A stretch of DNA of 63,486 nucleotides, the filler included, from Collodictyon triciliatum (taxonomy: Eukaryota), in the NCBI GenBank assembly GCA_043381765.1. It is 7 parts of 7 records of this genome, joined end to end, with 100 filler letters (N's around TTAATTAATTAA, not from the genome) between each part and the next. Parts side by side here need not be neighbours in the genome. Positions count along the whole stretch, not along the records: positions 58,660 to 63,486 come from JBHJMP010002190.1; 6 more parts are not named here. One strand, given 5' to 3'. The notes under the pieces are model-generated. The model did not search any database. It was not told where the DNA came from and worked only from the letters and a program-made list of their open reading frames with translations. The translations under genes were made by a program, and so were the position numbers. Below, piece by piece: positions 1 to 63,486 of this stretch (positions within the stretch are counted from its first letter, which is position 1; each line of letters begins with the position of its first letter).

Positions 1-140
1 AAAAGAAAAAGAAAAAGAAAAAGAAAAAGAAAAAGAAAAAGAAAAAGAAAAAGAAAAAGAAAAAGAAAAAGAAAAAGAAAAAGAAAAAGAAAATGAAAAT
101 GAAAATGAAAATGAAAATGAAAATGAAAAAGAAAAAGAAA
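1..140 (+). repeat. (GAAAAA)n/(GAAAAT)n microsatellite at the window start
   Basis: Directly visible hexamer tandem repeat that switches unit at about 91. Confidence 0.95.
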
Positions 141-220
141 CGATAAAATAAAAACAACCATGGACAAGTGGAAAGAAAACTATAATAAAGAAAACAGCAT
201 TTTTTCTGAATAAAACTAAG

Positions 221-627
221 GGTGTTCTGGTCCTTACAAAGACATCAAACAAGGATCTCTCAAACGAATATTCCAGGACTTCGCTCTCCAGAAAGTCTGC
301 AAGGTTGTGCTTGGCAAGATACAGCCCCACAGTCAGGCCAAAGTCGATCAGCAGTGTCGTGTACAACAAGATGCGCATCATTCGTCACACGCCTATACCA
401 ACTGATTATCCTCAACTTTCTAGTCCGGGGAGCGGTGCGCCTGGTTGCAGATTACCTGCTTGGCGTGTGTTGATCGTGGCTGTGATTCTCGAGCCTCTTG
501 CACACACCACGAGATCCAAGCACAAAAGAAAATTGATGAATACAAGCCATTCATATCATTTGCGGAATTTATAGATCAACTCATATCAAATAACACAAAT
601 GATCGTAATACCGATTGTCCTGTATAA
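221..627 (+). CDS. Possible 3' end (last two exons) of a gene of unknown function
   Basis: Open frame CSGPYKDIKQGSLKRIFQDFALQKVCK...QQCR, GT..AG intron at about 361-423, then SGERCAWLQITCLACVDRGC...DCPV*. No recognisable domain. Confidence 0.3.
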
Positions 628-1011
628 AATATTTTTATAGCATATCATATTTATTTATGCAATTCAATTTTGTGGCATTAAGCGCATAACAGCCTTCACG
701 ACACACGCAGCAGGTCTCTGCAACCAGGCGAACGGGCATCTGCCGACCGAACTCAAAGCACAGACTCACCCAACACACAGAAGCCAACCCAGGATCGAGA
801 ACCCCGCGACTCTGCAATGTCCGAAGACGGTTTGATCTGATTCGATGCACGGCAGCCAAGACTTTTCAAAACCCCCAGGAATACAAGGAAGCCCAGCCAG
901 AGACACGAAACCCATAAAACCCCGCCGCTTTTGCTTCATTCCTCTGCGCTTTGATTTCGACTTTATGTCCAGGTTTTCTTCCCGCTCACTGACGCTTTTT
1001 CCCATATGCAG

Positions 1012-4000
1012 ATGTTGGAACTTACTTTGCCTCTGGAGACAACACAGACGGGCAGTTGGGAGTCAGGACAGGCCCCTTCGAGTGCTCGTTTGTGAAGGGA
1101 ACGGGGCTTCTTGGCCATGCGCTCAGGAAGGTCTCCCTTGGATTCCGGCACTCCATGGCGCTCACGTGTATGTCCAGAACGCCTGTTTAGGCGACTTGTT
1201 CATGCGACTGCATTCTATTTTCCTTTATTACTCCTTTGTGCATAGATTCAGGGGTTCTCTACGTATGGGGCTCCTCCACGAATAACCAACTCGGTACGGG
1301 ATACAACGATCGCTCGGTCCTTTCGCCTCACAAGTTGGATATCGATGCGGGTAGTAAAATCGTGGAAATAGCAACAAAGTCAAACTTTTGTGCTGCGATC
1401 ACCGGTAATTATAAGCCAGTGCTTCGGTCAACGATGAACATGCCCTTTCCTTTCCTTTCCTTTCCTTTCCTTTCCTTTCCTTTCCTTTTCTTTTCTTTTC
1501 TGATCTTGTTCGACTCTCTTATTTGTCTATACGATATCACAATTCTGTTTTTATTTCCTTGAATGAGTTTTCTCCATCGGTCTGATACGATTTTATCGCC
1601 TTGTTGATTTTCCATTACTTTTTGTAATTTTTTTTTTTTTTGCTGAACTAAGCATATCTATGAAACAGTTCTTTCTTTATATCGATCTTTCATGTAACAA
1701 AAGCATTTTTATTATGATTTATGGCTCAGTTTCGCGGTTATAAATGAATCCAGTGTGTATATTTTTTAAAATATTTTAGATTTGGATATAACCAAGCTTC
1801 TCATTTATGAGATTAACTGAAGTTGTTCATAGAGGATGGCACACTTTATACGTGGGGATACAACGGAAATTATGGAAACCTTGGCCGTCCGGGTGATGAT
1901 GCTGTCCCGACTCCTGTGGTGGAGGGGTTTCGTGGATGTAGCATCCGATCGGTTGCTCTTGGAAACGACCACGGATTAGCACTATCCTGTAATTCGTGAT
2001 GATCATCATCTTTATTATATTAGATATCTTGTTGATATGCTCGAAACAACATCATCTGATTTACACCTGGTCTAAATTCTTCATGTTGAAGCCGATGGAA
2101 ACGTATTTGCTTGGGGAAGAGGTATGTATCAATTATTTTTTCATGAAGAAAATCAAAAATCTTTTTGGTTCATCCACTTTGCTGGAATTTCCCTCAAAGG
2201 ATTTCCCATTTATTAATCATCTCTCGCGTTCTCTATCTTTCAAATCCTAGGAGAGGAATGTCAGCTAGGGTTTGATGCTGACGTAATAGAACACGTTATC
2301 CCAAAGGAAATAGAGTATTTTTCAAGGCTTCTGGTTTGTTGTCCTTGGAATATACGACTATCATCATCGTACCGTTCCGACAGAGATATTTCTATGTTAC
2401 CCCTGCGAGTCATTGTATTCTTGAAATAGATTGAAAGACCATTCAGTAATCGAGTGACTCAAATAGCGTGCGGAAAGAATTTCTCAATGGCACTCAATGG
2501 TTATTTTTTTTCAATTAAAACTTCACTTTGATCATAATGCTAGAAAGATAAAATGTACTGTGGTGATTTTATTTTCACTCTTGATAATTTTTGATTTTTT
2601 CTGTCATCAAAGCGTCTGGAGATGTTTATACGTGGGGGTCAAATTCGGGTATTTCAAGCTAATTTTATAAACCGCAAAGAAGAAATCATTACAACTCTGT
2701 CATAATTTTTTTAATTTTTTTTTTCTGTGTGTGTTATGACCGAATCAACAGACGGACAATGCGGACATGGAAATCTTGCAGATGTACCCCAACCAAGAAA
2801 AATTGAGAAACTTGTTTCTAAATTTGTGGTTCAAATTGCGTGTGGATGGAGACATTCTTGTGCTGTTACAGGTTTTGCTCTGTTGCTCTTCAAAACTGAG
2901 TTCTTCATAAAAGCGCGATAATCTAGCATGATTTTTTTTTCTGCTCAAAATAAGCGTAATCGTCAATATTCAATGTCAGATGTTGGCGAGCTTTTCACAT
3001 GGGGAGGGAACGAAGCAGGTCGCTAAGCAAGAATGAACATCACTTCATGATTCCATCATATATCCATTTCATTTTTAACCTTTTTATATTGCAACATTCT
3101 GTAAGTTTGAATCACGTCCCTCCTTTTTTTCTCTTTTCCAATATCTTTGAAATTGAATAGAGCTGTTTACATAAAAAAATAAAAAATAGGGCAGCTTGGA
3201 ACGTGCGATCGACTCATCCGTCGCACTCCGACACGCGTTTATGCATTAGCAGGAGAATCAGTCAGAGAAGTTGCCGCAGGATGGAGACATACAATTGCAA
3301 GAATAGGTACGTGAGTATTTTGAGGCTGGATTCTATTACTTTGATACTTGAATTTTTTCTAATCACCTGTTAGAAACATCACACTAAGATCAATAACACC
3401 GCTCATATCTACATGCGATAACTATTATAACTCCCTGTTGAAGACATTGGATATGTGTATGCTTGGGGAGCATGTGACCGTGGGCAGTGTGGAATAGGAA
3501 TTGAAGGAATTCAAAGAGTGGATGCTACGGGTACCGCGGAAAGCGCGTCAGCTCTCCCAACATCATCGACAAAGTCGATTCCAGTATCCCACTGCTTTGT
3601 ATGCCTTAGCTTACTCGCAAAAGAATGACAACAAGCCATACTATTCTTCTTTTATCATCGTTAATTACACTAACTTTCTCCTAAAACAGTTAGCCCCGCA
3701 GCTGGTTTTCAGGTCTCAGGCAGCGAGTTCTTTGGCCGCTGGTTACGAACATTCTATTTTAATCCCAGGTAGCTATTTGAAATAAAAATCATTCCATTTT
3801 ACTTTGAACACCCATTTATTTTAAACAGGCGATAGTGCATAAGGATAAAATATTTTAACTGCTATGGCAATAATAAAGTATCATACATGACTTGTTGAAC
3901 AGAATTACCAACGAACAATCCACTGTCGAGGGACATGTTGGACTTATTTGATGAGACAAACAGAGAGCAGTCGGGTGACATTATATTTGAACTGCATGAA

Positions 4001-6125
4001 GAAAAGCTTTATGCACATAGTGTTAGTTCTTGATTTCAGCTATATGCTTCCATACTCGATGAAATGTTTCATAAATGTGTTTATATTATGATGGTTTTGT
4101 TTATCTTATCAGCTGAGGGGGTTTTATCATACTTATGACATTACCTAACAAAATCCTTCGATTTTTCCGTTATATTAAAAATGTTCATATTAATATAGGA
4201 AATTATAGCAGTGCGATGCCCCAATTTGTCAAAATATGTAGAGACAACAGCAGTAATTATGGTTGACGAGCAAGACCATTATCATCGCAGTATGACACTT
4301 TCTATATTTCTGGAGAAATGATTCCTCTTAGACTATAGTTGCATTTTATTTATTTTAGCATATGCACAGTCCTTACTTGATCAGATACGCAATAATAAAT
4401 TTATATTCAAATCGCTTGCTTTTACTCTTCTAATTGATTATTATGCTTTTTTTTTTTTTTTGTAGGGAAATATATCGTCATGATTATGGATATCCAGCCA
4501 TATGTGTTTCGTGCATTCTTAATGTATCTCTATTCGGATGTCAATGTGGTGGAGGTCAATATCGACCCTAAACATGGAACCCTCTTTAACATGGACAACA
4601 TCGAAGTTTCCGAGGAGGAAACTCATCATTACGAAAAATTCCGAAGCTTTTTCCCGAAACCAAAGTATGAGTATCGCAGTGCCGATGTAAGTCTTGCCAG
4701 TGACCTGCTGCCCTTAGCCGAAAAATATCGCATCGTGCGCTTGAAGCAGATTTGCCAGAACTATGTCCAAGGAACATATGTACCCCCACTGCGCTTATCC
4801 CTTCACAAAGACTTGCTTCAGCTCCGTCATAATTCCGACTTTCGTGACTCATATGACGTGATATTCTCTCACAAAAAATGTGATTCGAATCTTGGAGTGC
4901 ATTCCTTCATGATGCGCACTCGTGCACCGCATTTCTACCGGCGCGTAATCGGTGAATCTACAGCCACTTACAATGTAACCTAGTCTAATTCTCCAAGAAG
5001 CGATCATATGCAGTATATTTATCTCACATAGGCTTACATGTTCAAAACTTTTAGCCAAATGCCACCAACTTCCACTCGATGGATGGAATCAATCACGAGG
5101 CATTTGTCATGGTGCTTGACTACATATACGGAGGTGCAATCAATCTAGAGAAACGACAGGAGTTGCTCTACGACTTAATTGAAGTTTTTTTTTTTCGGTC
5201 TACATGGTTTAAATGCTTACGATACGTCGTGTTAACTATGTTTCCCTTTCTCACATATATCACTGTTCTAATTATTAAAAGTCGTTTGCTTAACTTTCAC
5301 TCGAAGGTTGCAAGTGAGTTGAAAATATCACCCTTAATTAGCTACTGCGAGACATCTCTTGGGATTGACCCAAAGGTATCTTCAGATAAACACGATGCGA
5401 AGATTGGCTTAATGAATACTACACTGACCCTTCCATCTCCATAAAATTGTCATTTCGCTGTCCAAGGATGTTTTCCTGATTGAATTGATTCCATTAATCA
5501 AACCACATATCTTACAGCTACACAATGTCGCCATCATCTTAAATGAAGCCAGACGAACCAATGCAAGTCGCTTGGAAATGAGATGCTACTATATCATGTC
5601 CAGAAACATGGATGAGCTTGAAAGTACATTTTATTTCTTATTAAAGATGGCCACATCATACTGATAATATAGTTCTTTGGAAGATTTTTATATAAAATAC
5701 CTAAGAAATAACAAAGTGAGAATATAATTAGATATATCATTCCATTAAAATACCCGAGTGAATGTGTTTTGGAAAGTCAAGCACGATAAATATGTTAAAT
5801 AGATTTATTATCACAAACCTCTACCAAACAGCGATGCTAGGACTTACAGAAGAAGATTTCGAGAGGGTGAGGAATCTACGCCGAGAAATCGAGGAATTAG
5901 ACCCCGTTATTGACGACAGACGAAGGTAGTCCAGATTGCATCTTCTTTTGCACACTGTTCTTATTACTCAAATCGAAATCTCGAGAATATCACTATGTTT
6001 ATTTATGATATAATTTGTATATTTGTTTGTTTTTGTATTAATATAATCGATGTCTTAGGTCAGGAAGCCAAACAACATCTTCGTTCTGGGGCGCTATGAG
6101 GCAAAAAATATCCACCATAATATAA
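1012..6125 (+). CDS. RCC1-repeat + tandem BTB/POZ protein (probable CUL3 substrate adaptor), multi-exon; start codon not resolved
   Basis: Spliced RCC1 repeats: FASGDNTDGQLG..VSLGFRHSMALT, LYVWGSSTNNQLG, YTWGYNGNYGNLG, DGQCGHG..IACGWRHSCAVT, VAAGWRHTIA, LAAGYEHSIL. BTB1: DIIFELHEEKLYAH...FRAFLMYLYSD..LLPLAEKYRIVRLKQIC. BTB2: DVIF..VHSFMMRTRAPHF..HEAFVMVLDYIY..LISYCE. Stop TAA at 6123-6125. Confidence 0.85.
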
Positions 6126-6825
6126 GCACCACGGCAAGCGAGTGTGGGTTTCTAATTAACTGGCTTGAAGTTGTGCCCCCCTGCCATGAAAAATAAAACA
6201 GCAGAACATAAACTAGCGTGTCTGGGTGTTTTGTGCCTAGAGAAGACTTTGCGGTAAGAAGAAACTAAAAGTGAAGACATTAAGGAGCGCAGTAAGATTG
6301 TAGTCAAGGAAAATCTGTGGCCGCACTCACAGCTCAAGAGGAATTACATGCTTGAAGAGTTCAGTAGGGTATCGCGCTGTTTACACTGATATTTTGTTTA
6401 AAAAATAAATATATTCCACTTTTGCAATTAGAAAAGTGGAAAATAAATTCTCGCAGACCAACTATTTCACATCAGTCAGTAGCTTCGCAGCAATAATTTT
6501 TTTTTACATTTTTTTCTATTTTATTGTTTTTATTCGTTTTTCTTTTCGCTTTTCTCTTGAAGCACGGAAGCAAACAGCAAACAGAAAAGCAGCAGCGCTC
6601 AAAACAGCAGTCTGCAGTCATCGCAAACCAATCCGCTTACACACGGCATCCCAGAAGAACTAAGAAGCTTCCTCCAAGCTCGCGTTGCTGTTTATCTGAG
6701 CCAAAGGCAGTTGCTGGGGAGTGACAGCGCACATTTTATACATATGGCACTTTTGCTGGTGTAAACAATGAAACTAACAGAGTTTGTTCAAACCGCTTCC
6801 AAGGACCAAAAAAAGTCTGCAAAGA

Positions 6826-9800
6826 ATGAGCGATCAGCGACCACAAAGTCCTCGTGGGAAGGCCACACACTTCACCCCTGCAGAAACCCTCAGCGGGTTT
6901 GGCCTGGCCACGCAAAGAAAAAGCAGCCTCCAAAGCAATGCGCGCACAGTACTTTGCTTTTATTGAACGTTGAACTCCTTTTTTTTCTTTCATTTCTCAC
7001 TTTGTTATTTTCTTCTTTTTCTACTTCATTTCTGCTTTATCTATTATTTTATTTTTTTTTTACATAATCATTTCCTGCTGTAAGTCGGCCGCCAGCGACC
7101 GGACTCGTGTCCAAAGAACAGGCTATCTGCAGCTCAAGATGCAAGGATTTATGGGTGGTTGGAAGAAGAAATGGGTAGTCCTGCAAGGCTACGATCTGTT
7201 TGTGTTCGATGATCAAAAGGTTTGCTCTGCAGCTTTGAAATAGAAAATAGAAAATAGAAAATAAATACATACTTAAATAAAAGGAGTCAGGTAATCTGTC
7301 TGAAGTCCAGGGAACTTCACCGATTTGTTTCTGTTTCTACAAGTGTACATTTCTCTATACTGTTTTCGTCCATTCACTCATCAAGGTACGTTTGTAGGAC
7401 ACGAAGGCACGGCTGCAGGTCGATATGATCCATTCAGTCATGATATCTCCTCCTCTTGTCTTGGACTCTGTGACAAAAAAAGGGATCTCCTTTGAACTAT
7501 TTGACGGCGAGCGCTCGTATATTCTCCATACTGATAACACATCCGATGGTGAAGAATGGCTCAAAAGTTTATCAGAGTCACTGCATGATGCTAAACTTAT
7601 ATTGAATCTTTCCATGGTGAGACACCCACGTTTATCGTCATATTTCACATCACTATTTTGATTGCCACATATTGGAACTATGATAACCCTCATTTCTGCC
7701 ATCTATTTTGTGTGATTCTGTTGATATTATTTGTATAATCAGATCCAATGAATCTATACGTTAATGTGCCATCATGGTCATTTAGAATCGGGCGCCCACA
7801 AACTTTGTCAGAAATGGCTATGTCCTCGTCACAAAAGTTGATGCGAATTATACTGGTTCTATTCTTCAAATCCGCCCTGAAATCAGATGGCTGGATTTGC
7901 AGCCGGAATCATTGCTGTTTTACTCACGGGCTTCGGTGGACCTAAATGCTGTACTTCTCTCAATATATTAATACAATATTTCATACTTGAAAGGAAGAAA
8001 AAAATACAATATTGCGCGCACATCTGCCATACTTTTTTACGCACTTGTCAAGAAAGCCATAGAATCCTATGCCATTAATTATGCTTTGGAAATATCGCAG
8101 GCTGGGAGAGTCATCGACACAATCGACCTCGGGAGAACATCTATCGAAGTACCACAGAGCTTCAAGAAAGCGAATGTTTTTGCTTTTATCCTGCGCACAT
8201 CACATCACGATTACGTCATTCGAGGTGGAGCAGAGAGCCATGTTCTTTCCTGGGTGGTATCGCTGAAAAGGAACATACATCAAATCAATGTTTGTGCTAT
8301 TTATGTGATTGATGCTCCTAGTTAAACCTATACATATTTACAAGCATATCCAGACCAAAATACTCTGAAATATTTTATGATGATTTTGATAACCTTCCTT
8401 TTAATATTATTTTCCTTTGTTGCATGATCGGAACACAGAAATTCTATGAATCAAAAACGTACTGTGAGGGTCGTTTAGTTAAACAATCCAGCCTTGCATG
8501 GAAAGGAAATTCTGTCGGTTGGTTTGTACTCAAGGATGGAATTCTCTACAGATACGTGCACGACAAGGTGGAGTACTAGTGAATGAGCATTAAAAACATA
8601 TGTGTACGCCTGCGCATGATTTGTATGGAGTTTTCCCTGGGGATAGCTGTAGGGTCTGAGTGATTTTGGACCAAACTGCACCATTCATCGTGTATATATA
8701 TTATCATAAGGTAACGTAGCATTTGTTTCTTTATAGGCAACAGTCCCTGAAAAAACTGTCAGCCTCGAAGGATGCACTGTACGGTTGGTTAATGATATCG
8801 GATCCAAGCCAGGGTTTATCCTGGACAGTGTAAGTCATTCTCATACGAAGGTATCCTTGTTCAAACAAAACTTGATTGCTTAAACTCACTGTCGATGAAC
8901 AAGCTTATGATCCACAGATTAATTTTTCATTTGTTGATTTTCTGACTTGTTGAAAATAGCTGGAACGTAGTATTCGCTTCGAAGCTCCTAGCGTTGCAGA
9001 GGCAGAAGCATGGGTCAATGCCATTCAAGCATTTCTTAGCAAAGAGCAGGTCTATATCTCGTTCGTCAACTTTTTTCTTTGGTACTCTCACTTTATAATA
9101 TTCTATCCTTGATGCAACCCCAATACAAATCGAAGCAATAGATCGAGAACAGCGATTTACATATCCTGAATGTATTGTTTCACGATACACCGCCTAATAA
9201 GTGTGTATGAATAAATAGGGAGATACCGACCCCGTTATCAAACAGGGATATTTATATAAGGATCCGAAGGGTGTACTCTTAAAAGCCCGATACCGATGGT
9301 TTGTTTTGAGAAGTGCAACCCTTAGTTACTACGTAAAACCGTCAGTAAGTGATTTGGAACGTCTTGTTTTCGTTTGAGTCTCATATAGCAAACTTCATTC
9401 TTAATATGTTCTTAACTCCATATGAGTATATATGCTTCTTTTTTTTTTTAGATTACGAATTTTTTCATGCATGTTTCTATTTTTTTTGTCTTTATTTGCT
9501 ATTAAATTATTTATTCTTAACTCCATAGGATGCTGATCCAATTCACACATTCAATGTGAAAGATATATCTGTTAGTAATCCATCAAATGGAGGTGATGAC
9601 CCATCTTTCCTCCTCCACACTGCCAAGAGAAACTACGTGATGATTGCATCATCCAAGGAAGAGATGAACAGCTGGCTTCAAGCTTTGATGCAAGTTACGC
9701 AGCGGAAATCTATGAGTTGGTTTCAATCAGATATGAAGAGTTTTGAGAGGTTGAGAGGTAAAACTCGCATTCTTTACCAAACAATCAGCCTCAAACCAAC

Positions 9801-12203
9801 ATATACAAAACTTTTGAAAATTTTTATTGTTCTCGATTAATTCCATATTATGGTACCCTTAGCAACAATAATGATAATGAAAATGATATTAATGAAAAAG
9901 AAAGAATTGAGTTTTTTTTATAAAAAAAAAAAGAGCAGATCTCTATCTTGCACACAATACGTTCAAAACTTATAAAGAATACATTATTAATGGAGGAAAT
10001 GTGTCGGTTTTGTCATTTTAGCTCTCAGCTGCCCTGCACGGTTTCAGGACATTCCTATCACTGTAGAGGAAAAGATTATTCTCGGTGGCGACACAAATCT
10101 GCCTATGAGCCGACGCTCATCTGTGGCAAGTCTATGGAATGAGCCACCTCCCTGTATCGGCTTTGAATCAGACGAAGAGGAAGAGCCAACATTGATGCTG
10201 GGTGCATCACCACTGGACGCCCTTATTTTCGATGACCTGCGACAGTCCTTTGTCCGTGATCGTTCGGGAACAGTCTTAACAGTGGACACCAAATCGACTG
10301 ACCTAAGCTCTGAAGCAGGTAATGCTTCCAAATAAACAAGAAGTTTTTGTGTGGTGAGGGATTTCTCTTCTAATAAATTAGGGATATATGTGAGAATAAA
10401 GGAAAAAAAATTAGGGATATATGTGACTGAACCTGTTTTTTTACACAAGACATACTCATCGTTTAATTACATCTATCTCTATCTCTATCTCTATCTCTAT
10501 CTCTATCTCTATCTCTATCTCTATCTCTATCTCTATCTCTATCTCTATCTCTATCTCTATCTCTATCTCTATCTCTATCTCTATCACTTTTCTATTTTTT
10601 TCTTGACTGAATCACCACAGCTCATGAAAATACCGCCGGTCGTTCTGCAATTGCAGCACAGTCAACCTCAAATATCAATGTGGGAGTGTTTAGATCTTTT
10701 GATGATATATACATTGACTGCAAGTTTAAAGGCGCGACCAACGAATGGGACCAGTTCCATCACAGGTCCATTCTCAACCTGAAACCATAATCACATACAC
10801 ATACATTCGAAATCCCTTTGTGTGAATTTTTCTATCAGTAGAAATATAGAATAAATAAATAAAAAAGGAATCGCTTTGCAGTATGCGAAATATATAGAAA
10901 AATAAATACCTACATGTTATTCAAACTCATAATTGCAACTATTTTTTCAGAGACCAGTCGTCACCCGCGGTGGTGATAGACACCGGGGCAACAACAACGC
11001 GCTTTGGTTACGCCGGCTACGAACACCCGGTCGCAATCTTCCCCACATCGCTCGGCTACGTAGAAGACAGCATTGCTAAGAAGGGGCACACATCTTTGAA
11101 GCAACACGCAGCAGCTCAGATAAAACCTTACTACTTTGATTCGCCATTAGACCCGAAGCGAAGCCCGAATTGGGATGACTTGATTCAAATCTGGCAACAC
11201 GGCTACGACAACCAACTGAACCTTCATGCAGAAGAGCGCGGGGTTTGTTTCTATTCACAGTCTCTTTATACTTGCTTTTATTTTTGTTGTGTTGGTATTT
11301 ACTTGTTTGTTGTTGTTGTTCTTAATCCTTTGACGTTGTTGAATGCTACGCCTCCTCATGTTTCGCCAGGTGCCTTTTTGGAGCGTGGGGCTGACTCATT
11401 GCAAAATTATTACCACCATACCTCCCTCTTCTTTTTTCTTTTTTTTTCTTCCTTTCTTCCTGAAAACTTCAAACTTATTCGCAAAAGGTACTGATGGTAG
11501 AACCTGTGGGAATATCCATGAAGTCGCGTGAGAAACTCCTGGAAATATTCTTCGAAACCTTTCAAGTGCCTTATTATGCTTTGAAGCCACCATCAATCCT
11601 TAGTCTCGTAGCGCTTGGGAATCAATCTGGACTTGTGGTGAACTGGGTACATTGTTTTATATTTTTTTTATGTTTAATTATCAACCAATAGCCGTGGGAT
11701 TAAGTCTCCAACTTGGCATCCACTACCATCGGCGTAATCGAACCTCGTGTAGGGAAGCAAGCTGCAGATAACAGCAATCTCGAACGGCTACATACTCCCG
11801 CACCAGACAGTCGTCCGCAACTTTGGTGGCTTCGACTTGACGGAAATGATGCACACACTCATGAACCGAGAGAGGTCGCTTGAGAGCTACTTTGCAAAGA
11901 GCGACGCCTGCTGGGTCAAAGAAAACCTGTGCTATGTGTGCAATAACTTCCAGCAGGAGATAGAGGCTTCTTCTGGCCAACCCATGAAGCGGGTCACCAA
12001 AACGCCGTACACAAACCAAGAGTTGTCCATCTGCGCCGAGCGCTTCATCTGTCCAGAGGCTTTGCTGGACCCGTCCCTCCTGCGTGTGGATAGTCTCGGG
12101 CTTCACGAGCTTGTCTACGACACCATCACGGGTTGCGACATTGACATTCGTCGCTCGCTTTTCACGAACATTGTGCTGAGTGGCGGGAACACACTCTTCC
12201 CAG
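6826..12203 (+). CDS. Four tandem PH domains fused to a C-terminal divergent actin-fold domain; 3' end cut by the contig end
   Basis: Exons join in phase without stops. PH1 RTGYLQLK..WKKKWVVLQG..EEWLKSL; PH2 RNGYV..RWLDL..LSWVVSL; PH3 EGRLVKQ..WFVLKDG..EAWVNAI; PH4 KQGYLYK..RYRWFVLR..EMNSWLQAL. After a linker comes actin-like VVIDTGATTTRFGYAG, NWDDLIQIW, REKLLEIFFETFQVP, VKENLCYV, ERFICPEAL, CDIDIRRSLFTNIVLSGGNTLFP. Confidence 0.85.
10473..10585 (+). repeat. (CTCTAT)n intronic microsatellite
   Basis: Visible hexamer repeat; it produces the spurious YLYLYL ORF. Confidence 0.95.
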
Positions 12204-12227
12204 GTGAGATTGCCGACGCATGAAACC

Positions 12228-12265
<38 letters not shown>

Positions 12266-12413
12266 TGCCTCATTATTTACTTTTTAAGCTCTATTTGCAT
12301 GTTTGTGTTTCTGTGCTTTTCTGCATTTTACAAGCTACTCACGAAAAAAATAAGAAAAACTCTGAGGAAAGCTCACCCTCGCCTGGCACACCTGAGTTTT
12401 TTTTTTTTTTTTT

Positions 12414-12513
12414 NNNNNNNNNNNNNNNNNNNNNNNNNNNNNNNNNNNNNNNNNNNNTTAATTAATTAANNNNNNNNNNNNNNNNNNNNNNNNNNNNNNN
12501 NNNNNNNNNNNNN
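12414..12513. other. Artificial contig linker N44-TTAATTAATTAA-N44
   Basis: Exactly 100 nt with stop codons in all six frames; identical at six places in the window. Confidence 0.97.

Positions 12514-12606
<93 letters not shown>
12514..12606 (+). repeat. (TTA)n microsatellite at contig start
   Basis: Visible. Confidence 0.95.
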
Positions 12607-12731
12607 GAATAAGAATTAAAAAATCCATTCATGGGTGAAAAGCCACGAGGTGTTTTGTCGGGATGTGCTTAGTGATTATACATTTGTCATCCAACCCTCT
12701 TACTCAGCTGATTATATGTTTGTACATGCAG

Positions 12732-15700
12732 TATCGACATATACAAGACAAGGAAACAAACCGGCGCATTACGTTGATTTATGACCCGGCCACAACCTCT
12801 TTCAGGGAAAGCATCTGGGCCGATGTTAGTGTTGGCTCCATTGTCAGAGTGAAAGAGAATGAAGCCATTCCCGCGGACATGCTTGCGATCAAATCAAGCC
12901 TAGAAAACCATATTTGTTATGTCGAAACGTCAAACTTGGATGGGTTAGTGCTTTTTGTCTATCTTTTCTCCTCTATTACACCCCTTTTCCATTTGGCTCG
13001 TTGAAAGGAGATAGTTCATGATTATGCAGAACATATCTTCCGGCTTATCTCTCTATACCAAAACAAATCAGCAACGCCGGACCTTTTGACTTTCAAGAAA
13101 TCTAGTTTTTTCTAATTCCCAATTGTTTATTCTTCTTTTTTGTTAACTCGTTCCTTGGAGTACTTTGCCTGGGATTCAGTCTAATTCGTATCTCTCTCCG
13201 CAATAACATGCATGCAATATGTTTCTAACAAAATCTTTTGCAACTGTTCAGAGAAACAAACTTGAAAATAAGAGGAGCGCATCCTTCGATAAACAAAATT
13301 GTCAGCAATGTTGATAACCATTCTGGCATAATAACGGCCATAATCGAGTGTGAGCATCCAAACAATGCGCTCTATAAATTCGAAGGAAACCTCAAAGTTT
13401 CGACATCTGTTATTCCTCTTGAGGCCAAGCAGCTTCTACTTCGAGTAAGCACACTCCCGAAAGATATTCCCTTCTCTATCCCACAAGAAGCTAACTGAAT
13501 TTCCATGCAACTATTCCATGTTAATTAATTGATATTTGATATAATAAAAAAACATCATGTCCCAGCCACACATCCGCGAAAGAAAATGTATACTCAGGTG
13601 CATGTATTTATAATTGCAGGGTTGCACATTGCGGAACACTGCTTGGGTCGACGGCATAGTTGTTTTCACCGGCCATGAAACAAAATTAATGATGAATACA
13701 ATGTTTGCCATCACAACAACCATAATTAAAGGATTCTATTTGAATGTTTTCTTTTCTATTGACAAAAAAGGCATCGGTATGAATAAGCTGTTTGATGGTT
13801 ATCACTTTGTCCAACACATTTCATCCAAGTAATGTGTTTTTTTCTTCCATTATACAACAGGAATTCAAAAATTAAAACGAGCAGTATCGAGCGAAACCTG
13901 AACAGAAACATTTTATCCCTGTTTTTGTTTTTAATAGCATTGTGTGTAGTGTGTGGAAGCCTTTCAGGGGATTTTTTGGTAGGGCAATATCGTTTTAGTT
14001 TTTTTTTTTAATCTTACATCCGTTTGGGAAAGCAAAATAAAATTGAACCTGTTATATTATTCTCACACCCATTTTTCCACCAGAGAAGGAATAAAAACAA
14101 GTTGTGGTACTTGAGTTATGATTCCGGAGACAAGCCAGTGGAGGCTGGCGGATTGGCCATTCTGACATATGTGATTCTGTTCAACACATTGATACCTATA
14201 TCGCTCTACGTCTCAATAGAGCTCGTTAAAGTTATCCAGGCGTATTTGATTGATTGTGATGTGAACATGTATGACCCATTCAGTGATACTCCAGCAAAGG
14301 CGAGGACATCGAACCTTAGTGATGAATTGGGAGAGGTATAATAATTTATATGAGCAAAAAACTTATTTATAGTGCCAAATAAAAAAAAAACCCAATAGGA
14401 TGCCGATATTTAAACGAGAAAATTCATATCACTGTGGCCTTCTCTCTAATTGGGCGTTATTCACAAAGATACAGTACATATTCTCGGACAAGACCGGTAC
14501 ATTGACACAAAATATTATGGAATTCAAAATGTGCAGTATTGCTGGTGTGGCCTATGGAACTTTATCGAACAATAATTCATCAAAGGTTGATCTTGGAATA
14601 GAATTCAAACTCATACTGGTTGATTTCTCAAATATATGAATCTCACTGCCTACATTTTAGAGGAGTTACAAGAACGAAGCATAAATCTTGGATGATTTGA
14701 AAAATTGTTTTTTAACTATTGTTTAATCTTCTCAGGAATATTTCTTCGAAGACCCTCGAATATTCGAAATCCTTAAAAACTCCAAAAAGCAGGAATTTCA
14801 TCACGTTTCGGAATTTATCATGCATATGTCTCTCTGCAGTACAGTATTACCCGTTAAGGATGACCTAGAGCCTGAAAACCATGCTAGTATGATATACAAG
14901 TGTCCACTGTTCATCCCATGTTTTTTGTATACTGTAGAAACACCCTTTTATATTTATAATGACGGCGATTTCCATGAAAATCACATCTATTTCACTTTTT
15001 TCTCCTAATTGGTTCCATAGAAATAGTTTATCAAGCTGCCTCACCTGATGAAGCAGCTCTCTTGAATGGTGCTCGCTACTTTGGATTTGCGCTCAAGGTT
15101 AGAAAAACTATCAACGTGTTCATAACTATTTTATCAAATCCTCCAAGCTTTTTTGCATTCAAAGTCAGAACTATTTCCTTCTTGTGCGTAAAAAAGTCCT
15201 TTAAGAAAAATAAACGAGATGCAAGATTTTAAATTATCTGGAATAGACCCAATATTCGTTATCTTATGGTTTCTCCAACACGATACCTTCAGAGTCTCTT
15301 ATTGCTTTTATTAACTCAAAAAAATACCACTACTCAGAGTCGCACACCCAGCCAGATTACCATCGCGACCCCTACGGGTGATGAGGATTGGGGAATATTG
15401 AATGTTATTGAGTTCAGCAGCCAAAGAAAACGAATGTCCATTATAGTTCGCTCTCCAGAGGGTATCATTGCTATATAAACCTTTATTATTATTATTATTA
15501 TTATTATTTTATTATTTTCTGATATGATACATCTTACTCAAAACGACTACGCATCGTTGATAATATCCTCAATGCTTTATAACGACATTTATTCGTGACA
15601 TTTCTTAAAAATCTACAATCGTGCAACATGCTAATAATTCTGTTTCTTAGGCCGAATATTACTTATATGCAAAGGGGCCGAGACAGTTATCCTTCCCAGA

Positions 15701-18250
15701 CTCGCCTCCGATCAACAGAAAATGATAAGTGAAACTGTGAAGCACATAGAGGTATTTGTTGCTTTTTAATTAGATTCGCTCCGATATGTTTGATATTTTC
15801 TCTTTACTAATTCTAATGATGATAAGCATATAATTCTCTATTTTATTATTTTTCTATGTTAGAGCTTTGCAATTATTGGATTGCGTACATTGTGTCTCTC
15901 AAGCAAGGAACTTTCAGAGGAGGAATACGAAAAATGGGCAGTTCAATACAACAACGCCCTTACTGCAACATCTGGACGTGATGAAAAGGTATGCATCGTG
16001 AAAAGCTGCGCTGCCTTTTCTTTATGTAAACAAGGCAAAATTTTGATTGCTAAAGACCAAATATGTTTTCATACGATGTCGTCCATTCATCAATAGAAAT
16101 TCATTCCATAGATGATTTCTTTTACCCCTCCAGTCTCACACACAAATGTTTGCTTAAAATTTTCTTCTTATCTTTTAATAATTTAGGTAGAGGAGTGTGG
16201 AGACTTGATGGAGACTAATCTTACTCTTCATGGAGCAACTGCTATTGAAGACAAACTTCAAGAAGGCGTCGCTGATTGCATCTATTCTCTCCGCCAAGTA
16301 TTTGAATCATCCTAGACACTTCATTCAGATGGCCAATTTTTTCATGATGCTGAAGCTGATAATTGCGTTTCTTTTTTTTCTTTTTTTTTTTTCGCCCGAA
16401 AATAGGCCGGTATAAAAATCTGGGTCCTTACTGGAGACAAACAAGAAACCGCCATAAACATAGGATATTCCTGTAAACTGATTGATACAGATATGAGGCT
16501 CATAATTCTAAATGCACAATCACCCGATGAAGCTGAGCAGCAAATAGAACAATATATCCACGAGTTGGCCGACTATGAGGTGGCCGCATATCTCTATGAT
16601 TTTTCTACGTCTTTGTGCATGTGTATGCAGTTTTATGACCATAAATGTATTGGGGGTGCAAAATCCTGTATTTCTGCACCCAAAGAGTTTTATTTGTTGA
16701 TACAAAATGCATCCCACTTTTATCCGACCAAACAGCCTCGTAAACTGAAAGCACAGCTTGGACTGGTGGTAGATGGCCAGACCCTATCATACGCAATTCG
16801 CCAGTTCCCAAAGAAATTCGTCAGGTTGGCTGTTGCGTGCAAGTCAGTGATTTGTTCCAGAGTATCTCCATCACAGAAAGTTTGTGTATATCTATTTACT
16901 AAATAAAAGTGCCAATACTATTGTGTTTTGATGTTCTTTTTTCCTTTTGAAAAACTCTATCTAAGACAAAAAATAGGGATTGGTAGTAAAATTAGTTATG
17001 GACAATTTATCTGCCATTACCCTCGCCATTGGAGATGGTGCGAATGATGTAGGGATGATAAAGCAAGCACACATAGGTTTCTGCTCGTTTCTATTTTTAC
17101 ATGCAATTAAAATGTCATATTTACTTTTGTTTGCTTACTTTTTTTTATTTAGTCACTGCAAAACACCCGTACTCGGTTTTTTTTCTTCTTCGAAATTATG
17201 TTGTCTGATTTCCCGGATGTTCTTTGATGAATCTATATTTCATTCTTTCCAGGGGTTGGTATCAGCGGTCAGGAAGGAATGCAAGCAGTGATGGCTAGTG
17301 ATTATGCCATAGCTCAATTCAGGTGATTTTAGTTTGACAGGCTTTTTTTTTTAATGATTCATTTGCATGTTTTGATTTCTCGTTTCTTATTTTTCGATAA
17401 TTTTATATATAAAAATTTTCTTATGTAAAATGTAAAAAACGACACACACGCGAGAAGATTTCTCAAAAAGTTGCTTCTTGTGCACGGACGATGGTCGTAC
17501 ATACGAATTTGTCAGCTTGTTCGATATTGTTTCTATAAAAACATCTGTTTCTCCTTGATTTCGCTGTGGTTTTCAATATATACCGGGTTCTCTGGGCAGG
17601 TGAATATATTCACTTTTATGCTGGTTGATTTTCCATTTCCTTTCTTTTTGCTTGTTTTCATCATATTTTATCGTTTTCCAAAGAACGCACTCGATAATCC
17701 CGAACTTTTTTTCTCTCTTTTCTAGACCTTACATGAGAGCATGTATATTGCATTGTTCAATGTAATATTCACGTCACTACCTATCATGGTTCTGGCCATA
17801 TTTGAGCAAGATGTTTCTCCTGAAGCTATGAACAGATATCCACAACTCTATTCGTATAGACAGGAAACAGATAAAGTAGCTCTTCACCTCCTATATTCCA
17901 TTTCCTGAATTCTGTCATATTTTAAGGATGAATTCATTGTTGTTTTTATTTTTCTTCTGTTTTTTTTTTATATGATTAATCCACCCGCAATATTCGGCAT
18001 CTTTTGCATCGCACGTTCCTTGAGTATCTTAAGCTTTTCAATATTCTATAGTTTTACATGTCTTATCTTTTTTTTTTAAAAAAAAAATAATATATGAAAC
18101 AATCACAGTTTAACCCAAGAAGCTTTTGGACTTGGTTGGCAAATGGTCTGGCCCATTCACTGGTGAGAAATGATTCTTTTTAATGGACTATAAAACTCGT
18201 ATTTTTCAAAATGTATTTCCATCCGGGTTTCCATCAGCTTTTAAACCATT

Positions 18251-18303
<53 letters not shown>

Positions 18304-19469
18304 TTTTTTTTTTTTTTTTTTTTTTTTGCTTTTTTGCTATTTTGCTTCATCAACTGAGACCATTTTCCTTGTTTTTTGTCAGATATGCTTCTTCATACCA
18401 TATGGCCTTTGCACGGAGGTGACTACGACCATGCCTGATGGGAAAGGGGGTGTGGATGACATTTGGTCTATGGGGACGCTGACCTACACATGCGTGGTGT
18501 TGCTGGTGAATATGAAAGTTGGTCTAATGACAACGTAAGACATACTATGCATTTATCCAAACTTATCGACCCAGAAGAAAAAAAAAGAGAGAAGAATAGT
18601 AACAAAAGGAAATATTTCTGGAGTGTGTGACGTAACACCGATGCTTGTAAACAATGTAGGTATTGGACATGGATTCATCTATTTTGCTGCACTGGGAGTA
18701 TAATGGTCTGGTTCATGTTTGCGCTTTCCTACCATTCTCTACCGTTGTCGGTAACGACAGACACATACGGTATCATATTCCATATTGCTCGAGCCCCAGC
18801 ATTCTGGTTGTGTGCCCTTTTCGTCCCCCTTTTTGCGATTGCCGTGGACTTTGCGTGCACATCGTAAGTCAACAAAGCAACCAACATCAAGTCCAAACAA
18901 ATACCATCGTTCAGTGAATGCAGCAAGATCGATGCACACATCCATGACACATTTGATTCTTTCTACTTGCAACTCATCCCCGTTGCACTCTACGAATTTG
19001 AATAATAGCATGACTTTGAAGAGAATATATACATATACGCAGAAACAAGATATAACGTATTTGCAGTTACGACCAAAGCACTTTGACTCACCATTCATCC
19101 ATTCCCATCTTTCTCATATCTGTTAGAATATACAACGAATTGTGTCCACTGAACACACTCGCGATTCGCGAAGCAATGCAGACTGACTGGGCCGCAAACG
19201 ATACAAAACCGCTTACAAACGTCCTCGTCCCAACCCAGCTCGCCACAGACCCAACGCCCTGCATCCAGCAAACAAGCTCTCCTGAGCCCCGACACAACCC
19301 CGAAGACGTTGTTGTGTTCATGCGCAAAGGCTCTCCAGACCGTATGTACCCGCCTCATCTCCACAATCACAGAAAAGAAATTAATCGAAAAACCAAAAAA
19401 AAAAAAAACTCACATGAAAAAAAAAAAAAACTTATGACAGCGCGTCTTTCCTCTGCGGATGATTCCTAG
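12732..19469 (+). CDS. P4-type ATPase (phospholipid flippase, Drs2/ATP8-like), 5' truncated, many exons
   Basis: [26 protein letters not shown], the P4 hallmark [22 protein letters not shown], phosphorylation motif [83 protein letters not shown]. Last exon ends ...RLSSADDS* at 19469. Confidence 0.95.
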
Positions 19470-19835
19470 AGAAGCCAGTCATTCACAATCAACACACTGT
19501 ACCATAAAACAAAATGAAGCGAAAGTAGAAAAAGAATAGGAAAACGAGCAAATAAAAACAAGGCACCATCTCCCCTGCCAACCACACACAAAGTTCATAT
19601 CGGGTTCATTTAATGCACGCCACCAACCATCTGAATTGGGCCAAACACCCAACCGAAACAAGAGCAACAGCAAGAAAGATGCAACATCCTAATCAACCAT
19701 TACATCGATAAATTGGGAAAGAGGAATAGCAGAAAGAAGAAGAAAACACACACACACACGCACGCACACACACACAATCACACAATCATAATCACAGCAC
19801 CAAGGATAGGAAAAGAGGAAAGGGAGGGCGGCGAC

Positions 19836-20786
19836 TCAGGAGATAGGGTTGACATAGTCGATTGCGTGGAGGGAGAGGAACTGGCGGGGGTCGGAGCGGG
19901 CGGGATCGGGCAGCACCCTGGCGGGCGGAGGCATGAGGGCGGGGCCGCGGCGGGGGGCGAAGGGGCGGGGGCGGAAGGCGTCGGCACTTGTGGAGCGGAA
20001 GTTTGCGGCGGTTGTCGGGGGCTGCAGCGGGTTGGACGGGGCGCGGGGCAGAGGCGGGTCGGCGGCGGTGTGGGGGTGGAGGACGTCGTGGAGCGGGTGG
20101 GCGTGGGTCAGGGCGGTGGCGGGGCGCAGGGAGGGGTGGGGGCGGCCCGCGTAGAGCTGGTGCGGCGGGAGGGCGGCTGCGTGGGGGGCGGTTGCGGGGT
20201 CCACACGGTGATGGCGATGGTGATGATGGTGATAAGACAGCTGCGTGGCCGTGCGGGGCGGGTGCGGGGCGGCCTGCGTCCACACGTGCGGGTCGGCGTG
20301 GTCGCTGCCGGGCGCCGCGGCGGGTGTGCGGTGGGCGCCGCGGCTCGCAGGGCGGAAGTCCGTGTGCGCCGTGGATCGCAGCGTGCGGGGCGGCGTGCCG
20401 TCCTCCGAGGGGTACGCGGCCGTGGGCAGCGCTTCGGCGAAGGGGCTGCGGCGTGTGCCTCGGCTGCCCGGTGGCGGCGGTCCGGTGGTGCTGGGTGCAG
20501 AGGCAGAGGCGGAGGCGGGCAGCACGCTCGGCACGGGCGGCGCCTCGCTGATGCGCTGCGTGGTCGGCCGCAGCGGCAGGCTCGACTGGAAGATCCCTGC
20601 GCCGGCGTGGGTCGGCGTCCGGCTGCGTGCATCGGCATGGCCTGTTTCGAAGCTGCGCGGCCCCAGCGTTGCGCGGCTTGTGCTCTCGGCCACCCCGTCT
20701 GCGCGGAAGGTGCTGTGTTGGCACGTGCAGACGCCCCCGAGGCATGTCGAGGCGCTGCAGCTGGCCGGTGCGCGGGGGCGTGTCAT
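19836..20786 (-). CDS. Intronless GC-rich Pro/His/Ala-rich protein (316 aa), putative SAXO/MAP6-like microtubule-binding (Mn-motif) protein
   Basis: ATG at 20786 (MTRPRAPASCSASTCLGGVCTCQH...), open to the stop at 19836. N-terminal Cys cluster and recurring S/T-x4-F/Y motifs (RSTAHTDF, RTATQLSY, RSTSADAF, LSLHAIDY). Confidence 0.5.
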   Translation of the reverse strand: MTRPRAPASCSASTCLGGVCTCQHSTFRADGVAESTSRATLGPRSFETGHADARSRTPTHAGAGIFQSSLPLRPTTQRISEAPPVPSVLPASASASAPSTTGPPPPGSRGTRRSPFAEALPTAAYPSEDGTPPRTLRSTAHTDFRPASRGAHRTPAAAPGSDHADPHVWTQAAPHPPRTATQLSYHHHHHRHHRVDPATAPHAAALPPHQLYAGRPHPSLRPATALTHAHPLHDVLHPHTAADPPLPRAPSNPLQPPTTAANFRSTSADAFRPRPFAPRRGPALMPPPARVLPDPARSDPRQFLSLHAIDYVNPIS

Positions 20787-20815
20787 GGCACAGGCGGTTC
20801 TTTTCTGCTCCTGCT

Positions 20816-21225
20816 GTTTGTTTGTTTGTTTGTTTGTTTGTTTGTTTGTTTGTTTGTTTGTTTGTTTGTTTGTTTGTTTGTTTTTTTGTTTTTTTGTTTT
20901 TTTGTTTTTTTGTTTTTTTGTTTTTTTGTTTTTTTGTTTTTTTGTTTTTTTGTTTGTTTGTTTGTTTGTTTGTTTGTTTGTTTGTTTGTTTGTTTGTTTG
21001 TTTGTTTGTTTGTTTGTTTGTTTGTTTGTTTGTTTGTTTGGTTGGTTGTTTGTTTGGTTGTTTTGTCTGTTTGTTTGCTTGTTTTTTTTCTTTGTTTTGT
21101 TTGTTTGTTTGTTTGTTTCTGCTCCTGCTGTTGGTTTTTCTTTGTTTGTTTGTTTGTTTGTTTGTTTGTTTGTTTGTTTGTTTGTTTGTTTGTTTGTTTG
21201 TTTGTTTGTTTGTTTGTTTGTTTGC
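20816..21225 (+). repeat. Compound (TTTG)n / (TTTTTTGTT)n microsatellite
   Basis: Visible; it extends several ORFs spuriously (FVCL and NKQT runs). Confidence 0.95.
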
Positions 21226-21550
21226 TTTGTTCGTTTGGTTCTTGCTTCTTCGTCTGTCAATCCGGCGGAAGCAGGTGTGTTTTCTTCATGGTAAAAAACA
21301 GGAGCTGATTCATCTCTGGTTTTTGTTCTGCAACGGATTGGCGGTTGGCCGCATTTGGAGGTGAAAGGGATGGCCGCGTTTGGATGGTGTGGTTGTTGTA
21401 TTCGGTAGGGAAGGGAGGAAGAGCGTGTCTGAGATTTATGGTCGGTGCTGTCTTTCGCTTTCGTGGGGTTTGCGTAATCATTGGGTGGGTTGCTGTCTGG
21501 TGTCTCGATGAAAGGAAAAAGAAAGAAAAGGAATTGGATTGTTGTGTGTC

Positions 21551-23751
21551 CTATATATCGACTGCCTTGGTCAGCGTGCCATGTAATGTGGTGGCGATGC
21601 TGTCGTGTCGGGGAATCATGGACGGCACCAACGAGAACGGGAAATATCTCATCACGGCAACGTAGGCAACAACTTGCAAAGCAAATTTCGAAGAAATAAT
21701 GAGCGATTGTTCCTCGTTATCCTTGGATTGACGACTTGCCTCAAGAGCCTCTTTTGTGATGAACTGGTCAAATAAGACAATCAACGTTCCTCCGACAAAG
21801 CTTTTTAAAATGGTCGCCGCGTAGGGTCCACCCATCATCCATGCCCGAGTAAAGCCCCAAGCAACTCCTGCCATGGCTGCGGTGGAAATTTTTACCTGCG
21901 ACTCGTAGTACTCTCCCGAGTTGATAATGTCATGGAAGGAATCATAACCAACCTTCTTCTCCACGTTCCTTGAAATCATGTCAAGAATCAAGATGGCATA
22001 ACCTGACAAAATGCTGTCCTCACTTTTTCTCAACTGCTCCAGTTTGTCGACGTCCTGCATAAGAAGCGACTTTTGCTGTTTGCTGAGATGCTGGTCTAAA
22101 ATCAAACAAGATAAATTCAAATAATTGGCAACTAATTTAGAAAATTCATCAAAATATCTTACATTTCGATTATTGTTACTTTTAATTTATTTATTATTTT
22201 TTTTGTAAAAAAATTCCCCGTAAAAAAGTTAAAAAGCATAGGATAGGGCCCAAGGTCTCTTTTCTCCTTTCTCTCATTCTAGCAAAGGTTATTTACACTG
22301 TAACGATGCTGAGGCAAGGATTTTCAAGATGCTGCGAAGTTCCATGGGATTGTCCGTTTTTAGCAACAAAGGGGCTATGCTGAGAATATCACCGTACGAT
22401 AAAACGCTAGTGTTAAAGTCCATGTCATACTCAATCGGAGTACAAAGGGCAGCTAGAGCTTCTAAAACTTCATTTTCTCCTGTTTTCAATGAGAGGTCAA
22501 TCAGGACTCCAATGGCCCCGTACTCCCGCATATCTTGAATATTTTCATCTATACCCATGTCATCATTAATTTACAAATTATTTTCAATAATAGGCAATGC
22601 TGGTGATAAGTAAACAATTTCTTTTAAAAATCACAAAAGCATGAAACAGTAGTAAACTATACACAGTAAGTGTTATAATTTATTTTATTTTTTTTAGAGT
22701 CGAATTGAATGAAAAATTTTGGATAAAAAATTAAAGAGAAATTCACCATTTACTGAAAGAGCTTTGACTGTCGCTGCTGCATTAAGAGTAACATATTCAA
22801 CCTTGGAGTCCAAATGAGCAATCACTTGAGTAAGAATACCAGGAGAGGAGCCAATACTGCGCGCAGAATAAGCTATAGTATGTTTTTTTTTTTTGCACCA
22901 TAATTGCGAGTGAAAGTATAATTGAGAAAACAGGCATTTGCTTAATTTAATCGTTTCATCTACAATATCATACTGTCATTAGTATTTATGTGTACTCCTT
23001 TTAATTCGTTCTTGTGTTATCAGGCCATTGCAAATGTGTGCATACACAAAAAGGTGTTTACTTACGCGAGACAGAAATTGATTCCCGAATATTATTCAAT
23101 CCCGAAACAATGACAGAATTTTGGAGGTTTACCAAGTAGTGATTCAGTAAAGTCATTTCTGTTTCATCTATTAAAAAAGAACGATTTGATTATTTATGTA
23201 TATATACAATACAAACTTCTGTTACTACTTGAAGAAAAAAATATATGGATGTATTGCGTCCGTATCATTTGGATAGATAAGCCAACTTTCAACTGAATAC
23301 TTTGGATTGAAAATATTTAAAGATGCACATAGCGCTTCACAAGCTCGGCAAAGTAAAAGATACAAAATAAGGAAACAAAAAATAATATGAGAAAAAAAAA
23401 GAAGAGTAAAAATATGTTGAGGAGCATACTTGGAACCGCAGCAAACTGGACCATGTTCTCCAAGAAAACACCGCCAACCGCTATCGTTGTGACAATTTTC
23501 GAGCCATGGCTTGATAAAAAGGTCTTTAGTTTGCCAAACAACGACTCATTCACTTGCTCAGTGGACTGTGCAACAGGAGAGCCAGCAACAGGTTTCGTTT
23601 GTGGCGCATTGGACTCTGACTTTGCAAGCGTTGAGCGACTTTGGAATCCTCGCACAAAAGCAGGCTGCGATCGAGGCCGGGTTACTCCCAGATTCGTGGC
23701 TTGAGCGCGGACTCCAGACAAAAGCCGTGGCAGAGTTATCGTGCGAAGCAT
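21551..23751 (-). CDS. Probable mitochondrial membrane protein with ARM-like repeats and C-terminal hydrophobic helices
   Basis: Arg-rich, acid-free presequence MLRTITLPRLLSGVRAQ...VRGFQS; hydrophobic segment IVTTIAVGGVFL; ARM-like ENIQDMREYGAIGVLIDL..ALAALC; long final exon with TM-like segments ending ...KAVDI*. Confidence 0.6.
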
Positions 23752-24197
23752 CCTGGAAACTCCTCCCTTCGCAGTTTTCCAAAAAGAAAAGAAGAAAAAG
23801 GAGAATAAGAGAAAGCAAAGCAGACAAAATGCTTCTGCGATGTCTATGTTAAGTATGTAGGGTGCGATCGGTTGTATGGTTTGGCGAGTTTGAGCTGTGC
23901 AGCAACTCAAAGGCGGAGAGTTTGATGTTAAGATCTGCTTTTGGGCGGCTTTGATGGGCTGCTGTCAGCCGCGAGTGTCTGACAAACACAAACCCTTGCG
24001 TATATTCGGGTCATAAATGTTCATCAAACTAATCGCGTATTTTCACATTACTTGAAAAAAACAGAAAGTAAAATGAATTAAGGAAAAGGGCTACACCCGA
24101 GTCGACGAATTGTGATTTCATTCTTTTTTTTTTTTTTTTGTTCTTATTTTTATTTGCTCTTCACAACGGGAGAGGGCAAAGAAAGCTTTGAATGCTT

Positions 24198-24699
24198 TTA
24201 AATCGATAGGAGCTCATCCTCAATCTTTGCAAAAGCGGGTCGCTTCCTGGGGTCTTCGCTCCAACAGTCGGTGATGATTTTGGACAAAGAGGGGTGAATA
24301 TCCTGCGGGATGGTTGGCCGAATCCCGTTGATGACCTCCACCGCGAGCTTGTACGGGTCGATGTCACCATATGGCTTCTTTCTTGAACATACTTCCCAGG
24401 ACAAGATAGCAAAGCTGTAAACATCAGCCGATTCGTCATACTTCAATCCTTTGAGAACCTGTCAAGGATTGCCACATCAGCCAATACGAAAAGTACAAGG
24501 ATTGGTGAATTCGGGCCAAATATCTCTTGCCACACACATTCATGTTTCTCTATATGATAGAGCAATGTGAGAACTATATTGTAACCTCAGGAGCAATCCA
24601 AGCCTTCGTCCCGCATTTCGTCATCGTTTGGTTGTTGGCCTTGACCCTTGCCAAACCGAAATCAGCGATTTTGGCGATAATAGGGTCTTCTTGAAAAAT
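24198..24699 (-). CDS. C-terminal lobe of a tyrosine-kinase-like (TKL) protein kinase; 5' part lost at the contig end
   Basis: AKIADFGLAR..TMTKCGTKAWIAPE|VLKGLKYDESADVYSFAILSWE..PY..GIRPTIP..ITDCWSEDPRKRPAF. Confidence 0.9.
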
Positions 24700-24823
24700 C
24701 TGTGGCATATTCGAAATCAGGACTGCAACATTATGGCTCCTGAAAACATCAACCTATATTCTTTTTTATATTCTTTTCTTTTTCTTTTTCTTTTGAATGA
24801 AATGGTCTGTTATCCTTTATATT

Positions 24824-24918
<95 letters not shown>
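24824..24918 (+). repeat. (AGAA)n microsatellite at contig end
   Basis: Visible. Confidence 0.95.
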
Positions 24919-25018
24919 NNNNNNNNNNNNNNNNNNNNNNNNNNNNNNNNNNNNNNNNNNNNTTAATTAATTAANNNNNNNNNNNNNNNNNNNNNNNNNN
25001 NNNNNNNNNNNNNNNNNN
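24919..25018. other. Artificial contig linker
   Basis: N44-TTAATTAATTAA-N44. Confidence 0.97.
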
Positions 25019-25168
25019 CATAAACATAAACATAAACATAAACATAAACATAAACATAAACATAAACATAAACATAAACATAAACATAAACATAAACATA
25101 AACATAAACATAAACATAAACATAAACATAAACATAAACATAAACATAAACATAAACATAAACATAAA
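25019..25168 (+). repeat. (CATAAA)n microsatellite
   Basis: Visible. Confidence 0.95.
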
Positions 25169-25181
25169 CGCTCAAGCAGCC

Positions 25182-28100
25182 ATGTCTTCGACCGGATCCA
25201 CAACAACCCCACGCCCACGTCCTCCGTCCACACCTCGTCGCCCAGCAAACACGCCGGAGGCCGAAGCAAAGACGCCGTTTTCTGTCAGGGACATGATGGT
25301 GGTCGGTTGCTCTTTGATTTCTCTGCCGATGTAGCCTCACTCACCCCACTATGCAGCCCTCTTCGACTTGAGACAACAGGTCGCACGGTCTTTATGGCTG
25401 GCTGATCTGCGTTTTTTGCAGGGAACGCACTCCTTTCCTCACACACCGCCCGGTTCTGCGAGCCAGCACTACTCGGTCAACAAACTGGTCAAGAAGCTCG
25501 CACAGAATTCCGCGTCGCCCGCCGCAACAGCACTTTCAACTTCGTCGGATGTTAGTTCCCCATTACCTCTTTAACCAGTTTTAACTTTACTCTCCCATGG
25601 GCGGGGCACTTTAGCCATCATCTGGCTGGTCTAGCTTCATAGTCTTTTCCTTTTGGCCCAATAGTTATTTAGTTTGTCATTAGCAATTACTTATCACTTA
25701 ACACTTACAAACACCTTGGCTCCAGCAGCACTCTCGAGACATTTCCTACCTTACAGACCGGCAGCACCACGGATATTACATTCCAAAGAGACCCGGATCA
25801 GCCCCAGACTCTGTCGTGAATCTTCCTTCAAGTAAAATGCCAAAGCAGTTTCAAGTTTCTCAAATATGCAGTAAGTATTTCGTTTTTTTATATATATTTT
25901 TTTATGATTTTCATTCTCGCACCCCGGAAACATTTACTTTGTTCAGGTTCTGCTTATGAATGTTGGAAGCCAAATTGTAAAGATTGAATTAATTATACTA
26001 GTGGACCCAGCAACAGCGCGGGGTTCCTACTGGGATGGTATGCTTATTTTTAAATATAGCTCTTTGGATTCTTGCAAATTATGCTATGAAAAATGACTGC
26101 AGATGCATAAAAAAAACGCTCTATTTTCGATATTTTCAAATCAAACAACTGCTTTGTCTCACACCCAATCCTTTCTACGATTTGGGTTACATGAAAAATA
26201 AGATGAGAGAAAAGCTTGGCAGCAAGTCGTCTTCCCGTCCTTGGTACCAGCAGGGAGATCTGAAGTATGAGTGCAGAATAGACCACCATTTTATCATACA
26301 CTAGATAAATTCAACTGAAGTTTATGATATTCCTTTTTGGATGCAAAGTAAGATTTCCTTCTATCTCAGGTTCTGATTTTGGAGGACTGCTTTGACCAAA
26401 TGCTCTCTGACTGGGAACAGAAGACCAAATCAGATGCGTCGGATAAAGTCTTGAGCATTGGTAGGAAAACTTCTCTCATTTTTTGATTGAGTTGATACTG
26501 GAATCCGGATATATGATTATGTTTGGTTATGCTTGGATTTAGTTTGTGAAAATCGCATACGACGATACAGTATCAAAACCGCTGTCTGATTCTTGTACAA
26601 ATTCTAATTGCAGAGGAGTTTGAAGCAGCAAAAAAGATATATGTCACTTGTTTCTCGGAAATTGTGAGACAAGTCTCGGTCCAGTGTGTAGAGAGAGGAA
26701 GGTTATTAACCAGAATGTGGAACGCCTTTGTAGGAATCAACGATCGTCAGAGACAAGTACTTTTCATTTCAAACTAATTTATACCATTTTAAAAATCAAC
26801 TTCTTTCAAAGTCGCTTGTTTTGGACCTTAAATTTTTCCGAATAGCTGAATACCTTTTCATTCATAATTCAAATACATCTCTTTCCTCCAGTATATTCTG
26901 ACCTTGATGGATCAACTTCAAAGTCAGCTTTCTACAGGTTCAGCTCTTGAATATTTTTATTCAAAAATCAAAAATCAAAAATCAAAAATCAAAAATCAAA
27001 AATCAAAAATCAAAAATCAAAAATCAAAAATCAAAAATCAAAAATCAAAAATCAAAAACACAATAGATGGTACCTTATTCGAGTATTGGCGCATAAGCTC
27101 TCTGAATTTTATATGTAGTATCCAAAGACCACCACGAATCCGCTCAAAATTTCCATTCAGCCTCTGTTGAATACGCCAATGAAATTCGTAGATTGAAAAA
27201 CGCTCTGGAAAAGTTAATACAATTTTTTTATATTTTTTACATGACATCTGCATATTATAAGTCCTTTACAGACCACTTCCATTTCCAAATTGTACCCATT
27301 TACAGTCTCTAATGCTGTAATCGCAGGTTGAGCGCCGAAAACGACGACCTTATGGCTAAATATCAGCACACGAAAAAAATCGCAGAGGATGCGGCACAGT
27401 GGAAAGTATATAATTATGTTGTGTATCCTATCTATTACCTCAATATATATAAATTTACATAAAAATAGAAATAAAGATCAAAAGCAAATGTTTCAATTAC
27501 ACAAACGAATTTAACAGGAAGCAAACGAAAGGTCACTGGAGATACAAGCAAAATACCAGGAGCTTCTTGACCGTCTCCGTTAGTACCTTCTGTTTCTATT
27601 TCTTTTATCAATTTTTTTCAAACTGAATTGATATTCATAACCAAGGTATTGATACATGCCAATTTAAATTCTTCTGCAGCTTCTTTCTTTAAATTTTCTC
27701 TGTGGTAACTCACAAAACCACCCAAAATATAGATGAATACGCTGAAGTTTTACGCGAAACAAATGTGGACACTGCACCTTCTTTGCCTCAGATGGGTGGA
27801 AATGGGAGAGGAAGGGAGGACTTTGATTTTGGAAGAGTAGATGGTTCAGAGGATTTTAAAAGGTATTTAAGAGGTTTTATTCCTTTTATATTCAGCAAAA
27901 GTCTCCAAAGTCACACACATCTTTCAATCAAAACAACGAAATTCTTGCCATTTAAGATAATTCAACTTATGAATACCGAAGCTCCAAGGGCTACGGGCTG
28001 GAAGGTGGACCATATAACAGACTTCCTATCTACCGAAAGGATATGGACTATCTTAAAAATCTGGTCAGGATGCAAAAGAAGAAACAAGAATTAGAGGCTG

Positions 28101-31100
28101 CTGCTCGATTAGAGAGACAAAAACAGTGGGAAAGAGTGAACGAAAACCTTCTAGAAGGTAATAATATAACTGACTTATCTGAGCGAATGCTCCATTACTC
28201 CAGCGTATACGATAAAAAGAACTGTCATCTTAAAAAGTAGATCACTCATTAAATGTTGTTCATAATATTTTTTCAACACAATTATAGAACTGGCTCGCTT
28301 AAGGAAACTGCAGGGTGAAAAACACTCTGTAGAGACTTTTGAAATTAGCACTCAAACTCATAATGAAGAAAAAGGTACACCACCAAACGTTTATCTATTC
28401 CAAAAATAGTTTCATCCTATATCTATCCTGGGATAATCAATGTGGTTTATCATTCCGCGAATCCTCCTCACATTAATATAACTTTTCAGCACAAGAGAAA
28501 ATGCCTGATGAATCGAACGATGTGTATGTTTTTTCTTCTCTTAGCCTTTGCCACTGTTTTTAAGCTAATTTAATTACCCAAATTTCATACCAACGCAGAT
28601 ATTGTGAGATTGAAGCATCGTCTGGTAATGCTAAAAACATTTGTGAACAGCTTGTCAGACTTAAAATGATGCTTATTTTCCAAAACAAACCCTCAAACAG
28701 ACCTCCCTCTTTGTATTCTTCGTCATAATATTCATGAAATAGTCAAGGCTGTAACAAAAATTCTCAAAATTTATATAGTTGTCGATGCCACACAACCAGC
28801 CGATAAAACCAAGGTTTAGTTATATTTAAATCTTATGTGTGCGTTGAGGGGAAATATTAATTGATTATTACCTATACAATTGTCTGTTTATTAATGGTAT
28901 TTCGCCCTTTATTCCTTCTGGATATGGATGCAGCTATTCCAGAATGCAAATCCTCATGCAAACCAAAAGTTGCTTGCCAAAGTTTGGAAAGGTTTATTCA
29001 TCACATCCCAGCTTCTATCTCGTTTATGACTTTGACATGTTAAAATTGTTCTAGTAGAATCATTTTTTTTCGTTATGCGAATAAACTAATATGATCTGTT
29101 GCATTTTATTCTGGATAATTTAAGGTAGTGGTACACCCTTACCTATTAAAGCACTTTTGAAGCTGATTAGTAACATTTACCAAGAAAAAATGGCCGCAGA
29201 CGAAATTGACGATCGGTATATACACTTTCTTAACACGTATTTGCCCAATTTACTGCCAAATTTCTAATAAATAAACTTTACACATGAAAGGGAACATCAC
29301 ACACGGCAGCCGATGCCCGAATTTATATACGATTTCTTTATTAACAAATATGGACTAAGAAACCTGGCTGAAAATGTACTTTAATCTTTTTATGAAAAAT
29401 CTTTGGAATTAAAAACAGCATGTAATAAATAGACATCCCGCTCAAACTAATAACTTGCCATTAGCACGTAATTAACCTCTTCGCCTCACTGAATAAGTAC
29501 CGAAATGAAAATGTTCGAGTTCAAGTGTTTGCGAATTTTTGTGGGGTAAAACAATACAACTAGTATTACGCTCTTTTCATTATCTTGTTTATCCATGTTC
29601 AATTTCGTGTTTTGATATCAATACGATATCAACATGCCTGTAATAGGTTCTCCCCAAGGAAGTTTTATATCCCCGTAGTGCCGCAGATTTTTATCTGTAT
29701 CCTATTTAATTTTTTTTTTATTAGTTGTTTGTAATTTCTTGCGAACAAGTATCATAAACAGTTGATATATTTCACAGATCATGCATTCATAAATAAATTT
29801 CTGCATAGTTGTCTTTCGAAAATTTATCAGAGTAAACTTTGACGAAAAGATAGCACTGTTTATAGAAAGGTGCTGACCAGCCAAGTAGGCACTGGATTCG
29901 CCGAGACGGAAGATGGAGTGCTTTATGTCGTGCTACCAAGGGCACTCCAGATATTTTCAACGTTAGAATTCCATAACTGCCGATTTCATCCACATATATA
30001 CAAAGTCTGCATTACCCGCGACAAAAATATTTTCTCAACATCATTCTCTACTTCCCAACAGGGTTTTCCACCAAATGGACCCCGATCTTTCTCTTTTGAT
30101 TCAACAGAAAATTACTTCGATGGCGACAGATGTATCAGAGTAACCCTAAGCAAATATATTACATAAAAAAAATGTTAATTTGATAGAATCTTACTACAAA
30201 ATATCAACAGCTGTGCCCTTTCTCTTTTGAAATCGAGATTTTTTTTATTTATCTTTTATTCACTGATACATATATACACTCAAAAATAGAGAGCTGACGA
30301 CTCTGGTTGTTGTTAAAGCTAGAAGACCTGGAGAAGACATAGAATCAGTGACTTTCAGACCTGGGCGAAAGAAGACAACCACAGAAAAGGTTCCTTTTTA
30401 TGCTTATTTTTTTAAAAAGATTTCGATATTGAAAAGTTATGTAAGGTTATTCTATGCATGTCTTGGACAGTTAAGACCACTCTGTGAATTCGTAGGTTGT
30501 TGACATGGACAAGTTTTTTATGATTTGCCTGGAGGAGTGGTTCAAGTAAATATATTTTTCTAGGCTCTAATGCTGTGAATTCGTTTGTATATCATTTTCT
30601 TGATAGATTAATGATTGCTTGGTATTTCATTTGTAGTGCTCTTTCATTTTTTGATGATTCATTTTCATATGTGCAGTGAGAATGAAAGAAACAGCAAGTA
30701 CATGGAAGCTATGTTTCATGCAGCAGATGTTAGCGGTGATGGGTAAAATATATGTCTCACTAGATTGGTCATGTTTTTCATTGATAGTGCCACACACCGT
30801 TTTTTTATTATTATTATTATTTATTATTTATTTATGAAGATGCAAACTTAAAGGATAAAATCAACCACCAAATCAAATGCATAGTTTTCTCCAAACAAAC
30901 GAATTTCGGGCCTTAATTCAATATGTAGATCCGTTCTGTACAGAAAGACAAGTCTATACCTTTTTTTTTATTTTCTTCATATTCATCCTTAATACTCCAC
31001 TTTATTTCTCTGATAATATGAAGCATAAGCCAGACTCTTTGATTTTTATTTTGATTCATGCATTCCTATTTGACATCAGACTCGTTTTTTTCTTTTAACC

Positions 31101-32800
31101 AAGATACAATATCATGTTTTCTATGTAATTGGTGATAATGAAACCATTTCCATTCAGATAAACAGAATCTATTCCGATGCTGTTCGACACTCAGACATTG
31201 GAATTGATCTGGAGAACTTTTTGCGGGTATGAGAATTAGTCATGAATAAGTTACACCTGACACAAACACAGAACATCTTATTTCCTTTCATTGTCCTAGA
31301 GGCGAAGGCGGTTTCCTCGGCTTTGTTTTCTCTCAATAAACTGTTGAAAAGAAACCAAAAAAAAATCTTATTTCCTTTCATTTGTGTTTTTGATTGGCGA
31401 ATCAAACCATCTAAATTACCACGTATGCATTACAAAGGTAGCAAAAGAATATGGATTTGGAGCTGGAATCCACACTACCGGAACAACAACTACAGATAAA
31501 GCGGTTTCCTGAAAACTATATATATATATGAAATGAAAAATAACAGGATTAGGAGAAACTAGTTGACATCTAACGTGGCCATTTTGCTAAATCGTTCCAT
31601 AACAACCTATTTTAAGCAATACATTAACGTCTAGTTTAACCTGCTGAGTCAAAATTGGGCAATGTCCGAGGCCATCGTCGAGTATGGAATAAAAGTATAA
31701 TGGACCAATTTAAAAATCATACACGCCGAGATAAAGACAAATGAGCCAAACCTACAATCACAATAGCTGTTTTGCAAATCGATGACAATGAGCCGTTTCC
31801 AACACTATTACTGTAGTCATTTTGAAAAAAAAAAGAGCTTTCTTTTGTAGACACGCCTTTTAAACCGATGCTCTCCGTTGATTCTCTTAGGTTTGCAGAG
31901 AAAATGGAAAATTGGATGTAGTAGAGAGAATATTAACTCGAAAGGAAAGATTTTTCAAGGTAATTTTTACATCACTAATACCGAATTTTGTCCATGGAAG
32001 CCGACTGTATCTTATCTCAAAAGTCAACTTTTTTTTTGCCCACAAAGCTTTTGCATCGTTTGGCTTATGAAAAGTGACTATTTATTTACCGTGGCTAGAT
32101 TTACAGAGAGCGCACAGACGCAGAGTCTGCTTGGATTGCGTTCAAGGTTTTCAACACTTCTATCTGTCTTCTACTCATAGGAATACACACGAATAAAAAA
32201 AATGCCGGCAGCATTCTTAAAAACCTGCCTCATGCACTCATAAAATAGTTGATCAACACACGTCTGTATTCAGCATCCATTCTTTCTCTTAGTTACTCAT
32301 TTTTCTAAAAAAGAGCTTTCTTCCAACTTTTCAGATGCTGATGGTTGATGTGGCCAATGTCAAAAGATATAATATGCAGGTGAGCCTCTCTTTGTGTAAA
32401 CAAATGAAATAGAAATCGGACCAAATGAACCTCAGTAGGCATCTCCATATAATATGTATGAGACAACACTACTTCTGTTTATACATGTGATTGTTCAGGA
32501 AAGAAAGCAGTTTGTCGTCATGCCGTTGCAAGCACCCACGCCTAACTCTGGGTACTGACATGTTTAATCCGTGCATACTATTTCATTTATAATCATTTGA
32601 TTCTGCCAATGATTATTCGAAGTCAAACCCTAAAGGGCACTATTTGCCGAAATCACATCTGCTTCACTCAATGCGTCATCACGCACCAGTCGCAGGAAAT
32701 CGTCAGGCATGCGAAGTTCAAACGCAACTCCTCAGCCGCCAGAGGAATATAATTCGGCTACCCCAACACCAAAACAAATACCGGAATGAAGAGACAAGAA
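25182..32800 (+). CDS. Axonemal dynein light chain (p28/AXDND1-like) domain + coiled coil + C-terminal EF-hand protein; both ends approximate
   Basis: Exon at about 26614-26756 IYVTCFSEIVRQVSVQCVERGRLLTRMW matches the p28 family pattern (CFxELIRQVxxxCxERG). Coiled-coil exons follow, then LLKLISNIYQEKMAAD..MPEFIYDFFINKYGL..RVQVFANFCG and the EF-hand AMFHAADVSGDGFLQTNEF. Small in-frame exons continue to about 32.8 kb. Confidence 0.65.
26962..27057 (+). repeat. (AAAAATC)n intronic repeat
   Basis: Visible heptamer repeat. Confidence 0.95.
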
Positions 32801-32981
32801 AATTCAAAAGCCACTCTCACGTTAATCTGGCTACATACTAGCCATCGCAGCTCTGTTAATGATTATATCGTTAAAATAAACATAAACCTAGAAAAACAAA
32901 AAAAAAAAAAAGGCTTTTATATTGTTCGCACATTTCCCGTTAAATCACGCCACTGAGTCTTTATTCAAGGGTTCGTCACAC

Positions 32982-34542
32982 TCAAACCCACAGATTCTCA
33001 TCGATGGCTTCAATCGCAGAACGAAAGCGGTTCAATAGTCTTGTCGCTGGGTTCGACATACTCGAATCTTCACCTTCGAGACGAGGGTTGGTGTTCGAGA
33101 ATTCGATATCTGCGTGTTTTTTTGTCAATCCGGGTCGTATCTTTGTAATTTCATCAGCCAGCAAATCGGAGTTAAAGCTTACAGCAAATAGATTGTCCCG
33201 GATTCTTGGTCCGAGTTCTGACTCTGGTGTTGGTGGAAGCTCCCACCAAGCCTGGCGGAAATGGGGTTTGGAATGATTGCTTGGCCAGCTAAACGACTGC
33301 GGGGTTGAGTTTGCTCCAACTCGTATGGAACGGTTAGTGTCTGGCTCAACAGGCAACGCCTTTTGCTTGGGTAAAACATCTCGAAGCGGTTTGGATGTCT
33401 CGCTTGTTTTTGTTATTCCTGCTTTCTTTGCGTTGGCTTCATGAAGACCGCGAGAGCTCTGTCCATAGTGGAAGGATGAGGGGCATACACTTTGAGGCTT
33501 TCGACAGGCAGGTATGAAGCGAATGTCATCCTCAGTCACCCTTTCTTTCTCAACATATTGTTTGTGGCTCCGGTTTTCGCGAATGTTTGTCTCAAGATTG
33601 TTTCTCCGCAAATCGTCCTTGATATCTGGAGCCTTTCGATACAAATAATTAACGTCTGGTGGTGACGTTCGTTTGGACTCGTGAGTGCATGCAAAATGAT
33701 ATGCTGATGAATTTATCTCTTTTCCTTTTTGTTGATGACTTTGTGCTTTCTCACAATCGTAAGGTTCGAATAATTCCACAGTTGCTACGGGTTTGTCCCT
33801 TTTCTTGCGTGGTTTACTTTTCATTCGTTCGTTTGGTTTTGCCTTCGATGGGCAAATAGTGCGTGTAGAAAAAGCCTTAAACTCTGTGTTTGTTGCTTCA
33901 TCCTTAGTTGGTGCGAAGTCTTGGGACAAATCCGCTTGAATACAAACCTCACGATGTATCTTGGCAGAAGGCTTCTTGGTCACTTTGTTCAAGTCTGTGT
34001 CTGCAGTAGGCTTTTCGTGGCCTGAATAAATTTGAGTTACCAAAAAATTCTATCACACGTAATACATCAGCTTTAGGAGACAGATCAGGGTGTGCCCACG
34101 CCAATATTAACCGCACACTATTTTTTAAGTCCGTGCTCTCAGATTTAGCTTTGTGAATCAAAGTGCACTATTAAACCTATTATTTTTTTTTCAATTTTGT
34201 ATGCATAACCACATTCTGAGAGACATATGACATACCCTTCCCGCTAGCCTACATAAATTACATAGTATAGTACAAGTTGTTAGGCCCACGCGACGGAATG
34301 TGTCTGCATTATGAAAGAAATGACACACTAACTTGAATTTCTTCGGTCGAAACAATGCTATTCAGCTGGGCATGTGCTGCGTCGATTCTATGAAGTTGGT
34401 GATAAAATGAGCGCGTCAAGTACGCTCGAATTCTATCTGAAGTCCCAGCCAGGTCGGTAGATAAACGTTCAAGACGGTCCTCGGTGGACTGCAAAGAGGT
34501 CATCGTGGTTGACAGTTTGGACCGGAGCAAGAGTGAGTCCAT
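32982..34542 (-). CDS. Hypothetical protein: N-terminal coiled coil plus a long disordered final exon
   Basis: MDSLLLRSKL..DRLERLS.. first exon with a GT donor; 353-codon open last exon ending ..RLLNRFRSAIEAIDENLWV*. Confidence 0.6.
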
Positions 34543-35054
34543 TTGAGTGACGTTGTGACGAGAATAGGAGGGAAAGGGGCGTCCGAAGGGCGGGGTTGAT
34601 GTCAGATACTCTGTTATTTTTCCAAAAATAAAAGATGAAGGTAATGATGCAAGTGAGATTCAGAATGAGTTGCAGTTGCTTATAAGACATTGGAACTATC
34701 AGAAACCTCGCGTTTGTGGGATAGCGCCAGATCTTGAAATATCCAGGATGGGAGTCTCCTATTAAAGTAAATTATCCTGATTGCCGACAAAATTGCCAAA
34801 TATATTGCGTAAGAGGAATTAAAAACGATGGTGGCTAGCCTATGATTGATGATACTATTTTTCGATAAGATACGTGCAAAGAGAAAGAATGGTTGAACAC
34901 AGAAATGCACTGACATCAGCAATATGCCTTGAAATTGTGACATTAGGTCCGACGTAGTGGAAGTGTGGTGATGACAGCATTCACTACAGCAGTATATAGA
35001 CAGGTCAAAAGCCGAAGCGCACAATATAAGCTTCATAAATTCAAAATAAGAAGG

Positions 35055-35238
<184 letters not shown>

Positions 35239-36179
35239 ATTACAAATGAGTTTCTCTCTAATTATTCCAACCTTTCTGTATTTGACTTTTTTTTGCTGTT
35301 GTATTTTTATGTTGCACGGAGGAAGCGCACAGGGCCAAACCTACATTTACATTTAGACAGACTGTTTTTGTGAGGAGCACCATATGCCGCACGACTTATA
35401 TGCAACACACGGCCTCGGTGAAGAAGTCAGAGATATTCAGCTTCAGAAACACAACCACAAGAAGTCACGAAGGCCGAAAGAGATCGAAAAACCAATTATT
35501 CAACACAATTGCAAAAATATAAATAAAAAAATAAATAAAAGAGAACGATGAGTAATCAAATACAAGCAAAGACATGTTTGCACAGGCTTTTTTCTGGGGG
35601 CGTTGTGCAAAGATTGCATGCATGGCGCTTTTTTGGCTTCCCCTGCTGATCATGCACCAGAAGTTATGGAAAGTGGTAGAAAAACAAAACCAGACTACTT
35701 GATGCAATAGTTAATTGTCATATGAGTTGCGTGCGGGGAATATGGCAAACGATAACACGGGGTAGAGAAGCACTTTGAAAGACATACTATTAGTTCAGAA
35801 ATAGAGACGAAACTTTTTTTTTGTCCACAGCAGAGGCAAATAATCTAATATTTTTTTTATTCTAAAAGTCTTAGCTGTCGAGCCCGTCTCAACAATCCTT
35901 CAATCCACCATCAGGCAAGTAGTTCCAAAGTAGGTGGTGATGTGTGGGAGATAGAAAAGAAAAACAGGGATAAAAAAAAAGAAAAAAAAGGGAAAAGAGA
36001 GGTCCTTGAGGCTTGATAAGAGACGCATGGATTTCTTTTGGAGACGCGTGATAGTGTCCCGCGAGCATGAGAAAAAAAAAGGGACGGGTGATATTGATTG
36101 GATAGAGGAGGGGGAATACTGCTTTGATGGCGCAAGGTGTCGAAAAGGATGGTGAAAAGAGAAGTGAGGTTCGTTTGAT

Positions 36180-37430
36180 AAGCACTAGGTCGAGTGCAAA
36201 GAGGACTTCTCTGCATGGTTGACTCACCTCCTTCCAGACCGTATTAGGGTCTTTTCAGTAGGGGTTGTCGAAGGGATTTCTCCCTCTTGCTTGCAAAAGA
36301 AATCCTATGGCTATAAGCTTCCACTCCCTGGTGTCTCTCTCAACCAAGGTCGGGAGTTGTGGCTTTGTTACCGCAGGTCTTGCAAGTGGATTTGGTCAGC
36401 TATTTAGGACTCACGTGTCATGAGGTGTTAGCTGCCTGCAGTCTCCCGGCTCAGGAGTCTGTTAATGGGTTCGTTTGGGGTAGGGTATGGGTATGATGGT
36501 CGGTATACCCATAGAGGAGGTCAGGACTGATGCGAGGTATCCAGGAAAGGATGTTTGGTTTCAAATTGTTTTGACACTGGACGGGCTGTGAAATTGAGCA
36601 ACATTTCCACTCCCTCTTGAATAGCGTCTTCAGGAATCGGTCCTGAATGACTGAGGGAGCTGCCAAGATCGATAACTGTCTTAAAACCAAGTGTATCGCG
36701 AATCCTCCCAGGCGAAGGGAAAGAAAGATTATTTGTGATGCTTTTTTTTATTAACGTATTATAAATAAAAAAAAGCATCAATTTGAGCCACCCTTCAAGA
36801 TGAGGAACGTTAGTCCCTGATGCGCTCATAGGCAGAGCGCCGGGCCACACGTCAGCCTTTATTGCGGAGGTGGCTACCTCTGTCGGCTTTGCCTGTTTGA
36901 GGGTGCTGCGAAGTGTTGTCTGTTTGCAGACATCGGAGTTGCCGCTCGCCTTCGCTTGGGTGGCAATGGGCTCTGTTTGTGTCGGCTGTGGGGCAGCGTT
37001 GGGTGCGACTTAGGCTGTGAGCGTGCCTGCCGAGTTGGAGGGCACGTTTGGGTCATTGTCCGCGGTGGAAGGGGAGCCTCTTGTGGAGTCTTTGGAGTTG
37101 GCGATTTTTGCCTGGGTTGGTGTATGCGCTGACTCGGGAATCGGCGTGAGCTGTGATGTGGCTTCGCCTTTGTTGTGGCGCAGCGTCCAAATTTGGATGT
37201 GAGGGCGGGGAGGGCTGTGAAGCAAAGTCTCGGTCATTGGGGTTTGCCCGATTGGGCGAGCTTGTGGTCTCGCTGCGTGCGTCTTCCGCTAACTGCATAG
37301 CGCTGTCTAGCGGCAGCCGCAAGGAAGCGGACGAGTGAGGCTGGGGCGGGTGAGGCGACCTGTCGGGGAGGATGCGGAGGCGGCAGGGGATGCCGCGGAT
37401 GGGGAGGGAGGTGGGGACGCGGTGTGCGTC
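36180..37430 (-). pseudogene. Decayed GC-rich coding remnant with in-frame stops and frameshifts
   Basis: A protein-like frame is interrupted by TAA at 37010-37012 (..GTLTA*VAPNAAPQPTQ..), TGA at 36521 and TGA near 36255 (..NPFDNPY*KDPNTVWKE). Frame switches near 37170 and 36360. Confidence 0.45.
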
Positions 37431-37530
37431 NNNNNNNNNNNNNNNNNNNNNNNNNNNNNNNNNNNNNNNNNNNNTTAATTAATTAANNNNNNNNNNNNNN
37501 NNNNNNNNNNNNNNNNNNNNNNNNNNNNNN
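37431..37530. other. Artificial contig linker
   Basis: N44-TTAATTAATTAA-N44. Confidence 0.97.
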
Positions 37531-37550
37531 CTCTCTCTTCTCTCTCTCAC

Positions 37551-37625
<75 letters not shown>
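37531..37625 (+). repeat. (CT)n microsatellite
   Basis: Visible. Confidence 0.95.
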
Positions 37626-37628
<3 letters not shown>

Positions 37629-37631
37629 TAG

Positions 37632-37939
37632 TTCTCAAGGTTAGCAACACGCTCAATGATTATCTCAAAGTGCGGCGAGTGGAAGATCCGTGGAACGCGT
37701 ACTGCTGCTGCTGGATCGTAAATAAAGAAGCCTCAGGCAGGCACCTACTCTTCCTTTTCTCAGCGCATCTCTCTGGTCTTTGGGAGCAGCCTCTGCACTG
37801 GACGCACTCTGGCTTGATCCAAAGCTACCAAAGGAAAGCACACGACGCGATGGGGATCGGAGGGCTTTTGGCTGTCACGCTGGATACTTCGCGAATTGAA
37901 ATGCGTCCCATTCACCGTCTCTGGCAACTGCAATGGTAA
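37632..37939 (+). CDS. Probable last exon of a 5'-truncated gene of unknown function
   Basis: After a pyrimidine tract and TTAG acceptor, an open frame LKVSNTLNDYLKVRRVEDPWNAY...HRLWQLQW* with coding-like composition. Confidence 0.35.
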
Positions 37940-38147
37940 ATACTTTGACTCGCAGAGTACTCATCAGGAAACAAGAGTGCGTAAATAAACCCGAAAGCAA
38001 CAGGTCGTAGATATTGAGAAGAAGACGACGACGACTCTTTATGCGTGAGCGAATCGCCATGTAAGCCGGTTGGAAAGCCACACACCCCTCATTTGGGTTG
38101 GCTGTCCAGTGTGTTGCGAGTCTTAATCGCATTGCGGTTATACCGCA

Positions 38148-40710
38148 TCACGATTGTTTTTTCTTACGATCCGGATCGGCTTCACAACAGGAACCAAAGA
38201 CAAAGTAGATGATGATAAGAAACCACACAAAGAAAAGAGGGATTGCGTAGTAGGGCAGCATAGAGTTCTCCGTTTCGGCGTTATCGATGATTTGGAGTCG
38301 AGAGAGCATCAAATCGTATGTATGAATGCCATTGGAGAACTTTCGTAGAGTATTAACGAGGGCCTGTTGTAGACGAGAAATATATTCAGTTTTGTCTGGA
38401 TAATGCACCAAATCATTATATTTCATAAGTGTATGATAGATGAAGTACATTTATGTGTTGAGGTTGGAAATGTAGGATAACCCATAACTTTTTCACGCTG
38501 TTGAGAGAGGACATGCAGTTGTTGGGTACTTACTATGATTTCATTTCGTTCCAGGGTGATATTAGCGTCATCAGAAAGGAGGATTTTTAATGCTGTGCCG
38601 ATGCCAAGGACCTGGACCTTGGCATGAATCTTGCACAGTTGGCACGATATGCAATCGGTCAATCGGCTGATATTTTGGAACCGTGTCTTGAATTGGTGTT
38701 TAAGGTCTTCCTAAAATACGCGGGGGTTGGTGACGCAAATGACTTGTTCTTCAAATGTGCTGAAAAAAATGGAACGCATTCAAACATAACAACTCCAACA
38801 AAACTACAAATCATTCATATGGGAACAAATTGCATACACCTTACTGGGAAAATTGAATAGAGTAAATAAAAAATAAAATAAAAAAGAAATACTCGCACCC
38901 CTTTGGGTGTCCTAAATAACATGGTTTCATCGAAATTTGGTGAGCAAAGCAAAGAGTTGCGAGAGAACTGATGCAACAAATCTTTTGTCTGTTGGTCATC
39001 TTCGGAATGTCCTGTATTGTATTCGTAATCAAGAAGGTTGGGCATAGCTTTGTGCGTCGCCCTAGAAGAAACAAATACACGATACATCCACTAAATTAAA
39101 AATAAGTACTTATAATTGATGGGGTCATTAGCACTATAGATAAGCTGAGGGTTTTGAATAAATAAATAATGATACCTCAATAGTACCAAGAAGGTGAAGT
39201 ACATATTTTGAATACGCTCAGGAAAATCTAGGACTCTTCTTTTATACTCGTCGATATTTGCTCTGTATGTTCCGTCACCAGAGTCATAGTAATTTTCTGA
39301 TATGTGAGTGCTAACCAAAGTGTGAAGTCCCGATATTATTCGATAGAATACCCTTTCTTCGAGGCACATACTATCCATGTCTCCTGAATATATGTGATTT
39401 ATTTTTCAAGCTAAAGATTCAAAAGCGTTTCCTCTGTTCAAATTAAAGTAAAGTAAAGTAAAGTAAAGTAAAGTAAAGTAAAGTAAAGTAAAGTAAAGTA
39501 AAGTAAAGTAAAGTAAAGTAAAGTAAAGTAAAGTAAAGTAAAGTAAAGTAAAGTAAACGAAAACACCCATCACCTGAAAAGCAATTCTCTTGATAAAAAG
39601 AAATCCATATTCTCGAAGCGTTTATTCCAACATATCCCGTATTCCTCTCCACATTAAGTAGTAGGTTGACATATGTAGCCTCTTTTTTACATAAGAACAA
39701 AGTCAGAACAATGCCTTATTGCCTTGCATTGATGCAGTGCTTCAAATGATTTTTATACCATATTATCTTCGAATCAGTGATTGAATAAATAGGACCTTGA
39801 TCATTTGGGTCGTCTAGGACCCATACGTCTTGGTTATCTTGGTTCCATTGAGGAGTCGTAAAGAAACCAGGCCCGAATTCAATGGGACTGGTCTGTTCCT
39901 GACGCCACGGTAAGGGTACCTAGCAAAATAAAAAAAAATAATGATAATAATAATAATCACATTTGTGGCGCTTTGTATGTAACAGAAGAGAAAATTGGTA
40001 TCCCCTTCATTCGATTACCGAGTAGAAGATTGCATTTTATTACCTCATTTTCATCGCATTCGCATACCTATACCACAGTGGATTTAAATGAATGATAATA
40101 CATACTTTGTTGGTTAATTATGCATAGCTGGACACTTCAAAAAAAGGCTATTGGTGACTGATATACACACGCCAGAGTTTGGTAAATGCTTTTTATATTG
40201 AATAAATAATAATGAAAAATTATCCTCGAATTCAATTATTATTTGACGATGAAACTGACTTGGCAACCTCCAACCAAGCCACATATATGTTGTTCTACCC
40301 AGAAAGGGCACTCGCGCTCGAGGTTCACTTTGAAGTATTTAAAAAATGTCCTTTGCTAAGCAATATATGTACACGTCAATACTTTTTAAATGTCTTGAAT
40401 AAAGAAAATAGAGCTATCTAAAGAAACAAGCAAAAACAATACATATGTGTGGAAAGAATGAATATAGGCATGTGATGGCTCGTGACATACCGCTATTTGA
40501 TTCAAAAGGCCATTAAGCTCAAGCGAATTCTCTTGGTCAACCTTTTCCACTTCGCAGCAACAGTCGTCCACAATCCCCTGAATCTTTTCTGGCGCCTGGA
40601 AGATGTAAAACTCAACGTGTGAGATTAAATGATATATCCCAAATGCAAATCGATGAATCGAAAGATATTCTTGTATTAGATGATATTATCTTTTTTTTTT
40701 AATGATACAA

Positions 40711-40799
<89 letters not shown>

Positions 40800-41273
40800 A
40801 AAAGAAAAGAAAACAGAAGAAAAGAAAAAGAAAAAATAAATGAAAAAGAAAAAGAGAAGAAAAAGAAAAGAAAAAGGAAAAGGAAAAGAAAAAGAAAAGA
40901 AAAGAAAAAAGAAAAGAAAAAAAGAAAAGAAAAAAAGAAAAGAAAAAAAGAAAAGAAAAGAAAAAAAGAAAAGAAAAAAAGAAAAGAAAAAGAAAAGAAA
41001 AGAAAAAGAAAAATAAAACAAAAAGATAAAAAAAGAAAAGAATAAGAATAAGAAAAAAAGAACAAGAATAAGAAAAAAGAAAAGAATAAGAAAAGAATAG
41101 TAAAACAAAAAGATAAAAAAGAATAAGAAAAACGAATAAGAATAAGAAAAAAGAGGCACCGATTTTATCGCCCCTTGGACCACAGGGGACTGGATAAGGA
41201 CCAAGAGAACAGTGAACAGAACAAAAGAGGCCGGCCGAGGCAAACTTTGCTGGCGCTGATTCTGTGGGATCAT
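38148..41273 (-). CDS. ERO1: ER oxidoreductin 1 (Ero1) with signal peptide, C-terminal TM helix and KKxx tail
   Basis: Signal peptide ..[100 protein letters not shown] (CxxCxxC); [22 protein letters not shown]. Confidence 0.95.
39465..39556 (+). repeat. (AAAGT)n intronic microsatellite
   Basis: Visible. Confidence 0.95.
40710..41150 (+). repeat. A/G-rich low-complexity compound repeat in ERO1 intron 1
   Basis: Visible; source of the poly-Phe ORFs. Confidence 0.9.
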
Positions 41274-41743
41274 CGACGCTTGTCCGCCCAGCAAGGAAGT
41301 CCAGACACACACGCACACGTCTGCAGTTTTCTTGGATCCCACAAAGGCGGGTTCGCTCTGTTTTGCGCCTTTCGTCAGAAAATCGCACTATGCGAAGCAG
41401 ACTTTCAAGCGCCGCGCGGCAACAAAAACAGTCCTGTTTGATTTGCTCCCACGCAAAAAGTGCGCCTGCGGACTGAGTTCGCCGGCGTGATTGGCGTGTG
41501 ATATGCTGGCCTGGATTTCTTACGCCAAGGCACCTTTTTGTGATATGCTATTCGATGTTTGAAGATACGACCATCACTAGTCAATAAGGCAGGGGGCTTA
41601 CCGAAACGACGTAGAGAATAGAACACTCAATATCATAAAAATGCCATAAAACTAAACTAAACTATATGTTAGGATAACACAAAGAGAATATAATATGGCA
41701 ACAAGTCAAGTTTCTTCGTTTCGTTTTCATTTAATGCAAAGTT

Positions 41744-42742
41744 TCAGCGCTGAGTGTGTCGTTCCAGCATCACCATCAGGTTGGTGATGACTTGTTGGTG
41801 TCGCGAATCTAACCCGAAAGTTGCAAGCCGATTCACAGCAGAAAACAGTTCTTTCGCTTGCCTACATAAATCGACATATGATGTGTCGTTCCAACAAAGA
41901 ATGGATTGATTTGTACATCGTTGGAAACCGTAAAACTATTTATTAAAACCTACGAGATGATGTCATGCCGCGATGTAATATCCCCTAGCATTCTTGATAT
42001 GATCAGGTCCAGCGCGTTGGATATGGTCCTTTTTTTTTAAAAAAAATTAATAAAATAATCCGATTTGATGAAATCAAACCCCAGTTTGTCGAGAATTAAG
42101 AGGTCTCTGGCTGATTAGCTATTTTTTTATATTTTTATCTCTTGCAAGGTGAGGCAGTTGAGATTATAAGAAAAGCAAATCACCCAAGCTCCCTAGCCAA
42201 AACCTTGAGTATTTTTTCGTGGAGAGAGGGACACCCACGCAGGAGGCGGACGAGAACGATGACTGGCACAACAAATGAACGTATCTCTAGCGATAAAAAA
42301 AACTTTAAAGGAAGATATGGGGAAAATAAAAAAGCAAGAGAAAAAAAATTCAAACCTCGTTTCTCATTAACCTTAGAAGAAAAAGGATGCAAGTATTCTT
42401 TAAGTCGGGGATAAGCGATGTCTTCAATCATATATTCCAGCATGGTTGTAAATGTGCTTTCGTTTGTAATCTGAGAGCGGAATGCGACACCATAGTTTTT
42501 TTTTTTTTTGAAAAGAAATCAGATTTATACCTTTCAGGAATGTGCAAAAATTATTATTTAAACATCAGCAAATAGTTTCAACGCAAATATTTAAATACCA
42601 CCTTCGTCAACTCCATCGCCTCGATAAAGAAAGTATCAAATTTGTTCTCAAATATCAACGCGTGAAGATACATTCGAATTAAGTTTGCTGAAAGCAACGA
42701 GGAAGCTTTCCTTCCCTCCAATAGCTTGATGACTGCATGAGC

Positions 42743-42841
<99 letters not shown>

Positions 42842-45697
42842 GGTCATCTTGAGAATTTTCGACTGGAAAAAGAAAAACGGGGGAATACTAAACAGTCTTA
42901 CTTCGAGATGAGGTGTCTTGCTCCAAACAGGCTGTGCAAACGTCACTATGAAATGGTTTCTCCAAGTTAAATTTTGTAAAATGTATAGACCATATTCCGA
43001 TAGCTTTTTTATTTAAAGGAAATAATAAAATTGGTGTGTTTGAACACACTCGGAAAGCACGATAAGATTACCACAGAAGGGTGACTTGAGAATTCACGAC
43101 ACTAGGGTCTTTGAGCTTGCTTCGAACGCCTTCGATTGATTGCAATCCAGACTCATTCACGTTTGTGGGAAGCTTCCACTGAGGATGAAAAATTGTCTTG
43201 TTGCAATCATCTTGCACAGTGGGGTAAAGTAGCATGTAATTCACCGTGGCATATTCTTCAAACATATCGTTTTCTATTGTTTGTTTATAAAAAAAATTTT
43301 TGAGGTTGAAGAAAATCTGCTTCGTTGCCTCGAGCGTAAAATATGCCAAAATGAGTAAGGATAATCTGACTGAGCATCGCTTCGGCGTATCTCATTCCCA
43401 CTTGTAGTCCTTTCAAATAATCAGCCGAAAGGAAGGTCAAAAGAATACTGGCGATTAGTTTCATGTCCACTATGTTCTTATCTTCACTTATTTTTTCAAA
43501 GAAGGTCCTGCATATTTTATCATATTTTTTAGAATCTATCATGAGATTGCGTCTAGTTTAGTGCGGGATATCAACTAAAAAAAAGGCTTTTGAATAGTTG
43601 TATACTTTTCAATGCCAAGCAGTCCTTCAATATCTTGAGCCTTCGCCAGTGCAAATATCTTTTGTTTGAATTCCATATGTTCCTTCATTTTCTTGAGCTT
43701 GGCCAATATCTCAGAGTTGACCTTTGTTATTTAAAAGAGTAATATGTGCAATTTAAACTTTGATTTGGGTCGACTTTTGGTCTCTAAATTAGCCACCGCG
43801 TGTATAAAAAATAGTCACATAATTTGTAAAAGTAAAACAAGAGAAAAATTATGATGTTACAAAACCCTTTTTGGAGAGTATAGGAGCGGCAAGTTCGGAG
43901 GAAGACTATCAGAGTAAGCCTTAAGTTGTTCTTCAAACGTTTCAACATCAGTCTGCGTCCACGCGGAAAGAGTGAACATGATTATTTATGAATTAGATGC
44001 ATCGCTATATTTTATGAGGTAATCATAATTCTTTCTGTAAGAGATACGACGATGGTTTCACCCTGGATTCTGTATTGCATAAGGATAGAAGGGCTTCGGT
44101 CTCTTTCATCTTTCCGTCCAAAATATACTTTTCAACTAATTTTGTTGCTCTTTCAAAGGCATTTGGATAATCTCGCATGAATATAAGTGCCTCGATCTCA
44201 GTATATCCTTCATCGTTCTTCTGGTTCCTATAGTTTGCATAATCTTGGATATTACACAAAGAACGAATGCCAATGGTGCTTCAAATAATTATTTGATATT
44301 TTCAAGATAAAAGAAAAATGGAATGGAAATAGATGGTTTCAAAAAAGAAAAGAAAGAAAGAGAAAGAGGGAATATATGGTGTAAAAAGAACCTGGCTTCA
44401 CTTAAGGATTTGGCAAACTCTGTGTTGAGTTCATAGCTCCGCAGTTGACCATTTCCGCTACCGACGATAAATGTTTGAGCGCGTCCTCGAATAAACTCTC
44501 CTGGTAATTATTCAAGAGGATGTTAACATGCTTGCTTTTGAGGAAAATCTAATTTTGTTCTTTTTTTGCTCCTTAATATTTCCAAGCCTCTGTTTAGGAA
44601 AAATACCAGCAATAATTGAATCAGTCCAGTCATTCGAAAGAGTGGCCAATAAATTGTGTGGAGGGAAACAAAGGTTCCACAGGCGGGCAGAACGGTCTGT
44701 GCTTCCTGAGAGGAGAATTTCACATCGAATAGGGCTCCAAGATATCTAGCATGACGATTTTTAGAATAGCAAATGTTTGATCCAAAAATGGCTCTCAAAA
44801 TAATGTTGTTATTGCAGATATGAAAATCTAATTAGTATTTTCTAAATAGCTAACCGAGTTAACAGAATTTTGGTGCCCTTCCAACATCACAGCGGGCGAT
44901 TGTGTATTCATCCGAATGTCCCATACTTTTATAACACCATCGTCTCCTGTTAGGTTCGTAATTTTGAGAACCTAAAAAAAAAAAACGTCTTTCTTGCTAT
45001 GTCTCTCACCCGTCTTCATTTTGTCTTATAATTTTTTTTCCTTTATTCGATTCAAAGTGTAGCGAGGTTATACCATTGTCTTACAATTTCTTTAAATGAT
45101 TCTTTCGTGGAGATATGCTTTCACGATTATTTTCGACTCTAATATATAACCTGATGATGCGAGCCAATGAGGGATAAGGGGATTCCAACGAATGCATTTA
45201 ATGGCTTCTTTGTGGGCATCCAAAGCTTTCCAGACCTATGAAAAGAATAAATAGAAAATAGAAAATAGAAAATAGAAAATAGAAAATAGAAAATAGAAAA
45301 TAGAAAATAGAAAATAGAAAAAAAAAGAAAAAAGAAAAAGAAAAGAAAAAAGGAGACATTGTTCAGTTTTTTAAAAAAAATCCATAAGTAGCAGAACAAG
45401 GGTGTCATCCTCGAAAAAATTTCCTTACAACTCCACGTTGCGAGCCAGATGAAATCTCTCTGGTATCTAGAACCTTTATGGACTTCGCTGCACCTGCAAG
45501 AAAATTTTCATGCCCAGATGTTGATATTGGTACTGAGCTCTTTTATGAAATCTTGACACTCTGCAAAATATGGTCAAGTGAAGACAGGAAGGCACATAAT
45601 ATTTTTATCAAGAAAAAATGGGACTGTTACCTGCAATAGAGAGCATATTTACTGATTGTGGACTCCATTCTACACATGTCAGGAGAGATTGGGACCC
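41744..45697 (-). CDS. WD40-repeat protein with a long alpha-helical C-terminal region; 5' truncated
   Basis: LTCVEWSPQSVNMLSIA|GAAKSIKVLDTR; AHKEAIKCIRWNPLIPHWLASS|GDDGVIKVWDIR; GHQNSVNS|ISWSP..LLSGSTDRSARLWNL; helical exons run to ..MLERHTQR* (TGA 41744-41746). Confidence 0.8.
42743..42840 (+). repeat. (AAT)n intronic microsatellite
   Basis: Visible. Confidence 0.95.
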
Positions 45698-45822
45698 CTA
45701 AATTAAATACTTTTATCACATAAAGTAAAAGATGCAAAATTCTTGCAAGCCTTTTTGGTTCTCGTTTCGAACGAAAGGCGAGTAAATTTTAGACCACCAT
45801 AACTAAAAGATAATTAAATTAT

Positions 45823-45979
<157 letters not shown>

Positions 45980-46079
45980 NNNNNNNNNNNNNNNNNNNNN
46001 NNNNNNNNNNNNNNNNNNNNNNNTTAATTAATTAANNNNNNNNNNNNNNNNNNNNNNNNNNNNNNNNNNNNNNNNNNNN
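45980..46079. other. Artificial contig linker
   Basis: N44-TTAATTAATTAA-N44. Confidence 0.97.
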
Positions 46080-46112
<33 letters not shown>

Positions 46113-46469
46113 AAAAAAAACAAAAAAAAAACAAAAAACAAAAAACAAAAGCCTGTGGACATACAAACGAATTGCCAGTCGCGAGCAGCTGTCAAGAACA
46201 CCGGTTAAATAAGAGCCAAGTGAGGATGAAAATGGCAAACGCAGGAGTTCTGAGGCACTGAAAAACAACTCCAGGGAGAATAGATCACACCAGCGACTAA
46301 CTACCACATGAAAGAAAGAAGTCCGGTGCTCAGGGTCGTATTTCAAGCCCAGCCAACTTGAACATAGCAGGGGATCACGAATGGGTCTCCACCAAAATGT
46401 TTTTTTTTTTTTTAATTTATCTTTATTTTCACGATTACCATAGGCCGAGGCAGCCTTTGTATATTTTGC

Positions 46470-49400
46470 ATGTCACAGCTGCCGCTACTGGTGGCGATCT
46501 CTGGAGAGGTTCTTTATGAGCGGATTCCACAGGTGACGCTTGAGCAATCGTATGAGGGAACGACGGTCAAAGGAGAGTTGGTTAGTTTGCCTCTCGATTT
46601 GTGTTTGTGTGTTTCCTTACAAGCATTCGACAGGCTTTTTCTTGTGGAGTAAATGTTTGCTTTCTTTCTACTTCTCTATCCTTATATCTATTTTTTCGTT
46701 TTCTTTTCGTTTTTCATTATTTTTTTATTTTTAGGTTTTTACTTCATATCGGATGCTGTTTTATCCATCTCATGTAGTGGAAAACATGATACGCGTCGAC
46801 ACAGATATGGTTTGTTGAGTGGTGATGCGCGAGCAGTCATCTAACTACGGAATAAAAAAGACTGGCTTTTAATCCTATCCTATTTTTCCCTTCCTTTCCA
46901 ACTTCCTTTTCACTCCTTTGGATTGAATAAAGGGAAAAAAATTATGTTAATTCATTCATTCACTTTTCTTTCTTCAAAGGTATTATGTTACAAACCCAAT
47001 CCTGTTGGAAATTCAGGACACACGCTTACTGACTAAAATGTCATGATAATCACATATATAGGACACCCACGGGGTTCATGTGATTCCAATTACATCGATA
47101 GCCAAGATGGAGAAAATCGGAGGTACAAAAGGAGTTACCGTCTGGAGTGGCGGTGTTAACATATCGGTGGACGCCATCAGGCGCATTATGGACCGGTATG
47201 ATGATTCAAATGAGGCCTTTCTTCTCTTCAACTCCTCAACGCGGTCTAGAGCTGTAATTTACATGATGATTTTTATGTGGACAGGGTCCTTATCATCTTT
47301 TGTAAAGACTTCCGAAGATACTACTTTAGTTTTCATCCAAAATCAAAGGTTATTCAATTGATAAGTACCAAAAACTGCGATGCATGTATTTTCTATGTAT
47401 CCATATTTATATTCTCGCAATATTTGACATAATTGTGCCGTGTATATCCCTTACTTATATGTTACTCATTCTGACTGATAATACAATCACTCACTCTATT
47501 CAGAGTCGCTCAAGAGCATACGGCCTCCTTGAAAATGGAATGAAAATATCTACAATATCCGAGCTATTTGCTTTCGCATATGGGAATCAAGCGCCGTCAA
47601 TTCCTTTATCCTTGCAATTCCAATCTTCTACTCAAGTGATTTCTCAGGCAAAGCAGGGATTTATTTCAGCAGGGGCGAAGGTCTCCTCAAATCCAGTTGT
47701 GCCTTCAGGAATCGTTGCCATGCAGCTAGCTAAATTCTCGCAACATCTTAATTCTCCACCACCGCTTCCTTTGCCTTTGGCGACGCACTCTTCAAATACA
47801 TCAAACTTGAACTCCGCAAGTAATGGGCGTTTCGAACCAAATTCTCCAATCATGAAACAGCCGCCTGCAAAAATAAGTCAAGAAAACTTGCCCAAATTCT
47901 CCAATTCGCCCCAACCTCTGGTACAGAAACAGACAAGCGTATCAACAACACAAAAAACAGCCAACGAAATACACGAATCATATTCCTTGCCACTTCCGAG
48001 GCGACCACTCCCCGTAGTCCCGACAGGCATCGAATCTAGTATCACATCAGCTCCAGCATCACCCACATCGGGAAACCAAACATCTTCCGAAAAAGACATG
48101 AAACAAGACTCACAAGAGACATCGCCAGAAATGCCAGTTTCCCCAAGAGGTGCCCAATCAATCACACAAAGGATATTTTCTAATGGTGCACCCCCTCCCC
48201 TTCCTCCCAAACCAGCGTATATATCATCAGGTATACCTGGATACTCCTCAGCTTCTCTAAAGGCGGAATTGTCACCTTTCACATCTGAATCACCACACGA
48301 ACAGGCTGAATCGGACAGTGATACGTTCTCTGTTACCAGTACAAGGTCTAACATCTCTATCCAATCAGCACCCGCCTACATCCGCAAACAGCAAGAAATC
48401 ACTGGCTCTCATGCTCCGAGACAAATAAACACACATGGACCTCCGGTTCCATCAAGAAAGCCTAGTATTACTGGCAGTTCAAATCCCCCACCACTCCCGC
48501 CAAAACCCCAAGGATTATCAGACACGTCCTCAGTGACATCAGGGTGGTCTGCGTCAAGTGGAAAATCTGGCCTTTCCATTCAATCTGCCCCAGCTGTGAC
48601 GATGCAACAGAAGCCATCCATTTGGGCCCAGGCTCCAACCTTAACAGCATCTAGTATCAAAGCAATGAATCAGACCTCCCACACTTCTACCTCATCACAA
48701 GAAAAATCTGTATTCTCCAAGGGCCTAGACAACTTTTTCTCTACTATGAAATCCTCACTACCGAATCCTAACCCCACGAAAGAAATGAGATCGCAAACCA
48801 ATTCACCAGCATCATATTTGGTTAGTCCAAGAAGTGAGCAATCGACACCCTTAGCTTCTTCGTCGTCAGTTTCATCACTGTTGAGCCCAAGAAGTGACCA
48901 GCAGAGGCTCTGGAGGTCTCCGTCTATTGCAAGTAGTTCAGAAACGTCATCTCCGTCTGTTCCCAAAAAGTCTACAACATTTGATGACCATGAAGGCGAA
49001 GCTATTTCAAGACCAATAGGGCGTGGAGCTGTTGGTGGTGTGAAAATATTTGATGTAAAATCTGATACTATGACTCCAAATCACCCAAAGGACGGATGGG
49101 CAGTATATGACACATTCCAAGAATTCAAGAGGCAAGGCGCACTAACGCCCAGAATAGAATCTGAAAGCTGGAGAATCACAGACGTGAATGCTGTTTACCA
49201 ATCGGTCGGGACCTACCCGTCAAAGTTACTAGTGCCTAAGTCATTCGATGACATAAACATTCCAAATGCCGCTCGATTTAGAATCCTCGGGCGCTTTCCT
49301 GTTCTCTCATGGTTTCACTCAGAAAGTCGAGGATTTATCAGCCGATGTAGCGAGCCAGCGGACTATCCATACCACCGAGAATGCTATGAGAATACGATGC

Positions 49401-51508
49401 TGTTTGATTCTATGAAAAAGGTACAACTGCTCTTAAATGTTGGCGTGGATATTATCCATCTCCCTTCAGAGAACCCAATATCATCAAATAATAGCACACA
49501 TTATTGCTGTATTTATTCTGAACTGTGAATTCCTTCAACAACAGACCTTAAAACAGAGTGGTCGACTAATTATAGTAGAGGAGCGTTCTGTCAACCAACT
49601 AACACCGACTGCACAATTGCATAATATCCGAGTAACTGCGCCTCATGTTCCACCAGGCATTCTCTCAGAAGTATCAGGATTCGAGCCATTGGAACTAAGG
49701 GGGGAGAGTTTGATGAAATTAGAGGAAATGGTTATTTTTCCATATGCTTTTCTTTCTCGTAGCCCAAATATTATTGATGTTTTATTATAACGAATGAAAT
49801 TGTCTCACTTTATGAAAATTACCATACCTTTCATTTTCAAAGAATAAATAAATTAATTAGATGTACGCCCAAGCTGACGAAGATGAGGTCAGTTGGCTTA
49901 TCAAATGGGAAGATACGAGTAAGTATTTATCTGTTGTTTCAGATTGAATTCTTCAATTTTTCAATTACTGTTTTATTTTAAAAAGAAACTACTATGGCCC
50001 ACTGAAAAAAATAAAAACTCCATAACCACGTTTCTATTCATATATTTGATTTAGAGTGGCCCATACATATTAAGACACTTTTAGCATGCGCCACCCGAGT
50101 TGCTCGCCTTGTCGATGTATTTATATCTCATTTCAATAAAAAATTTTTTCATATTATTATTTCAATATCATATTATGCTATTTTTATTCATTGAACCGAA
50201 AAAAAAAAGTGTCATATTAATATACCAACAATAGGAAGGGAACGGAGTTATACTATCTTGCTACAGAGGCTATGACACGTCCACAATAGTACTATTACTT
50301 TTTAGCAACCATAGTTTCTTTTTCCTTCTGAATTCAGGCTTACTCATCGGAACTTTTAGGCTTCGATGTTATCTCAGCTGCTTTTAGATCCATACTTCAG
50401 AACGTATACTGGGTTTCAAGTACCAATCATATATTTGAAAGCATAACACCACTGCTCCTTTTTTTGTCGCACATGTATTAGCTAGAATAAAGTCTGTATT
50501 TTTCAAGAATATATACCATGTAACCTAAATACCATAAACTTCCCGATAAATAATAAACAAATAAATAGTATCAACACCTCCAGCAGTTTTTTTTTTTAAA
50601 AAAGAAATAAGAACTAATTATCTTTCTATGAAGGTTCTAGTAGAGAAGGAGTGGGTCTCTATGGGTTATCCTTTCGGGGTGCTCATAGCAAACTCTTTAT
50701 CAGACACCTTGTAAGTTGATCCCTGCAATTTTTATGAAGCATTCTACTATATTGATTACATTTTTGTAACCTTTGATACTTTTACCTAGAAACCCTCCTC
50801 CACCTTATGTGGGGGCTTCATTTATTCAATTAATGGACGCCATATTTCAGGTTGGAATACATATGTTGGATTTATCCCTTCGTCTAAACCTTACACTAGC
50901 CTTACCACTCTTTTGCGTGAAATTCGGATTCTTTTTTGAATGACCACCTCACTAGGACGATGTTTTTATTTCATTTTCTGATTATAATCCTGTTAATAGA
51001 TTCAAGAACAATATCCATTGTCTTTTGAATTCAACGAGCATCTGTTAGTCGACCTTCTTGAGCAATTGTTTTCGTGTCGATTTGGAACATTTCTGGCCAG
51101 CAACGAACGAGACCAAGAATTTCTGCAACTCAAGGCGAAGACAACATCCATGTGGACACATTTTAATGACCCTTGCCGCAGAAGCAAGTATATCAATAAA
51201 GATTATAGGCCTTTCTTTGGAACCTTACAGGTAGCGTACGCCATCCTCATATATAATCTCACTCATCGTAGCCTACAATTGGCTAATATGTTTGCTATTT
51301 AACGTTAACTAATCACTCTTTATGTACTTTTTTTTTTTTTTTTAATAAGGTGATAACAAAAAACATCCGACATTCAAGAGCTTACCTCTTAATTCACTTG
51401 ATATAGCCTTCTCATAACCTGCGAAAGATTCGCCTATGGAAAAATTTCTACATGAGAAACTGGGCTTTGTTGAAGCAGCAGACGCAAAGTAATCTCAAGT
51501 CCAAGTGA
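46470..51508 (+). CDS. Myotubularin-related protein (PH-GRAM + PTP-like domain), predicted catalytically inactive, with a ~500-aa Ser/Pro-rich insert
   Basis: GRAM: ISGE..GEL|VFTSYRMLF..IPITSIAKMEK..IFCKDFR..LFAFAY. Phosphatase domain: DGWAVYD..EFKRQG, WRITDVN..TYPSKLLVP, RFPVLSW, SRCSEP, LLLDPYFRT..GFQ|VLVEKEW, FEFNE..LL..FGTFL, IRLWKNFY. Stop TGA at 51506-51508. Confidence 0.9.
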
Positions 51509-52479
51509 ATTGACGAAACCCTAATTTTCCTTTTGAGAATCAAGTCTTCTTTATCAAGAATGGCGCGTTGTCACCCTCTCCTACCATCAAGTATATTTAT
51601 GAAAGACCATAAACGAGTACCCGGTTTGATATACCCCATCATAGTCGTTTCCTGTTATATTTGATGCGTGTGAATGTGAGAATCGAATGTGATGGCAGTA
51701 TTTACCATCTCTGTGAACAGCAACACCGAACTCAATGGAAAACCAGATACTGGTAACAATAGAATGTCATTCTGATTTTACAAGAACAAATCGGCAAGAA
51801 ACTGAAGCAGTTACGCGCGCACGTGTGTTGATTATTGACATTAGATACGAACACACACCTATGTATGACCCGAATACAAGACAAAAGTATTGTTGTTTAA
51901 TATGCAAACGGCTATCCAGGACGAGGATACCTTTTGTTCGGGGCTTATGTTCCTCATGCGAAACGCTTCCTGTGTAGTTCTGACCAGAGCTTATCCTGGC
52001 CTGTGGCTTCTGTTTTCGGCTGTTCATTTGTGGAATTTATAACCACGAAAATATGTCCGCACACACAGAAGCGCGAGAGATAACCAGCACTTTCCTCTCT
52101 TGTCCCGCATTTATTTGCGCAGCGCAGTGCCGAGCTGCGGAGGGATGTGTGGAGTGGGTTCTTTTGTCCTTTCGCCCTTTTTCTTGTGGCATCTCTGTTG
52201 TGGTGTTTTTTTTTTTTCCCTTTCTTTTTCGTTGCTGGAGTCAAGAGTTGAGTCTGAAGAGTATCGTTATTTCATTTTTCATTTTTTTTTTCGTTATTTC
52301 ATTTTTTTCTTTTTTCTTTTTCTTCTTTTTTTCCTTTTTCTTTTCGATTTGATATGATCTTCTACTTACTCTCAGAAACAGGTTTTTTGTTGTCCTCTCC
52401 ATACTCTGGAGAATATTTATTTATTTCATTCGTCTCGGCTTCCCACCTCTTTGTTGCTTCTATCCTCACAATCTCTTGA

Positions 52480-52522
<43 letters not shown>

Positions 52523-52563
52523 TTTTTTTTTTTTTTCTTATCTAACACACGTCCTTTTTTTTT

Positions 52564-52663
52564 NNNNNNNNNNNNNNNNNNNNNNNNNNNNNNNNNNNNN
52601 NNNNNNNTTAATTAATTAANNNNNNNNNNNNNNNNNNNNNNNNNNNNNNNNNNNNNNNNNNNN
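52564..52663. other. Artificial contig linker
   Basis: N44-TTAATTAATTAA-N44. Confidence 0.97.
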
Positions 52664-52734
52664 TGCTGGAGTCAAGAGTTGAGTCTGAAGAGTATCGTTA
52701 TTTCATTTTTCATTTTTTTTTTTCGTTATTTCAT

Positions 52735-52786
<52 letters not shown>

Positions 52787-52929
52787 TTCTGTTCTTGTTC
52801 TTGCGGCTCTTACTGTCACGAACAGACACACGAGCCTTTTGCTTACTCTTTGCTGAGTATGATTTGTTGTCTTCATTTGAGCGACTACCAATGTTTTTTT
52901 TTTTCCCTTCTCATTTGCTCTGTGAAAAG

Positions 52930-55900
52930 ATGCAGCCACAGTTCGTGCGACCAGTGCAGCTGACTCCTTGCTGGGTGTTTTTCCTTGATCTCTTGTTCAC
53001 TTGGATTCTGTTTTTTATTTGCGTGGAAAACGACCTGGATGGTGAAAACTGGGACAATCAAATCGAAGACTACGATGGGACGATTAGTCTGTTTGATGTC
53101 GGCGTAAGTCTATGTTGATGGCTGCCTGCCTTTCTTTTTCTTTTTCCTTTTCTTTCTCCTTTTCTTTCTGATTTCGTTTTTGTTTTTGTTACCTCATCTA
53201 AAGCTTATCTAAATACACTCATTTGATGCGGCTGTAGGATGTCTTATCATGAATACACCCAAACCTAGTTTATTATGCAGCGAATAATTCATTTAACTTT
53301 TTATTAGCTGTTATCGACACTTCGAACTAGTTTCTTGACCTATGCTCTATTAAAAGTGAGGCGAGGTCGCAGCAACATTATTGCGGTTATTTTCTTTACA
53401 ATATTATTTTTCTTTACTTATCGCACCCGTGTCGTAGATTACATTCATCGAAAGTACTTGAATTTTTCATTCATATTCGCATGCTCTTTATTCCTTTTGT
53501 ATTTCATCTCAAATTATTTTCATGTACTCGTTCAGATTGTCTGCGTGATGTTTCAATTGCTCATGATTGCAAAGAGCATACTTTATGACTATGATAATGT
53601 CACACTCTCGGCTATTGTCCTATTGATATATGTGCAGCTGATTGGTGTCGTCGAATTCTTTTCTGTTGTTTTGCCTCCAGGGTCAACGCGTCCTTTTGCC
53701 GTAAACTCTGTGTGCATTAATTTATAATCTCCCTACTAATTTAACAGACATCGCACACATGATATATATTCTCTTCATCTAATGTATCAGTGAATGCGTT
53801 CTTTTTTCCCTTTAAAATCTACCATTCCGCCAATTTGCACCCAAATATTCCATTATTTTATCATTCCCTTTGTTCATATATTAGTTGATATTTAATTGTT
53901 CATACTTCTATCGGCATAAAGCAGAGATGTATTTATCTTTTTATTTATTTATTTATTATTATTATTATTTAAAAGGACCCAACCGAAGAATCACGCCCAT
54001 TGCTATTGGACCCTGAAGCTGGCCCAAGAAATTCTTCGTATCGCAGGTTGTTTTATACGCAGAAAAGGAATTTAATTTTCACCTTGCAACACTCATTACA
54101 ATATGAATCATTTCTAAATAATATCTTGATGATTTTTCTATTAACCCTATTAAATTCTCTCTTTTTTTTCAAATCTTTCTAACACCGTAATTGTCTTGAA
54201 ATAGCACGGAAAAGAATTCTGGACGCTTAATACGGCCTACAAGAAACGAGTATACGGATATTATAGAGAAAACATATCGCCGCCTCAAAGAGGCTGCAAA
54301 GAACGATAAATCTTGGGAAGAAATGGAGCCGAATGATAATATTAAAATTTACAAACGACAAGACGGCCCTCTTACCAGCTCAAAAGTTTTACTTTGTTCT
54401 AAATTTTATATTCTTGTAAAATTCCTTATGAACTATTTCCTCTTCTTGTTTCTCGATAATATACATATATCACAATGAGAGCAATCCTTTAGGGTGTCGG
54501 AATCATTCCCATTTCACCAAAACATGCCTCGTTGCTCGTTCGGAATTTGGATGCTCGGAAGAAATGGGATGAAATGTTCCAAGATGGAGACGAAATCGAG
54601 TGTGTTGATAGGTAATTTTTTCTTTTACTTTTCTATATTTCCTTTTTCTTCTTCTTCTCTTCTTTCTATCTCCATTCCGATTCCGATTCCGGTTCCGGTT
54701 CCGGTTCCGATTCCAATTCCAATTCCGATTCCGATTCCTACTATATATGACGTATGGTATACCGTCGCCTGCAACACCATATATTGACGCTTTATTTTTT
54801 TAATTATCTTTATCTACTTAATTAATATGAAATTATATGGTCGCTATAGATTAACACGCATCCTGCATTTGCGATTTAAATCGGTCTGGCCCACGAAAGC
54901 TCGCGACATGTCCCTGGTTGAAAGTGTAAAAGAAGAGGAAGATGGAACTTTTGTTGTCCTTTCTTCATCGATTAGACATCCACAGGTTTAAATAAAAGAA
55001 TTTAATTATAATTGTATAAATCCGAACTAAAAACTTACGATGGTGTGCTCTTATGCGTAAGTTATGATGTATCATTCGTCTGTAACAGGTACCAGAAAAT
55101 CAAACATTTGTTCGAGGCGATTTGCAATGTGGAGGTTGGATACTCTCTCCTGTTGCTGGGAAACCAAACGCCACGAAAGCAACCTATGTAGTTCAGGTTA
55201 GTTTTCTTTTCGATAGTCAATATTCACATAATATTTGCCGACTTACATCGCACTCAAAACCTTCACTATATCCATATCATATCATCTTATCTTCCTCGAT
55301 GTTTCCAAAAGTATACTATGTTTTACAAAATAGGTGGACCCTTGTGGTAGTATTCCATTGTTTGTTATAAACATGATGGCTACGAAGCAGCCTATGTGTA
55401 TTGCAGCCGTCAGGCGTTGTATCGAGAAAGAACCCCATATTGTAAACGCTTTAGAAGAGGAGAGTGCCGAGGCTGAAGTAAGTCTAGAAATGGCAATTCT
55501 AACACCTACGTTTTTTTTTCTGCTTGCTTTTCGTTAATATGAGAATGAAATATTCACCACAGTCTGGTGTTCAGCCCTCAAACCAAGCTGGGCCGTCCAG
55601 GAAACTTCCCAAAGGTATTGAAACGAAAAACTTGTGATTTTACTCGTGAATTATTTTCGAAAATGAGGGATTATATATCTCAAATCAGGGAGACTAACTT
55701 GCGGTATTAAATTTAGGTGAGTTCAGTCGGTTGCCTGATGAATTTGCCAATGTAAAGAGTAGACCGCGATTTGGTGAGACTTCAAGGACATCGTTTACTC
55801 GCTTGTATGACGCTGCCATGGTAACTTTTTTCCAAAAAAGTTGTAAAATTTCTGAAGAATGAGCCCAATCAATGCCAAATCATCAAAAATTTAACAAACC

Positions 55901-58375
55901 CATGCATTTTTTTTTTTTTTTGTATAAGAAACAACAACAAACCACCATCCTGCACAAAATTGAAAGGAAGAATAAAAAAAAAAATTTCTAGGGCTCTACA
56001 GCAGAAGGGTGGCAACCAGTCGGTGATATTGACGGAGTTAAGATTTCGAAGCAATACTCATCTGTTACTGGAGTGGCATCCTTTAAGGGTGAATAGATTA
56101 AACTCTTTGTTCTCAATAATTTAACTTCCTTTTTTTCCTTCCTCTTCTCGTAATGTCTTATCCAGATAATATCGATGACATTTGATTGCCACAAATATTT
56201 AAAAATAAACCACACATTTTAGGTGTTGGTGTGATTCAAGCCAGCCCCAAGGATGTCTATGACATGGTTACCAATCTAGGACGACGAAGGGATTGGGACC
56301 ATATGTACAAAGGTTTATTCGCATTAATTCACAAATATTTTAACTTCGCCAATTTACATATTGTAATAAATACACATAATTCAAATTGACATTTTGTCTC
56401 TTCTTATAAACTAACATTTCGATCGATATGACGAGCAGAGGGCGCTGTTGTAGAGACTCTAAATGCCAACAATCGAATTGTTTACTTGTCATTTTATGCT
56501 CAAGTGATGACATGGCCTCGAGATTTTTGTTTGCTTGAAAGCCGTCGCGTAAATCTGGACGTATGTACCTTTTCCTTTCAGAATTTCCTTTATTTTTAGC
56601 CTGGTGACTAGATATGAAGTACATAAGTGGCATTCCCTACAGTTTTCTTTAGGCATTGCCCAACCATTCATCCCAATCGCCTGAAATATTAATAGAATGT
56701 ATTTCATAGACAAATTCGTATCACATCGCACTTATTTCCACACAACATCCATCTGTACCTGAATTCAGCGGATTTGTAAGAGGCGAGACTCTATTCGGTG
56801 GATATATCATCGAGCCATTTGCAAATACAAACTACACCAGAATCATTTACTGTGCCAGCATTCACCCGAAAGGATGGATACCCCTTAGCGTTGTTAACTC
56901 TGTCTCTACGAAGCAGCCATTGGTGGGATAATTTCCTCAGATTAATTCACATTTCTCTCTTCTTCCCCAAAACATATTACCTAAAATAAGTGAAAAATAT
57001 GCGCTCTTTTCTTTTTTCTTTCTTTTCTTTTTTTTTTAAAAAAAAAGTTTTTATATATTTTCCGTTTAGGTTATCGCCTCACTTCGAGACCTTTTGGCGG
57101 TCGAGCATCCTATTTCCCCACGTACAGTTCCGGTACAAAATGGTTTGTTACTGAAATCATATTTGATTAATTGTATTGACCATCGTCAATTCATGACCTG
57201 CTTTCATGCCAAATAAATGAGTTATTCGCTTGGTTCTTTTTTTTTCTTCCATTAATTAAATCTTTCATCGGTACCTTTTCTTCTTTTTCTTTTTCTTCCA
57301 GCTGTCCTAAGTGACTCTCCACAAAACGAAGCAAACATAGCTGGTCCATCTGGATCAACTATGCAAACATCAAGTGGTGCTATCGAAATGATTGCGAATG
57401 TTGACGATACTGGTTCTACTGAACAAGGCCCGAATAGTAATATTGCGGTATATATTGAAAAAATTCAAGGGGTTGTTATCAGATTAAAAACTGAGAGCAA
57501 TGGGGGCGAGGATGAAGGTTGGGTGTTCCATTCTCGTCAACAAGATGTGGATATCAGGTTAGTACGGCGGGCACGATTAGCTCTAGATATTTTCTATTAT
57601 ATTCATGTGGATATTAAATAGCTGATTTTCTAATGATCAAATTTTCGTGCGGAATTATTAAATGCATTATTCTTTTAATCCAACTAGTATGAAACGAATT
57701 GGAGACCAGACAGCAACTCGAGGAGTCACTGTATTTGATTATCCAATCAATGTTGTGCATTGGTACCTCTCCCAATCTGATAGGTCTGCAATACTCGCAT
57801 CCGAGTACTTTTTTCCCTCCTTCAAATATGTTTACCTACAGCATTATTATTTCTGAAATCATGACCCTTCGGGGTCATCTGAAAAAATTATTTCTGAAAT
57901 CATTTTCAAAATCATGTAGACGTGTCGATTGGGATTCCATGTTTTTGTCATCAGCTCATATCGAGCAAGTTATCCCCACTGCATCGATATCCCATTACAA
58001 ATTTAAGGTTTTTCTATTCGCATTTAACTTTTCGTAATCTGAAAGGCCTACTGAAAATTTCTACTTGTCCTTCGGTTTTTGACTTATTGCCATTTTGCCT
58101 CTGAGCTTTTCACTTTTTCTCTTTAATAAATAAATGTTATGTCATTTTTCTTACGATTGTTTGATTTGCTTGATAGGCAATCTTTCCGACAAGTCCACGT
58201 GATTTCTGTAGTATTGCATGTCGAGTTGTCGAGCCAGATGGAACTCATATACTTGCATCCACAGCGGTTGAACATGCATCTGTCCCTCCTGACCCGGGTT
58301 TCATTCGTGGCGAATTGGTGACTTCAGGCTTTCTCTTGAAAGCCATCTCTTCATCGCAGACCCAAGTGACATATA
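52930..58375 (+). CDS. MENTAL-like 4-TM domain followed by three tandem START lipid-transfer domains (STARD3/MLN64-like); 3' truncated
   Basis: MENTAL-like: FFLDLLFTWILF..QIEDYDGTISLFDVG|LLSTLRT..LLMIAKSIL..VVEFFSVVLP. START1: RKKWDEMF..VWPTKARDM..SIRHPQVP..FVRG..VDPCGSIPLFVIN. START2: RRDWDHM..WPRDFC..HPSVP..FVRG..PKGWIPLSVVN. START3: RVDWDSMF..FPTSPRDFC..VEHASVP..FIRG. Confidence 0.88.
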
Positions 58376-58395
58376 GTATGGCCATGAATTACTGC

Positions 58396-58396
<1 letters not shown>

Positions 58397-58487
<91 letters not shown>
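58397..58487 (+). repeat. (TTA)n microsatellite
   Basis: Visible. Confidence 0.95.
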
Positions 58488-58559
58488 GCACATAATCATC
58501 CTACCAGATGCTTTTATTTATATTTTGATCATGTTGTGTTGTCCTCTAATCGAAAATAA

Positions 58560-58659
58560 NNNNNNNNNNNNNNNNNNNNNNNNNNNNNNNNNNNNNNNNN
58601 NNNTTAATTAATTAANNNNNNNNNNNNNNNNNNNNNNNNNNNNNNNNNNNNNNNNNNNN
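58560..58659. other. Artificial contig linker
   Basis: N44-TTAATTAATTAA-N44. Confidence 0.97.
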
Positions 58660-59098
58660 TGTATAGATGCTTCATATGTAAAGAATGCAATCGGCCAGAA
58701 AGCAAATAAGCTGTATTCTTGACAAGAGACTTTAACAGCGCTAAAAAAAAAAAAGCTCAACATGGTTCTTTTTATCCTTCATAATATGCATACACCTTCC
58801 TCTAAAAAATAGGATGTCGTGCCTTTCCCGACAGCCTTCACCACTAGACGGCCATAGTGAAAAAAAGTGATGAGACCTTGGATACTAGTAGACCAGGTTA
58901 ACCAGTATTTCGATTAGTATACCCCTTCTAGTATCGGGATATAGTTAGGAGAAAAAAGGACCGTTGCAGCGCCTGAGCGAATTGAAACACAGTCTGCAAT
59001 AAACCGCCTCTAAAAAATTGTGATTCAAACGTAGTACCAGCGCGAGAAAAGTTTTCTGTTCAGTGTTTATCCGAGCGCAGGGTCGAGAGAAGCGTCGA

Positions 59099-59757
59099 TT
59101 ATTCTTTGACAAGGTGCTTGTTAAGCAGCTGCTGCAGACTTGTGAGAGACAGCTGGGGCACACCAAAAACGCCTTGAAGGTTGGAATCACAATTGATAGC
59201 ACGACCTTGGTTGAGTTTGTTGGCTTTGGCGTAATCCCAGCTATGGCCGCATAATGATTATTAGTGATTCGTAGACATGCATACCATTCATACAGACCAT
59301 GTATTAGTGCAGATGTTTATTAATGATGAGGGTTCATGTGCGATGGACTCTAATGCAATATGACAAAAGAAGTCGAATAATGCGAATCCAGCGATAATAT
59401 ATTATGATTCAGAGAATCCAACTGCCTCGATATGGAATACAGTGGAAGAAGTGAAGCAAGGGTACTCACATGACTTTGGTTATCTCGTGGCGTGTTCCTT
59501 GCTCCTTCTGGACAAACTTGCTCAGCTCAGGAGAGAGCCTATAATTAGTCAGCAGTCGTTTGGCACGGGCCTATATGGGTAAGACAGAAATGAGCAGAAA
59601 GTGGTGAGTGTTGGCTTGGATAGTCAATGGTGCTTCTCAATATGATCGAATGGAGGAAGGGGAGGCATTGGCTCCAAACCAACTTAAAATGGGGCCTTAG
59701 ATATACGAGGAAGACGAAAAGTAAAATGAAGTTATTCCTCACGGCATTGACGCTCAT
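59099..59757 (-). CDS. Small stand-alone SWIB/MDM2-domain protein (85 aa, 3 exons), not in the ORF track
   Basis: Exons 59757-59743, 59570-59470 and 59240-59099 (GT-AG, 258 nt) give MSVNAARAKRLLTNYRLSPELSKFVQKEQGTRHEITKVIWDYAKANKLNQGRAINCDSNLQGVFGVPQLSLTSLQQLLNKHLVKE*. This matches the SWIB pattern LSPEL..R.E+.K.+WDY.K.N.L..I.CD..L..+FG..L+.KHL. Confidence 0.85.
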
Positions 59758-60751
59758 GGTGTCTTTTCCAGGGGGTGTGGTGTACTTTCTTCTCTTTGCA
59801 TGACGAGAAGGAAGAAAATAGCAATGTGAAAAGAAAGAAAACATTCTTGGGTAGCTTCATGTTTGATCAAGGGTCTTGCTCTAGGCACCAAGAAAGCAGT
59901 AAAAAAAATTTCATACTCCCTTCTACCCATGTGCATATCGCGCTTGCGTCTTGTTTGCGTATAGTTTACAATTATAACCCGAGAACATTTTCGAAAATCA
60001 ACCAACCAATATTAACTGTGCGAAAAAGGACACGAATCCTCATTAGAGGCTCGATTTTAGGTTGTGGGAAATGAAAGCTCTGGGTCGTTGCGGCAAAGTC
60101 CTCCAAAGTGGTGCTCCTGGCGCGCAGGGGATTTGCGACGCTGCGTTTGTTGCCCCGCACTGATTCATCTGCCTCGTCCACCAGCAATGGTGAATTCCGC
60201 CACCGATTAAATTGCAGTTATACATTTCTGGAAAAATTAATAAATTTATTATTAGACCATAGTCGGTTCATCAAATGGACTTTCTGTGCATATATTAAAC
60301 ATAATATCATAAATTATCATATAACACTAGTAAACAAAGGCGAATAATGAATTGTGGCCGTTTCTCCCATGCCGCAGCCTGTGGCCACTTGCTAATCCGA
60401 AACGTAATTGGATTCGATGAGGAATTAGAGTGTGGGTATTATGTCAACAACCCATTACAAAATACAAAGGCTCATAAATACCCTGGCAGCAAACCGTCGG
60501 GTACCAAGCAGCTGTTTCTTTGATCAAAAATGAGTGATCGAAGGCCTTTTCCACGCAGCCCTGCCAATGAGAACCTTACAGAACGGCAGGAAGCCAAGTG
60601 TCGATACAAATATGAAACAAAGAGGAAGCAAGCATCAATTCCAATGGTGAAGGATGAAAGAAAAAAATAAGAGGAGTGAGCCGCTAACCTTTATTCCTTC
60701 CGCACAAAGCAAACCAAAGCAAACCAAACACATAATTCTACAGCTGCTCAT

Positions 60752-62841
60752 ATGGAGTCCCCGTCTGGCCCCTTTTTTATGTCTGAGTTTGCCTCGTCGC
60801 TGGAGTTCTTCTCGAGTGCGCCTACAAAGTCAACCATCACAACATTCACGAACGCGCCCGAAGCCGAGAGGTATACATTCTGCCACCTCCAGAGTGCGAG
60901 CCAGTACGCAGCTTTTGGGGTTGATCAGCGCCTGGCCTCTCAAACAGAAGAGGCTGAAAGCGCATATGTAGCCTCCTTCTTGAAGGACGAGGCTTTGAGC
61001 CTTTCCGATCAGCCACCTGTTGTTGGAGCCGCAGGAACCACACCAAACAAGCAACAGATCGTCGATCTTGCCGAGGACGATTCGGAGGGGCTCTGCAGCA
61101 CGCACGAATCAAACTCCTCAGGCACCACACTCACAAAAGCTGAGTTGTCTGGAGCTCAGTCGTGCAAGTTGTTTCCTCATGCCTCACCATTTACTTGGGT
61201 GCCGTCAAACTCAAGTCTAGGGGGTTCCTCCTCTGCGCTTTCCCCTTCTGTGATCAAGGTTAATTGCGTTGCAGATCTGAGTATCGAAGTTCAACCCCCG
61301 AGTGAGATACGTACAAAGACGCCAAGGGAAGTTAGGTTTGTTTTGTACGGGGATATGAAACCTACACATGAATAGAAATACATGCACAAAAAATACCTGT
61401 ATGATTTTCCAGAGCACGTGTATTTTAGCATAATTAAGATAAAGAGGAAAATAACCTACAGGACTAGGGAACGAATATATATGAGTTTTCTGTCGGATAC
61501 ATAGTTTATTCAACCCACCCTATTTTTACAGACTCGAATTTTCAGAAACTTGACAAAGGTTAAAAACCTTCAATAGAAACTTCACAGTGGTGGTCAATGC
61601 TTCTGGTCGCCCAGCTTCGGCCTACACACCCATGCTTGTGAGAGCTGAGCTTTACTATGCAGCTCCCGATGCTCATACTCAGCCATTGCCGGTTCCTGGT
61701 GGAGACCGCATTTTGGGTGGCACTACTATTGTTAATGTGCAATCAAACGGTTAGGCCCGACTCACCCCTGTCGCACATATGAAGCTAATCTTTTTATGAA
61801 ATATATGTAATGAAACACTGTGAAATCCAGTGATATTGTCTGCAAATGCTGCAATGCGTATATGAAGTTCGTAAAATTTTCTTATTCTCAAATGCTTTTT
61901 GTTGATTTCAGGATCAGCAGTTTTTAACAATCTAAGTGTCTCCGAAGCATCTACAAAGCATGAGGAGAGAGACTTTTGTATCGGCCTCACTCTGATTGGT
62001 GGAGAACCGATGCAAATTCTAAGCAGGAAATTCACAACGTCTTTTTACACATACTCACACAGAAAGGTCCTCGAGAAAAGAAGTGAGCTTTGATTCGCTG
62101 CACCAAATGTTTTCTTTCCTTCTTTTTTTTTTTNNNNNNNNNNNNNNNNNNNNNNNNNNNNNNNNNNNNNNNNNNNNNNNNNNNNNNNNNNNNNNNNNNN
62201 NNNNNNNNNNNNNNNNNNNNNNNNNNNNNNNNNNNNNNNNNNNNNNNNNNNNNNNNNNNNNNNNNNNNNNNNNNNNNNNNNNNNNNNNNNNNNNTCCTTC
62301 CTTCCTTCCTTCCTTCCTTCCTTCCTTCGGGATACCAGGAAACATAACACTGAAAGCCCTCAGCTGTGCTAATGGATCTACCGAGGGCAGCACTGCTATG
62401 CATGTCATCGGTAGTCCATTTGTGAAAGGTCCCTTCTTTAGTGTCATCTTTATGACTGGGTATGGATCGGTGCGAGTTTCTGCTGTGGACTTGTACTCGG
62501 ATTGTGTAGCTTTCTTTCAATTACCACCGTGCCCTGGTGGCCCTTATCCCCCAGGAACTGAAGTGCCTGCCCTAGTTTGCGTCACAAATGACGGGAAGAA
62601 TTTCTCGGAGCCGCTAGAGTTTGTTTATGTGGCTCGAGGAGGTTTCTTTTCATCTTCTTTTTCTGAAGAAATCCTTGAAAGATTAATTCGAACAAAAACA
62701 AAACAAAACAGAACTGTCACCAGACACCCGGTCGACTTTTTTTTTTACAAGAAAACGTATTAACGGGAAAACTAACAACGTGTAATTACCACTCTAGAAC
62801 CCTCCTCCAAAAAACGTGGTGCTCACTACTCTAGAATGTAG
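60752..62841 (+). CDS. Putative Rel-homology-like (Ig-fold DNA-binding + IPT/TIG) transcription factor, 5 exons
   Basis: Ser/acidic N-terminus; LSIEVQPPSEIRTK..; RILGGTTIVNVQSN|GSAVFNNLSVSEASTKHEERDFCIGLTL; IPT domain ITLKALSCANGSTEGSTAMHVIGSPF..VIF..FFQLPP..VCVTNDGKNFSEPLEFVY; tail EPSSKKRGAHYSRM* (TAG 62839-62841). All junctions are in phase. Confidence 0.7.
62134..62294. other. Plain scaffold gap (161 N, no linker) inside an intron
   Basis: Flanking exons join in frame (KVLEKR|RNITL). Confidence 0.9.
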
Positions 62842-63339
62842 AAACTCGACAACATTATACCATCGACCAGCCGTCGCGACCTATATCTTGTCATTCGCTC
62901 CTTTCCATATCTTATCGTTCGTTATCCTGTTCCCACACCAGCCTTCTCCCCTTCTTTCCCTTACACTATTTTTTTTCCTTTTAAAAAAAAAGAATAAGAA
63001 AATCACGTAAGACTCTTGACTAATCTCCCCGACTGCCTGCCCGCCTCGCCTGACGCGCCATCGGCACCGCACAATATCCCTCGCAGATGTAAAGGCAGGC
63101 CCAACGAGCCAATATGCACATCCATAAACCCATGACCGTGCCAAAGCCTATCACACACCACTACCCCATTGAGACGCATGGCGGACAATCGTAAAATTGC
63201 GGCGGCACAAACGAACATTCAGTAAATTCCAAATATGGATTATAGGCATGCCCAGCCCCGATCAGGAACGACACATAGAAAACAAATTGGTGGGGCGTCC
63301 AGAATCAAATCTCTACACAGAAAGATCACCCACAGAAAC

Positions 63340-63486
63340 AAACCCAACAAAAAACCTAACAGAAAACTAACAAAAAACTAACAAAAAACTAACAAAAAAC
63401 TAACAAAAAACAAACAAAAAACAAACAAAAAACAAACAAAAAACAAACAAAAAACAAACAAAAAACAAACAAAAAACAAACAAAAA
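63340..63486 (+). repeat. 11-bp A/C-rich tandem repeat (AAAAAACTAAC/AAAAAACAAAC)
   Basis: Visible. Confidence 0.9.

What the first reader, a model, noticed from the sequence alone, without database searches (positions are those of the whole stretch)
6826..12203. Quadruple-PH / actin fusion protein with a degenerate ATPase site
Seen: one continuous, phase-compatible exon chain links four PH domains to an actin fold (LR|ALSC...SEA|AHEN...HHR|DQSSPAVVIDTG). Aligned by eye to actin, Q137 becomes P (LKPPSILSL vs VAIQAVLSL), D154 becomes N and H161 becomes Q (VNWGSKLQIT vs LDSGDGVTHT), and the D-loop/H73 region is remodelled. Known: actin fusions are rare (e.g. Dictyostelium filactin, filamin repeats plus actin), and PH domains commonly bind phosphoinositides. 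Inference: a membrane-recruited, probably hydrolysis-poor and non-polymerising actin-like module that could cap or nucleate filaments or titrate actin-binding proteins at PIP-rich membranes. I know of no described protein with this architecture, and it is my best candidate for a novel system here.
Basis: partly seen in the sequence, partly recalled or inferred. Interest (0 to 1): 0.85.

Follow-up and report, generated by a model that had tools for sequence, protein, structure and literature searches.

The report
Four-PH, actin-like fusion protein gene
This is a real, expressed protist gene that joins four membrane-binding PH domains to a divergent actin-like domain whose ATP-hydrolysis site is degenerate; it belongs to a small, uncharacterised family known so far only from relatives of Diphylleia and Rigifila.

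Summary
Fifteen GT..AG-bounded exons (6826-12203, + strand) give one open frame of 947 codons: an N-terminal tail, four PH modules, a roughly 150-residue linker and an actin fold.

- **Transcript support.** Intron-less contigs from two public runs confirm four junctions (10318>10621, 10765>10951, 11242>11488, 11646>11753). They also show the transcript running on into a 3' exon that is missing because the contig ends at 12413.
- **Orthologue.** A 1006-aa Diphylleia rotans transcript protein is colinear with the model at 59% identity. It carries four PH matches plus Actin in Pfam.
- **Family.** Paralogues with PH plus Actin occur in D. rotans and Rigifila ramosa.
- **Degenerate site.** The ATPase site is degenerate and this is conserved across the family: phosphate-2 loop DSGDG becomes NWGSK, Q137 becomes P, H161 is lost, G15 is lost and subdomain 2 is remodelled.
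- **Selection.** All 8 differences between the window and the RNA contigs are synonymous.
- **Placement.** The actin-like domain sits in an orphan clade that shares a G-N-R-L-Q-I type loop. Its best solved relatives are conventional actins.

Function is inferred, not shown. I read it as a membrane-recruited, non-hydrolysing actin-fold interaction module that does not polymerise in the canonical way. No publication was found, although PH plus Actin clusters also exist in arthropod database entries.

The parts
6826..6948 (+). Exon 1: start codon and N-terminal tail (41 codons)
   Evidence: It is the first ATG after an in-frame stop. It aligns with the N-terminus of the D. rotans orthologue P0006. 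The donor is GT.
7085..7616 (+). Exons 2-3 (7085-7219, 7398-7616): PH module 1
   Evidence: GT..AG introns in phase 0. tblastn with P0006 gives 70% and 54% identity. Pfam PH on exon 3 has E 0.041. The WKKKW basic stretch lies at strand 2 and the C-helix Trp is kept.
7786..8289 (+). Exons 4-5 (7786-7950, 8101-8289): PH module 2, without the basic motif
   Evidence: Pfam PH on exon 5 has E 0.13. The orthologue model shows seven strands plus a helix at residues 170-283. The C-helix Trp is kept.
8439..9049 (+). Exons 6-8 (8439-8567, 8737-8829, 8960-9049): PH module 3, without the basic motif
   Evidence: tblastn gives 73% and 66% identity for exons 6 and 7, and exon 8 was not hit. There is no Pfam PH hit on exon 6. 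The orthologue model shows a PH-like strand and helix pattern at 287-381. The C-helix Trp is kept.
9219..9757 (+). Exons 9-10 (9219-9344, 9529-9757): PH module 4, with a K...K-A-R-Y-R-W-F basic motif
   Evidence: Pfam PH gives 21.9 bits on exon 9 and 28.1 bits on exon 10. The motif is kept in three orthologues. tblastn gives 72% and 66% identity.
10022..10765 (+). Exons 11-12 (10022-10318, 10621-10765): linker of about 150 residues
   Evidence: There is no Pfam family on exon 11. The orthologue's linker 487-639 has pLDDT under 50. The LSCPxR motif after PH4 and an acidic D-D-x-aromatic-I/V motif before the actin domain are kept in three orthologues. The 10318>10621 junction is shown by an RNA contig whose loose end equals window 10286-10315.
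10472..10585 (.). (TCTA)n microsatellite inside intron 11
10951..12203 (+). Exons 13-15 (10951-11242, 11488-11646, 11753-12203): actin-like domain up to actin residue ~308
   Evidence: Pfam Actin scores 45.9, 29.4 and 79.1 bits. RNA joints are seen at 10765>10951, 11242>11488 and 11646>11753, all GT..AG. Exon 15 is 65% identical to P0001.
12204..12413 (+). Start of intron 15 running to the contig end; the last coding exon or exons are not in the window
   Evidence: RNA contigs of X1 and X2 leave the genome at 12204 and run on for 204 and 227 nt. The continuation reads G-LGTRLQTDV, which is like PGFGHRLQIDV of P0006. The 30-mer is absent from the window. tblastn finds no match to P0006 residues 939-1006.
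12414..12513 (.). Artificial contig linker (N44-TTAATTAATTAA-N44)
   Evidence: The same linker occurs at five more places in the window.

Best explanation
**Shown.**
- This is a genuine, spliced, expressed and selectively maintained gene.
- It encodes an N-terminal tail, four PH-fold modules, a linker of about 150 residues that is predicted disordered in the orthologue, and a C-terminal actin-fold domain.
- Its 3' end is missing from the contig.
- The named relatives point to a protist of the CRuMs group, because the closest is a Diphylleia rotans orthologue at 59% identity.
- It belongs to a multigene family of PH-array plus actin-like proteins found in D. rotans and Rigifila ramosa transcriptomes.
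- Its actin-like domain lies in an orphan clade of actin relatives with a rebuilt phosphate-2 loop: x-G-N/S-K/R-L-Q-I with a one-residue deletion, in place of D-S-G-D-G-V-T-H.

**Inferred.**
- PH4, and probably PH1, carry the basic strand1-strand2 motif typical of phosphoinositide binders, so they would bring the protein to PIP-rich membranes.
- The actin fold keeps D11, G13, K213/E214 and G301/G302, so it may still hold a nucleotide.
- It lacks Q137, H161, D157, G158 and G15, so it should hydrolyse ATP poorly or not at all.
- Subdomain 2 and the D-loop are remodelled. In the orthologue the helix that floors the barbed-end cleft reads K-Y-A-A-R where an actin has I-L-S-S-L. It is therefore unlikely to enter filaments in the canonical way.
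- It most likely works as a membrane-tethered actin-fold interaction module. In that role it would be a pseudo-ATPase adaptor for actin-cytoskeleton partners or for its own paralogues, held on a flexible leash below the membrane.
For: **Gene structure.** The model has 15 exons, all introns GT..AG, and an open frame of 947 codons.

**Expression and splicing.** Contigs of runs X1 and X2 skip introns 12, 13 and 14 at GT..AG. One loose end equals the end of exon 11, and two loose ends continue the frame past 12203.

**Purifying selection.** 8 of 8 differences between the window and these contigs are synonymous.

**Orthologue.**
- P0006 is colinear with the model at 553/932 = 59.3% identity, with no break at 13 of the 14 junctions and a 3-residue gap at one.
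- tblastn recovers 12 colinear pieces from 7112 to 12205.
- P0006 has four PH stretches (161.5 bits) and Actin (221.2 bits) in Pfam.
- Its AlphaFold model shows four seven-strand-plus-helix modules, a linker with pLDDT under 50, and an actin domain mostly above 85.
- Foldseek best matches are actins, with TM 0.82-0.90 on the target.

**Family.**
- PH plus Actin was found in 8 of the 46 proteins I Pfam-scanned out of the 150 best phmmer hits. The 46 include every hit of 590 aa or more.
- 7 of those 8 are named D. rotans or R. ramosa, and one is an unnamed Logan contig.
- P0161 and P0175 are further members.

**Site table (window plus 8 relatives).**
- Kept: D11 9/9, G13 9/9, K213 9/9.
- Lost: G15 9/9, D157 9/9, G158 9/9.
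- Q137 is lost in 7/9 and H161 in 8/9.
- Subdomain 2 is 0-23% identical to an actin, against 26-47% for subdomains 1 and 3.

**PH motifs.** The basic motif and the helix Trp are shown.

**Clade.** The 22-row clade has SH-aLRT 99. Window plus P0006 has 99, and adding P0175 gives 98. The shared loop is shown.
Against: - No experiment or ligand-aware computation bears on lipid binding, nucleotide binding, hydrolysis or polymerisation. All of these rest on residue comparisons and on roles of actin residues recalled from the literature.
- The window's own C-terminal 68 or so residues, including the cleft helix, are not available, so that point rests on orthologues only.
- The junction 9757>10022 and all junctions upstream of it were not tested with RNA of this organism. 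They rest on splice signals and on the orthologue alone.
- The two runs are recorded only as 'RNA? (a guess)' and come from one study.
- The W-loop G-Y-x-L-P-H and many core residues of subdomains 1 and 3 are kept, so some actin-like contacts may survive.
- Two family members (P0012, P0072) keep Q137.
- No named Arp1-Arp11 sequences were in my trees, so 'orphan clade' is not a proven exclusion from a known Arp class.
Confidence: 0.6

Rival explanations
1. The actin-like domain still engages conventional actin through actin-actin contacts and acts at PIP-rich membranes as a filament-end cap or a nucleation seed, anchored like an Arp.
For: - The fold is actin-like.
- Subdomains 1 and 3, on the barbed-end side, are better kept than subdomain 2: 36% and 47% against 9% in the window. 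From recall, this is the pattern seen in Arp2 and Arp3.
- The W-loop G-Y-x-L-P-H is kept.
Against: - In the orthologue the cleft-floor helix is K-Y-A-A-R where an actin has I-L-S-S-L, and the C-terminal H-R-K-C-F is absent.
- The D-loop is shortened and unlike actin's.
- No binding test could be run.
Confidence: 0.25
2. The paralogues form hetero-oligomers among themselves, an Arp2/3-like or dynactin-like assembly of actin-fold subunits. Each would be tethered to the membrane by its own PH array.
For: - There are at least four paralogues in D. rotans (P0006, P0014, P0015, P0146) and at least three in R. ramosa (P0007, P0010, P0072/P0161).
- They fall into two deep subclades that both include D. 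rotans genes.
- The rebuilt loop is conserved rather than decaying.
Against: There is no evidence of co-expression or contact. Only one paralogue is visible in this window. No complex prediction was obtained.
Confidence: 0.1
3. Artefact: two neighbouring genes, a PH protein and an actin-like gene, wrongly read as one, or a chimeric assembly.
For: The junction 9757>10022 was not covered by RNA of this organism, and the assembly is fragmentary.
Against: - An RNA contig joins exon 11 to exon 12 and exon 13.
- Independent Trinity transcripts of D. rotans encode the whole chain, and a third colinear orthologue is P0175.
- No stop codon or start signal lies between the parts.
Confidence: 0.02
4. A decaying actin pseudogene fused by chance to a PH gene.
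For: Catalytic residues are lost. In the genome the frame reads G-E-I-A-D-A-stop if one reads through the donor at 12203.
Against: - 8 of 8 differences to the RNA contigs are synonymous.
- The same substitutions are conserved across paralogues and species.
- The transcript is spliced at 12203/12204 and continues in frame.
Confidence: 0.03

Closest known systems
Filactin (Dictyostelium discoideum Fia)
   Same: An actin-fold domain at the C-terminus of a long protein with an unrelated N-terminal extension (PMC2441452, passages seen).
   Different: Filactin's actin domain is described there as 'extremely homologous to conventional actin' and it is classed as an actin. Here the domain is only 31-34% identical to actins and has a degenerate catalytic site. 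The N-terminus here is four PH domains.
Actin-related proteins with poor or no ATPase activity (for example Arp4, Arp7, Arp9 and Arp8 of chromatin remodellers) - named from recall
   Same: An actin fold used as a non-polymerising interaction module with altered nucleotide-site residues.
   Different: Those proteins are nuclear, have no PH arrays and form defined orthologous classes. Here the best 60 solved-structure matches are all conventional actins, not Arps. Orthology to any Arp class was not tested with named sequences.
Orphan 'G-N-R-L-Q-I-V-P-V' actin-like proteins with long N-terminal extensions (for example Mastigamoeba balamuthi P0016, and unnamed ENA and Logan proteins)
   Same: They share the rebuilt phosphate-2 loop, the one-residue deletion and the loss of Q137. 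They group with the PH-actin proteins at SH-aLRT 99.
   Different: Their N-termini have no Pfam domain. By eye they are proline-rich or low-complexity. They mostly keep D154, which the window has as N.
PH plus Actin database clusters of arthropods, and a nematode 'PH domain-containing protein' (P0176, Steinernema hermaphroditum)
   Same: - Atlas clusters of 95 and 74 members carry Actin in 100% and PH in 76% and 61% of members.
- P0176 has a D-I-G-E-R-L-N-I-V-P-V loop.
- A tree holding P0176 with the clade is not rejected: p-AU 0.889, and the constrained tree is 47.8 lnL units better than the quick free search.
   Different: - Pfam finds no PH in P0176 even at E 10.
- My model of its pre-actin part is below pLDDT 50.
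- Its branch is very long, at 2.0.
- No arthropod sequence was in hand.

Kinship with the CRuMs family is therefore open.

Membership tests
Actin family fold (Pfam PF00022) | Significant, colinear match to the Actin profile | tested here: met
   Exons 13, 14 and 15 score 45.9, 29.4 and 79.1 bits on profile positions 3-94, 97-148 and 155-339 of 410. The rest of the profile lies in the missing 3' exon or exons.
Actin family fold (Pfam PF00022) | Four-subdomain actin three-dimensional fold | tested here: met
   This was tested on the orthologue P0006, not on the window protein. AlphaFold residues 644-1004 are mostly above pLDDT 85. Foldseek hits are actins at target TM 0.82-0.90.
Conventional (polymerising, ATP-hydrolysing) actin | Phosphate-1 loop D11-N-G13-S14-G15 | tested here: not met
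   The window reads D-T-G-A-T. G15 is lost in 9/9 family rows, while D11 and G13 are kept in 9/9.
Conventional (polymerising, ATP-hydrolysing) actin | Phosphate-2 loop D154-S-G-D157-G158-V-T-H161 | tested here: not met
   The window reads N-W-G-S-K-L-(gap)-Q. D157 and G158 are lost in 9/9 rows.
Conventional (polymerising, ATP-hydrolysing) actin | Catalytic Q137 and H161 (roles recalled from the actin literature) | tested here: not met
   Q137 becomes P. H161 becomes Q or I, depending on where the gap is placed.
Conventional (polymerising, ATP-hydrolysing) actin | D-loop and H73 region of subdomain 2 | tested here: not met
   H73 becomes P. Subdomain 2 is 3/33 identical to an actin, and there is a four-residue deletion in the D-loop.
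Conventional (polymerising, ATP-hydrolysing) actin | Hydrophobic barbed-end cleft helix and C-terminus | not testable with these tools
   This part of the window's gene is off the contig. In the orthologue P0006 it reads K-Y-A-A-R where an actin has I-L-S-S-L, and H-R-K-C-F is absent.
Arp1-Arp11 orthologous classes | Grouping with named members of one class in a phylogeny | not tested
   No named Arp sequences were available to my trees. Indirectly, the best 60 of 159 solved-structure matches are all conventional actins at 202.5-212.2 bits. The same holds for clade member P0016.
PH domain (Pfam PF00169) | Four PH folds: seven strands, a C-terminal helix and an invariant helix Trp | tested here: met
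   The orthologue has 4 PF00169 stretches at 161.5 bits and four strand-plus-helix modules. In the window, exons 3, 5, 9 and 10 give PH hits at E 0.041, 0.13, 2.7e-4 and 3e-6. The Trp is present in all four helices.
Phosphoinositide-binding PH domains | Basic K-Xn-[K/R]-X-R motif in strands 1-2 (motif recalled from the literature) | tested here: inconclusive
   PH4 has K...K-A-R-Y-R-W-F, conserved in 3 of 3 orthologues. PH1 has K...W-K-K-K-W. PH2 and PH3 lack it. Actual lipid binding was not tested.
Filactin | Actin domain nearly identical to conventional actin | tested here: not met
   Identity to actins is 31-34% and the active site is degenerate. The filactin description is from PMC2441452.
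CRuMs PH-array/actin-like family (defined here) | Colinear PH modules, linker and an actin-like domain with the x-G-N/S-K/R-L-Q-I loop; groups with D. rotans and R. ramosa members | tested here: met
   The window is 59.3% identical and colinear with P0006, and 37% identical with P0175. The loop is shown. The clade supports are 99, 98 and 96.

The most novel reading that the evidence does not exclude
The PH-actin proteins and their G-N-R-L-Q-I relatives may be an ancient, so far unnamed class of actin-related proteins. The class would be defined by a rebuilt phosphate-2 loop with a conserved basic residue at position 158 and by loss of the hydrolytic Q137 and H161. It would have been tethered to membranes by PH domains from early on, expanded in CRuMs protists, kept with other N-termini in Amoebozoa, and possibly surviving as PH-actin proteins in nematodes and arthropods. 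On this reading it is a membrane-anchored, nucleotide-locked actin-fold scaffold distinct from Arp2/3 and dynactin.
Probability: 0.3. Interest if true: 0.75.

Novelty: new variant of a known kind. Interest (0 to 1): 0.6.

Why it matters
Actin and the Arps are among the best-charted protein families, and domain fusions to an actin fold are rare. This finding adds a conserved, expressed, multi-paralogue family that wires a phosphoinositide-reading PH array directly to a catalytically degenerate actin fold.

The family sits in a poorly studied deep branch of eukaryotes: phagotrophic flagellates and filose amoebae. It offers a testable case of an actin-fold pseudo-enzyme working at membranes. If the link to the animal PH plus Actin entries holds, it also points to an overlooked Arp-like class. 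Finally, it gives a concrete gene model for annotating this fragmentary genome.

Tried and rejected
- **Whole genome.** None is held for this window, so the missing 3' exon and any paralogues could not be sought in the assembly.
- **Sequencing runs.** No RNA holder is listed as RNA on record. Three runs of one study were offered, all marked 'RNA? (a guess)'.
- **Laying reads.**
I then laid 10586-12413, as the tool suggested.
  - Junctions upstream of 10318 were therefore not examined.
  - Run X3 laid nothing.
  - Stretches without cover are not used as evidence.
- **Read-through at 12203.** Reading through as G-E-I-A-D-A-stop was considered. I rejected it because both RNA contigs leave the genome at 12204 and stay in frame.
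- **Homologue search with P0006 residues 1-640.** It found only its own cluster.
- **Profile search with A2.** It scored only 8000 word-sharing candidates and returned 4 proteins, so it is not a census.
- **Complex prediction.** The job pairing the actin-like domain with an actin was not folded, on the tool's policy grounds, and was counted. No binding statement rests on it.
- **AlphaFold of the last 507 residues of nematode P0176.** The first 126 residues are below pLDDT 50, so nothing can be said about a PH fold there.
- **Atlas search with the D. rotans actin domain.** It gave only generic actin clusters.
- **Earlier findings of this scan.** Nothing was found by place, by sequence or by words.
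- **Rfam.** No match in the window.
- **Literature.**
  - Five full-text searches gave no paper on a PH-actin fusion, and I saw only the listings.
  - For PMC2441452 I read passages.
  - Supplements were not opened.
- **First FastTree.** It needed two changes for the PH label. The IQ-TREE run needs one on the unrooted tree, but with the actin outgroup the non-PH group nests inside at weak support, 85. A single origin of the fusion is therefore not shown.
- **Filactin membership.** Rejected; see the membership test.

Full report
**What the window is.** The 63,486-base window is not one molecule. Six identical linkers of 44 N, TTAATTAATTAA and 44 N, plus one run of 161 N, join separate contigs. 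The finding lies on the first contig, 1-12413. The sequence is eukaryotic, with about 37-43% G+C here and short GT..AG introns. No whole genome is held for it.

**Checking the observation.** I rebuilt the exon chain from the stop-to-stop frames and the sequence.
- Fifteen exons run from the ATG at 6826 to 12203. All 14 introns are GT..AG and 106-302 nt long, and every phase fits. The joined frame is 2842 nt, 947 codons, without a stop.
- Pfam on single exons finds Actin in exons 13, 14 and 15 at 45.9, 29.4 and 79.1 bits, on consecutive profile positions 3-94, 97-148 and 155-339 of 410.
- Pfam finds PH in exons 3, 5, 9 and 10 at E 0.041, 0.13, 2.7e-4 and 3e-6. Exons 4, 6 and 11 gave no PH or Actin hit.

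**Transcript evidence in this organism.**
- The run search listed three runs of one study, none recorded as RNA.
- Contigs of X1 and X2 skip 10766-10950 in both runs, 11243-11487 in X2 and 11647-11752 in both runs. Each skipped stretch is bounded by GT..AG.
- One X2 contig carries 198 further letters before 10618. The 30 nearest letters equal window 10286-10315, the end of exon 11. This shows the 10318>10621 junction.
- A loose end resembling a template-switch oligo (my recall) and the intron-less joints indicate that these runs are cDNA.
- Both runs continue for 204 and 227 letters beyond 12204. The continuation reads in frame G-LGTRLQTDV, like P-G-F-G-H-R-L-Q-I-D-V in the orthologue, and is absent from the window.
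- The gene therefore goes on into an exon that the contig lacks.
- The contigs differ from the window at 8 places, and 8 of 8 are synonymous.
- Junctions upstream of 10318 were not examined with RNA.

**Relatives.**
- Exon 15 alone found a 604-aa EukProt protein, P0001, at 65% identity, carrying Actin and PH.
- The cluster look-up names it Diphylleia rotans and adds a 1006-aa isoform, P0006.
- P0006 has Actin at 643-1004 (221.2 bits) and four PH stretches (161.5 bits).
- tblastn of P0006 on the window gives 12 colinear pieces from 7112 to 12205 covering its residues 50-938. Nothing matches residues 939-1006.
- The joined model and P0006 are 553/932 = 59.3% identical. The alignment is continuous across 13 of 14 exon junctions, with a 3-residue gap at one.
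- A third colinear protein, P0175 (957 aa, EukProt, species not looked up), is 37% identical to both.

**Family census.**
- A full phmmer scan of 1.84 billion representatives with P0006 gave 11,109 hits at E up to 0.001, of which 150 were listed.
- I Pfam-scanned 46 of those 150, including every one of 590 aa or more.
- Eight carry PH plus Actin: P0001, P0007, P0010, P0012, P0014, P0015, P0072 and P0146.
- Seven of the eight are named D. rotans or Rigifila ramosa. P0012 is an unnamed Logan contig.
- P0007 adds two C2 domains.
- The other 38 are tandem actins, actins merged with unrelated domains, or N-terminally extended actin-like proteins without a Pfam domain.

**The PH array.**
- The AlphaFold model of P0006 has mean pLDDT 73.5 and used 36 alignment rows. 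It shows four modules of seven strands plus a long helix at about 50-161, 170-283, 287-381 and 390-487.
- In the window, P0006 and P0175, all four helices keep the hallmark Trp.
- PH4 has K...K-A-R-Y-R-W-F at strands 1-2 in the window, K-A-K-Y-R in P0006 and K-P-K-Y-R in P0175. PH1 has W-K-K-K-W. PH2 and PH3 lack such a motif.
- That this motif marks phosphoinositide binders is recalled from the literature. Binding itself is untested.

**The linker.**
- P0006 residues 487-639 are below pLDDT 50, apart from a short helix at 618-625.
- Two short motifs survive in all three orthologues: R-x-L-S-C-P-x-R after PH4, and an acidic D-D/E-x-aromatic-I/V-D/E stretch about 20 residues before the actin domain.

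**The actin-like domain.**
- Foldseek matches of the model are conventional actins, with target TM 0.82-0.90 and 31-34% identity.
- The best 60 of 159 solved-structure sequence matches are all actins, at 202.5-212.2 bits.
- I aligned the window and eight relatives with actins and numbered them from an actin whose D-N-G-S-G, Q137 and D-S-G-D-G motifs I checked.
  - The window has D11, T12, G13, A14, T15 and R18.
  - It has P at 137 and N-W-G-S-K-L-gap-Q at 154-161.
  - It has P at 73, keeps K213/E214 and has G301/G302/N303.
- Across the nine rows:
  - D11, G13 and K213 are invariant.
  - G15, D157 and G158 are lost in all nine.
  - Q137 is lost in 7 of 9 and H161 in 8 of 9.
  - Position 158 is K or R in 7 of 9.
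- Identity to an actin is 0-23% in subdomain 2, against 26-47% in subdomains 1 and 3.
HMMER puts the gap at 161 and MAFFT at 160. Either way the His is gone.
- In the orthologue the helix that floors the barbed-end cleft reads K-Y-A-A-R where an actin has I-L-S-S-L, and the terminal H-R-K-C-F is missing. The window's own copy of this part is off the contig.

**Wider clade.**
- In a FastTree of 158 actin-domain rows, the PH-actin proteins fall in a 25-row clade with support 97. The other 16 rows are N-terminally extended proteins.
- All 25 share the one-residue deletion and a G-N/S/T-K/R/S-L/T-type loop. Q137 is absent in 23 of the 25, the exceptions being P0012 and P0161. In the 16 the loop reads D-x-G-N-R-L/M/F-Q-I/V-V/L-P.
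- One of the 16 is Mastigamoeba balamuthi.
- Their N-termini have no Pfam domain and by eye are proline-rich or low-complexity.
- An IQ-TREE run on 42 rows, with 20 actins as outgroup, gives the following supports:

| Grouping | SH-aLRT |
|---|---|
| 22-row clade | 99 |
| window + P0006 | 99 |
| window + P0006 + P0175 | 98 |
| seven-member PH-actin subclade | 96 |
| second PH-actin subclade (P0014, P0015, P0146) | 100 |
| non-PH group nested within the PH-actin proteins | 85 |

- A single origin of the fusion is therefore possible but not shown.
- No named Arp1-Arp11 sequences were in these trees.

**Beyond protists?**
- The profile search returned a 1834-aa Steinernema hermaphroditum protein, P0176. 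UniRef calls it 'PH domain-containing'.
- Its actin-like domain has D-I-G-E-R-L-N-I-V-P-V.
- Pfam sees only Actin in it, even at E 10.
- Its branch is very long, and the quick tree leaves it just outside the clade.
- The AU test does not reject holding it with the clade: p 0.889, and the constrained tree is 47.8 lnL units better than the quick free search.
- My model of its last 507 residues is below pLDDT 50 over the first 126, so the PH question stays open.
- The ESM Atlas lists two mostly arthropod clusters of 95 and 74 members, with Actin in 100% and PH in 76% and 61% of members. These are leads only.

**How it most likely works.**
- Shown: one expressed, constrained protein with a 4xPH array, a flexible linker and an actin fold whose hydrolytic residues and phosphate-2 loop are replaced in a conserved way.
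- Inferred:
  - PH4 and PH1 bring it to phosphoinositide-rich membranes.
  - The actin fold may still hold a nucleotide but should not turn it over.
  - With subdomain 2 and the cleft helix altered, it should not polymerise like actin.
  - It would then serve as a tethered interaction module for cytoskeletal partners or for paralogues.
- The main rival is end-capping or nucleation of real actin filaments. It remains possible because subdomains 1 and 3 and the W-loop are better kept. I could not test binding, because the complex job was not folded.

**Known or new.**
- Five full-text searches found no description of a PH-actin fusion. I saw listings only.
- Filactin is the nearest described fusion, but its actin domain is near-canonical (PMC2441452, passages).
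- I rate this as a new variant of a known kind: an actin-related protein with a novel, conserved membrane-reading N-terminus and a distinctive degenerate site.

Noticed in passing
window 12414-12513, 24919-25018, 37431-37530, 45980-46079, 52564-52663, 58560-58659; 62134-62294: The window is a chain of separate contigs joined by N44-TTAATTAATTAA-N44 linkers, plus one 161-N gap. Neighbourhood across these points means nothing.
   Followed up: partly
window ~1190-5700, + strand: The upstream neighbour on the same contig looks, by eye, like an RCC1-repeat plus BTB-domain gene: frames with ...VWGSSTNNQLGTG... and two BTB-like stretches. No tool was run on it.
   Followed up: no
window 12760-12960, + strand (next contig): An open frame with ...VETSNLDG... 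looks, by eye and from recall, like the actuator region of a P4-type ATPase (flippase). It starts mid-gene at the contig edge.
   Followed up: no
window 10472-10585; 12228-12263; 12515-12605: Three simple repeats: a (TCTA)n microsatellite in intron 11, a run of about 35 A just after exon 15, and (TTA)n at the start of the next contig.
   Followed up: no
window 20000-21250: A G-rich block of about 0.8 kb is followed by about 400 bases of (GTTT)n-type repeats. The 20001-22000 bin has G+C 0.54 and GC skew +0.29. There is no Rfam match anywhere in the window.
   Followed up: partly
P0007 (Rigifila ramosa, 1242 aa): A paralogue carries two C2 domains ahead of three PH stretches and the actin-like domain. 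This is a second kind of membrane-binding module on the same scaffold.
   Followed up: partly
P0087, P0101, P0016, P0042 and relatives: Sister proteins with the D-x-G-N-R-L-Q-I-V-P-V loop have long proline-rich or low-complexity N-termini, with runs of PPPPP, instead of PH domains. P0016 is Mastigamoeba balamuthi and the other three are unnamed.
   Followed up: partly
P0065, P0079, P0132, P0144, P0049, P0116, P0148: Several long database proteins join a near-canonical actin to RhoGAP, CRAL-TRIO, C1, NACHT or Sec23/VWA domains. They may be merged gene models and were not examined.
   Followed up: no

What the first reader, a model, noticed from the sequence alone, without database searches (positions are those of the whole stretch)
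60752..62841. Rel/NFAT-like architecture (Ig-fold DBD + IPT + basic tail) in a probable non-animal protist
Seen: a Ser/acid-rich N-terminus; LSIEVQP (cf. NFAT LKIEVQP at the RHD start); AVFNNLSV (cf. NF-kB FxNLGI); an IPT domain ending FSEPLEFVY (cf. RelA SEPMEFQY); then KKR where NF-kB carries its NLS. The Rel recognition loop RxRYxCE is not conserved (EIRTKTPRE), and the segment ILGG..V...G...F..L....S....R.F.+G also recalls plant CBP60. Known: bona fide Rel/NF-kB proteins are described from opisthokonts. Inference: a member of a deeper Rel-like/CBP60-like transcription factor family with different DNA specificity, relevant to NF-kB/NFAT origins.
Basis: partly seen in the sequence, partly recalled or inferred. 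Interest (0 to 1): 0.7.

Follow-up and report, generated by a model that had tools for sequence, protein, structure and literature searches.

The report
Rel-shaped transcription factor family beyond opisthokonts
A real, spliced protist gene belongs to a little-studied family of probable transcription factors built like the NF-kB DNA-binding region but found outside animals, fungi and their kin, and many members end in what looks like a peroxisome address tag next to a nuclear one.

Summary
The gene is real: five exons, 424 aa, 60752-62841; RNA contigs join exons 3-4-5. It has ten paralogous loci in its genome and 102 relatives, from CRuMs, Amoebozoa and Colponema. A model of a 59%-identical relative (pLDDT 95) has the two-domain Rel-homology-region build: Rel/NFAT head both fold searches. 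The parts differ. The DNA-binding domain alone is closest to fungal velvet (VosA Z 14.5; Rel 11.8 or less); the IPT is closest to Rel/NFAT. The loop is conserved as R-T-R-T-P-x-E-x-R, with the R-x-R-x-x-x-E spacing of Rel's RFRYxCE. It is not a Rel by Pfam or loop consensus.

Best reading: a separate Ig-fold transcription-factor family (0.7) whose location is set by the C-terminal tag; that the tag is a working PTS1 is about 0.4. DNA binding, dimer formation and location are untested.

The parts
60752..62841 (+). Whole gene, five exons, 424 aa
   Evidence: RNA joints
60752..61335 (+). Exon 1: Ser-rich N-terminal region (aa 1-175, probable disordered activation region, inferred), first strand and recognition loop
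61310..61330 (+). Recognition loop core RTKTPRE (aa 187-193); family form RTRTP-x-E, followed by a conserved Arg two residues on
   Evidence: loop between strands 1 and 2 in the models
61577..61749 (+). Exon 2: middle of the Ig-fold DNA-binding domain, with ILGG
61912..62082 (+). Exon 3: end of the DNA-binding domain, with the conserved EAS-x-x-H-x-x-R-x-F and FY-x-YSH-x-x-VL-x-RR motifs and the C-terminal helix
62083..62338 (+). Intron 3, holds an N run (62134-62294); spliced out in RNA contigs
62339..62641 (+). Exon 4: IPT domain (aa 311 to about 408), Rel/NFAT-type
62798..62841 (+). Exon 5: C-terminal location module
62809..62817 (+). KKR basic cluster (aa 415-417), NLS-like
   Evidence: function inferred
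62830..62841 (+). Terminal SRM and stop: PTS1-like tripeptide

Best explanation
A sequence-specific transcription factor of a family of its own within the p53/Rel/velvet/STAT Ig-fold superfamily. SHOWN: gene, splicing, family, and (on close relatives) a compact velvet-like beta-sandwich joined directly to a Rel/NFAT-type IPT domain. INFERRED: the loop between strands 1 and 2 (R-T-K-T-P-R-E-V-R here) reads the DNA major groove, as the same loop does in NF-kB and VosA; the IPT domain makes homo- or heterodimers among the four IPT-bearing paralogues; the Ser-rich N-terminus activates transcription; the site is not a kB site, since Rel's Tyr and Cys are absent. There are no ankyrin repeats or membrane anchor, so the switch is most likely the C-terminal module, a basic cluster plus a terminal (S/A)-(R/K)-(M/I/F). 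My single most likely reading of that tag (about 0.4) is a weak PTS1: Pex5 and importin compete for neighbouring signals, so the factor is held out of the nucleus or taken into peroxisomes until import slackens. The confidence given is for the transcription-factor family, not for the PTS1 step.
For: Model of P0002 DBD+IPT, pLDDT 95.2, pTM 0.88; 59% identical to the window protein. Foldseek: the first 27 rows shown are Rel/NFAT chains, best E 1.6e-10, EBF1 next at 1.5e-8. VIA: c-Rel chimera Z 14.5, 216 aligned, rmsd 7.2; RelA IPT Z 14.5, rmsd 1.6, 96 aligned; RelB/p52 IPT 14.0; NFAT1 IPT 13.3; plexin 11.9, EBF3 11.8, CAMTA1 11.7. DBD alone (Rigifila model, pLDDT 96.1): VosA Z 14.5, rmsd 2.0, 121 aligned; p52 11.8; VeA 11.8; p65 10.9; TonEBP 10.4; the top 10 rows are all transcription factors; VosA also first in Foldseek, TM 0.69. 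Like velvet it is shorter than Rel-N (model 5-131 spans p65 19-186) and ends in a helix. Loop conservation among 57 ungapped rows of 59: R 56, R 51, E 46 (D 10), R 55. Loop A binds DNA in VosA (PMC3876986). Family profile against PDB sequences: 20 of 20 hits at E<=10 are Rel/NFAT IPT domains, best NFAT5 3.9e-4. Language-model features put a Rel cluster first (0.88, 180 of 256, a lead only). The same domain is fused to RWP-RK in 18 of 72 relatives scanned. Tail: 30 of 52 representatives with a whole IPT end in one of the 48 validated plant PTS1 tripeptides of PMC3427985 Table A1 (24 of 42 under a stricter filter); 177 of 16,642 internal tripeptides do; 9 keep it after tails of 25-165 aa; such ends are spread over the tree. 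The host has Pex2/12-type genes, and 4 of 6 acyl-CoA oxidase ends read are validated PTS1.
Against: No DNA-binding, dimer or location data. The spliced window protein itself was not folded; both models are of relatives. Sequence ties to Rel are weak: RHD_dimer in 7 of 59 members, all under the cut-off; a second alignment gave only 2 PDB hits, E 0.045 and 0.4; a DBD-only profile gave none. High rmsd over both domains (7-9 A) means the domain angle differs from DNA-bound Rel. DBD+IPT is also the build of EBF and Mga2/Spt23, and PMC10845976 argues that the fold likeness may be convergent. Against PTS1: SKL never occurs and Leu is last in only 2 of the 30, whereas the host's oxidases end in Leu; 22 of 52 lack it, among them the closest relative P0002 and its isoforms; only 2 of the 4 IPT-bearing paralogues end in SRM; the rows are related, so the count is not independent; the validated list is for plants; a fungal transcription factor with a PTS1-like end was seen only in the nucleus (PMC12316961).
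Confidence: 0.7

Rival explanations
1. A true early-branching Rel homologue: the DBD+IPT pair descends from the same two-domain ancestor as NF-kB/NFAT, to the exclusion of EBF, Spt23/Mga2, CAMTA and CSL, which would move the origin of the Rel homology region back before opisthokonts; velvet would be a derivative without IPT.
For: IPT nearer Rel/NFAT than EBF or CAMTA by about 2-3 Z units; only Rel/NFAT hit by the family profile; R-x-R-x-x-x-E spacing and a basic cluster after the IPT; host group CRuMs, recalled as sister to Amorphea.
Against: No RHD_DNA_bind hit in 59 members; DBD nearer velvet and without the Rel insert; Tyr, Cys and Gly of RFRYXCEG absent; identity to Rel 13-17%, too low for a sequence tree; members also in an alveolate.
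Confidence: 0.2
2. The terminal tripeptide is not a PTS1 but another signal that needs the free C-terminus: a phospho-Ser site for C-terminal 14-3-3 binding that masks the NLS, a PDZ ligand, or part of a C-terminal NLS (these classes are recalled, not looked up). The protein then moves only between cytosol and nucleus.
For: Arg is at -4 in 46 and at -2 in 51 of 53 such ends, and Met/Phe/Ile dominate over Leu, narrower than PTS1 needs; 21 of 32 have a KK or KR just upstream; no SKL.
Against: Ala replaces Ser in 4 of 28 ends and Thr never does, which fits PTS1 and fits neither a phospho-site nor a class I PDZ ligand (recalled rules); the spacing between the basic cluster and the end varies.
Confidence: 0.45
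3. The DBD belongs to the DG1062_N / CBP60 / CSL branch of Ig-fold domains and gained its IPT independently of Rel; the likeness to NF-kB is repeated assembly from common parts.
For: Atlas features of a paralogue's DBD: DG1062_N clusters at 0.92 and 0.90, LAG1-DNAbind 0.84, Calmodulin_bind 0.77 (recognition score under the tool's threshold); PF28397 on record for 3 of 45 relatives; LAG1-DNAbind E 0.0065 for one distant relative; 6 of 10 paralogous loci show no IPT in the stretch fetched.
Against: PF28397 is on only 3 of 45; Calmodulin_bind best E 0.084; CSL Z 8.7 against VosA 14.5.
Confidence: 0.2
4. Not a transcription factor: a two-Ig-domain adaptor or peroxisomal matrix protein.
For: PTS1-like end; Ig folds are common, 769 chains at Z>=5.
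Against: The most conserved surface is an Arg-rich loop in the place of the DNA-reading loop; the top 10 DBD matches are transcription factors; fusions to RWP-RK.
Confidence: 0.05

Closest known systems
Rel/NF-kB and NFAT (Rel homology region; PDB 1p7h, 8u9l, 1imh)
   Same: Ig-fold DBD joined directly to an IPT; best whole-model and IPT matches; R-x-R-x-x-x-E spacing in the first loop; basic cluster after the IPT.
   Different: DBD about 40 residues shorter; loop lacks the Tyr, Cys and Gly; no PF00554 hit; no ankyrin repeats or glycine-rich region; PTS1-like C-terminus; found in CRuMs, Amoebozoa and Colponema, whereas PMC8763368 confines Rel to opisthokonts.
Fungal velvet proteins (VosA 4n6r, VeA 9i2s)
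   Same: Best structural match of the DBD alone (Z 14.5, rmsd 2.0, 121 aligned); compact sandwich with a C-terminal helix; basic loop A.
   Different: Velvet dimerises through the DBD sheet and the solved domain has no IPT; no PF11754 hit in 59 members; 16-20% identity.
Mga2/Spt23, EBF/COE and CAMTA (other DBD + IPT factors)
   Same: Same domain order; IPT as dimer domain; Mga2 is held at an organelle until needed (preprint 10.64898/2026.08.31.748402).
   Different: Lower scores (EBF DBD Z 7.9, EBF/CAMTA IPT 11.7-11.8); Mga2's DBD is closest to p53, this one is not (p53 Z 8.4); no ankyrin or membrane segment, no zinc knuckle or HLH hit.
Pfam DG1062_N (PF28397) and plant CBP60 (PF07887)
   Same: Weak to moderate profile and feature likeness of the DBD.
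   Different: PF28397 marks only 3 of 45 relatives and could not be run here; CBP60 stays far under its cut-off. No paper on DG1062 came up.
ATFS-1 (C. elegans) and peroxisomal HIF-1 sequestration, as a working model only
   Same: A transcription factor with an organelle signal besides its nuclear role (ATFS-1: reference title seen, mechanism recalled; HIF-1: passages).
   Different: Unrelated folds; ATFS-1 concerns mitochondria; HIF-1's peroxisomal role is only suggested. Here the tag is conserved across supergroups but untested.

Membership tests
Rel/NF-kB/NFAT | Pfam RHD_DNA_bind (PF00554) match, the entry test of PMC8763368 | tested here: not met
   0 of 4 exons, 0 of 59 whole relatives at E<=1
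Rel/NF-kB/NFAT | Pfam RHD_dimer (PF16179) over its cut-off | tested here: not met
   7 of 59 match weakly, best 23.6 bits against a cut-off of 28.3; exon 4 alone has no hit
Rel/NF-kB/NFAT | Recognition loop RFRYXCEG (Thr at position 6 in NFAT) | tested here: not met
   Window RTKTPREV, family RTRTPxEx: positions 1, 3 and 7 fit, 2, 4, 6 and 8 do not. Register inferred from motif spacing and from the first aligned residues
Rel/NF-kB/NFAT | Two Ig-like domains, DBD then IPT | tested here: met
   Model of a 59%-identical relative
Rel/NF-kB/NFAT | Basic NLS just after the IPT | tested here: inconclusive
   KKR present; K[KR]x[KR] in only 14 of 32 tagged tails; function not tested
Rel/NF-kB/NFAT | Dimer through the IPT and binding to kB-type DNA | not testable with these tools
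NF-kB p105/p100 class | Glycine-rich region and ankyrin repeats | tested here: not met
   The protein ends 16 residues after the IPT; at most 5 Gly in any 20 residues
Velvet | Pfam Velvet (PF11754) match | tested here: not met
   0 of 59, 0 of 13 DBD pieces
Velvet | Compact seven-strand sandwich with C-terminal helix and basic loop A | tested here: met
CBP60 | Pfam Calmodulin_bind (PF07887) over its cut-off | tested here: not met
   3 of 59 weak; best E 0.084; P0002 part 11.7 bits against 25.5
CBP60 | Structural match to a CBP60 DBD | tested here: inconclusive
   No CBP60 chain among the rows listed
DG1062_N (PF28397) | Pfam match over the cut-off | not testable with these tools
   Model not in the library held; on record for 3 of 45 relatives
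Spt23/Mga2 | PF25603 DBD, ankyrin repeats, membrane anchor | tested here: not met
   0 of 59; the one weak genome hit is another contig; no room for ankyrins or an anchor
CSL and EBF | LAG1-DNAbind + beta-trefoil, or COE1_DBD + HLH | tested here: not met
   None in 59 members; DBD and IPT abut with no inserted domain
PTS1 cargo | Validated PTS1 tripeptide at the free C-terminus | tested here: met
   SRM before the stop; SRM is in Table A1 of PMC3427985
PTS1 cargo | Pex5 binding and import | not testable with these tools
   Needs binding and imaging tests

The most novel reading that the evidence does not exclude
This family is the pre-opisthokont sister of NF-kB/NFAT, keeping the ancestral state (velvet-like DBD plus Rel-type IPT), and it is controlled without IkB: Pex5 binds its conserved C-terminal PTS1 beside the NLS, so the factor reaches the nucleus only when peroxisomal import falls. 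That would be a peroxisomal counterpart of ATFS-1, conserved across several eukaryotic supergroups.
Probability: 0.15. Interest if true: 0.92.

Novelty: new variant of a known kind. Interest (0 to 1): 0.7.

Why it matters
The published survey places the origin of Rel proteins at the base of opisthokonts, but it retrieved candidates by the PF00554 model (PMC8763368), which this family does not match. A family with a velvet-like DBD and a Rel-type IPT in CRuMs, Amoebozoa and an alveolate is a concrete candidate link between NF-kB and velvet, whose common descent has been doubted (PMC10845976). It has members in culturable dictyostelids, so the question can be tested. The conserved PTS1-like end gives a direct test of whether a transcription factor can report on peroxisomal import; a recent preprint calls the sensors of peroxisomal failure undefined.

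Tried and rejected
Single exons found nothing useful in Pfam, PDB sequences or the word-index search. RecA hits of the DBD-core profile are sums over tandem fusion constructs, 3.6-4.2 bits each: rejected. A DBD-only profile found no PDB sequence. Own-genome searches for PF00554, PF11754, PF07887 and PF16179 found nothing, with silent controls, so they show no absence. No relative over 914 aa turned up, and no Dictyostelium discoideum name appeared or 90: weak evidence only. No opisthokont name appeared among the 30 clusters looked up; many have no name, and one printed taxon id resolves to a fungus although the record is from a marine microbial transcriptome set, so it was left unplaced. Viral structures gave only generic Ig matches, TM <= 0.35. 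P0082 (repeat protein) and P0001 (false IPT call in the list of 52) are noise; P0001 was left in the denominator. P0120 looks like a gene-model fusion with a galactosidase. The tree is the quick one, without bootstrap, and is used only for the CRuMs group (support 100) and the spread of tails. Paper searches that found no description of this family: (20 of 24 listed, all instruments); subscription papers are outside the library, and the supplement of PMC8763368 was not read.

Full report
1. The gene. Five exons (60752-61335, 61577-61749, 61912-62082, 62339-62641, 62798-62841) with GT..AG borders give 424 aa. Contigs of runs X1, X2 and X4 skip intron 4, and in X1 and X2 exon 4 is preceded by the end of exon 3 (4 of 7 listed runs laid; X1 and X2 are one study with RNA only guessed and may be the genome's own source; X4 is a second study with a short contig). 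Introns 1 and 2 rest on homology: the spliced region aligns without gaps to Diphylleia P0002, 134 of 229 identical, and three paralogues break at the same places.

2. The family. Exon 3 matches 10 loci of the own genome. In the stretches fetched, 4 carry an IPT, 4 carry SPX upstream (at least 3 with a RING), and 2 show the DBD alone. A profile of the DBD core finds 102 of 1.84 billion representatives at E<=0.001; 57 of them have a matching IPT, and 18 of 72 scanned, the most distant, have RWP-RK instead. Named members come from Diphylleia and Rigifila (CRuMs), Acytostelium, Polysphondylium, Tieghemostelium, Heterostelium, Ceratiomyxa, Vannella, Clydonella, Stenamoeba, Cochliopodium (Amoebozoa, recalled grouping) and Colponema (alveolate, recalled). 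The window protein groups with the four CRuMs rows at support 100 in a quick tree of 62 rows, so the host is probably a CRuMs protist.

3. Fold. Two relatives stood in for the window protein. P0002 DBD+IPT folded at pLDDT 95.2. Foldseek lists Rel/NFAT chains in its first 27 rows, then EBF1. VIA gives Z 14.5 to a c-Rel chimera (216 aligned, rmsd 7.2) and to the RelA IPT (96 aligned, rmsd 1.6), 14.0 to RelB/p52 IPT, 13.3 to NFAT1 IPT, and 11.7-11.9 to plexin, EBF and CAMTA IPTs. The Rigifila DBD alone (pLDDT 96.1) matches VosA best (Z 14.5, rmsd 2.0, 121 aligned), then p52 and VeA 11.8, p65 10.9, TonEBP 10.4, STAT 9.8, CSL 8.7, p53 8.4, EBF 7.9; Foldseek agrees on VosA and ranks STATs next. Ahmed et al. 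describe velvet as lacking the helical insert of Rel-N and having a C-terminal helix (PMC3876986 section 8); the models share both traits. By sequence, the family profile hits only Rel/NFAT IPT domains in PDB, weakly (20 of 20, best E 3.9e-4; 2 hits with another alignment; none for the DBD alone).

4. The recognition loop. Between strands 1 and 2 the family holds Q-P-P-x-E-V-R-T-R-T-P-x-E-x-R-x-F (57 ungapped rows of 59: R 56, R 51, E 46, R 55, F 57). This is the loop that binds DNA in VosA and, by the first aligned residues, the place of Rel's RFRYXCEG (PMC2751831). The R-x-R-x-x-x-E spacing is the same; Tyr, Cys and Gly are not kept. That these Arg and Glu residues read bases in Rel is recalled. 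The window copy has Lys for the second Arg, while 8 of the 10 paralogous loci have RTRT.

5. The tail. The protein ends KKR-G-A-H-Y-S-R-M-stop, in its own exon; paralogue C1080 also ends KKR...SRM. Among 52 representatives with a whole IPT, 32 end in (S/A/C)(K/R/H)(L/M/I/F/Y), against 0 of the other 50, and 30 end in a tripeptide listed as validated plant PTS1 (PMC3427985 Table A1: SRM 11, SRI 8, SRF 6, SKM 2, ARM, SRL, FKL 1 each). A stricter filter gives 24 of 42; internal tripeptides match at 1.06%. Nine keep the tag after tails of 25-165 residues, so the free end matters. The host has peroxisomes: Pex2/12-type genes and acyl-CoA oxidases ending SRL, SRL, PKL, AKL, SAL and GSA (6 ends read of 7 loci). 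Against a plain PTS1: no SKL, almost no terminal Leu, 22 of 52 without the tag, the closest relative among them, and a fungal precedent that stayed nuclear (PMC12316961). Ala for Ser in 4 of 28 and never Thr speaks for PTS1 over a phospho-site or PDZ ligand (recalled rules).

6. How it most likely works. A dimeric (inferred from the IPT; not modelled) sequence-specific transcription factor that reads DNA with the first loop, activates through the Ser-rich N-terminus, and is placed in the cell by the C-terminal module rather than by ankyrin repeats or a membrane anchor. I put 0.7 on the family reading, 0.4 on a working PTS1, 0.2 on true sisterhood with Rel. These are separate questions and do not sum to one.

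7. Known and new. It works like a Rel homology region but fails three membership tests for Rel (PF00554, PF16179 cut-off, loop consensus) and the Pfam test for velvet, CBP60, Spt23/Mga2, CSL and EBF. Pfam DG1062_N touches a few members, so the domain is not wholly unrecorded. The DBD+IPT build itself is known from EBF and Mga2, which limits the surprise. I found no paper on this family or its tail. Papers seen: PMC8763368, parts 1-3 of 4 of the text, no supplement; PMC3876986, passages and section 8; PMC10845976, passages and section 17; passages only of PMC2751831, PMC3427985, PMC9549241, PMC12316961, 10.64898/2026.09.19.752713 and 10.64898/2026.08.31.748402. An earlier scan note on an SPX-RING paralogue called the same DBD Rel/CudA-type; it is a lead, not support.

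8. Verdict. Observation confirmed; interpretation partly supported; new variant of a known kind; interest 0.7.

Noticed in passing
L031-L034 (G000 C3506, C3552, C2977, C902); P0106: Four paralogues join SPX (and, in at least three, a RING) to the same DBD and show no IPT; Diphylleia P0106 has the same build. An earlier scan note covers this.
   Followed up: partly
P0097, P0074 and 16 more: A more distant form of the DBD, with a different first loop, is fused to an RWP-RK domain, for example in Balamuthia: two DNA-binding domains in one protein.
   Followed up: partly
L008 (G000 C1290), P0005: A paralogue pair with a changed loop (RTTTKY in the host, RTASKS in Diphylleia) and an extra intron in the IPT; may bind other DNA.
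   Followed up: no
P0002, P0103-P0105: Four Diphylleia isoforms of the nearest relative differ in their C-terminal ends, none with the tag; splicing may switch the tail.
   Followed up: no
L036 (G000 C1285): A GC-rich, divergent paralogue, DBD only, in an otherwise AT-rich genome.
   Followed up: no
window 55086-58380, + strand: Multi-exon gene with at least two START domain pieces.
   Followed up: no
window 47330-49528, + strand: Myotubularin-like phosphatase after a long Ser/Pro-rich stretch.
   Followed up: no
window 10898-12223, + strand: Divergent actin-related protein gene.
   Followed up: no
window 58945-60217, - strand: Short open frames upstream of the gene on the other strand, one with a weak RING-like hit (E 0.0047); may be a small divergently transcribed gene.
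   Followed up: no
window 12414, 24919, 37431, 45980, 52564, 58560: Six 100-base spacers (N44, 12 letters, N44): the window is a chain of separate pieces, so genes before 58660 are not shown neighbours of this one.
   Followed up: partly
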